This document shows positions 1 to 32,000 of a DNA stretch of 32,000 nucleotides, one piece after another. Every line of letters starts with the position of its first letter. Position 1 is the first letter of the stretch. The stretch is taken from contig NC_014034.1 in the NCBI RefSeq assembly GCF_000021865.1, positions 3,510,001 through 3,542,000 of the forward strand, given 5' to 3'. The DNA comes from Rhodobacter capsulatus SB 1003 (GTDB lineage Bacteria > Pseudomonadota > Alphaproteobacteria > Rhodobacterales > Rhodobacteraceae). A program made the position numbers and the translations under genes. The notes below the pieces were generated by a model, which had not been told where the DNA came from, searched no databases, and saw only the letters and a program-made list of their open reading frames with translations.

Positions 1-1441
1 AGCGGGTCCGGTCTTCCTCGCGCAGAGATTTGCGGATCGAGGCCTTGGCGCGGCCGGTGGCGACGATGTCCAGCCAGGTCGCCTGCGGCCGCTGCCCGGC
101 CGCCGTGATCACCTCGACCGACTGGCCGTTCTTCAGCCGCGTCCAGAGCGGCACGCGGATGCCGTCGACCTTGGCACCGACGCAGGAATTGCCGATCCGC
201 GTGTGGATCGCATAGGCGAAATCGATCGGCGTAGCGCCTTTCGGCAGCTTGATCACATCGCCCTTGGGCGAGAAGCAGAACACCTGATCGGAATACATCT
301 CGAGCTTGACGTTCTCGAGGAATTCGTCGTGATCGCCCTCGGCAAAGCGTTCGGTGAGCGACGCAAGCCATTTCGCCGGATCGACGGCAAAGGGGTTCAG
401 CGCCCGTTCGCCATCGCGGTAAGACCAATGCGCGGCCACGCCCGCTTCGGCCACTTCGTGCATCTGCCGCGTGCGGATCTGCACCTCGACCCGCTTGCCG
501 TCGCGGCCGGACACCGTGGTGTGGATCGAGCGGTAGCCGTTCGATTTCGGCTGGCTGATGTAATCCTTGAACCGCCCCGGCACCGAGCGCCAGCGCTGGT
601 GAATGAGCCCCAGAACGGCGTAGCAATCGGGCACGGACCGGGTGATGACGCGAAAGCCATAGATGTCGGAAAGCCTTGAAAAGGTAAGGCTTTTTTCCTC
701 CATCTTGCGCCAGATCGAATAGGGGCGCTTGGCGCGGCCAAAGACATCGGCCTCGATCCCGGCCTTTTCGAGTTCATTGCGGATATCGGCGGTGATCTGC
801 GAGATCACGTCGCCCGATTCCTTTTGCAAGGACACGAAGCGGCGGATGATCGAGGTCCGCGCCTCGGGGTTGAGCACCTTGAAGGCGAGGTCTTCCAGCT
901 CCTCGCGCATCCACTGCATGCCCATCCGGCCCGCCAGCGGCGCAAAGATCTCCATCGTCTCGCGGGCCTTCTGCGCCTGCTTTTCCGGCCGCATGCTCTT
1001 AATCGTGCGCATGTTGTGCAGCCGGTCGGCAAGCTTGACCAGGATCACCCGCAGATCCTTGGACATCGCCATGAAGAGCTTGCGGAAATTCTCGGCCTGC
1101 TTGCTGGCCGAAGAGCCCAGTTGCAGATTGGTCAGCTTGGTGACGCCATCGACCAGTTCCGCCACCTCGGTGCCGAACAGCCCCTCGACCTCGGTGAAGG
1201 TCGAGCGGGTATCCTCGATCGTGTCATGCAACAGCGCGGTGACGATGGTGGCATCATCGAGCCGCTGTTCGGTCAGGATCGCGGCAACGGCAACGGGATG
1301 GGTGAAATAGGGCTCGCCCGAATGCCGGAACTGCCCGTCGTGCATCTTCAGCCCATAGGCATAGGCGCGACGGATCAGATCGGCGTTGCAGCGGGGATTG
1401 TAGTTGCGAACGAGCGCGATCAGGTCTTCGACATCGATCAT
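1..1441 (-). CDS. spoT: Bifunctional (p)ppGpp synthetase/hydrolase (RelA/SpoT homologue), N-terminal ~480 aa; the 3' end runs off the window
   Basis: Hand translation of the minus strand from ATG (1441-1439): MIDVEDLIALVRNYNPRCNADLIRRAYAYGLKMHDGQFRHSGEPYFTHPVAVAAILTEQRLDDATIVTALLHDTIEDT (HD hydrolase motif). Further on come ...NGYRSIHTTV... (synthetase domain) and VFCFSPKGDVIKLPKGATPIDFAYAIHTRIG (TGS-like). Absent from the ORF track because there is no stop inside the window. Lies directly downstream of rpoZ. Confidence 0.93.
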   Translation of the reverse strand, partial: MIDVEDLIALVRNYNPRCNADLIRRAYAYGLKMHDGQFRHSGEPYFTHPVAVAAILTEQRLDDATIVTALLHDTIEDTRSTFTEVEGLFGTEVAELVDGVTKLTNLQLGSSASKQAENFRKLFMAMSKDLRVILVKLADRLHNMRTIKSMRPEKQAQKARETMEIFAPLAGRMGMQWMREELEDLAFKVLNPEARTSIIRRFVSLQKESGDVISQITADIRNELEKAGIEADVFGRAKRPYSIWRKMEEKSLTFSRLSDIYGFRVITRSVPDCYAVLGLIHQRWRSVPGRFKDYISQPKSNGYRSIHTTVSGRDGKRVEVQIRTRQMHEVAEAGVAAHWSYRDGERALNPFAVDPAKWLASLTERFAEGDHDEFLENVKLEMYSDQVFCFSPKGDVIKLPKGATPIDFAYAIHTRIGNSCVGAKVDGIRVPLWTRLKNGQSVEVITAAGQRPQATWLDIVATGRAKASIRKSLREEDRTR

Positions 1442-1460
1442 CCGCGCTCGTTACCCTCGT

Positions 1461-1814
1461 TCAGTCGCGGCCTTGCGCGTCCATCAATGCGCGCAGCATG
1501 CGCTCTTCGTCCATGTCATCGACGCGCGGCCGGTCGATCTCGCCCGACATCAGAAGCGCCATTGCGTCTTCCTCGGGCTCGTCGACCTCGATCTGGGTCT
1601 GGTTGCTTTCGATCAGACGCTCGCGCAGATCATCGGCCAGCTGGGTTTCATCGGCGATCTCGCGCAGCGCGACCACCGGGTTCTTGTCATTGTCACGCTC
1701 GACGGTGATCGGCGCCCCGGCCGCAACCTCACGGGCGCGGTGGGCGGCAAGCATCACCAGCTCGAAGCGGTTCGGAACCTTGTCAACGCAATCTTCAACC
1801 GTCACGCGGGCCAT
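1461..1814 (-). CDS. rpoZ: DNA-directed RNA polymerase subunit omega
   Basis: ORF 1461..1820. [30 protein letters not shown] matches the canonical RpoZ N-terminus. ATG at 1814 is preceded by GGAG; the track start at 1820 is a TTG two codons upstream. Confidence 0.93.
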
Positions 1815-1886
1815 CGGCAACTCCAGACCAAAGGGGGAGGTGTGAACCTCTCCCTTAGCCCCTTCCCGGGGCCTTTACAAGCGGCC

Positions 1887-2510
1887 CTACCCGTCGAAAG
1901 GGGCAGAAAACGGCACCATTGCCGCTTTTTCGGTCGCGTCCAGCGCCGCCAGCATCGCACCGACCGTCTTGCCGGTGACCGGATGACGCCACAGGGGCGC
2001 GATCTCGGCAAGGGGAATCAGCACGAAGGCCCGGTCGGCCAGACGCGGATGCGGCAGGATCAGCGTCTCGGGCGCAAGCTGCATCTGTGCGTCCAGCGGC
2101 AGGCCGCGCCAATGCGCCTCGGTCGCCGCATCGGGCCGGATCGCGGCACCGCAGGCCAGAAGATCAAGGTCGATGCCGCGCGATTCCCAGCGCGCATTGC
2201 GACGGCGCCCCAGCCGCGCCTCGATTCGATGCAGCGCCGAAAGCACCGCTTCGGGCGTCATCGCCGCGGAAACCACGGCACAGGCATTGACATAATCCGG
2301 CCCCGCCCCGGCCGGAAAAGCCGGAGATCGCCAGAATCGGCTGAGCGCCCGCAGCCGAATCCCCTCCTCGGGCAGCATTTTCAGCGCAGCAACCAGAGAT
2401 TGAGGCGGATTACCCGCCTCAGTTGCAAGATTCGCCCCTAGCGCAACAAAAAATGTGCTATTATCTTTAAAGACAGATATCTCGACCTCCCGACGCTTGG
2501 TAGAAAGCAC
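1887..2510 (-). CDS. folK: 2-amino-4-hydroxy-6-hydroxymethyldihydropteridine pyrophosphokinase (HPPK); start codon uncertain
   Basis: C-terminal ~190 aa of ORF 1887..3317: FFVALGANL...PDYVNACAVV...LHRIEARLGRRRNARWESRGIDLDLL...LILPHPRLADRAFVLIPLAEI is the HPPK pattern. No ATG/GTG/TTG lies close upstream of VALGANL; the nearest in-frame start is GTG at 2510. Confidence 0.75.
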   Translation of the reverse strand: MLSTKRREVEISVFKDNSTFFVALGANLATEAGNPPQSLVAALKMLPEEGIRLRALSRFWRSPAFPAGAGPDYVNACAVVSAAMTPEAVLSALHRIEARLGRRRNARWESRGIDLDLLACGAAIRPDAATEAHWRGLPLDAQMQLAPETLILPHPRLADRAFVLIPLAEIAPLWRHPVTGKTVGAMLAALDATEKAAMVPFSAPFDG

Positions 2511-2606
2511 TGCTGAACTGGTTCTCGCGGCGTATTGGGTAGAACAATTTTTCCCCGTCAACCACTCCGGACGCCACACCGCGGGGCCACGACGAAAGGA
2601 CTTATA

Positions 2607-3188
2607 ATGTTTTACAAGGACGAAAGGCTGGCCCTTTTCATCGACGGGTCCAACCTCTATGCGGCCGCAAAGGCGCTCGGCTTCGACATCGACTACAAAC
2701 TGCTCCGTCAGGAATTCGAACGTCGCGGCAAGCTGGTGCGGGCCTTCTACTATACCGCGCTGCTGGAGAACGAGGAATACTCGCCGATCCGGCCGCTGGT
2801 CGACTGGCTGCACTACAACGGTTACGCGATGGTGACGAAGCCCGCCAAGGAATACACCGACTCGATGGGGCGGCGTAAGGTCAAGGGCAACATGGACATT
2901 GAACTGGCGGTGAATGCGATGGAACTCGCGCCGCGGCTCGACCATGCGGTGCTGTTCTCGGGCGACGGCGATTTCCGCCCGCTGGTCGAGGCGCTGCAGC
3001 GGATGGGCGTGCGGGTGTCGGTCGTCTCGACGATCCGCAGCCAGCCGCCGATGATCGCCGACGAGCTGCGCCGTCAGGCCGACAATTTCATCGAACTCGA
3101 CGCGCTGCGCGAAGTGATCGGCCGCCCGCCGCGCGAACCGCGCGAGATCGCGCCGCCCGCCCCCGCGGCGGACAGCCCGGACACCTGA
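2607..3188 (+). CDS. NYN-domain (LabA/DUF88-like) protein, predicted RNase fold, with a Pro/Ala-rich C-terminal tail
   Basis: ATG at 2607 preceded by AAAGGA. MFYKDERLALFIDGSNLYAAAKALGFDIDYKLL...MDIELAVNAMELA...VLFSGDGDFRPLVEALQRMGVRVSVVS is typical of NYN/LabA proteins. The track start at 2535 adds an implausible Arg/Pro-rich leader. Confidence 0.85.
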   Translation: MFYKDERLALFIDGSNLYAAAKALGFDIDYKLLRQEFERRGKLVRAFYYTALLENEEYSPIRPLVDWLHYNGYAMVTKPAKEYTDSMGRRKVKGNMDIELAVNAMELAPRLDHAVLFSGDGDFRPLVEALQRMGVRVSVVSTIRSQPPMIADELRRQADNFIELDALREVIGRPPREPREIAPPAPAADSPDT

Positions 3189-3207
3189 CCGCTCACGGCA
3201 GGAACGG

Positions 3208-3245
3208 AGAAGACGGCGGTCCACTCCCGCCGTCTTTTTCGTTTC
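3208..3245 (+). terminator. Rho-independent terminator after the NYN-domain gene
   Basis: Stem AGAAGACGGCGG (3208-3219), loop TCCACTC, stem CCGCCGTCTT(T), followed by a TTTTCGTTTC T-rich tail. Confidence 0.6.
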
Positions 3246-3394
3246 GGCGGGCGGAGCGGGGCTCTGCCCCGCACCCCGGGATATTTGCGCCAAGGTGAAA
3301 GCAGGGCCGGGGTCCATGTCATCTTGCCATGAAGACCTCGCGGGGGTCCGGGGGCGCGAAGCCCCCGGCCTGCCCGGTTCAGAACGGACAAGGT

Positions 3395-4048
3395 TCAGAA
3401 CGGGCAGGGCGCGGTGAAGGTCATGTACTGCCCGCCGTCGGGATGGCGCAGGCGCAGGCTTTCGGCATGCAGCATCAGCCGCGGAAAATCGCGCGCCGGG
3501 CCCTCGGCATAGAACGGATCGCCAAGGATCGGATGCCCCAGTTCCAGCATGTGCACCCGCAGCTGATGGCTGCGCCCGGTCAGCGGCGTGAGCCGCACCC
3601 GGGTCGTGCCGTCGGGATCGTGGCGCAGCACCTTCCAGTCGGTCTGCGCGGGCTTGCCGTTTTCAGGGTCCACATGCTGCTTCGGCCGGTTCGGCCAATC
3701 GACGCAAAGCGGCAGATCGACCCGGCCCGCCTTCGGTTCCAGATGCCCCCAGAGCCGGGCCAGATAGTGCTTTTTCGTCTGCCGGGTCTCGAATTGCAGC
3801 CCGAGATGGCGCTGCGCATGCGCCGTCAGCGCAAACACCATCACCCCCGAGGTGTCGCCGTCGAGCCGGTGCACCAGAAGCACCTGCGGAAAGGCGCCCT
3901 TGAGCCGCTCGATCAGGCAATCGGCCTTGTGATCGCCCTTGCCCGGCACCGAGAGCAGCCCCGATTGCTTGTCGACCACGAGGATCTCGTGATCGGCATG
4001 CAGGATGCGCGGCGGCTCGGACGGGGGCGTGTAGACATGCTCGGTCAT
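3395..4048 (-). CDS. rluA: RluA-family tRNA/rRNA pseudouridine synthase
   Basis: ATG at 4048 (MTEHVYTPPSEPP...). LLSVPGKG, HRLDGDTSGVMVFA, DLPLCVDWPNRPKQ and LTGRSHQLRVHMLELGHPILGDPFY are near-colinear with E. coli RluA (217 aa here). The upstream part of track ORF 3395..4351 is Arg-rich junk. Confidence 0.9.
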   Translation of the reverse strand: MTEHVYTPPSEPPRILHADHEILVVDKQSGLLSVPGKGDHKADCLIERLKGAFPQVLLVHRLDGDTSGVMVFALTAHAQRHLGLQFETRQTKKHYLARLWGHLEPKAGRVDLPLCVDWPNRPKQHVDPENGKPAQTDWKVLRHDPDGTTRVRLTPLTGRSHQLRVHMLELGHPILGDPFYAEGPARDFPRLMLHAESLRLRHPDGGQYMTFTAPCPF

Positions 4049-4086
4049 CGGCCCGGCATGGCGCGGGCCGCGCGCGGCGTCAAGCC

Positions 4087-4542
4087 TCAGAGGGCGCCGA
4101 AGACATCGGCCAGGATCGCTTCCAGCGCCCTTGCGTCGGCCTCGGTGAAGGCGTCGGGCTGATCGCTGTCGATATCGAGCACGCCGATGAGCCGCCCGCC
4201 CGCGCCGAAAACCGGGATCACCAGTTCCGAGCGGGTCGAGGAGGAGCAGGCGATATGGCCCGGAAAGGCCTCGACATCGGGGACAAGCTGGGTCCGGCCC
4301 TCGCGTGCCGCCGCGCCGCAGACGCCGCGCGTGAACGGAATCACAAGACATCCGTGTCCCCCCTGATAGGGGCCGATCTTCAGCACGCCGGGTTCGGTGA
4401 CGCGGTAAAAGCCGGTCCAGTCGAAGCGGTCGTCGGCATGGTGGATCTCGCAGGCGAGCGTGGCCATCAGCGCCACCTCGTCGGTTTCGCCCTCGGTCAG
4501 GGCGGCGAGGGTGCGGGCCAGCACCGCGGGGTCAAAGCGCAT
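4087..4542 (-). CDS. msrC: GAF-domain protein, free methionine-(R)-sulfoxide reductase family (YebR/MsrC-like)
   Basis: ATG at 4542 (MRFDPAVLART...). WTGFYRV...GPYQGGHGCLVIPFTRGVCGAAA...DVEAFPGHIACSSSTRSELVIPVF is the fRMsr/GAF motif pattern. Confidence 0.8.
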   Translation of the reverse strand: MRFDPAVLARTLAALTEGETDEVALMATLACEIHHADDRFDWTGFYRVTEPGVLKIGPYQGGHGCLVIPFTRGVCGAAAREGRTQLVPDVEAFPGHIACSSSTRSELVIPVFGAGGRLIGVLDIDSDQPDAFTEADARALEAILADVFGAL

Positions 4543-4633
4543 CGGTCTTCCTTCATCATTCTTTCCGTCGGATACGGATTGGTAAGTTTTCGGCCTTAGT
4601 CTGAACCAAATCTTTCGGGGCCGGAGAGGCAAG

Positions 4634-4981
4634 ATGAATCTTTATGCGGAATCACGCGGGGGCGCGCTGGTCGTTTCAGTGAACGAGGAACGTCTCGATG
4701 CCGCCATCGCGATCCGGTTCAAGGAGCGGATGCGCGAAGTGACCAGCCAACCCGGCGGCCGGGTGGTGCTGGACATGTCGCAGGTGGAATTTCTGGACAG
4801 TTCCGGCTTGGGCGCGGTGGTGGCGGTGATGAAATCGCTGACCCCGGACCGGCGGCTGGAGCTGGCGGGGCTGACGGCGAATGTCGAACGGGTGTTCCGG
4901 CTGACGCGGATGGATTCCGTTTTCGTCATGCACGAGAATGTCGAGGCGGCACTGCGGGCGGGGCTGCGCCATGTTGGCTGA
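4634..4981 (+). CDS. STAS-domain anti-sigma-factor antagonist (SpoIIAA/RsbV-like)
   Basis: ORF 4634..4981, GGAGAGG Shine-Dalgarno upstream. VVLDMSQVEFLDSSGLGAVVAV contains the conserved DSSG phospho-serine motif. Confidence 0.85.
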   Translation: MNLYAESRGGALVVSVNEERLDAAIAIRFKERMREVTSQPGGRVVLDMSQVEFLDSSGLGAVVAVMKSLTPDRRLELAGLTANVERVFRLTRMDSVFVMHENVEAALRAGLRHVG

Positions 4982-5462
4982 TCGTCCGCAACCGGGCCGC
5001 AGCCCGAGCGACTCTCCAAGGCCGGAGCCGAAGATCTTTCACCATTCCTTTGCGGCCGATCCGCTTTCGGTCCGCTTCGCGCTGCGCACCGCGCTGGCCC
5101 GGTTCCTGCGGCAATTGTCGCAAGACGAGGCGGGCACGCTGGAGCTGGTTCTGGCCGAAGTGCTGAACAACATCGTCGAACATGGCTATGGCGACACCGG
5201 GCATGGCACGATCACGCTGTCGCTGGTGCGCGATCACCGCGGGCTGAGCTGTTCGATCAGCGATGACGGGGTGGAGCTGCCGCGTTCCTGCCTCGACCTC
5301 GGCATCGACGATTCGCAGCGGCCCGCGCCCGATACCCTGCCCGAGGGCGGCTTCGGCTGGTTCCTGATCCGCGATCTGGTCGAGGACCTGGGCTATCACC
5401 GCGAAAACGGCCGCAACCTGCTGGCGTTCCGGCTGCCGCTGAAACCCGGCGCCGTCAGTTGA
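4971..5462 (+). CDS. Anti-sigma regulatory factor, HATPase_c serine kinase (RsbW/SpoIIAB-like)
   Basis: ORF 4938..5462. N-box-like EVLNNIVEHGY and G-box-like PEGGFGWFLIRDL. ATG 4971 overlaps the STAS stop (ATGTTGGCTGA), suggesting translational coupling. ATG 4938 is an alternative start. Confidence 0.75.
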   Translation: MLADRPQPGRSPSDSPRPEPKIFHHSFAADPLSVRFALRTALARFLRQLSQDEAGTLELVLAEVLNNIVEHGYGDTGHGTITLSLVRDHRGLSCSISDDGVELPRSCLDLGIDDSQRPAPDTLPEGGFGWFLIRDLVEDLGYHRENGRNLLAFRLPLKPGAVS

Positions 5463-5781
5463 GCTGGAACTGCAACGGGTAACGCCCGTCTTCGAAATCG
5501 CCGAACAGATCGCTCAGATCCGGGTGGTCGATCGGCTCGCCGGAATTGTCGGGCAGAAGGTTCTGCTCCGACACATAGGCGACGTAATAGGTCTGATCGT
5601 TTTCGGCGAGCAGGTGATAGAAGGGCTGATCCTTGGCGGGGCGGCTCTCTTCCGGGATCGCCTCGTACCAGGCGTCGGTGTTGGAAAACATCGCATCCAC
5701 GTCGAAGACAACCCCGCGGAACGGGTGCTTGCGGTGTCGGACGATCTGACCGATGTGATATTTGGCAAGCGTCGTCTGCAT
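5455..5781 (-). CDS. hspQ: Heat-shock protein HspQ (YccV hemimethylated-DNA-binding domain)
   Basis: ORF 5455..5781: AKYHIGQIVRHRKHPFRGVVFDVD...QPFYHLLAENDQTYYVAYVSEQNL is the HspQ signature. Its 3' end overlaps the convergent kinase gene by 8 nt. Confidence 0.85.
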   Translation of the reverse strand: MQTTLAKYHIGQIVRHRKHPFRGVVFDVDAMFSNTDAWYEAIPEESRPAKDQPFYHLLAENDQTYYVAYVSEQNLLPDNSGEPIDHPDLSDLFGDFEDGRYPLQFQLN

Positions 5782-5968
5782 GGTAACCCCCGGTCATCAT
5801 TTTTAAACCTTCCGGCGTTTCCTGTCCATCACCCCCCCGCCCGGGGGCCGGAAACAATCTGTGGACTCGGGCCCAACAGTGCTCACGTCTTCGCGACACG
5901 GTTTCGCTTTCGTTGCGGGGCGAAATTCCTTAAACTGTCGCAAAACAAGCCGAGCGGGCAGAGCAGAC

Positions 5969-6544
5969 ATGAAAAAATTCCTGATGTTGGCCGTTCTCGT
6001 GGCCGTCGCCTCTTGTGGCGGCGGTGGAAAAGCGCCGCGCAATCTTGACAACGCCTGCCTGCTGGCGCGCGAAAAGCCCGCTTATTTCAAGGCGATGCGT
6101 CGTGCCGAAAAGCGCTGGGGCGTGCCGGTGCATGTGCAGATGGCGACGATCCATCAGGAATCCAAGTTCATCCCCAATGCCAGGACCCCGCATCGCTACG
6201 CGCTGGGGGTGATCCCGATCGGGCGGCAAAGCTCGGCCTATGGCTTCAGCCAGGCGCTTGATTCGACCTGGGAAGACTACAAGCGCGACACCAATTCCTG
6301 GGGCGCGAAACGGACGCGGATCACCGATGCGACCGATTTCATGGGCTGGTACATGGACGGATCCGCCGACCGGCTCGGGATTTCGAAATGGAACGCCCGC
6401 GAACAATATCTCGCCTATCACGAGGGCCGCAGCGGCTATGCCAAGGGCAGCTACAATGACAAGGGCTGGCTTCTGGCCGTCGCCGACAAGGTGGCCGCCC
6501 GCGCCGAGATGTATCGCAGCCAGCTGAATTCCTGCGGCGGCTGA
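5969..6544 (+). CDS. Lipoprotein with a lytic-transglycosylase (SLT)-like domain
   Basis: ATG at 5969. MKKFLMLAVLVAVASCGG is a signal peptide plus lipobox. TIHQESKFIPNA ... YGFSQALDSTWEDY resembles an SLT catalytic region. Confidence 0.75.
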   Translation: MKKFLMLAVLVAVASCGGGGKAPRNLDNACLLAREKPAYFKAMRRAEKRWGVPVHVQMATIHQESKFIPNARTPHRYALGVIPIGRQSSAYGFSQALDSTWEDYKRDTNSWGAKRTRITDATDFMGWYMDGSADRLGISKWNAREQYLAYHEGRSGYAKGSYNDKGWLLAVADKVAARAEMYRSQLNSCGG

Positions 6545-6551
6545 GCCCGGA

Positions 6552-7163
6552 TCAGTTCTTGCGCGCTTCGGTCTCGGCGACGATCGAGAACATCAGCGGG
6601 CCCGGATCGACCCCGGGCTTCAGCTGATCCAGGATCACCACCGTCTTCGCCCCGGTATCATCGGTGATCACCCAGCGCCGCAGCGTGACCGGATTGGCCG
6701 AAAACACCAGCCGGATCGTGCCGTAGTCCGGGTTTTGCGGGTCCTGCGCCACCACCGCGGTATTCGCCCCCTCCGCCTCGTGGCCGACCACCATCCGCGC
6801 CTGGGCCAGATCGATCCTGTCCGCCAGGATCAGGTTCAGCGGCGTGCGCTTGAGCGGATATTGCTCGGCGATCTGGTTCGATTTCGGATCGAAGATCGCC
6901 ACCTGCCCGCCCGACGCCAGCACCAGCGTGTCGTCATCGCTATATTCGAACCGCATCCGCCCGGGCCGCTTGAGGTAAAGCTTGCCCGTCGATTTCGAGC
7001 CGTCGGCATTCACCTGGGTGAAGGCCGCCTCGGCCGTCGTCAGCCCGTTCAGATAGGCCGAAAGCTGGGCCAAAGGGATTTTCTCGGCCCAGGCCGGGGC
7101 GGCAAGGGCCAGCATCAGGACGGGCAGAAGGGCGGCAACGGGGGCAAAGCGCATCTGGATCAT
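6552..7163 (-). CDS. lolA: Outer-membrane lipoprotein carrier protein LolA
   Basis: ORF 6552..7163: signal peptide ending APAWA, then F.Q......G.LYLKRPGRMRFEY, the LolA pattern. Immediately downstream of ftsK, the common ftsK-lolA synteny. Confidence 0.85.
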   Translation of the reverse strand: MIQMRFAPVAALLPVLMLALAAPAWAEKIPLAQLSAYLNGLTTAEAAFTQVNADGSKSTGKLYLKRPGRMRFEYSDDDTLVLASGGQVAIFDPKSNQIAEQYPLKRTPLNLILADRIDLAQARMVVGHEAEGANTAVVAQDPQNPDYGTIRLVFSANPVTLRRWVITDDTGAKTVVILDQLKPGVDPGPLMFSIVAETEARKN

Positions 7164-7186
7164 GGGACAAACTTACCGCAGATCGG

Positions 7187-7226
7187 ACAAAGAAAAAGCC
7201 CCGCGCGGGTCACATCGCGCGGGGCT
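7187..7226 (-). terminator. Rho-independent terminator after ftsK
   Basis: On the minus strand: AGCCCCGCGCG-ATGTGACC-CGCGCGGGGCT followed by TTTTTCTTTG. An 11-bp perfect stem (plus-strand 7197-7207 / 7216-7226). Confidence 0.6.
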
Positions 7227-7246
7227 GCCATCACTTTCCTGCGCCC

Positions 7247-10200
7247 TTACTGTTCGGGCACCAGGATTTCGCGCTTGCCCACATGGTTGGCGGGCGTCAC
7301 CACGCCCTGCTCTTCCATCTGTTCCACCAGCCGCGCCGCCTTGTTGTAGCCGATGCCCAGCTTGCGCTGGATATAGGAGGTGGAGCATTTGCGATCCTTG
7401 ATCACGATCGCCACCGCGGTATCGTAAAGCGCATCTTCCGCATCGTTGCCGCTGCTGCCCAGACCCAGAACCGCATCGATATCCGAGGCCGCTTCCTCGT
7501 CCGGCCCCTCGACCACGCCCGACATGTATTCGGGCGGCCCGAAGCTCTTCAGATGGCTGACGATTTCCTCGACTTCCTCGTCGGAGACAAAGGGCCCGTG
7601 GATCCGGGTGATGCGCGCACCATTGCCCATGTAAAGCATGTCGCCCATGCCCAGAAGCTGCTCGGCCCCCTGCTCGCCCAGAATCGTGCGGCTGTCGATC
7701 TTGGACGTGACCTGGAAGGAAATCCGGGTCGGGAAGTTCGCCTTGATCGTGCCGGTGATGACATCGACCGAGGGCCGCTGCGTCGCCATGATCAGGTGAA
7801 TGCCCGAGGCCCGCGCCATCTGCGCAAGCCGTTGAATGCAGGCCTCGATCTCCTTGCCCGCCACCATCATCAGGTCGGCCATCTCGTCGACGATGACGAC
7901 GATATAGGGGAAGGGCCGGGGCTGGAATTCCTCGGTTTCAAAGACGGGCTCGCCGGTGTCCTCGTCAAAGCCGGTCTGCACGGTGCGCTTGAACATCTCG
8001 CCGCGCTCCATCGCCTCGCGGACGCGGCCGTTGTAGCCCTCGATGTTGCGCACGCCCATCTTCGACATGCGGCGATAGCGCTCCTCCATCTCGCCGACGA
8101 CCCATTTCAGCGCCACGACGGCCTTTTTCGGATCGGTGACGACCGGGGAAAGCAGATGCGGAATGCCGTCATAGACCGAGAGTTCCAGCATCTTCGGATC
8201 GATCATGATCAACCGGCATTCCTCGGGCGAAAGCTTGTAAAGCAGCGACAGGATCATCGTGTTGATCGCCACCGATTTCCCCGAACCCGTCGTCCCCGCG
8301 ATCAGCAGGTGGGGCATCTTCGCCAGGTTCGCCACCACGGCCTCACCGGCGATGTCCTTGCCCAAGGCCAGCGGCAGCCGCATGTTGCTGTCGCCGAAAT
8401 CGCGCGCCGACAGGATTTCCCGCAGCACCACCTTTTCGCGATGCGCATTGGGCAGTTCGATCCCGATCACCGAACGCCCGGGCACGGTCGAAACCCGCGC
8501 CGACAGCGCCGACATCGACCGCGCGATGTCATCGGCCAGACCGATCACCCGGCTGGCTTTCAGCCCTGGCGCCGGTTCCAGCTCATACATGGTGACGACC
8601 GGACCGGGCCGGACCGAGACGATCTCGCCCTTCACGCCGTAATCGTCGAGCACGCTTTCCAGCATGCGGGCGTTTTCTTCCAGCGCCTCGTCGGACAGCT
8701 GGTGCCGCTTGATCGTGCCCGGATTGGTCAAAAGGCTGAGCGGCGGCACTTCATAGGCGGGCTTTTCGGCCGCATCAAAGCGCAGCGTCGGCTGTTCCTC
8801 GGCGATCGCCTGTTTCGAGGGCGCCACCGGCTTGCGCACCGGCGCCATCACGCGGCGCTCGGGCGCGGGCGGGGCCACGGTCGCGCGCAGCGCCGAGATC
8901 TTCGGCATCGGCGCGGGCTGCGGCAGATCCTCGCCCAGATCGGAAAAGACGTTGCGCTCAAAGGCTTCCTCTTCCCAGCCGTCCCCGGCCGGGACATCCT
9001 CGATCTGACGCGCAGAGGCGATCGGCTGCGACCAGTCCTGTTCCTGCGGCTCGGGCATCGGCGCGGCAGTCATGGCGGGCATCACGGCGGGCGCCGCCAT
9101 CATCGGCGCCGCAACAGGCGTCACGGCGGGGGCGGCGGGGGCGGTGCCGGGCATGTAGCGCGGGCGGGCCTGCAGCGGCGGCTCGACGCGCTTGATCGGC
9201 GCGGGCGGGGTCTTCGGGCCGCGGGCCAGCCGGGCCGAGACCGCCGCCAGAACCGAGGCCGGGGCCTCGGGCTGCGGCGCGGGTTGGGCGGGCAGACGCG
9301 GGGCATAAAGCTCGGGTTCGGCACGCATTTGCGGCGCGGCCATGGGCGCAGCGACCGGAACCGGCGCCGCCACGGGCGCGGGCATCGGCGCGGGGGCCCG
9401 GGTCTTCACCGCATGCTGAATGCGCGCCTTGATCCGGTCTTCCGAGGGGGCGTCGGCCTCGGGCATCGCCCAGGCCTGCACCGGCTCGACCAATTCGGCC
9501 TCGGGCGCGTCATAGATGTCATAGGGGGCATAGGCCGGTTCCGGCTCCACCGGGCGGCGCACCCGCGAGGCGACGGCCGCCCGCACGATATCGGCCCGCT
9601 GCGGCTGCTGACCGGCCTGCCAGTCCTGCTGCACCTGCCAGGCGGCCTGCTGCTGCGCCAGCGCCGCGGCCTGGGCCCGACGTTCGCGCGCCAGCTCGGC
9701 CGCCTCGCGCGCCATCCGCACCGAGGCAGAGGCGCCCTTGCCCAGCGCGGTCATCGCCGCGGCATAGCTTGCCACCGTGCCCAGCATCAGAAACCGGGTC
9801 AGCGCGCCCAGTTCCAGACGGTCGAAGCCGGTGACGAACAGCGTGATCAGCAGCGTCAGCACCGCCATCACCACGGTCATCAGTTTCAGCCCGATCGAGC
9901 CCTCGACCGGCGACAGCCCCAAAAGCGATCCGGCGATCATGTCGCCGAAATTCCCGCCCAGACCATAGGCGCGGCCCCATTCGGCCCCGGGCACCAGAAG
10001 CGCGGCATAGACCGCCGCCACCGCAATGGCGATCGGCAGAAAGACCATCCGGCCGGTCACCCGCTCTTCGCCGCGGTGCAGGATGTGCCGCCCGCCCCAG
10101 ATCGCCAGCGACACCGGCAAAAGCCAGGCGCCGCGGCCGACGATCACGATCAAGGGCGAGGCGATGCCCGCGCCGATCCGGCCCAGCCAGTTCTGCACCG

Positions 10201-10381
10201 GCGCATCCGAAACCGCCATCCAGCTCGGATCTTCCGGCGAATAGGAGGCCAGCATCAGCGTCGCCATCACCGCAAGCGCAAGGAAGACCACGCCCAGCAA
10301 TTCCCGCCCGCGGCGTTCCAGAACGGCCTGCGTGTCCTGATCGAGCAGCGGTTCGCGTTGCCGCGCCTGAAAGGATGCCAT
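7247..10381 (-). CDS. ftsK: DNA translocase FtsK (1044 aa)
   Basis: ORF 7247..10381: N-terminal membrane helices, long Pro/Ala-rich linker, motor domain with Walker A (GTTGSGKS) and [14 protein letters not shown]-terminal gamma domain ([24 protein letters not shown]). GGAGGG Shine-Dalgarno upstream of the ATG. Confidence 0.96.
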
Positions 10382-10393
10382 GCTGAACCCTCC

Positions 10394-11572
10394 TTACGTG
10401 AACAAGCAGTCGCGCAGCCTGATCAGCCCGCGCCGCGTTTCGTCTTTTGGGGCGACCAAGGCCACCCGGATATAGCCCTTGCCGGGGTTTTCGCCGTTCA
10501 CGTCGCGGGCCAGATAGGCCCCCGGCAGGACACGGACCCCGGTTTCGGTCCACAGCTTCACCGCCGCTTCCTCGCCGTTCTCGACCGGCAGCCACAGGAA
10601 GAAGCCGCCCTCAGGCAGACGGAAGCTGTTGACACCGCTGAAGATTTCCGCGGCATCGGCATATTTCTCCGCATAAAGCGCGCGGTTTTGGATCACATGC
10701 GCCTCATCCGCCCAGGCACGTTCCGAAACGCGCTGAATCGGCTGCGGCAGGGGCGCGCCCGCATAGGCGCGCAGCTGCCTTATGCGCTGCATCGCCTGCG
10801 GACCGGCGGCACAAAAGCCCGACCGCAGCCCCGGCAGGTTCGAGCGTTTCGAGAGCGAATGAAAGATCACCACCCGCTCGGGATCGGTGCCGGTCTCGGC
10901 CGCCACTTCGATTGCCCCGGGCGGCGGGGCATTGCGCCAAAGCTCGGAATAGCATTCGTCGGAAAACAGCCGGAAATCATGCTTTTCCGCCAAGGCGAGC
11001 AGCCGGGCCAGATAGTCGCGACCGGCCACCGAGCCCTGCGGATTGGCGGGCGAGCAGAGATAAGCGATCGTGGTGCGGTCGAGGATCTCGGCGGGCAGGC
11101 TTTCGTAATCGGGCAGGAAGCCGGTCTCCTCGCTCGCCGGAACGAAGACCACCTCGGCGCCCACGGTCGCGGCGGCGACGGCATAGACCTGATAGAACGG
11201 GTTCGGCACCAGAACGACCGGGCGCTTGCCGCGCTTGGTTTCCGGGCAAAGCGCAATCGCGGCGTTGAACAGCCCCTCGCGCGTGCCGTTCAGCACCATC
11301 AGCCGGTTTTGCGCCACATCGACGCCGTAACGCCGCCCCAGCCAGCCGGAAATCGCCGCCAAAAGCGCAGGCGTGCCGTCATTGGCGGGATACTGGCCGA
11401 ATTCCGACAGGCTGGCCGCCAGCACCGGCCCGACGAAATCGGGCATCGGGTGGCGCGGCTCGCCGATCGTCATGGCAACAGGCTCGCCCCCCGGTTTCAG
11501 GTGGTCGAGCAGCGTCCGCAGCCGCGGAAACGCATATTCGGGCAGGTTCGCAAACCGCTCGGGAAACTCCAT
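10394..11572 (-). CDS. Class I/II PLP-dependent aminotransferase (DapC/AlaC-like)
   Basis: ORF 10394..11572: LPEYAFPRLRTLL..., NPANPQG, and HSLSKRSNLPGLRSGF (PLP-lysine motif SKRS). Confidence 0.85.
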   Translation of the reverse strand: MEFPERFANLPEYAFPRLRTLLDHLKPGGEPVAMTIGEPRHPMPDFVGPVLAASLSEFGQYPANDGTPALLAAISGWLGRRYGVDVAQNRLMVLNGTREGLFNAAIALCPETKRGKRPVVLVPNPFYQVYAVAAATVGAEVVFVPASEETGFLPDYESLPAEILDRTTIAYLCSPANPQGSVAGRDYLARLLALAEKHDFRLFSDECYSELWRNAPPPGAIEVAAETGTDPERVVIFHSLSKRSNLPGLRSGFCAAGPQAMQRIRQLRAYAGAPLPQPIQRVSERAWADEAHVIQNRALYAEKYADAAEIFSGVNSFRLPEGGFFLWLPVENGEEAAVKLWTETGVRVLPGAYLARDVNGENPGKGYIRVALVAPKDETRRGLIRLRDCLFT

Positions 11573-11689
11573 CTATGCCTCATCTCCGGGGTCGTTTCGC
11601 CCCGTTTGCGGCAAAACTACCCAAGCTTGTGGGTCACGTCCAGAAAAAGCGCATCTGCTGCGCCAATGGGCGAGCGGGATTGTGACTTT

Positions 11690-13006
11690 TCAGCCAAGCG
11701 CCGCCTCGGCCGCAAGGGCCAGACGGCACAGGGCGGCTTCCTGCATCGGCTTGCCCATCAGGGAAATCCCGCACATCGGCTCGCCCGTGGGCAGTGTCAG
11801 GGCGCACAGGCCGAAGATGTTGGCAATGCGGGTGTTGCGCAGGGCCAGCAGGTTTTCGGCGGCGAAATAGGCCGGATCGGTCAGCAGACGCGCCGCATCG
11901 GGCGGCAGGATCGGCGCGGTGGGGACAAGCACGGCATCATAGCCCGCCACCGCCGCCTGCCAATCGCCGCGCAGCCGCGCCAGCAGATCCCAGGCCTTGA
12001 CGTAATCCGCCGCATTGATCGCCGCCCCGCCGCGAAAGCGCTGCAAGATCACCGGATACATCTTTTCGGGCGCGGCCTCGATCACCTCGGCCCAAAGCCC
12101 GTAAGCCTCGGGGGCGAAAAGAATGCCGGAAAGATCCATCGCCGGTTCCAGCATCGGCAGCACGCGGCGTTCGATCCTTGCACCGGCCTTTTCCAGCCGG
12201 GTCACGGCGGCTTCGAACCCGCGCACCGGGGCTTCGCGCGCCGAGGCAAAGGGCAGCCCGTCCAGCACCAGAAGCCGCGTGCCCGACAGCGTCGACCCGC
12301 GCAGATCGGGGGCGGTACGGCCTTCCAGCGCCGCCAGAACCAGCGCGCAATCCTCGACCGTGCGGGCAAGCGGCCCGACCGTGTCAAAGCGCTTGCACAG
12401 GGGCACGACGCCCGCGGTCGAAACGCGCCCCTGCGTCGTCTTCAGCCCCACCAGATCATTCCAGGCCGCCGGGATCCGCACCGAGCCGCCGGTGTCCGAG
12501 CCCACCGCCGCCGCCGCCAGACCCAGCTTGACCGAGACCGCCGCGCCGGAACTCGATCCCCCCGGCGCCAGACCGGCGGTCACCGCATTCGGCGGCGTCG
12601 CGGTCATCGGATTGATCCCAAGCCCGGAAAAGGCCAGTTCCGTCATGTGGGTCTTGCCCAGACAGACGCTGCCCATCAGCGTTGCCGCCTGCAGCACTTC
12701 GGCATCGGTGTCGGGCACCCGGCCCGCCAGCAGCTGCGATCCCGCCTCGGTCGCAATCCCCGCCGTGTCGAACAGATCCTTCCAACTCAGCGCGACGCCC
12801 TCCAAGGGCCCGCGCGCCAGACCGCCCCGCAGCCGGGTCCGCGCCGCCATCGCCTCGGACCGGGCGCGTTCGGGGGTCAGCCGGGCATAGACGTCGCCGC
12901 GCCCCGCCGCCGCGTCCAGATAGGCCTCGACCATCTCGACAGGATCAAGCCTGCCTTCCGCCATCGCCTGCCCCTGCGTGGCGGCCGACCAGAACCGTTC
13001 CAGCAT
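11690..13006 (-). CDS. Amidase-signature family amidase
   Basis: ATG at 13006 (MLERFWSAATQG...) preceded by GAAGGGGG. SWKDLFDTAG..., GGSSSGAAVSV and GSDTGGSVRIPAA are the amidase signature. The upstream part of track ORF 11690..13375 overlaps the divergent ubiH-like gene. Confidence 0.85.
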   Translation of the reverse strand: MLERFWSAATQGQAMAEGRLDPVEMVEAYLDAAAGRGDVYARLTPERARSEAMAARTRLRGGLARGPLEGVALSWKDLFDTAGIATEAGSQLLAGRVPDTDAEVLQAATLMGSVCLGKTHMTELAFSGLGINPMTATPPNAVTAGLAPGGSSSGAAVSVKLGLAAAAVGSDTGGSVRIPAAWNDLVGLKTTQGRVSTAGVVPLCKRFDTVGPLARTVEDCALVLAALEGRTAPDLRGSTLSGTRLLVLDGLPFASAREAPVRGFEAAVTRLEKAGARIERRVLPMLEPAMDLSGILFAPEAYGLWAEVIEAAPEKMYPVILQRFRGGAAINAADYVKAWDLLARLRGDWQAAVAGYDAVLVPTAPILPPDAARLLTDPAYFAAENLLALRNTRIANIFGLCALTLPTGEPMCGISLMGKPMQEAALCRLALAAEAALG

Positions 13007-13084
13007 CGCAACCCCCTTCGTTTTGCACAGGCTAACGGGCGCACAGGCAATGGACAATCCCGCCGCCCGCGCCATATTGGGCGC

Positions 13085-14311
13085 ATGACACAGGTTCACG
13101 ACGTTCTCATCGCCGGCGGTGGTCTGAATGGCCCCGCGCTTGCCCTTGCCCTTGCGGGCGCGGGCCTTTCCGTCACCGTGATCGACGCCGCCCCCGCGCA
13201 GCGCCGGGCGGACGATGCCTTTGACGGCCGCGCCTATGCGCTGGCGCTGGCGTCGCAGAAATTGCTGGCCGCGCTCGGGCTCTGGCCCGCGGTGGCGGCG
13301 CAGGCGCAGCCGATCAACGACGTCAAGGCCTTCGACGGCCGCCCGGGCGAAGGCGCGGCGCCGTTCTTTCTGCATTTCGACAGCCGCGAGCTGGATCAGA
13401 AGCCGGTCGGCTACATGCTGGAGGACCGTTTCCTCTATCGCGCCTTTCTGGCGGCGATGCAGGCGAACCCCTTGATCACGCTGATTTCCGAAACCTCGGT
13501 CGTGGCGCAGGAGGTCCTGCCCGGATCGATCCGGGTGACGCTTTCAAACGGCGAGAGCCTGTCGGGCCGGGTGCTGATCGGCGCGGACGGGCGCCGCTCG
13601 GGCGTGGCCGAACGCGCCGGGATCGGGCGCGAGGGCTGGGGCTACGGTCAAACCGCCCTTGTCGCCGCGCTGGCGCATGAAAAACCGCATGAGGGCATCG
13701 CCTATCAGCTGTTCATGCCGAACGGGCCGCTCGCCATCCTGCCCTTGACCGGCAACCGCTCCTCGATCGTCTGGAGCGAGACGGACGCCAATGCCGCCGT
13801 GATCGCGACCCTGTCGGACGATGATTTCATGGAACTGGTGCGGCCGCGCTTTGGCGATTTTCTGGGCAGGATCAGCCTGGTCGGGCCGCGCTTCAGCTAT
13901 CCGCTGAACCTGACGCTGGCCAGGGCCTATGCGGCGGACCGGGTGGCGCTGGTGGGCGATGCGGCGCATGGCGTGCATCCGATTGCCGGTCAGGGGCTGA
14001 ACCTGGGCCTGCGCGATGTGGCGGCCCTGGCCGAGGTGCTGATCGGCGCGATGCGGCGCGGCGAGGATATCGGCTCGATCCACACGCTGGAACGCTATCA
14101 GCTGTGGCGCCGCTTCGATGCGACCACGCTCGCGCTGGGCATGGACACGGTCAACAAGCTCTTTTCCAACGACAATCCGATCCTGCGGGCGGGGCGCGAT
14201 CTGGGCATGGGCCTCGTTCAGGCGATCGGCCCGCTGCGCCGCGGCTTCATGCGGCAGGCGGCGGGGCTTGCCGGGCCGCAGCCGAAATTGCTGCAGGGGC
14301 GGCAGATCTAA
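13085..14311 (+). CDS. UbiH/UbiF/VisC/COQ6-family FAD-dependent ubiquinone-biosynthesis hydroxylase
   Basis: ATG at 13085. [24 protein letters not shown] (FAD dinucleotide fold), [30 protein letters not shown]. This is only the last 409 aa of the artefactual 2342-aa track ORF 7283..14311. Confidence 0.87.
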
Positions 14312-14520
14312 TCGAGCGGCCGGGCCTCGTCGACCAGCATGATCGGAATGCCGCGGCGGATCGGAAAGGCCAGCGCCGCGGCCTTTGACACCAGCTCCTG
14401 CCGCTCGGCATCATAATGCAGCGGCGCCTGCGTCAGCGGACAGACAAGGGCCTCGAGCATGCGGCGGTCGAACCCGCCGCGCTCGGCCTCGGGGACCAGT
14501 TGCGGCAGGCCCTCGGTCAT
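14308..14520 (-). CDS. Trm112-family (UPF0434) small protein
   Basis: [49 protein letters not shown] is the Trm112 pattern. ATG 14520 overlaps the upstream gene's stop (ATGA). An internal Met 20 codons downstream is an alternative start. Confidence 0.75.
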
Positions 14521-15161
14521 TGCGGACGTTCCTCGATGCCGCCGTGCAGCACGAATTCCATCAGCGTCACCAGGGTTTCGCGCCGGGTCGGCAGGCTGGG
14601 CGCCTCCAGCAGCGCCTGCTTGTCCTCGGGCTCGAAGGGCAGAAGCATCGAGAGCGCGTTGATCAGGAATTCGTCCTCGGCGTCTTTCAGTGCCTCCCAA
14701 TCGGTATCCAGCCCCTGCGTGTGCAGATAGCGGCCCAGCAGGTCCAGAAGCCCGTCGCGGTCGAAGCCGGGGTCATGTTCGGGGGCGCCGATGTCGCGGG
14801 GAAAATCGGTCCAGCCGATCTCGGCGCGGATATAGGGGCAGCTGCCCGCAATCTCGCGCTGCAGCCGGAACCGGGACACGCCCGACAGCGTGATCATGTA
14901 ACGGCCGTCCTCGGTTTCGGAAAAGCCGGTCAGCCGCCCGGCACAGCCGATGGCCGAGAGCTTTTGCGCACCGTCGCGGCCCTTGCAGGGCTGGATCATG
15001 CCGATCAGCCGGTGCGGGGTGGCCATGCAATCTTCGATCATCTGCAGATAGCGCGGTTCGAAGATATGCAGCGGCAGCCGCCCCCGGGGCAGCAAAAGCG
15101 CCCCCGGAAGCGGGAAGAGCGGGATCTGGGCAGGCAGGTCACTGGGTTTGATCATCCGCAT
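14517..15161 (-). CDS. LON-peptidase substrate-binding (LON N-terminal, PUA-like) domain protein
   Basis: [33 protein letters not shown] ... [27 protein letters not shown] is the typical LON_substr_bdg pattern. ATG at 15161 or 15155. Confidence 0.8.
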
Positions 15162-15181
15162 CAGATAGCCCGCCCCCGCCG

Positions 15182-16093
15182 TCAGGCAAATATCATCGAC
15201 GACAAACGCCGCCGCCCTTTGACCACGATCGGATCGGCGGGCTTGAGGCTGTCGAAGATGGTGAAAAGCTGGGTCTTCGCCGCGCCCTCGTTCCACTCGC
15301 GGTCGCGGCGGAAAAGCTCCAGCAGCTCTTCGACCGCCTCTTCGACCTGCCCCGCCGCATGCAGCGCGGTGGCGTGATCGAAGCGGGCCTGATGGTCGTT
15401 CGGATCGGCGGCAAGCTTCGCCTTGAGTTCATCGAGCGGCCCGGCCTTTGCCGCCTGCTTCGCCAAGGCCAGCTGCGCGCGGGCGGCTTCGACCGGGGCC
15501 GCCGTCGCGATCTTGGCCGGCGCCCCCGCCAGGATCAGTTCCGCCTGATCGAGATTGCCCGCCGCCAGATGCGACCGCACGAGGCCGCCATAGGCTTCGG
15601 CATTCTCGGGCTCTTCGCCCAGGATCGCGGCGAAGGTCTCGGCGGCATCAACCGCCGCGCCTTCGGCGAGCATTTCTTCCGCCGCGGCCAGGGCCTCGCC
15701 CAGACCGCCATCGCCCGCAAGCCCCGCCAGCTTCTCGACAAAGGCCTTGACCTGCGAGGCGGGAACGGCGCCCTGGAACATGTCGACCGGGCGGCCCTGA
15801 TAAAAGGCGACGACGGTCGGGATCGATTGCAGGGGCAGGCCCTGCTGCGCCAGCACCTGCGCCAGACGCTGGTTTTCATCGACGTTGATCTTGGCCATCA
15901 CCACGCGCCCCTTGAGCGCGTTGACGGCGGCTTCCAGCTGCGGGCCGAGGGTCTTGCAGGGGCCGCACCAGGGCGCCCAGAAATCGACGATGACCGGCAC
16001 GGCCATCGAGGCATCGACCACCTCGGCCATGAAGGTGGTTTCGGTGACATCCTTGACGAACGTTTGCGCGGGTTTCGTGTCGGTTCCGAACAT
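15182..16093 (-). CDS. Thioredoxin-domain plus TPR co-chaperone (YbbN/CnoX-like)
   Basis: ATG at 16093 preceded by GAGGA. VIVDFWAPWCGPCKTLGP (thioredoxin WCGPC), followed by an Ala-rich TPR-like C-terminal half. Confidence 0.87.
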   Translation of the reverse strand: MFGTDTKPAQTFVKDVTETTFMAEVVDASMAVPVIVDFWAPWCGPCKTLGPQLEAAVNALKGRVVMAKINVDENQRLAQVLAQQGLPLQSIPTVVAFYQGRPVDMFQGAVPASQVKAFVEKLAGLAGDGGLGEALAAAEEMLAEGAAVDAAETFAAILGEEPENAEAYGGLVRSHLAAGNLDQAELILAGAPAKIATAAPVEAARAQLALAKQAAKAGPLDELKAKLAADPNDHQARFDHATALHAAGQVEEAVEELLELFRRDREWNEGAAKTQLFTIFDSLKPADPIVVKGRRRLSSMIFA

Positions 16094-16160
16094 GGAGGTC
16101 CTCATTCTAGTTCTTTGCCCCTATATGCGCCGCCGCCCGGGCCGCGCCAAGGGGCGCCGT

Positions 16161-16949
16161 TCAAAGATCGAATGTCGCAAAGACCGGGGCATGGTCCGAG
16201 GGCTGCTCCCATCCCCGCGCGGCGCGCAGGATGCGGCTGCCATGCGCCGCGCCTGCAATGTCGGGCGTCGCCCAGATGTGATCCAGCCTGCGGCCCTTGT
16301 CGGCGCCGTCCCAATCGGGCGAGCGATAGGACCACCAGGAATAAAGCTGCCCCTCGGGGATATCGGCACGGGTGACATCGACCCAGCCGCCCGCATCTTG
16401 GGCGGCGGCGAGATGCTCGACCTCGATCGGCGTATGCGAGACGATCTTGAGCAGCGCCTTGTGGTTCCAGACGTCGTCCTCGCGCGGCGCAATGTTCAGA
16501 TCGCCGACCAGAATCGCCCGGTCCGGCCGCTGGGCGTGGAAATCGTCACGCATATGGCTGAGGAAATCGAGCTTCTGGCCGAATTTCTCGTTTTCCGCCC
16601 GGTCCGGGATGTCACCGCCTGCGGGCACGTAGAAATTGTGGATGGTGACGCCGTTTTCCAGCCGCCCGGCGATGTGGCGGGCATGGCCAAGATTGGCGTA
16701 ATCGCCCGCCCCCGCCTCGACCATCGGCAGTTTCGACAGGATCGCGACACCGTTGTAGCCCTTTTGCCCGCGCGCGACGTGATAGCGGTAGCCCAGCTCG
16801 GCAAAGGCGGCGAAGGGGATCTTGTCGACCGGGCTCTTGCATTCCTGCAGGCACAGGACATCGGGCGCCTCCTCGGTCATCAGCTTGCACACCAGCGCTT
16901 CGCGCAGGCGGACCGAGTTGATGTTCCAGGTGGCAAGGGTGAAACTCAT
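16161..16949 (-). CDS. xthA: Exodeoxyribonuclease III
   Basis: ORF 16161..16949: MSFTLATWNINSVRLR...VLCLQECK...GYNGVAILSK...GDLNIAPRE...WSYR...RLDHIW...SDHAPV are the ExoIII/AP-endonuclease motifs. Confidence 0.92.
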   Translation of the reverse strand: MSFTLATWNINSVRLREALVCKLMTEEAPDVLCLQECKSPVDKIPFAAFAELGYRYHVARGQKGYNGVAILSKLPMVEAGAGDYANLGHARHIAGRLENGVTIHNFYVPAGGDIPDRAENEKFGQKLDFLSHMRDDFHAQRPDRAILVGDLNIAPREDDVWNHKALLKIVSHTPIEVEHLAAAQDAGGWVDVTRADIPEGQLYSWWSYRSPDWDGADKGRRLDHIWATPDIAGAAHGSRILRAARGWEQPSDHAPVFATFDL

Positions 16950-17036
16950 GGGCAGGCTCCTTTGGGCTGCGCGAGCATCGCCCGGCGCCGCAAAAAGGGC
17001 AAGCCTTCGGGCGGGCCGGTTCCTGCGGACCCCGCC

Positions 17037-18473
17037 TCAGCCCGCCTCGAAGCGAAACAGCGCCAGGGACCGTTCGCGTTCGTTCACCTGCAAGGGCCGG
17101 TTCACCGGGGCATGGGCGCGGGCGGTGCAATCGGCGCGTTCGCACAGATAGCAGTTCAGCCCGATCTCCACCGGCCGGGTGCGGGACAGGTCGATCCCCT
17201 CGGCATAGATCAGCCGCGGCGCATAGGCGACATCGCAGCCCAGCCCGATCGCCAACCGCTGCGCCGGGGCGCCCTGCGTGCCGCCCGCCCGCGTCACCGT
17301 GCGCGCCACCGAAAAATAACTTGCGCCTTCGGGCATGCGGATGACCTGCGTGCGCACTTCCTCCGGGGTCTCGAAAGCGGCATGGATGTTCCAAAGCGGA
17401 CAGGTGCCGCCAAAGCGCGAGAACGGAAACCGCCCGGCGCTGAAGCGCTTCGAGAGATTCCCCGCCCGGTCCACCCGCACGAAAAAGAACGGAATCCCGC
17501 GCGCGCCGTCGCGTTGCAGCGTCGACATCCGATGCGCGGTCTGCTCGAAACTGGTGCCGAAGCGATGCGACAGAAGCTCGACATCGTAGCGGTGCGACTC
17601 GCAGCTGGCCAGAAACCGGCCGTAGGGCATCATCAGCGCGGCGGCGAAGTAATTCGCCAGGCTCACCCGCATCAGCGCCGCCGCCGCCGGATCCTCCAGC
17701 CCCGCCGCAGCGATCAGCCGCGTCAGGATCGGCTCCTGCTCCAGACTGGCCAGCAGCACCCCGATCTGAAAGCGGCGGCTGGCCTGGCCCAGAAGTTCCG
17801 AAAGCAGCAATTCCCGCCGCTCGGGATCATAGCGGCGCAGCTGGCCGCGCATCGCCTCGGCCTGCCCGATCCGCACCGTCACCCCATGCGCCGCCAGCCG
17901 CCCGGTCAGCGCCAGATGCGGCTCGTGCCGGTGCAGGGCCAATTCGTCCGCCAGATCCTCGGCGGCGCGGTCGAGCGCATCGACATGGTTGCGCCGGGCG
18001 TAAAACCAGGCCCGCACCGCCTCGACCGGGCGCGAGGTTTCCCCCAGGGCTTCGACCTTGTCGCGGTCGGTCAGCGGGTTCTCCTCGGCCATCGGCGCCA
18101 GTACGGCGGCCCGATGCGCCGCCTGCAGCCGCACGAAAGCCGCCGCGATCCGGGGCGAGGCCTGCAACACCGCCTCGATCTCGGCGCGGGGCACGGCATC
18201 GGCCCCGGCGGCGGGCGTCTTCAGCGCGGCGGCGAAATCGGAGGCCAGCTGCGCATCCGCGGCGGGCGACAGCTCCGAGATGTTCAGATCATAGACCTCG
18301 GCCAGCCGCATCAGCAGCTTGACCGAGGCGGGGCGCTGATCGGCCTCGATCAGGGTGATGTAACTGGCCGAGACCCCCAGTTCCGCCGCCATCTGCGCCT
18401 GCGTCAGCCCCAAAGACTGCCGCAGCACCTTCAGCCTTTGCCCGATGACCAGCTTTTCCGCCCGTGGCGCCAT
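17037..18473 (-). CDS. ramB: XRE-HTH / ImmA-like peptidase-fold / DUF2083 transcriptional regulator (RamB/ScfR/actinobacterial-PrpR family), divergent from aceBA
   Basis: ORF 17037..18473: N-terminal HTH (IGQRLKVLRQSLGLTQAQMAAELGVSASYITLIEADQRP). Conserved core ANYFAAALMMPY...FFFVRVDRAGNLSKR. C-terminal Cys set (GGTCPLWN, LGCD, CYLCERADC), as in the Fe-S/CoA-sensing family. Paralogue of 26811..28193. Confidence 0.87.
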   Translation of the reverse strand: MAPRAEKLVIGQRLKVLRQSLGLTQAQMAAELGVSASYITLIEADQRPASVKLLMRLAEVYDLNISELSPAADAQLASDFAAALKTPAAGADAVPRAEIEAVLQASPRIAAAFVRLQAAHRAAVLAPMAEENPLTDRDKVEALGETSRPVEAVRAWFYARRNHVDALDRAAEDLADELALHRHEPHLALTGRLAAHGVTVRIGQAEAMRGQLRRYDPERRELLLSELLGQASRRFQIGVLLASLEQEPILTRLIAAAGLEDPAAAALMRVSLANYFAAALMMPYGRFLASCESHRYDVELLSHRFGTSFEQTAHRMSTLQRDGARGIPFFFVRVDRAGNLSKRFSAGRFPFSRFGGTCPLWNIHAAFETPEEVRTQVIRMPEGASYFSVARTVTRAGGTQGAPAQRLAIGLGCDVAYAPRLIYAEGIDLSRTRPVEIGLNCYLCERADCTARAHAPVNRPLQVNERERSLALFRFEAG

Positions 18474-18520
18474 GTGACAATCCTTACAGATTTCCCGCCT
18501 GTCACATGACGAAAGTGACA
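18471..18520. promoter_or_regulatory. Candidate operator in the ramB-aceB intergenic region: inverted repeat CATGTGACA-N20-TGTCACATG plus a third GTGACA
   Basis: Perfect 9-bp arms at 18471-18479 (overlapping the regulator ATG) and 18500-18508, with AGTGACAG at 18514-18521. Lies in the only AT-richer stretch between the divergent genes. Confidence 0.4.
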
Positions 18521-18628
18521 GAACAACCCAATGCTTTCAAACACATAATGCACATGCAGCGTAACATTACTAGCTTGACTTCACCCGAGTCACCCGGCGG
18601 CCCGAAGCCCCGCCCCGAAAGGAACCCC

Positions 18629-20251
18629 ATGTCGCTGGATTGCCCATCCCCCACCGCCCCGCCGCTGGTCCTGCGCCGCCTTCCCGGTCAGGATCTTGTG
18701 CTGACCCCCGAGGCACTGGCCTTTCTGGCCGAGCTGCAGACCCGTTTCGGCACCCGGATTCACGCGCTGATGCTGGCGCGCGCGCGCCGTCAGGCGCGGA
18801 TCGACGCGGGCGCCCTGCCCGATTACCTGCCCGAGACGAAAGAGATCCGGCAGGGCATCTGGGAGGCCGCGCCGGTGCCCGAGGCCCTGCGCGATCGTCG
18901 GGTGGAAATCACCGGCCCGGTCGAGCGCAAGATGATGATCAACGCGCTGAACTCGGGCGCGCGGGTGTTCATGGCCGATTTCGAGGATGCGACGGCGCCA
19001 AGCTTCGCCAATATCCTTGCCGGCCATCGCAACATGCTCGATTACCGCGACGGCACGCTGGAATTCGACGATCCGAAAACCGGCAAAAGCTATCGCGTCG
19101 GCGCCGATCCGGCGGTGCTGATCGTGCGGCCGCGCGGGCTGCACATGGCCGAGGCGAATGTGCTGCTGGCCGGGCAGCCGATCTCGGCGGCGCTTTTCGA
19201 TTTCGGCCTGACGCTGTGGCATTGCGGCCGGGCGCTGGCGGCCAGCGGCCGCGGCCCGTTCTATTACCTGCCGAAGCTTGAAAGCCACCACGAGGCGCGG
19301 CTGTGGAACGAGGTCTTCGTCTTTGCCCAGGACCGCGTCGGGCTGGCGCGGGGCACGATCAAGGCGACGGTGCTGATCGAAACCCTGCCCGCCGCCTTCG
19401 AGATGGACGAGATCATCTGGGAGCTGCGCGACCATATCGCCGGGCTGAACTGCGGGCGTTGGGATTATATTTTCAGCTACATCAAGACCTTGCGCAACCA
19501 CAAGGCGTTCACCCTGCCCGACCGCGCCGAGGTGACGATGGACCGCGCCTTTCTGGCCAGCTATGCGGCACGGCTGGTCAAGGTCTGCCACCGGCGCGGC
19601 ATCCACGCCATGGGGGGCATGGCGGCGGCGATCCCGGTGCGCGACGACGCCGTGGCGAACGAACGCGCCTTCGCCCAGATCCGCGCCGACAAGCTGCGCG
19701 AGGTGGGGATGGGCCATGACGGCACCTGGGTCGCCCATCCCGATCTGGTGCCGGTGGCGATGGCGGTCTTTGACGCCGAGATGCCGGGGCCGAACCAGAT
19801 CCGCATTCCGCGGCAGGCCTGGCGGATCGAACCGGCGATGCTGTTGCGCCCGCATGAGGGCCGGGTGACCGAGGCGGGTCTGCGCACCAATATCTCGGTG
19901 GCGCTCGACTATCTGGCGGCCTGGCTCTCGGGGCGCGGCGCGGTGCCGATCCGCAACCTGATGGAGGATGCGGCGACGGCCGAGATCTGCCGCGCGCAGC
20001 TGTGGCAATGGCGCCATCACGGCGTGTCGGTGGCGCTTGCGGCGGGCGGCAGCCGGGGGGTGAGTTCCGACTGGCTGGGCGAGCTGATGCAGCAGGAAAT
20101 CGCCACGGTGCTGGACCGGATCGGGGCGAACGCCTTTCACCGCGGCCATTACGCCACCGCCGCACGGCTGCTGCTGGAAGCCGTGACCGCCGAAACCCTG
20201 CCCGATTTCCTTACCACCGCCGCCTATGCGGTTTTGAACGCGCTCGACTGA
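18629..20251 (+). CDS. aceB: Malate synthase A
   Basis: ATG at 18629 preceded by GAAAGGA. VEITGPVERKMMINALNSGARVFMADFEDATAP..., GPFYYLPKLESHHEARLWNEVF..., NCGRWDYIFS are malate synthase A motifs (541 aa). The track start at 18464 is an upstream GTG inside the intergenic region. Confidence 0.94.
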   Translation: MSLDCPSPTAPPLVLRRLPGQDLVLTPEALAFLAELQTRFGTRIHALMLARARRQARIDAGALPDYLPETKEIRQGIWEAAPVPEALRDRRVEITGPVERKMMINALNSGARVFMADFEDATAPSFANILAGHRNMLDYRDGTLEFDDPKTGKSYRVGADPAVLIVRPRGLHMAEANVLLAGQPISAALFDFGLTLWHCGRALAASGRGPFYYLPKLESHHEARLWNEVFVFAQDRVGLARGTIKATVLIETLPAAFEMDEIIWELRDHIAGLNCGRWDYIFSYIKTLRNHKAFTLPDRAEVTMDRAFLASYAARLVKVCHRRGIHAMGGMAAAIPVRDDAVANERAFAQIRADKLREVGMGHDGTWVAHPDLVPVAMAVFDAEMPGPNQIRIPRQAWRIEPAMLLRPHEGRVTEAGLRTNISVALDYLAAWLSGRGAVPIRNLMEDAATAEICRAQLWQWRHHGVSVALAAGGSRGVSSDWLGELMQQEIATVLDRIGANAFHRGHYATAARLLLEAVTAETLPDFLTTAAYAVLNALD

Positions 20252-20374
20252 TGGACCCGATCCCGCTGTTTTCGCCCTTTGGCGGCCCGATCCCCGAAGC
20301 TTGCCTGAGACCCTCGGCGCAACCTTTTCCCGCTTCCCCCAAACCCCGGGCAGAGCCCGTCGAAAGGAAACACC

Positions 20375-21985
20375 ATGACGAAAAGACAGACTTTTTCGGA
20401 AATCCGCTCCGCTATCCTGTCCCGCTACCCCTGCGGGGTCACGCCGGGTGGCGTGGCGGTCGATGACATCGTGCAGCTGCGGCTGCAAAACACCTGGGAC
20501 ACGCATCTTGATATCGCGCGGGCGATGGCCGGGGTGATGCGCGCCGACATGGCGGCCTATGACGCCGATCCGACGAAATTCACGCAAAGTCTTGGCTGCT
20601 GGTCGGGCTTTCACGCGCAGCAGATGATCAAGGCGGTCAAGCGGATGCGGGGCACAGCGCGCGGCACCTATGTCTATCTGTCGGGCTGGATGGTCGCCGG
20701 TCTGCGCAACCGCTGGGGCCATCTGCCCGATCAGTCGATGCATGAAAAGACCGCCGTCGCCGATCTGATCGCCGAGATCTACACCTCCTTGCGGCAGGCA
20801 GATGAGGTCGCGATGAACGATCTCTTCAAGGCGCTGAAAGCCGCGCAGACCGAGACCGAGCGGCAGGCAGCGATTGCGGCGATCGACGGGTTCGAAACCC
20901 ATGTCGTGCCGATCATCGCCGATATCGACGCAGGCTTTGGCAACGAACATGCGACCTATCTTCTGGCGAAAGAGCTGATCAAAGCCGGGGCCTGCTGTTT
21001 GCAGATCGAAAATCAGGTCTCGGATGCCAAGCAATGCGGCCATCAGGACGGCAAGGTGACGGTCCCGCGCGAGGATTTCATCGAAAAGCTGCGCGCCTGT
21101 CGGCTGGCCTTCGAGGAGCTGGGGGTGGAAGACGGGGTGATCGTCGCCCGCACCGACAGTCTGGGCGCCGGTCTGACGCAGAAGGTGCCGGTGTCGCAAC
21201 GCCCGGGCGATCTGGCCTCGGACTACATCAAATGGCTGGCGACCGCGCCGATCAGCGCCGAAAACCCGATCCGCGAGGGCGAACTGGCGCTTTATCAGAA
21301 CGGCGCCTTCGTCAAGCCGCAGCGGCTGGCGAACGGGCTTTTCCCGTTCCGCCCCGGCACCGGCCGCGCCCGGGTGGTGGAAGATTGCATCGCCTCGCTG
21401 ACGCTGGGGGGCGCCGATCTTTTGTGGATCGAGACCGACACGCCGAATGTCGATGAAATCGCCGGGATGGTGGCCGAGATCCGCAAGGTCGTGCCCGATG
21501 CGAAGCTGACCTACAACAACTCGCCCAGCTTCAACTGGACGCTGAACCTGCGCAAGCAGGTGCGCGCGCAGTGGCTGGCCGAGGGCACGATCACCGAAGA
21601 CGCTTATCCGAACGGGCCCGAGCTGATGAAGCCCGACTATGACGACACGCCCTTCGGCCGCGAAGCCGATGCGTGGCTCAAGGCCTTCCAGACCGAGATC
21701 GCGACGCGGGCGGGGGTGTTCCACAACCTGATCACCCTGCCCACCTTCCATCTGACCGCGAAATCGATGGATGAACTCTCGCGCGGCTATTTCGGCGAAG
21801 ACAAGATGCTGGCCTATGTCGCCACGGTGCAGCGCGCGGAAATCCGCGGCGGCGTCTCGGCGGTGAAGCACCAGCACGAGGTCGGCTCGGATCTGGGCGA
21901 CACGTTCAAGGAGATGGTCGCGGGCGAACGCGCGCTGAAGGCGGGCGGGCATGCCAATACGATGAACCAGTTCGCGGCAGAGTGA
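20375..21985 (+). CDS. aceA: Isocitrate lyase, long (~535 aa) form
   Basis: ORF 20375..21985, GAAAGGAAA upstream. IIADIDAGFGN and the catalytic-loop signature KQCGHQDGK (variant of KKCGH). TDTPN... matches the ICL family. At 536 aa it has insertions relative to the ~430-aa enterobacterial type. Confidence 0.94.
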   Translation: MTKRQTFSEIRSAILSRYPCGVTPGGVAVDDIVQLRLQNTWDTHLDIARAMAGVMRADMAAYDADPTKFTQSLGCWSGFHAQQMIKAVKRMRGTARGTYVYLSGWMVAGLRNRWGHLPDQSMHEKTAVADLIAEIYTSLRQADEVAMNDLFKALKAAQTETERQAAIAAIDGFETHVVPIIADIDAGFGNEHATYLLAKELIKAGACCLQIENQVSDAKQCGHQDGKVTVPREDFIEKLRACRLAFEELGVEDGVIVARTDSLGAGLTQKVPVSQRPGDLASDYIKWLATAPISAENPIREGELALYQNGAFVKPQRLANGLFPFRPGTGRARVVEDCIASLTLGGADLLWIETDTPNVDEIAGMVAEIRKVVPDAKLTYNNSPSFNWTLNLRKQVRAQWLAEGTITEDAYPNGPELMKPDYDDTPFGREADAWLKAFQTEIATRAGVFHNLITLPTFHLTAKSMDELSRGYFGEDKMLAYVATVQRAEIRGGVSAVKHQHEVGSDLGDTFKEMVAGERALKAGGHANTMNQFAAE

Positions 21986-22006
21986 AGCAAGGGAGGGCCG
22001 AAAGCG

Positions 22007-22044
22007 CCGTGCCGCCCCACGACCCCGGGGCGGCACGGTTCTTG
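22007..22044 (+). terminator. Rho-independent terminator after aceA, possibly bidirectional
   Basis: Perfect 12-bp stem CCGTGCCGCCCC (22007-22018) / GGGGCGGCACGG (22027-22038), 8-nt loop, then TTCTTG. Lies between the convergent aceA and the minus-strand gene ending at 22062. Confidence 0.65.
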
Positions 22045-22061
22045 CGCGCGGGGCCCGGCGC

Positions 22062-23199
22062 TCAGGCGAAGACGCCGGGCATGACCCCCTGCGGCCCGGC
22101 GCCGATCAGCGTGGCAAGGCTGCCCATCGCCGCCCAGTCGATCCCTTGCACCGGCGCCAGCCCGGCGCGATGGCGCAGCAGCGCAAGCCGTTCCGCACAA
22201 TCCGCAAGCGGCCCCGAGCCCAGACCGCCCTGCAGGATCAGCCGGTCCGGCAGGGCCTGACGCAGGTCTTCCAGCAGCCGCGCCGACCGCCCGCCGGGGG
22301 CTTCGGCGCGCATCCTCGAGCCGGTCACGATCACCACCGCCCCGGCTTCGCCGCGCAGGCTGTCCAGGATGTCGCCAAGCTCAAGCTCGAGGATCACCCG
22401 CACGACAGCCCCGCAAGGCGCAACAGATCCGCCTTCAGGATCGTGCCGATCATCTCGGTTTCCCCCGGCGGCATCACGATGCAGACCCGCCCGCGCGGCG
22501 GCAGCGGCTGCGACGGCCGCCCCGCTCGCTGCAGCAGGCTGTTCAGACGGGTCTGCGCCAGAGCCACCTCGGCAAAGCCGATCGCCGCGGCCTCCTGCAT
22601 CTGGCCAAGCCGCTGCAGGCTTTCCGCGACGAACCCGGCCCGCGCCTGCAGATCGTCGCGCGCCAGCACCGGCAGGGCTGGCTCCGCCGCGCTGTCCAGC
22701 AGCCTTTCGACGAAATCGGGCACCCGCCGCAACAGGTCGGATTGCGCGAAAGAGCCCAACGCATGATCTTGCGCCAGATCGTCGAAGACGCGCTGCGCCA
22801 GCGCCAGCAGATCCTCCTCCGGCCGCCACGCCGTCCCGTCGCGCAGGCGGGCGGGGTGCTGATGCAGGACCGCCTGCCGCAAAGGCCAGCGGGGAAAGCG
22901 GCGCCTGTCGGTCCAGCCGACCGAAAGCAGCCGCGCCTCGGCCAGCCGGGGGTCGGGGCGATCTGCGCCATCGCGGCGCAAAGCTGCGGCCCGCCCTTCG
23001 ATCCAGTGCAGCCAACCGTCCTCGACCGCAACCGTCGCCCCGCACAGATCTGCGCGCCCGGCAGGGCCGCCAGATCGTGCCGGATCGGGGCGCCGGTCTG
23101 CGGCGGGTCCGCCGCGCGGGCCGCGCCGATCAGAACCAGGCGCAACAGCCGTTGCCTGCCGGGCAAAGAAGTTTCCATCGCGTCCATTTTCACCGCCAT
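22062..23199 (-). pseudogene. Riboswitch-controlled gene for a cobalamin-binding-domain-like protein; reading frame broken twice (pseudogene, sequencing compression, or recoding)
   Basis: Protein-like translation runs through three minus-strand frames. Segment 1 is 23199 to ~23045 (MAVKMDAMETSLPGRQRLLRLVLIGAARAADPPQTGAPIRHDLAALPGAQIC). Segment 2 is ~23044 to ~22412 (ATVAVEDGWLHWIEG...RVCIVMPPGETEMIGTILKADLLRLAG). Segment 3 is ~22411 to 22062 (AVVRVILELELGDILDSLRGEAGAVVIVTGS...GVFA*). ATG 23199 has a GGGAGG Shine-Dalgarno. One extra G at each junction restores a single 1140-nt (379-aa) ORF. Confidence 0.5.
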
Positions 23200-23297
23200 G
23201 CGCGCCTCCCTGAACAGGGGCGGGGAAACGGCGACACGAACCAAGGCGCGGGCCTCAGGCTTCACGTCCCCCCGGTTCACCCCGCCCGAAACGTCTG

Positions 23298-23474
23298 CGA
23301 TGGCAGGTCTCCTGGCTTGCGGGTCATCGCGCCCCCGGACCTTCCCGGGCGCGGGCCCAGTGGCATTTCCGGCGTTGCTCGTCGCTCACAGTTGCGGGGG
23401 CAGCCGCGGCCTTGCCCGGACGGGCGCACCGCATTCCCTTTTCAGGCGCAGCCCCGAAGACCGCGCCACCATCG
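23298..23474 (-). promoter_or_regulatory. Cobalamin (B12) riboswitch, minus strand, upstream of the 23199 start codon
   Basis: Minus-strand read: CGATGG...AAAAGGGAATGCGGTGCG...GCGGCTGCCCCCGCAACTGTGAGCGACGAGC...GCCACTGGGCCCGCGCCCGGGAAGG...AGCCAGGAGACCTGCCATCG. Conserved core (GGGAA..GGTG, CCCCGCAACTGT, B12 box GCCACTG, GGGAAGG, CAGGAGACCTGCC) and a closing P1 (CGATGG/CCATCG). Confidence 0.82.
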
Positions 23475-23648
23475 CCACAAGGATGAAAGCAACCGGCGGC
23501 GCTGTAAAGCGGGTTTGCGCCCCCAAAGGGCCGCTGCGCGGCACTCGGTCGCAGGCGGCACCGGCCTGGCGCCTGTTTGCACGGGCTGCGGCGGGCCTTG
23601 GGCGGCGGGCGGCGGCAGGCGCAGCGGCAGCAAAGGGAAAACTACATG

Positions 23649-23678
23649 TTGACACCAAGCGCCGGTTGATTGCTATAT
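23649..23678 (+). promoter_or_regulatory. Sigma70-type promoter candidate for the riboswitch-nrdD transcript
   Basis: TTGACA (23649-23654), 18-nt spacer, CTATAT (23673-23678), placing the transcription start just before riboswitch P1. Confidence 0.45.
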
Positions 23679-23684
23679 CGTGAC

Positions 23685-23850
23685 GCTCTGGGTCTTGCGG
23701 TTCCCCGCAAGCCAAGAGGGAAGCCGGTGCGATTCCGGCGCTGCCCCCGCAACTGTAAGCGGCGAGCGCGGCTGATCACGCCACTGGGCCCCGGCCCGGG
23801 AAGGCCAGCCAAGCTGTGACCCGCAAAGCAGGAGACCTGCCCGAGCCTTG
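23685..23850 (+). promoter_or_regulatory. Cobalamin (B12) riboswitch, plus strand, upstream of nrdD
   Basis: CTCTGGGTCTTGCGGTTCCCCGCAAGCCAAGAGGGAAGCCGGTGCGATTCCGGCGCTGCCCCCGCAACTGTAAGCGGCGAGCG...GCCACTGGGCCCCGGCCCGGGAAGGCC...AGCAGGAGACCTGCCCGAG. All conserved cobalamin-riboswitch core elements, including the B12 box, are present. About 100 nt upstream of the nrdD ATG. Confidence 0.87.
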
Positions 23851-23951
23851 ATGACCACCGCTGGCGGAGGGCCGTGCGGGGCGCTGTCGGACCCGTTGCC
23901 GGGGCCGTACGGCGTTCCCGTCCCTGCAAAGGCCCAAGGACGAGGACCGCG

Positions 23952-25982
23952 ATGCCGATCGCCGATGCTGCTTTGACTGCCCCCGCGGGTTTTTCCACCC
24001 TGCGCACCCGCGATGGCGCGCTTGTGCCCTTTGACGCCCGCCGCATCGTGGCGGCGCTGGCGCGGGCGGGCGATGCCAGCGGCGAATTCGGCGCGGCCGA
24101 GGCCCGGGACCTGACGCAAGCGGTGCTTGACCGGCTGGCGCTTCTGGCCCCGGCCAGCCCCCCCGATGTCGAGACGATCCAGAACATGGTCGAGGCGGTC
24201 CTGGCCGATACCGCCCATGTTGCCACCGCCCGCGCCTATGCGGTCTACCGCGACCAGCACGCCCGCCTGCGCGCGGACAACCGGGTGCTGATCGACGTTG
24301 AACGCTCGGTCAGCGAATATCTGGAACGCTCCGACTGGCGGGTGAATGCCAATGCCAATCAGGGCTATTCGCTGGGCGGGATGATCCTGAACATCTCGGG
24401 CAAGGTGACGGCGAATTACTGGCTGAGCCATGTCTATCCGCCCGAGGTCGGCGAAGCGCATCGCGAGGGCGACATCCATATCCACGATCTGGACATGTTC
24501 GCGGGCTATTGCGCGGGCTGGTCGCTGCGCACGCTGCTGCACGAGGGGCTGAACGGCGTGCCCGGCGCGATCGAATCCGCCCCGCCCGCGCATCTGTCAA
24601 GCGCGCTGGGGCAGATCGTCAACTTTCTGGGCACGTTGCAGAACGAATGGGCGGGGGCGCAGGCGTTTTCCTCCTTTGACACCTATCTGGCGCCCTATGT
24701 GCGGCTGGACGGGCTGAGCTATGCGCAGGTCCGTCAGGCGATGCAGGAATTCATCTACAACCTGAATGTCCCCTCACGCTGGGGCACGCAGACGCCCTTT
24801 ACCAACCTGACCTTTGACTGGACCTGCCCCGAGGATCTGCGCGATCAGGTGCCCATGGTGCAGGGCCGCGAGGTGGGCTTCACCTATGGCGATCTGCAGG
24901 CCGAGATGGACCTGATCAACCGCGCCTATATCGAGGTGATGACGGCGGGCGATGCCAAGGGGCGGGTTTTCACCTTTCCGATCCCCACCTACAACATCAC
25001 CCCGGATTTTCCGTGGGAGAGCGACAACGCCGATGCGCTGTTCGAGATGACGGCGAAGTACGGGCTTCCGTATTTCCAGAATTTCGTGAATTCGGAATTG
25101 CAGCCGCATATGGTGCGCTCGATGTGCTGCCGGTTGCAGCTGGACCTGACCGAGCTGCTCAAGCGCGGCAACGGGCTGTTCGGCTCGGCGGAACAGACCG
25201 GATCGCTGGGCGTCGTCACGCTCAATTGCGCGCGGCTCGGTCATCTGCACCGCGGCGACGAGGGCGAGCTGATGGTGGCGCTGGATCATCTGGCGCGGCT
25301 CGCGCGCACCAGCCTTGAGATCAAGCGCAAGGTGATCCAGCGCCATATCGATGCCGGGCTTTTCCCCTATACCAAGCGCTACCTTGGCACGCTGCGCAAC
25401 CACTTCTCGACGCTCGGCGTGAACGGGCTGAACGAGATGGTGCGGAATTTCACCGCCGATGCCGAGGATATCACCACCGAGGCGGGCAAGGCGCTGGCGC
25501 TGCGGGTGCTTGATCGGCTGCGGGCGCAGATGGTGGCCTTTCAGGAAGAGACCGGCCATCTTTACAACCTTGAAGCCACCCCGGCCGAGGGCACGACCTA
25601 TCGCTTTGCCCGCGAAGACCGCAAGCGCTTCCCCGGCATCCTGCAGGCGGGCACGGCCGATCAGCCCTATTACACCAATTCCTCGCAGCTGCCGGTGGGC
25701 TTCACCGATGACCCGTTCGAAGCCCTGGCGCATCAGGAAGCGCTGCAGGCGAAATACACCGGCGGCACCGTGCTGCATCTTTACATGGGCAGCCGGGTCT
25801 CCTCGGCCGAGGCCTGCCGCAAACTGGTGCGCCGGGCGCTGACGAACTTCCGCCTGCCCTATATCACCGTCACCCCCACCTTCTCGATCTGCCCGAAACA
25901 CGGCTACATCGCGGGCGAACACGAATTCTGCCCGAAATGCGATGCCGAACTGATCGCGAAGAAACGCGCCTGCGCCTGCTGA
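23952..25982 (+). CDS. nrdD: Anaerobic ribonucleoside-triphosphate reductase (class III) large polypeptide: ATP-cone plus catalytic barrel plus Zn-ribbon, but no glycyl-radical motif
   Basis: ATG at 23952 preceded by AAGGACGAGGA. N-terminal ATP-cone (LRTRDGALVPFDARRIVAAL...). NISGKVTANYWL, IHIHDLD, NEWAGAQAFSSFDTYLAPY, TFPIPTYN, MCCRL and LEATPAEGT..YRFA are NrdD motifs. Ends ...CPKHGYIAGEHEFCPKCDAELIAKKRACAC*. Confidence 0.92.
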   Translation: MPIADAALTAPAGFSTLRTRDGALVPFDARRIVAALARAGDASGEFGAAEARDLTQAVLDRLALLAPASPPDVETIQNMVEAVLADTAHVATARAYAVYRDQHARLRADNRVLIDVERSVSEYLERSDWRVNANANQGYSLGGMILNISGKVTANYWLSHVYPPEVGEAHREGDIHIHDLDMFAGYCAGWSLRTLLHEGLNGVPGAIESAPPAHLSSALGQIVNFLGTLQNEWAGAQAFSSFDTYLAPYVRLDGLSYAQVRQAMQEFIYNLNVPSRWGTQTPFTNLTFDWTCPEDLRDQVPMVQGREVGFTYGDLQAEMDLINRAYIEVMTAGDAKGRVFTFPIPTYNITPDFPWESDNADALFEMTAKYGLPYFQNFVNSELQPHMVRSMCCRLQLDLTELLKRGNGLFGSAEQTGSLGVVTLNCARLGHLHRGDEGELMVALDHLARLARTSLEIKRKVIQRHIDAGLFPYTKRYLGTLRNHFSTLGVNGLNEMVRNFTADAEDITTEAGKALALRVLDRLRAQMVAFQEETGHLYNLEATPAEGTTYRFAREDRKRFPGILQAGTADQPYYTNSSQLPVGFTDDPFEALAHQEALQAKYTGGTVLHLYMGSRVSSAEACRKLVRRALTNFRLPYITVTPTFSICPKHGYIAGEHEFCPKCDAELIAKKRACAC

Positions 25983-25999
25983 CCCCAAAGGAGAACCCG

Positions 26000-26188
26000 A
26001 TGAACAAGCCGCTGACCCAGACCGACCTTGAAAGCGCGATGACCCTTGACGATGCCGAACGCACCCGCTGCGAGATCTGGACGCGGGTGATGGGCTATCA
26101 CCGGCCGATGGCCTCCTTCAACACCGGCAAGAAGGGCGAGGCGGCCGAGCGGGTCTATTTCTCCGAAGCGCGGGCGCATCTTGGCTGA
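26000..26188 (+). CDS. Small (62 aa) stand-alone NrdD C-terminal glycyl-radical segment
   Basis: ATG at 26000 preceded by AAAGGAG at good spacing, 17 nt after the nrdD stop and in a different frame. TRVMGYHRPMASFNTGKKGEAAERVYF matches the canonical NrdD C-terminal RV.GY....N.GK..E...R glycyl-radical motif. Confidence 0.75.
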   Translation: MNKPLTQTDLESAMTLDDAERTRCEIWTRVMGYHRPMASFNTGKKGEAAERVYFSEARAHLG

Positions 26189-26798
26189 GCTGGCGCTCTC
26201 GGGCCTCGTGCGGCACTCGGCCTGCGACTGGCCGGGGGAGCTGGTGGCGGTGCTTTTCACCCAGGGCTGCCCCTGGTCCTGCCGCTATTGCCACAACCCC
26301 GACCTGATCCCGGCCCGGGCGGGAACCCTGCCCTGGGCCGAGGTGCGGGACTTTTTGCAAAGCCGCCGCGGGCTTCTGGACGGGGTGGTGATCTCGGGCG
26401 GCGAGCCGACCCTGCAGGCCGCCCTGCCCGCCGCGCTGGCCGAGATCCGTTCGATGGGCTTTCGCACCGGGCTGCACAGCGCCGGGCCTTACCCCGAGCG
26501 GCTGGCCCGTGTGCTGCCGCTTCTGGATTGGGTGGGCTTTGACGTGAAGGCGCCCTTTGCCGATTATCCGCGCATCACCGGCGTGCCCGGATCGGGGCTG
26601 CGGGCGCAGGAAAGCCTGCGGCTTCTGCAGGAAAGCGGCGTCGCCCATGCGCTGCGCACGACGGTGCATCCGCGCCTGCTGGGCGCCGCGGATCTGGACC
26701 GGATCGGCGCCGATCTGGCCGAGCTGGGCCTGCCGATGGCAGAGCTGCAACCCTTCCGCGCCGCGGGCTGCATCGACACCGAGCTTTGCGCGACCTGA
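26181..26798 (+). CDS. nrdG: Anaerobic RNR activating protein (radical SAM)
   Basis: ORF 26181..26798. The TTG start overlaps the preceding stop (TTGGCTGA). SACDWPGELVAVLFTQGCPWSCRYCHNP (CxxxCxxC radical-SAM cluster), VVISGGEPT. Confidence 0.86.
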   Translation: MAELALSGLVRHSACDWPGELVAVLFTQGCPWSCRYCHNPDLIPARAGTLPWAEVRDFLQSRRGLLDGVVISGGEPTLQAALPAALAEIRSMGFRTGLHSAGPYPERLARVLPLLDWVGFDVKAPFADYPRITGVPGSGLRAQESLRLLQESGVAHALRTTVHPRLLGAADLDRIGADLAELGLPMAELQPFRAAGCIDTELCAT

Positions 26799-26810
26799 CC
26801 GCTTCGCCCC

Positions 26811-28193
26811 TCACTCCGAGCCGGAATAGGGGGCGAAGCGGGTTTCCTCGGGGCGCAGCCGCAAGGGCTTTCCCAGCGTCGGAAAGGCGCGCTGCGGGCA
26901 ATCGGCGCGCTCGCAGAGCTTGCAGCCCGGGCCGATCTTCGTTGCCAGATCGGGCGCGCGCAGGTTCAGCCCGCGCGCATAGACCAGCCGGTCGGCATGG
27001 GCCAGATCGCAGCCCAGCGCGACGGCGAAGCGCTTTTCCGCCGCGCCGAAGCCGCCGCCGCCCTGCCGCAGCTGTCGGGCGATCCACAGATAGCTGCGGC
27101 CATCGGGCATCTGCGCCACCTGCCGCAAGATCTCGTCCGGGCGGGAAAACGCCTCGTAGATGTTCCACAAGGGACACGACCCGCCGATGCGGGAAAAGTG
27201 GAAATCGGTGGCCGATTGCCGCTTCGAGATATTGCCCGCCCGGTCCACCCGGATGAAAAAGAACGGCACGCCGCGCGCCTCGGGCCGTTGCAGGGTCGAC
27301 AGCCGGTGGCAGACGGTCTCGAAACCGACGCCGAAGCGGTGCGCCAGCAGCTCGATGTCGTAAGACAGCGCCTCGGCCGCGGCCAGAAAGGCGCGGTAAG
27401 GCATGATCAGCGCACCGGCATAATAATTCGCCAGCCCCACCCGCAACAGCGCCTGCGCCTCGGGGTCCAGCTGCGTCGCCGCGCACAGCCGCGCCATCAG
27501 CCCGCCCTGTTCCAGAAGCGCCAGCTGCGTCGCGATCTGAAAGGCCTGCTGGCCGGGCGTCAGATGCGCGCCCAGATGCAAGAGCCCCGCCCCCGGCTCG
27601 AACCGGCGCAGGATACCGCCCTCGGCATGCAGAATGCGGATGCCGTGCCGCGTGGCCAGACGCTCGGCCAGGGGCTGCGCCATCCGCCCGGCGGGCAGAT
27701 CCGCCCCCACCGCCTCGGCCGCGGTGTCAAGATCGGGGACATGGTTGCGGCGTTCGTAAAACCAGTCCCGCACCGCCTCGAAGGCGGCGGGGCTGGAGCT
27801 TGCGGGCGTGCTGATCTGCCCCGCCAAGGCATCGGCGCGGTCGGACAGATCGCGCAGCCGCGCCTGCATCGCCACGATCGCCCGCGCGACGGCGGGCATG
27901 TTCGCCGCGATCTCCCGCACTTCGGCCAGACTTGCCCCCGCCCCCTGATCGGCCAGCGCCCCGCGCAATTCGGCAATCAGCCGCGCCTCGTCGGCATCCG
28001 AAAACAGCTGCACATCCAGCCCGAAGGCGGCGTTGAGCTTGAGCAGCACCGGCACCGTCAAGGGCCGCTGGTTGTTCTCGATCTGGTTCAGATAGCTTGG
28101 CGAAATTTCCAGCGCGCGGGCAAGGCTTGCCTGCGTGATGCCGCGATCCTCGCGCAGCCGTTTCAGCCGCACCCCCATGAATGCCTTTGCCAT
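26811..28193 (-). CDS. XRE-HTH / DUF2083 regulator (ScfR / actinobacterial-PrpR type), divergent from the methylcitrate operon; paralogue of 17037..18473
   Basis: ORF 26811..28223. ATG at 28193 (MAKAFMGVRLKRLREDRGITQASLARALEISPSYLNQIENNQRP) aligns best with the paralogue N-terminus. ANYYAGALIMPY, FFFIRVDRAGNISKR, GGSCPLWN, LGCD and CKLCERADC are colinear with the ramB-like protein (roughly half the residues identical by eye). Confidence 0.87.
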   Translation of the reverse strand: MAKAFMGVRLKRLREDRGITQASLARALEISPSYLNQIENNQRPLTVPVLLKLNAAFGLDVQLFSDADEARLIAELRGALADQGAGASLAEVREIAANMPAVARAIVAMQARLRDLSDRADALAGQISTPASSSPAAFEAVRDWFYERRNHVPDLDTAAEAVGADLPAGRMAQPLAERLATRHGIRILHAEGGILRRFEPGAGLLHLGAHLTPGQQAFQIATQLALLEQGGLMARLCAATQLDPEAQALLRVGLANYYAGALIMPYRAFLAAAEALSYDIELLAHRFGVGFETVCHRLSTLQRPEARGVPFFFIRVDRAGNISKRQSATDFHFSRIGGSCPLWNIYEAFSRPDEILRQVAQMPDGRSYLWIARQLRQGGGGFGAAEKRFAVALGCDLAHADRLVYARGLNLRAPDLATKIGPGCKLCERADCPQRAFPTLGKPLRLRPEETRFAPYSGSE

Positions 28194-28283
28194 CTTCGCA
28201 ACCTTCGCAATTCGCCGCGTCAAGCTTCACAATATAACGCTATATCAATACTTTAACGGGAATGCCGAAAGCAAGGAAAGCTG

Positions 28284-28304
28284 CCTTTGCCAATCTTGCA
28301 AAGG
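28284..28304. promoter_or_regulatory. Candidate operator: palindrome CCTTTGC-N7-GCAAAGG just upstream of the first prp-operon gene
   Basis: 7-bp perfect arms at 28284-28290 and 28298-28304. Contains TTGCAAA (28296-28302), 7 of 8 positions of the TTTGCAAA core reported for actinobacterial RamB/PrpR sites. Overlaps the thioesterase Shine-Dalgarno region. Confidence 0.4.
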
Positions 28305-28310
28305 TTTCCC

Positions 28311-28694
28311 ATGCCCCTCCCCCCTGCCCCGCCGACCGTTCTGGTCGAGATGATCTTTCCCGATCAAGCGAACCATTACGGCACGCTGTTTGGCGGCCAT
28401 GCGCTGGCGCTGATGGCGCGGGCGGCCTTTGTCGCCGCCTGCCGCCGCGCCGCGGGGCCGGTGGTGATGGCACGATCCGAGCGGGTGGATTTCGCCACCC
28501 CGATCCGGGTCGGCGAGATGCTGGAACTGCGCGCCGAAATCCTGCGCGAGGGGCGCAGCTCGCTGACCGTGGCGGTGCGGGGCATCGCCCAGCCGATCGG
28601 CCCCGGCGCCCCCCGCCCGGCGCTGGACGGACAATTCGTGATGGTCGCCGTCGATGCCGACGGCCGTCCCCGCCCGCTTTCTTCCGCAATCTGA
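28311..28694 (+). CDS. Hotdog-fold acyl-CoA thioesterase (YciA/BFIT-like)
   Basis: ATG at 28311 (the track start at 28287 is a TTG). VEMIFPDQANHYGTLFGGHALALMARAAFVAA ... VDFATPIRVGEMLELRAEILREGRSSLTV is the typical acyl-CoA thioester hydrolase hotdog pattern. Confidence 0.78.
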   Translation: MPLPPAPPTVLVEMIFPDQANHYGTLFGGHALALMARAAFVAACRRAAGPVVMARSERVDFATPIRVGEMLELRAEILREGRSSLTVAVRGIAQPIGPGAPRPALDGQFVMVAVDADGRPRPLSSAI

Positions 28695-28715
28695 CGACAA
28701 GCAAGGAAAGACCCG

Positions 28716-30227
28716 ATGAAGACCCATGACCTGCGCAGCTACCGCTCGGCCGAGATCCTGCCGCGTTCCGAACAGCTGGCCTGGAAGATCGCCGAAGTGG
28801 CCGCCGACCCGGTGCCGGTGCTGCCCGAAGTGACCGAGATGATCATCAACCGCGTCATCGACAATGCCGCCGTCGCCGCCGCCTCGGTCGGGCGCCGCCC
28901 CGTCGCCTCGGCCCGGGCGCAGGCGCTTTGCCACCCGATGCGGCGCGGCGCCACCGTCTTCGGGATGCCGCATGGCACCCGGGTCTCGCCGGAATGGGCG
29001 GCCTGGGCGAATGGCACGGCGGTGCGGGAACTCGACTTCCACGACACCTTTCTGGCCGCCGATTACAGCCATCCGGGCGACAACATCCCGCCGATCCTGG
29101 CGGTGGCGCAGCACACCGGGCGGTCGGGCGCCGAGCTGATCCGGGGGATCGCCACCGGCTATGAAATTCAGGTCGAACTGGTGCGCGGGATCTGTCTGCA
29201 TGAACACAAGATCGACCATATCGCCCATCTCGGGCCCTCGGCGGCGGCGGGGATTGGCACGCTGCTGAACCTGCCTGCCGAGGTGATCTATCAGGCGGTG
29301 CAGCAGGCGCTGCATGTGACGACCACGACACGGCAAAGCCGCAAGGGCGAGATTTCCAGCTGGAAGGCCTTTGCCCCGGCCTTTGCGGGCAAGATGGCGA
29401 TCGAGGCGGTGGACCGCGCCCTGCGCGGCGAAGGCGCCCCCAGCCCCGCCTGGGAGGGGGAAGACGGTTTCATCGCCTGGATGCTCTCGGGCCCAGATGC
29501 GCGTTACACCGTCCGCCTGCCCGGCCATGGCGAGCCGAAACGCGCCATCCTTGACACCTATACCAAGGAATATTCGGCGGAATATCAAAGCCAGGCGCTG
29601 ATCGACCTGGCCCGCCGCCTTGGGCCGCAGATCGGCGATCTGGTGCAGGTCGACAGCATCGTGATCCACACCTCGCATCACACCCATCACGTCATCGGCA
29701 CCGGCGCCAATGATCCGCAAAAGATGGACCCCGACGCCAGCCGCGAGACGCTGGACCATTCGATCATGTATATCTTTGCCGTCGCGCTGGAGGATGGCGG
29801 CTGGCACCATGTCCGCAGCTATGCCCCCGAACGCGCGCATCGGCCCGAAACGGTCGCGCTCTGGCACAAGATCTCGACCGTCGAGGACCCGGACTGGACG
29901 CGCCGCTATCATGCCCGCGATCCGAAGCAAAAGGCCTTTGGCGGCCGCGTGGTGGTGACGCTGAAGGACGGGCGGCAGATCGTCGATGAACTGGCGCTGG
30001 CCGATGCCCACCCCGACGGCGCCCGACCGTTCCGGCGCGAGAATTACGTGCGCAAGTTCCTGACCCTGTCCGACGGCATCCTGAGCGGCGCGGAACAGAC
30101 CCGCTTTCTGGATGCGGCGGAAAACCTGGCCGATCTGCCCGCCGACGGGCTCGGTCTTCTGAATTTCACCGTGGCGGCCGATGCCCTGGGCGCGCCGCGT
30201 CCGCGCGGCATCTTCGATTGGGAATGA
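28716..30227 (+). CDS. prpD: 2-methylcitrate dehydratase (MmgE/PrpD family)
   Basis: ORF 28716..30227 (503 aa): [17 protein letters not shown]..., [58 protein letters not shown] are PrpD motifs. Sits in a prpD-prpC-prpB context. Confidence 0.92.
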
Positions 30228-30237
30228 GGGGGAAATC

Positions 30238-31413
30238 ATGTCCGGTTCGATCGTGAAACCGAAGAAATCCGTGGCCCTGTCCGGGGTGGTGGCGGGCAAT
30301 ACTGCGCTGTGCAGCGTCGGCCAGACCGGCAACGACCTGCATTACCGTGGTTTTGACATTCTTGAAATTGCCGAATCTTGCGAATTCGAGGAAGTGGCAC
30401 ATCTGCTGATCCATGGCACCCTGCCGACGCTGGCGGAGCTGGCCAGCTATCGCACCAAGCTGCGGGCGCTGCGCGGGCTGCCCTTGGCCGTGCGCCAGAC
30501 GCTCGAGGCGATCCCGGCCGCCGCGCATCCGATGGATGTGCTGCGCTCGGGCGTCTCGGCCTTGGGCTGCGTGCTGCCCGAGGCCGCCGATCACAACACG
30601 CCCGGCGCGCGCGACATTGCCGACCGGCTGATCGCGGTGCAGGGCTCGATGCTGCTTTACTGGTATCACTTCGCGCAGAACGGCCGCCGCATCGAGGTCG
30701 AAACCGAAGACGACAGCATCGCCGGGCATTTCCTGCATCTGCTGCATGGCCGCCCCGCGGGCGAGGAAGCCGTGCGGGCGCTGCACACCACGCTCAACCT
30801 TTATGCCGAACACGAGTTCAACGCCTCGACCTTCACCGCGCGCACCATCGCGGGGACCGGATCGGATCTTTATTCCTGCGTCGCGGGCGCCATCGGCGCG
30901 TTGCGCGGGCCGAAACACGGCGGCGCGAATGAACAGGCCTTCGAAATCCAGAAGCGCTACGCCACCCCCGACGCGGCCGAGGCCGATATCCGCGCCCGGG
31001 TGGCCGCGAAAGAGGTGATCATCGGCTTTGGTCATCCCGTCTACACGATCGCCGATCCGCGCAATGTGGTGATCAAGCAGGTGGCGCGGCGGCTGGCGCT
31101 GCATCACGGCGCGCTGCGGATGTTCGACATCGCCGAGCGGATCGAACAGGTGATGGCCGAGACGAAGGCGATGTTTCCGAACCTCGACTGGTATTCGGCG
31201 GTCTCCTATCATCAGCTGGGCGTGCCGACGATGCTGTTCACGCCGATCTTCGTCATCGCCCGCAGCGCGGGCTGGGGGGCGCATGTGATCGAGCAACGGC
31301 TGGACGGCAAGATCATCCGCCCTTCGGCGAATTACACCGGCCCCGAAACCCGGGCCTTCCTGCCCCTTGAAGCCCGCGGCGGCCTTTTGACCGCGCCCAA
31401 CCGGACGGAGTGA
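30238..31413 (+). CDS. prpC: 2-methylcitrate synthase (citrate synthase family)
   Basis: ATG at 30238 preceded by [81 protein letters not shown] are citrate/methylcitrate synthase motifs. Lies between prpD and prpB. Confidence 0.92.
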
Positions 31414-31416
31414 GAC

Positions 31417-32000
31417 ATGCCCTATCTGATCGGTTCCGATCATCCCGAGGCCCCGGCGGGGGCGCGGTTTCGCGCCGCCCTGGCCCGGCCCGGCATCCTG
31501 CGCCTGCCGGGCGCGCATAACGGCATGGCCGCGCTGCAGGCGAAAGCCGCGGGGTTTCAGGCGCTTTATCTGTCGGGCGCGGCGATGTCGGCCTCGATGG
31601 GCCTGCCGGACCTCGGCATCCTGACGGTGGACGAGGTCGCCTTTTTCATCCGCCAGATCACGCGGGCCTCGGGGCTGCCGCTTCTGGTCGATGGTGACAC
31701 CGGCTATGGCGAGGCGCTGAACGTCATGCACATGGTCCGGGTGTTCGAAGAGGCCGGGGCGGCGGCGGTGCATCTGGAAGACCAGCTTCTGCCGAAGAAA
31801 TGCGGCCATCTGAACGACAAGAAACTAGCAAGCCCGGCCGAGATGGCGGCCAAGGTCGCGGCGGCGGTGCGGGCACGGCGGCATCTGGTGGTGATCGCGC
31901 GGACCGATGCGGCGGCCGCCGAGGGGATCGAGGGGGCGGTGGCGCGGGCGCAGCTTTATGTCGAGGCGGGCGCCGATGCGATCTTCCCCGAGGCGCTGAC
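31417..32000 (+). CDS. prpB: Methylisocitrate lyase, N-terminal ~194 aa; the 3' end runs off the window
   Basis: Hand translation from ATG 31417: MPYLIGSDHPEAPAGARFRAALARPGILRLPGAHNGMAALQAKAAGFQALYLSGAAMSASMGLPDLGI...LLVDGDTGYGEALNV...AAAVHLEDQLLPKKCGHLNDKKL. The KKCGH signature and the ICL/PEP-mutase fold are present. Absent from the ORF track because there is no stop inside the window. Confidence 0.9.
   Translation, partial: MPYLIGSDHPEAPAGARFRAALARPGILRLPGAHNGMAALQAKAAGFQALYLSGAAMSASMGLPDLGILTVDEVAFFIRQITRASGLPLLVDGDTGYGEALNVMHMVRVFEEAGAAAVHLEDQLLPKKCGHLNDKKLASPAEMAAKVAAAVRARRHLVVIARTDAAAAEGIEGAVARAQLYVEAGADAIFPEAL

Follow-up and report, generated by a model that had tools for sequence, protein, structure and literature searches.

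Why do both Rhodobacter capsulatus and Paracoccus maintain one pair of pathways for acetate and another pair for propionate? The second route of each pair seems dispensable in the laboratory, and the testable answer that we propose is B12 or cobalt shortage. The locus of R. capsulatus SB 1003 that raises this question lies in a window (the whole stretch of DNA analysed) of 32,000 nt, and is probably part of a B12-sparing gene island spread across Alphaproteobacteria.

Layout and regulators of the region

The preliminary description of this DNA placed aceB-aceA, nrdD-nrdG and thioesterase-prpDCB next to one another, with two cobalamin riboswitches in the middle, and profile matches confirm that all of these parts are present and contiguous (Table 1). 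It also gave the cluster a size of 15 kb; the gene content stands, but the cluster runs on past the window end. The end of prpB lies 328 bases beyond it and 10 bases away from that of gbcB, which is under riboswitch control; downstream of the window lie riboswitch-gbcAB, metH, two cobQ, three further riboswitches, btuBFCD and cbiZ. Six of the 14 cobalamin riboswitches of the R. capsulatus genome fall inside 21 kb, against a background of 3.5% of genes located within 6 kb of such a riboswitch. GC content is 0.63-0.73 across the region (genome mean 0.67), no integrase is present among its annotated genes, and no clear signature of recent transfer was seen. A rearrangement breakpoint marks the left edge, at 17037. 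Scans for sigma-70 promoters and for terminators gave counts at chance level; a GC-rich hairpin, located where aceA and the AppA-like gene converge, is not among the terminator calls.

Table 1. Features of the R. capsulatus SB 1003 region (positions in the window).
Feature	Position	Strand	Evidence
ramB, ScfR-family regulator	17037..18473	-	PF09856, E 3e-65; divergent from aceBA
ramB-aceB promoter words, putative RamB operator region	18474..18575	.	TGACA/CTTACAG boxes and ACATTAC
aceB, malate synthase A, 540 aa	18629..20251	+	TIGR01344, 725 bits, above cut-off
aceA, isocitrate lyase, 536 aa	20375..21985	+	PRK06498, 867 bits, above cut-off
GC-rich hairpin, possible terminator	22006..22040	.	fold z-score -2.0; no T-run
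AppA homologue, frameshifted	22062..23199	-	profile and Foldseek matches; 380 aa if intact
Cobalamin riboswitch, leading into AppA-like gene	23285..23488	-	RF00174, 128.9 bits
Cobalamin riboswitch, leading into nrdD	23673..23858	+	RF00174, 132.2 bits
nrdD, class III RNR with ATP cone, 676 aa	23952..25982	+	PRK08270 and TIGR02487, above cut-off
62-aa ORF, NrdD glycyl-radical tail (split NrdD)	26000..26188	+	RVMGY in sequence
nrdG, radical-SAM activase	26181..26798	+	TIGR02495, above cut-off
mccR (PrpR-like), ScfR-family regulator	26811..28193	-	PF09856, E 2e-70; divergent from prp operon
mccR-prp promoter words, putative MccR operator region	28190..28305	.	CTTCGCAA repeat and TTGC[C/A]AA boxes
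Acyl-CoA thioesterase, hot-dog fold	28311..28694	+	PF03061, E 2e-12
prpD, 2-methylcitrate dehydratase	28716..30227	+	NF042438, 933 bits (slightly short of the cut-off, 950); MmgE/PrpD Pfam domains
prpC, 2-methylcitrate synthase	30238..31413	+	PRK12351, above cut-off
prpB, methylisocitrate lyase, 303 aa	31417..32000 (window edge)	+	Pfam PEP_mutase/ICL in a 99% identical strain

As first described, aceBA and prp each adjoin a divergent ScfR-type regulator (RamB class 2 and MccR, respectively), with Pfam matches at both; each regulator carries HTH, IrrE-like and ScfR domains, and neither reaches the 700 required by the RamB model of Corynebacterium type (their scores are 412 and 549). The Paracoccus ramB-ms-icl locus is arranged as R. 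capsulatus ramB-aceBA, and the regulator at the mccR position has been named putative MccR (PMC10370305). Short words are conserved between each regulator and its operon, ACATTAC in 20 and CCTTACA in 15 of the 21 orthologous ramB-aceB intergenic regions, and CTTCGCA in all 23 orthologous mccR-prp ones. Judged by this conservation, they are the probable operator regions of RamB and MccR.

A cobalamin riboswitch represses in its B12-bound state. Both aptamers are full-length (model positions 1-189; the RF00174 gathering score is 31.5), and their leaders, when folded, did not show an evident switch (z 0.09 and -1.3). A survey of first genes upheld the claim that, apart from nrdDG and the frameshifted gene, nothing here directly follows a riboswitch. 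In all loci examined, ace, prp, ramB and mccR are never the first identified gene behind a riboswitch (11 first genes are unlabelled), and no case was found in which a riboswitch directly controls ace, prp or one of the two regulators. Any B12 control of ace and prp would therefore be indirect. Downstream of its riboswitch, the main NrdD ORF lacks the RVMGY glycyl-radical tail, which is carried by the 62-aa ORF that follows; this ORF is conserved in relatives, with a weak PF13597 match in another strain.

B12-dependent counterparts and proposed regulation

Ecm, Mcm, NrdJ, MetH and QueG require B12, and the island cargo enzymes do not. A B12-sparing role could have been refuted by the absence of B12-dependent counterparts, but a genome search found all of them: R. 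capsulatus encodes ccr/ecm, pcc/mcm and two nrdJ (both NrdJ above cut-off), as well as QueG and an MtgC-like corrinoid protein. As metE, class I RNR (nrdB) and queH were not found in the R. capsulatus genome, the island cannot free this bacterium from B12, and full B12 independence is rejected. Instead, B12 would be spared for steps without alternative (MetH, aerobic NrdJ, BchE), the need for it remaining.

In the island that we propose, the core would be the ScfR-controlled mccR-thioesterase-prpDCB cassette, often accompanied by ramB-aceA(B), and surrounded by interchangeable cargo, namely B12-free stand-ins and B12/cobalt importers, mostly behind cobalamin riboswitches. When B12 or cobalt runs short, the riboswitches would release nrdDG and gbcAB, while a stalled Mcm would lead to the accumulation of propionyl-CoA, then of beta-methylmalyl-CoA, and to the activation of MccR and RamB. 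For Paracoccus, a response of RamB to beta-methylmalyl-CoA has been described, and the model proposed with it includes a propionyl-CoA back-up (PMC10370305); in Mycobacterium tuberculosis, cobalamin represses the PrpR operon (PMC12713380). A complication arises in Paracoccus, where Ccr is needed for icl induction and ethylmalonyl-CoA has no action on RamB (PMC10370305). A B12-starved Ecm would let ethylmalonyl-CoA pile up, so that deep starvation could lower aceBA instead of raising it.

Linkage and counterparts support a B12-sparing module, but a simple bypass under standard growth does not fare as well. Deletion of ccr in SB1003 impairs growth on acetate despite an intact icl, and deletion of pccR impairs growth on propionate despite an intact prp; the glyoxylate and methylcitrate routes thus failed to compensate under standard growth, and deletions of icl or mccR had no phenotype (PMC10370305). 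These mutants argue against simple bypass under such growth. They also fit an inherited island that is partly silent: the linkage would be a true remnant of an ancestral B12-sparing island, but only the riboswitch genes of R. capsulatus would still answer to B12, aceBA and prp serving high acetate flux, low bicarbonate or propionyl-CoA detoxification, or being rarely used. Consistent with this, ace, prp and their regulators have no riboswitch in front, one close relative of R. capsulatus has lost aceBA, and the glyoxylate and methylcitrate routes both avoid carboxylation steps as well. However, the genes and their promoter words are intact and conserved, and the text of PMC10370305 mentions neither B12 or cobalamin nor cobalt, so that limitation apparently lay outside its tests. 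Moreover, a sister species has gained an extra riboswitch-led metE-like and queH segment inside the cluster, showing that new B12-free cargo is still arriving there. We consider partial silencing rather unlikely.

Linkage across Alphaproteobacteria and loss of B12 mutases

Adjacency confined to strain SB1003, which would have spoken against a B12-sparing module, is rejected by neighbourhood counts in other genomes, where the linkage recurs widely with differing B12-free partners. Among 76 mccR-prpDCB cassettes, which are related by descent and hence not independent events, 53 lie within 6 kb of a riboswitch, of an isozyme that needs no B12, or of a B12 gene. A riboswitch is found in 31 of them and a known B12-free isozyme, often directly abutting, in 47; the isozyme marker list was partly taken from the same loci, and the riboswitch count alone was fixed in advance. 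Merging PrpD at 90% identity leaves 27 of 45 clusters linked (20 via riboswitch alone), and at 85% identity 10 of 15 (seven via riboswitch alone). In controls, B12 markers occur within 6 kb in one of 40 stretches of the same genomes and in none of 26 other prpD loci, and Rfam confirmed those negatives that were checked. The linkage of aceA is much weaker than that of prp (10 of 35 near-clade copies vs 0 of 53 distant ones). About a third of the cassettes have no B12 neighbour, among them those of Gemmobacter, G227, G021, G023 and several Paracoccus; the search of genus G330 covered two genomes.

Neighbours include NrdDG, NrdHIEF, NrdAB, MetE, MesD/X, QueH, GbcAB and BtuB, the same position being filled by three RNR classes and several methionine synthase types. 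Linkage of prp was found in Paracoccus denitrificans, Roseibium, Thalassospira and Stappia, and that of aceA in Xanthobacter and Henriciella (where the only riboswitch is 3 kb from ramB). This suggests that B12-free genes for acetate, propionate, DNA precursors, methionine and a tRNA base form one mix-and-match toolkit for times of B12 shortage, and the presence there of RNRs, methionine synthases, QueH and GbcAB offers a rule by which new B12-free enzymes or regulators could be sought in such neighbourhoods. The genes are patchy (aceA in 10 and prpD in 15 of 300 family genomes) and the PrpD tree mixes genera, a pattern which suggests old transfers. Joint selection, and probably joint transfer, would have kept the island genes together. 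A literature search, mostly without subscription journals, found no account of the clustering.

Neighbouring genes could also affect ace and prp directly, if riboswitch-led transcripts read through into them or overlap them in antisense where gene ends converge. Some of these ends are very tight in R. capsulatus (12 bases for nrdG/mccR, 10 bases for gbcB/prpB), and Rhodovulum sulfidophilum, which has no local mccR, provides one possible case of read-through: a transporter operon with a riboswitch at its head lies ahead of prp, in the same orientation. However, cargo orientation is not conserved, being convergent, tandem or divergent depending on the lineage, and the survey of first genes given above also speaks against such control, which we therefore regard as highly improbable.

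Loss of the B12 mutases provides further evidence for the B12-sparing island. In Paracoccus, aceA and prpD are both present in 18 of 19 genomes without B12 mutases, and aceA in 17 of 20 genomes with Mcm only, whereas among 114 genomes with both mutases, 18 carry aceA and 12 prpD. Mutases were lost at least three times in this genus (a single clade is rejected, p-AU 1.2e-5) and separately in the genus Rhodobacter, where both near-complete mutase-lacking genomes keep aceA and prpD, making at least four losses in total. A riboswitch lies beside prp in 15 of 23 mutase-keeping genomes vs one of 20 mutase-lacking ones. At the genomic level, ace and prp take the place of the pathways that use the B12 mutases, and the island illustrates how B12-dependent pathways are likely to be lost from a lineage. 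Alternatively, the linkage could be unrelated to B12, patchy genes, with riboswitch-controlled ones common among them, gathering in the same plastic regions. The patchiness of aceA and prpD and the breakpoint at the left edge are in keeping with such a hotspot, but the specificity of the neighbours (the 47 isozyme-linked loci), their absence beside other patchy prpD homologues (the 0 of 26), and the way in which aceA and prpD follow mutase loss, with riboswitches rare beside prp in mutase-lacking genomes, make it improbable.

The AppA-like gene and comparison with known systems

The frameshifted gene lacks five bases at four sites (near 23051, 22993, 22959 and 22404), all of them deleted from runs rich in G and C, as a comparison with two other strains shows. 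An intact allele is found on 42 contigs, and its product differs from the window frames at a single residue; the missing bases are thus probably errors of the SB 1003 assembly, and a true species pseudogene is unlikely. Pfam found no match in the separate frameshifted pieces, while profiles match AppA (4HH0, E 1.9e-13) and AerR (7TE2, E 4.8e-9). Foldseek also matches AppA (E 4e-8), from an AlphaFold model that is poor (mean pLDDT 54) and of which only the fold match was used.

AppA of Cereibacter (Rhodobacter) sphaeroides and AerR/PpaA are antirepressors of PpsR/CrtJ. Sequence and fold indicate that the AppA-like protein has the same architecture (BLUF-like, helical bundle, SCHIC/B12-binding-like), but in R. 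capsulatus its gene is riboswitch-led and its product, of about 380 aa, apparently lacks the Cys-rich tail of AppA. The photoactive BLUF residues are replaced in R. capsulatus (Tyr by Ile, Gln by His) and retained in most distant members of the subfamily; no BLUF match was found anywhere in the R. capsulatus genome searched. The heme/cobalamin-ligating His is absent from the subfamily members aligned, GETEMIG of the AppA-like protein standing opposite GHKPILE in AppA and GEQHTLG in AerR. Binding to PpsR/CrtJ is weakly supported, at a pairing score of 0.40 (best of three controls 0.00), although the prediction may reproduce a like complex that has been solved (4HH3). The runs shared at least 81% of contacts, with partner pLDDT of at least 67. 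The pairing mark is reached by 58 of 80 solved and two of 110 mismatched pairs, and at scores of 0.60 or less by seven of the 80 solved pairs and both mismatches. Tentatively, the whole may be a modular B12-independence island under one two-tier regulon (riboswitches for single enzymes, acyl-CoA sensors for whole pathways) that repeatedly enabled mutase loss, and its unexplained members might be undiscovered B12-free substitutes, notably the AppA-like protein in place of the B12-dependent photoreceptor AerR in CrtJ control.

Rodionov and Vitreschak reportedly found in 2003, as a general rule, that cobalamin riboswitches repress B12-independent isozymes (metE, nrdAB, nrdDG). The R. capsulatus riboswitches likewise lead into nrdDG and gbcAB, with B12-dependent partners in the genome, but the island gathers such units with riboswitch-free carbon pathways, and isozyme type is swapped between lineages. 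For M. tuberculosis metE, such repression is described in PMC12713380. The Paracoccus system published in 2023 has the same genes and regulators as R. capsulatus, ramB-ms-icl (Pden_1365-1363) and mccR-prp (Pden_1350-1346) being likewise close together in Pd1222, and route redundancy was read there as flux tuning (PMC10370305). In P. denitrificans strains, we found riboswitch-mesX-mesD about 2.4 kb from mccR, on its icl-facing side. Finally, the methylcitrate cycle and methylmalonyl pathway of M. tuberculosis follow the same metabolic logic, with a ScfR-type regulator and indirect B12 control (PMC12713380). Cassettes of prpD-prpB-prpC order (presumed actinobacterial type) have B12 neighbours in none of 15 cases; clustering goes with the prpD-prpC-prpB order.

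Gene content and extent of the cluster

Each of the genes that the preliminary description had placed in a 15-kb cluster was found, in an uninterrupted run from ramB to prpDCB, but the cluster is larger than proposed, as it extends past the end of the window (see table). The gbcAB-like pair ends 10 bases beyond the end of prpB, and the order past it is metH, two cobQ genes (a third cobQ-like gene is located in the main cob cluster), three more riboswitches, btuBFCD and cbiZ. Six of the 14 cobalamin riboswitches of the Rhodobacter capsulatus genome are located within 21 kb, against a genome background of only 3.5% of genes at most 6 kb from such a riboswitch. The glycyl-radical tail of NrdD (RVMGY) is encoded apart from the rest of the protein, in a separate 62-aa ORF; this split is kept in Rhodobacter relatives and in one Paracoccus genome. 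The xth/ramB junction (near 17035) is a rearrangement breakpoint: xth-trxA is located elsewhere in four sister species, and beside gbcAB-metH in one of them.

Features of the R. capsulatus cluster and of compared loci (window positions, unless prefixed by C1, the contig of the window, L022, a stretch running past the window end, or another extracted locus)
Feature	Position	Strand	Remark
ramB	17037-18473	minus	
aceB, aceA			next after ramB
Frameshifted gene	22062-23199	minus	next after aceA
Cobalamin riboswitch	23285-23488	minus	divergent from the second riboswitch
Cobalamin riboswitch	23673-23858	plus	divergent from the first riboswitch
nrdD			downstream of the plus-strand riboswitch
NrdD tail ORF	26000-26188	plus	followed by nrdG
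mccR		minus	followed by thioesterase and prpDCB
GbcAB-like Rieske oxygenase and reductase	C1:3542339-3544880 (L022:1339-3880)	minus	own cobalamin riboswitch
Two tandem full-length cobQ	L022:7810-10835	minus	upstream of split metH
Class II RNR, 755 aa	C1:642199-644466		
Class II RNR, 1224 aa	C1:1580750-1584424		
Extra riboswitch-led segments, sister species	L043:2211-8100		within cluster
ramB-aceBA, two mutase-lacking genomes	L056:11155-19956; L058:37-10686		abuts cobalamin biosynthesis cluster
DUF6925 gene	L050:17881-18852; L264, L266, L268		after btuBFCD
80-aa ORF	L300:7076-7318		after aceA
Rhodovulum sulfidophilum prp locus	L373:5553-13621		

Linkage to B12 markers in other genomes

B12 markers (cobalamin riboswitches, B12-free isozymes or B12 genes) were counted in 6-kb flanks of 76 prpD-prpC-prpB cassettes. 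At least one was found near 53 of them, a figure that includes kin, as the counted loci share ancestry; riboswitches occurred at 31 and B12-free isozymes at 47, the isozyme list being drawn in part from these same loci. Control windows taken from the same genomes by a fixed rule carried a marker in one of 40 cases, and other prpD loci in none of 26. Six marker-negative loci were rechecked with Rfam and all confirmed. When PrpD sequences were merged at 90% identity, 27 of the 45 clusters were linked (20 by riboswitch alone), and at 85%, 10 of the 15 (seven by riboswitch). For aceA, 10 of 35 close homologues were linked versus none of 53 distant ones, and the prp-B12 link is much stronger than the ace-B12 link.

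The adjacency is thus not unique to this strain, and recurs across genomes and genera with different partners. Within the genus Rhodobacter, three genomes have prp directly next to riboswitch-nrdHIEF (class Ib RNR), and one has it next to riboswitch-btuBFCD; another array runs riboswitch-nrdHIEF, ramB-aceBA and mccR up to a contig end, which matches the start of the prp contig of the same genome. Other genera show metH-riboswitch-prp-mccR-aceAB-ramB-nrdFEIH-riboswitch, or riboswitch-mesX-mesD against prpB (close to mccR in P. denitrificans). A gbcAB-like pair abuts mccR in Roseibium, with a MetE-type gene on the other side, queH is located between aceA and mccR in Thalassospira, and Stappia has aceA-mccR-prp-mesX-mesD. 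Metagenomic cassettes often carry riboswitch-nrdA (class Ia) behind mccR and riboswitch-metE behind prpB.

Such linkage may stem from one ancestral island with differential loss, or from repeated recruitment; the latter would accord with a sister species that gained, inside the cluster, a riboswitch-led segment with a metE-like gene and queH. This segment is located between the two divergent riboswitches and apparently contains frame breaks; the same species has a further riboswitch directly after aceA. Other recurrent neighbours are a DUF6925 gene beside several prp cassettes and an 80-aa ORF, often followed by queH, in many Paracoccus loci; no such ORF was seen at the aceA of the window.

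B12-dependent routes and their loss

The genome search showed that the B12-dependent counterparts are present in R. capsulatus: mcm adjoins pcc, ecm adjoins ccr, and two different NrdJ (class II RNR, with no class I enzyme beside them in the genome), split MetH, QueG and an MtgC-like corrinoid protein are also encoded. MetE, the class I RNR small subunit and QueH were not found in this genome, so that the cluster can save B12 but not make the cell independent of it. The class III enzyme is functional only without oxygen, a condition under which R. capsulatus, as a phototroph, would also need B12 for BchE.

Among 155 Paracoccus genomes (given without completeness figures, so that some absences may be assembly gaps), 19 lack any acyl-CoA mutase, and 18 of these carry both aceA and prpD, the exception being a 2.0-Mb assembly. 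Genomes with Mcm only carry aceA in 17 of 20 cases; in those with both mutases, aceA is present in 18 of 114 and prpD in 12. On the RpoB tree, no fewer than three changes are needed to account for the mutase losses, and monophyly of the mutase-less genomes was rejected (p-AU 1.2e-5). Two Rhodobacter-genus genomes (99-100% complete) are similarly without ccr and either mutase, and retain ace and prp. A riboswitch stands beside prp in 15 of 23 mutase-keeping genomes versus one of 20 mutase-less ones. These patterns fit ace/prp serving as a back-up under some conditions in genomes with both routes, and as a lasting substitute in those whose mutases are gone.

Control of the cluster and its AppA-like gene

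Direct riboswitch control had been assigned to nrdDG and the frameshifted gene only, and this held: in the loci examined, no riboswitch had ace, prp, ramB or mccR as first identified gene. As cargo orientation relative to the cassettes also varies, B12 control over ace and prp is probably indirect. In Rhodovulum sulfidophilum, where mccR is locally absent, a riboswitch leads an ABC transporter operon, and thioesterase-prpDCB comes after that operon in the same orientation; control could be direct in this case.

The window retains the conserved promoter words of ramB-ace and mccR-prp in intact form. Beta-methylmalyl-CoA, but not ethylmalonyl-CoA, shifts the RamB of Paracoccus, and propionyl-CoA back-up was proposed to act there on MccR, then RamB (PMC10370305). 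Stalling of Mcm for want of B12 would produce this back-up, and so engage MccR, then RamB. In M. tuberculosis, the PrpR operon is repressed by cobalamin (PMC12713380). Mutants of SB1003 speak against B12 sparing: deletion of icl or mccR had no effect, and growth was impaired on acetate (ccr deletion) or propionate (pccR deletion), so that the B12-free routes did not compensate (PMC10370305). Moreover, Paracoccus icl induction depends on Ccr, so that complete blockage of Ecm could deprive RamB of its signal. That paper nowhere mentions B12 or cobalt, and its phenotypes thus apparently do not reflect their limitation.

Both profile search (E 1.9e-13) and fold comparison (E 4e-8) identify the frameshifted gene as a homologue of AppA. 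Other R. capsulatus strains and four sister species carry it unbroken. In the window it lacks five bases, each deleted from a G/C-rich run, and the intact allele, on 42 contigs, equals the window sequence save one residue, which makes assembly error likely. Two distant homologues (33-34% identity) are riboswitch-led and adjoin mccR or metE-prp. Aligned subfamily members lack the tetrapyrrole-binding His, and the R. capsulatus copies also the BLUF Tyr and Gln. The island's logic would make the protein a candidate replacement for the B12 photoreceptor AerR. Prediction of a complex with CrtJ supported such binding weakly: the score was 0.40 versus 0.00 for the best control (at least 81% of contacts common between runs, partner pLDDT at least 67), and as a similar complex (4HH3) has already been solved, the prediction may reproduce that structure. 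In calibration, 58 of 80 solved and two of 110 mismatched pairs passed the mark; at scores up to 0.60, where this complex falls, only seven of the 80 solved pairs did so, along with both mismatches.

The genomic pattern of linkage is strong, and the regulatory response in R. capsulatus is putative; on balance, we favour, with some reserve, a B12-sparing cluster. In literature lacking most subscription journals, we found no account of B12-free isozymes gathered with methylcitrate and glyoxylate cassettes; the parts of the cluster are known individually, as is riboswitch repression of B12-free isozymes.

Follow-up and report, generated by a model that had tools for sequence, protein, structure and literature searches.

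A cobalamin riboswitch-preceded AppA homologue in Rhodobacter capsulatus, probably broken in the reference sequence by sequence errors

Results

Genes and features at the locus

The window (the whole stretch of 32,000 nt analysed here) carries on its minus strand an AppA-like gene with an interrupted reading frame, preceded by a cobalamin riboswitch. The genes nrdD and nrdG adjoin it, as had been described before, and nrdD has a divergent cobalamin riboswitch of its own. The features are as follows.

22062..23199, minus strand: AppA-like gene in its window form, 1138 nt, 5 bases below the intact 1143-nt ORF
22098..22819, minus strand: helical bundle and SCHIC/B12-binding-like Rossmann domain, predicted, about aa 129-369
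22871..23151, minus strand: degenerate BLUF-like domain, predicted, about aa 17-111 (alignment A3, AppA profile alignment, AF2 model)
23205..23210, minus strand: Shine-Dalgarno GGGAGG, 5 nt before the ATG
23285..23488, minus strand: cobalamin riboswitch aptamer of the AppA-like gene, RF00174, 128.9 bits (gathering score 31.5)
23673..23858, plus strand: divergent cobalamin riboswitch of nrdD, 132.2 bits, one base missing at 23828/9
23952..25982, plus strand: nrdD, anaerobic class III ribonucleotide reductase (RNR), 676-aa call, with ATP-cone and NRDD Pfam matches on the orthologous product
26181..26798, plus strand: nrdG, radical-SAM activase (Radical_SAM, Fer4_12)

Five bases are missing from the reading frame

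According to six-frame translation and GC3, the coding signal on the minus strand runs from the ATG at 23199 to the stop at 22062 across three frames. The earlier note had explained this passage by two -1 frame changes at identical octamers. The three-frame passage stood, but the number and position of the changes did not: DNA alignment with intact orthologues (blastn, MAFFT) revealed five single G/C bases that are absent from the window, compared with all other R. capsulatus assemblies, within 650 nt, all of them losses out of G/C runs and none at an octamer. The missing bases and the two octamers are located as follows.

23049..23050, minus strand: missing base 1 (23049/50); intact CAG[G]ATC (codon 51, Asp), window CAGATC
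22989..22993, minus strand: missing bases 2 and 3 (22992/3 and 22989/90); intact GGGCCGGGCCCGCAG (Pro70-Gly71-Pro72), window GGGCGGGCCGCAG; minus-strand context GGGC[C]GGGC[C]CGCAG
22954..22955, minus strand: missing base 4 (22954/5); intact GCCCCCGAC (Pro83, C5), window C4; context GCCCC[C]GAC
22402..22403, minus strand: missing base 5 (22402/3); intact TCGGTGCGG (Ser267-Val268), window TCGTGCGG; context TCG[G]TGCGG
23037..23044, minus strand: first TGCGGGGC octamer; no frame change there, unchanged in intact orthologues
22408..22415, minus strand: second TGCGGGGC octamer; no frame change there, unchanged in intact orthologues

Along the gene the window passes through the frames in the order A, B, C, A, B, C. 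Four of the five gaps lie in or beside the N-terminal BLUF-like domain, where the wrong frame stays open from 22992 to 22954 and hides this excursion when the window is viewed alone; the false stop after LSCG arises from missing base 5. Adding one G at each octamer does give the 379-aa ORF computed earlier, but the correct product has 380 aa, and restoring the five bases yields a translation identical to P0010 (380 aa), including E312 and V374. The proposal that the three pieces form one gene was borne out, with all orthologues being single ORFs of 365-380 aa. Three separate small genes were rejected on the same ground and because the AerR and AppA alignments span the breaks. In the SB 1003 reference annotation, the locus holds only a 195-aa 'conserved domain protein', and the 195-aa fragment ORF of the window is identical to ADE87064.1 of SB 1003.

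The octamers do not mark frameshift sites

A programmed -1 frameshift, in which the P-site tRNA-Gly would slip on G_GGG at both octamers to give the full-length protein, was suggested by two identical octamers read in the same phase close to two frame changes. The octamers (GCCCCGCA on the plus strand) do lie where they had been reported. Nevertheless, they are 5 to 13 nt from the nearest true gaps, which number five and are located elsewhere. Intact orthologues keep both octamers unaltered, with GGGG (G4) at both sites instead of the GGGGG that had been expected, and need no frameshift, so that slippage of tRNA-Gly has no basis here. Furthermore, shifts at the octamers would produce the wrong conserved residues (ICAG for DLCG, AV for LS and, in the excursion between 22992 and 22954, the window's RAAALRRDGADR for the true PGPQLCAAMAQIAP). 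With 8 occurrences in the window where 6.3 +/- 2.4 are expected, the octamer is at chance frequency; it is not conserved at the two sites in the more distant orthologues L080 and L081. A frame change accompanied by a slippery site conserved in orthologues was not found. Judged from these alignments, the recoding idea is wrong for this gene, and we give it next to no probability.

Near-identical assemblies carry an intact gene

Over positions 12062-32000, the window was 99.9% identical to L004, L005 and L007-L010. The near-identical sequences come from three complete genomes at NCBI and from SRA runs assembled by Logan (four), none of them tied by name to SB 1003. Six near-identical assemblies each carry one intact 380-aa ORF (P0010). 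At 16 sites, always the same, they agree among themselves and differ from the window, and over 11-16 kb the four Logan contigs match L005 with 100% identity. The differences private to the window over 20 kb comprised 9 substitutions and 7 indels, against substitution-to-indel counts of 188:2 and 170:1 between natural strain pairs (Fisher p=1e-7), and 12 of the 16 fall inside 3.65 kb around the locus (binomial p=1e-6). They also affect the adjoining isocitrate lyase gene (one residue) and the nrdD riboswitch, where the private deletion at 23828/9 leaves 132.2 bits in the window versus 136.5 in L005, L001 and L006. The more distant strains L006, L001, L002 and L003 lack the window alleles, with the exception of position 20179, where L002 and the window have an A in common. 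Intact P0010, with the window's own E312 and V374, was present on at least 42 contigs; the 195-aa fragment is known solely as ADE87064.1 of SB 1003 (1 contig), and none of the other assemblies in 52 sample blocks showed the fragmented form. An exact scan of the GTDB species representatives for a 30-mer across gap 5 gave 0 matches, indicating that the window record is absent from that set. A literature search on SB1003 sequencing errors or resequencing found nothing useful.

Given that the near-identical assemblies are intact, that the private differences are clustered and that the fragment matches the SB 1003 record, the interruptions are most likely errors of the reference sequence, neither recoding nor a pseudogene; among the explanations offered in the earlier note, sequence error was the right kind. 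On the other hand, the gene might be a genuine strain-specific pseudogene, dead in the sequenced strain through five real 1-nt deletions. Both the window and the deposited SB 1003 protein indeed show the gaps, and the intact assemblies are not named as SB 1003. We nevertheless regard a pseudogene as improbable, since it would place five deletions and one substitution, all private, in 1.1 kb in which otherwise identical assemblies differ at zero sites. It would also require an indel-to-substitution ratio of 7:9 where natural strains show about 1:100, private changes that cluster within 3.65 kb and also affect a riboswitch and the isocitrate lyase gene, and, at 16 changes per 20 kb, about 3000 genome-wide mutations in a laboratory derivative. 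Purifying selection acts on the gene itself (dN/dS 0.35-0.39, dS 0.30-0.44).

The repaired product resembles AppA over its full length

AppA is a light/redox regulator that combines a BLUF with a SCHIC domain and acts as an antirepressor of PpsR, and the AerR/PpaA proteins are B12-binding antirepressors or co-regulators of CrtJ/PpsR. The family profile A3 matched AppA (4hh0) with E=3.4e-56 in one colinear stretch (9-332 to 9-369), besides AerR (E=6e-17) and CarH (about 2e-5). P0010 alone, as a single sequence, matched both AppA domains colinearly, and its best single-sequence PDB match was AerR 7te2 (E=7e-8), spanning the second break. The Pfam BLUF model scored 24.7 bits on P0010, just below the cut-off of 25; this N-terminal domain had been overlooked in the earlier note. 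For the AF2 model (pLDDT 84.8), the best Foldseek matches were AppA 4hh1/4hh0 and the AppA SCHIC domain 4heh (TM 0.73); AerR, CarH and LitR matched as well. The four-helix cap and Rossmann fold of B12-binding-domain proteins were recovered by AF2, Foldseek and the AerR match, and the colinear BLUF and SCHIC order of the AppA family is present. Sequence, profile and Foldseek thus bear out the helical cap and Rossmann-like domain formerly described for the C-terminal half, and place them with AerR, CarH and AppA. The Pfam check proposed in the earlier note failed, as neither the repaired protein nor P0010 matched PF02310 or PF02607 at E<=10, and Pfam B12-binding membership was dropped; over 21 family members, PF02310 matched 3 and PF21966 (AppA_SCHIC) 6. 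With the N-terminal BLUF-like domain present, P0010 is, by its sequence, a full-length homologue of AppA, predicted to have a BLUF domain at its N terminus, then a helical bundle and a SCHIC/B12-binding-like Rossmann domain.

Residues for known ligands are replaced

The residues of photoactive BLUF domains (Tyr21, Gln63, Met106 and Trp104 in AppA) are mostly changed in P0010: Tyr, Gln and Met are replaced by L23, H65 and L108, and W106 is retained. The BLUF Tyr and Gln are kept in 16 of the 21 family members (A3), and the Rhodovulum euryhalinum protein (L026) has a canonical BLUF domain. Within the motif PPGETEMIG (245-253), E250 occupies the position of AerR His145 and E248 that of AppA His284. 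Glu does take the place of the lower-axial His, as had been noticed before (GETEMIG vs AerR GEQHTLG). The (D/E)xHxxG motif reads ETEMIG, with Glu (Asp in one member) at this position across the family core and His confined to the distant members P0040, P0044 and P0104. The column aligned with the haem-ligating His284 is variable in the family. GG 326-327 is retained in the Rossmann region. The Cys-rich C-terminal redox region is absent, P0010 stopping at 380, about the end of the Cys-less AppA construct. The best-conserved stretch is AEVALAQTRLNSLLQRAGR in the fourth bundle helix (211-229). P0010 thus offers no His to haem or cobalamin, and its BLUF domain lacks the photocycle residues.

B12 probably represses the AppA-like gene

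The B12 riboswitch reported ahead of the gene was recovered as an RF00174 match in the right orientation, 85 nt before the ATG, and is kept in L001, L005, L006, L080 and L081. A consensus fold of 4 sequences, with little covariation, is suggestive of a conserved helix in which the Shine-Dalgarno GGGAGG would pair with UUUC at the aptamer's 3' edge. Folding the leader as a single sequence gave no advantage over shuffled controls (z = -0.4), and a consensus scan of 21900-23950 found no promoter or terminator. Riboswitches of this class usually repress their gene in response to B12. By analogy, we infer that B12 represses the AppA-like gene, probably through masking of the ribosome-binding site, and with the riboswitch directly upstream the product should be made only under B12 scarcity.

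Overall, we estimate a probability of about 85% that the frame breaks are an artefact of the record and that the real gene is intact, riboswitch-preceded and encodes a full-length AppA homologue.

Relatives share the riboswitch and B12-related neighbours

Relatives of P0010 were found in Rhodovulum and in many MAGs, some labelled Shimia or Oceanicaulis, which to our knowledge are not known phototrophs. In the R. capsulatus lineages, L012, L014 and L015, the gene directly follows a cobalamin riboswitch, as it does at 13 of the 18 other family loci, two Rhodovulum species among them; L021, L022, L023, L029 and L075 are without one. The gene often stands back-to-back with a riboswitch-controlled B12-independent RNR, of class III here and represented by a class I large subunit (calls read by eye from translations) in L018, L019, L020, L022 and L025. 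Other neighbours encode a BtuF-like binding protein (L016), cbiQ/cbiO and a cobyrinic-acid-diamide-synthase-like product (L012), MetE (L026) and a CobW-like GTPase (L023). No conserved operon partner was found across the family loci.

Discussion

Comparative genomics has established that cobalamin riboswitches control B12-independent alternatives to B12-dependent enzymes (metE vs metH; nrdDG or nrdAB vs nrdJ), and B12 gates photosystem expression in R. capsulatus via AerR. With the breaks read as errors of the record, the locus would be one ordinary gene of 1143 nt whose 380-aa product is made without recoding. At low B12 the riboswitch would open and the AppA-like protein would be made; it may then bind a PpsR/CrtJ-type partner via the conserved fourth bundle helix and substitute, independently of B12, for the B12-dependent AerR. 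This role, proposed by analogy, is tentative. AppA and AerR, the only characterised homologues, act by binding PpsR/CrtJ (PMC9144470), and AEVALAQTRLNSLLQRAGR corresponds to the AerR/SCHIC helix modelled there against CrtJ/PpsR. What points to PpsR/CrtJ binding is solely the conservation of helix 211-229 read with that model, and the family members in MAGs of taxa not known as phototrophs speak against a function linked exclusively to PpsR/CrtJ.

P0010 could instead serve B12 economy and not PpsR/CrtJ antirepression, for example as a regulator that responds to light or tetrapyrroles, or as an accessory factor, for the B12-independent RNRs and the clustered genes for B12 uptake and synthesis. 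The back-to-back arrangement with class III or class I RNRs, the BtuF-like, cbiQ/cbiO, cobyrinic-acid-diamide-synthase-like, MetE and CobW-like neighbours and the occurrence in taxa without known phototrophy are consistent with such a function. However, the neighbours vary and are all usual members of B12 riboswitch regulons, so that the clustering may reflect shared regulation only; the lack of a constant operon partner and the PpsR/CrtJ binding of the characterised homologues also speak against it, and we consider a B12-economy role possible but doubtful.

More speculative still, and rather unlikely on present evidence, is the broader idea that these proteins form a widespread, undescribed AppA/AerR branch with a BLUF and a His-less SCHIC-like domain, nearly always encoded behind cobalamin riboswitches of their own. 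Under low B12 they would act as a B12-independent, flavin-based or ligand-free backup of the B12-dependent photoreceptor/antirepressor AerR/PpaA and assume control of a PpsR/CrtJ-type partner. If true, they would be the first riboswitch-switched 'isoregulators', comparable to the metE/metH and nrdDG/nrdJ isozymes. A literature search on BLUF together with B12 or cobalamin riboswitches found nothing useful. Across the family, an AppA-like sensor is coupled to a cobalamin riboswitch, which suggests that B12 status is linked with light sensing and gene regulation.

The widely used SB 1003 gene model appears to be broken by sequence errors, and its neighbours probably contain errors as well (one base of the nrdD riboswitch, one isocitrate lyase residue). 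If this is true, R. capsulatus has an AppA homologue hidden by errors in the reference genome, in contrast to the statement that it has none (PMC10890935, 2024); AppA has also been called specific to C. sphaeroides (PMC10734443).

Comparison with known systems

AppA of Cereibacter sphaeroides (4HH0, 4HH1, 4HEH, 4HH3) shows the same colinear order of BLUF domain, helical bundle and Rossmann SCHIC-like domain, and most family members keep the equivalents of its Tyr21, Asn45, Gln63, Trp104 and Met106. It differs in its Cys-rich C-terminal region and His284, which P0010 does not keep, and in the BLUF Tyr, Gln and Met, which the R. capsulatus clade lacks. Identity with P0010 is only about 19-20% in the structural alignment, and the true AppA loci (L032, L051) have no cobalamin riboswitch, whereas the R. 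capsulatus gene has one.

AerR/PpaA (7TE2) has the helical cap and Rossmann domain in common with P0010, and PPGExxxxG and the next helix-strand align residue for residue. AerR is also encoded in R. capsulatus, and the AppA-like gene lies outside the photosynthesis gene cluster. Unlike AerR, P0010 has Glu250 in place of the lower-axial His145, Gln in place of the Trp of the W94/F101 cap, and an extra N-terminal BLUF-like domain, and it gives no Pfam B12-binding match. CarH and LitR are more distant members of the same fold class (profile E about 2e-5, Foldseek E 3e-6 to 1e-4) and differ from P0010 by their MerR DNA-binding domain and His ligand. Finally, the pairs metE vs metH and nrdDG/nrdAB vs nrdJ are governed by the same riboswitch family that lies directly upstream of the AppA-like gene, but here the controlled product is a sensor/regulator homologue and not an enzyme or transporter.

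Reading frame and missing bases

Within the window (66.7% G+C), protein-like reading on the minus strand does pass through three frames, as six-frame translation and third-position G+C confirmed. The earlier note had placed two -1 frame changes at identical octamers, TGCGGGGC (plus strand GCCCCGCA), at 23037-23044 and 22408-22415; these positions were confirmed, and one G added at each reproduced the 379-aa ORF. Nine relatives found with this repaired protein, mostly from Rhodobacter capsulatus and some titled 'BLUF domain-containing protein', are all single ORFs of 365-380 aa. Protein alignment with orthologues showed the octamer repair to be wrong at three places, where orthologues read QDLCGATV, EGPGPQLCAAMAQIAPDPR and LAGLSVRV versus QICAGATV, EGRAAALRRDGADRPDPR and LAGAVVRV in the repair. 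Aligning the DNA first to two intact loci and later to another eight instead revealed five absent single bases, all G or C from short G/C runs and none at an octamer.

Coding signal and bases missing from it (window positions)
23199 to 22062-22064, minus: coding signal from ATG, preceded by GGGAGG, to TGA
23049/23050, minus: missing base, CAG[G]ATC
22992/3 and 22989/90, minus: two missing bases, GGGC[C]GGGC[C]CGCAG
22954/5, minus: missing base, GCCCC[C]GAC
22402/3, minus: missing base, TCG[G]TGCGG

The reading thus moves through frames A, B, C, A, B, C, and the middle excursion is invisible without comparison because the wrong frame stays open there by chance. An extra G had been expected at the octamers of orthologues; intact genes have both octamers unchanged, with four G. 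The octamer occurs eight times in the window versus 6.3 +/- 2.4 expected, and neither position keeps it in the more distant orthologues at loci L080 and L081. Slippage on G_GGG is unsupported by these observations, and the pairing of identical octamers is due to chance. As to frameshifts and recoding, the earlier finding is most likely an artefact of the sequence record.

Reference error or strain pseudogene

The 195-aa middle-frame ORF matches ADE87064.1 ('conserved domain protein [Rhodobacter capsulatus SB 1003]') exactly, even at the ends created by the frameshifts, MRRDGADRP... and ...LSCG, so the window corresponds to the SB 1003 reference. ADE87064.1 is on record for one contig only. Restoring the five bases to the window gene yields exactly the intact 380-aa product, P0010, with E312 and V374 as the window itself has them; at least 42 contigs (NCBI, JGI, ENA and Logan) carry P0010. 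Six P0010-encoding loci, from three complete genomes and four SRA-run assemblies, were compared with the window; they are 99.9% identical to it over 12062-32000 and unanimous against it at 16 positions, and near-identical P0010-encoding loci are either identical to one another or differ at 3 sites. The window alleles are absent, too, from strains at 97-99% identity, except that locus L002 has the window's A at 20179. Of the private differences, 9 are substitutions and 7 single-base indels, versus 188:2 and 170:1 in real strain pairs here (Fisher p=1e-7), and 12 of the 16 lie inside 20179-23828, with none in 12062-20178 (binomial p=1e-6).

Other window-private differences (versus all near-identical assemblies)
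20179, 21604, 21653, 21673, 23015, 23655, 23828/9, 27921, 28258, 29498, 31575

These 11 differences outside the five gene gaps are probably errors of the same record. They include a deletion at 23828/9 within the nrdD riboswitch (132.2 versus 136.5 bits), an extra G at 28258 and a substitution changing Leu427 of isocitrate lyase to Phe. Overall, the pattern most likely points to local poor quality in an old reference, not to laboratory-strain evolution. The broken frame could also mark a real, strain-private pseudogene in SB 1003, which we consider improbable; the gene is under purifying selection (dN/dS 0.35-0.39 at dS 0.30-0.44).

A diverged AppA homologue

With the corrected sequence, Pfam BLUF scored 24.7 bits (cut-off 25) at residues 49-107, and a PDB sequence search returned AerR (7te2, E=7e-8, residues 189-316) and, in two colinear stretches, AppA (4hh0; BLUF 51-110 and SCHIC 197-327). 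Searched exhaustively with HMMER, 1.84 billion representatives gave 101 relatives at E<=1e-3, including ~20 full-length proteins of 355-387 aa; the more remote ones were AppA-like (400-460 aa) or AerR/PpaA-like (250-280 aa). A 21-member family profile matched AppA in one stretch (9-332 against AppA 9-369, E=3.4e-56), AerR at 6e-17 and CarH at ~2e-5. For an AlphaFold model on the family alignment (pLDDT 84.8, pTM 0.83), the best PDB structural matches were AppA without its Cys-rich region (4hh1 and 4hh0, E=6e-15), and the AppA SCHIC domain 4heh aligned with TM 0.73 and rmsd 3.3 A, followed by CarH and AerR. Given the profile and model matches, the protein is homologous to AppA over its full length but has no Cys-rich tail.

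The earlier reading of a His-less B12-binding-like domain was correct for the Rossmann half; it overlooked the N-terminal BLUF half because four of the five errors lie in or beside BLUF. In the Rossmann motif PPGxxExxG, a conserved Glu (E250 in P0010; Asp in one member) occupies the cobalt-ligating His position of AerR, CarH and MetH, and the GG of the classical B12 fingerprint is present at 326-327. The AppA haem ligand His284 is likewise not conserved, aligning to a variable column (E248 in P0010). BLUF Tyr, Asn, Gln, Trp and Met are present in most members, whereas Tyr (L23), Gln (H65) and Met (L108) are replaced in the R. capsulatus clade (P0010, P0004, P0009, P0016 and P0017). In the 21-member alignment, loss of BLUF Tyr, Gln, Asn and Met together with the cap-helix Trp was confined to this clade, whose R. 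capsulatus gene nevertheless remains intact and constrained. His occupies the B12-ligand position in the distant members P0040, P0044 and P0104, which suggests an ancestral form with BLUF and a true B12-binding domain.

The cobalamin riboswitch as a family trait

The proposed B12 riboswitch before the gene was confirmed, back to back with a second one.

Cobalamin riboswitches in the window (Rfam)
23285-23488, minus: before the AppA-like gene, 128.9 bits
23673-23858, plus: before nrdD, 132.2 bits

Every R. capsulatus lineage examined has the same aptamer upstream, L080 and L081 (dS ~0.4) among them, and a cobalamin riboswitch also precedes relatives at 33-39% identity (L012, L014 and L015). A scan of GTDB species representatives supplied 64 loci. 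Among 18 family loci scanned for the riboswitch, 13 have one ending 100-140 nt before the gene, including those of Rhodovulum euryhalinum and R. adriaticum, and five have none (L021, L022, L023, L029 and L075). By contrast with the R. capsulatus homologue, no cobalamin riboswitch is present at the true AppA loci, those of Cereibacter ovatus and C. azotoformans. Linkage to a cobalamin riboswitch is characteristic of the family. R. capsulatus has recently been stated to have no AppA homologue (PMC10890935), and AppA to be specific to C. sphaeroides (PMC10734443). The literature searched contained no link between BLUF proteins and cobalamin riboswitches, nor a description of the small family to which the gene belongs. 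The gene is genuine, and of greater interest than the earlier note described: a diverged AppA homologue under cobalamin-riboswitch control.

Gene neighbourhood

As in the window, a second, divergent riboswitch occurs at eight family loci. Translations place it before a class I ribonucleotide reductase (RNR) large subunit at five (L018, L019, L020, L022 and L025, about 1-2210) and before a BtuF-like binding protein at one (L016, 532-1912). The R. capsulatus partner is class III nrdDG, so the pairing with B12-independent RNR extends across RNR classes. No conserved operon partner was found among the family loci examined; neighbours include cbiQ/cbiO and a cobyrinic-acid-diamide-synthase-like gene (L012), MetE (L026) and a CobW-like GTPase (L023).

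L012 (GCA_020023995.1) has three cobalamin riboswitch matches in 4.4 kb (2026-2201, 4714-4917 and 6200-6385). The weakest, borderline at 31.8 bits, lies upstream of a Rieske oxygenase and ferredoxin-reductase pair, and the third upstream of a small zf-like (PF04071) gene and the diamide-synthase-like gene.

nrdD itself is apparently naturally split (23952-25982 and 26000-26188, plus): the 676-aa NrdD ends ...CPKCDAELIAKKRACAC*, and 17 nt on, a separate 62-aa ORF (MNKPLTQ...RCEIWTRVMGYHRP...) contains the glycyl-radical motif and overlaps the nrdG start. The two pieces are also called in L001, L005, L006, L007, L008, L010, L080 and L081, and hence are not an error of the window record. Two regulators of the HTH_3/Peptidase_M78/ScfRs type, paralogous to each other, flank the region (window 26811-28223, minus; L004 14732-16168, upstream of malate synthase); one has the methylcitrate genes (prpB, prpC and prpD-like) beside it, the other malate synthase and isocitrate lyase.

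Proposed regulation and function

The locus holds one ordinary gene that encodes an AppA-type fold and has a cobalamin aptamer directly upstream. In this riboswitch class, B12 binding generally turns the gene off, and by that general behaviour B12 would shut this gene off too. In a four-sequence consensus fold, the Shine-Dalgarno GGGAGG (23205-23210) pairs with UUUC at the aptamer 3' edge. Covariation is slight and the single-sequence leader fold is not significant; no terminator was found at the locus. Translational control is thus only suggested.

By analogy, the protein may act as AppA and AerR do, by binding a PpsR/CrtJ-type partner (probability roughly 0.3). The best-conserved family stretch is the fourth bundle helix, AEVALAQTRLNSLLQRAGR; in the AppA-PpsR structure, as in the AerR-CrtJ model, this helix touches the Q-linker of PpsR/CrtJ (PMC9144470). 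The main functional rival, a role within the B12 and RNR economy, is about equally probable; it is suggested by the way pairing with genes for B12-independent RNR is conserved, as well as by the occurrence of some members in MAGs of taxa not known as phototrophs. Under AppA/AerR-like action, since AerR requires B12, a His-less, B12-repressed paralogue would be its B12-independent stand-in, a substitution that would follow the same logic as metE/metH and nrdDG/nrdJ.
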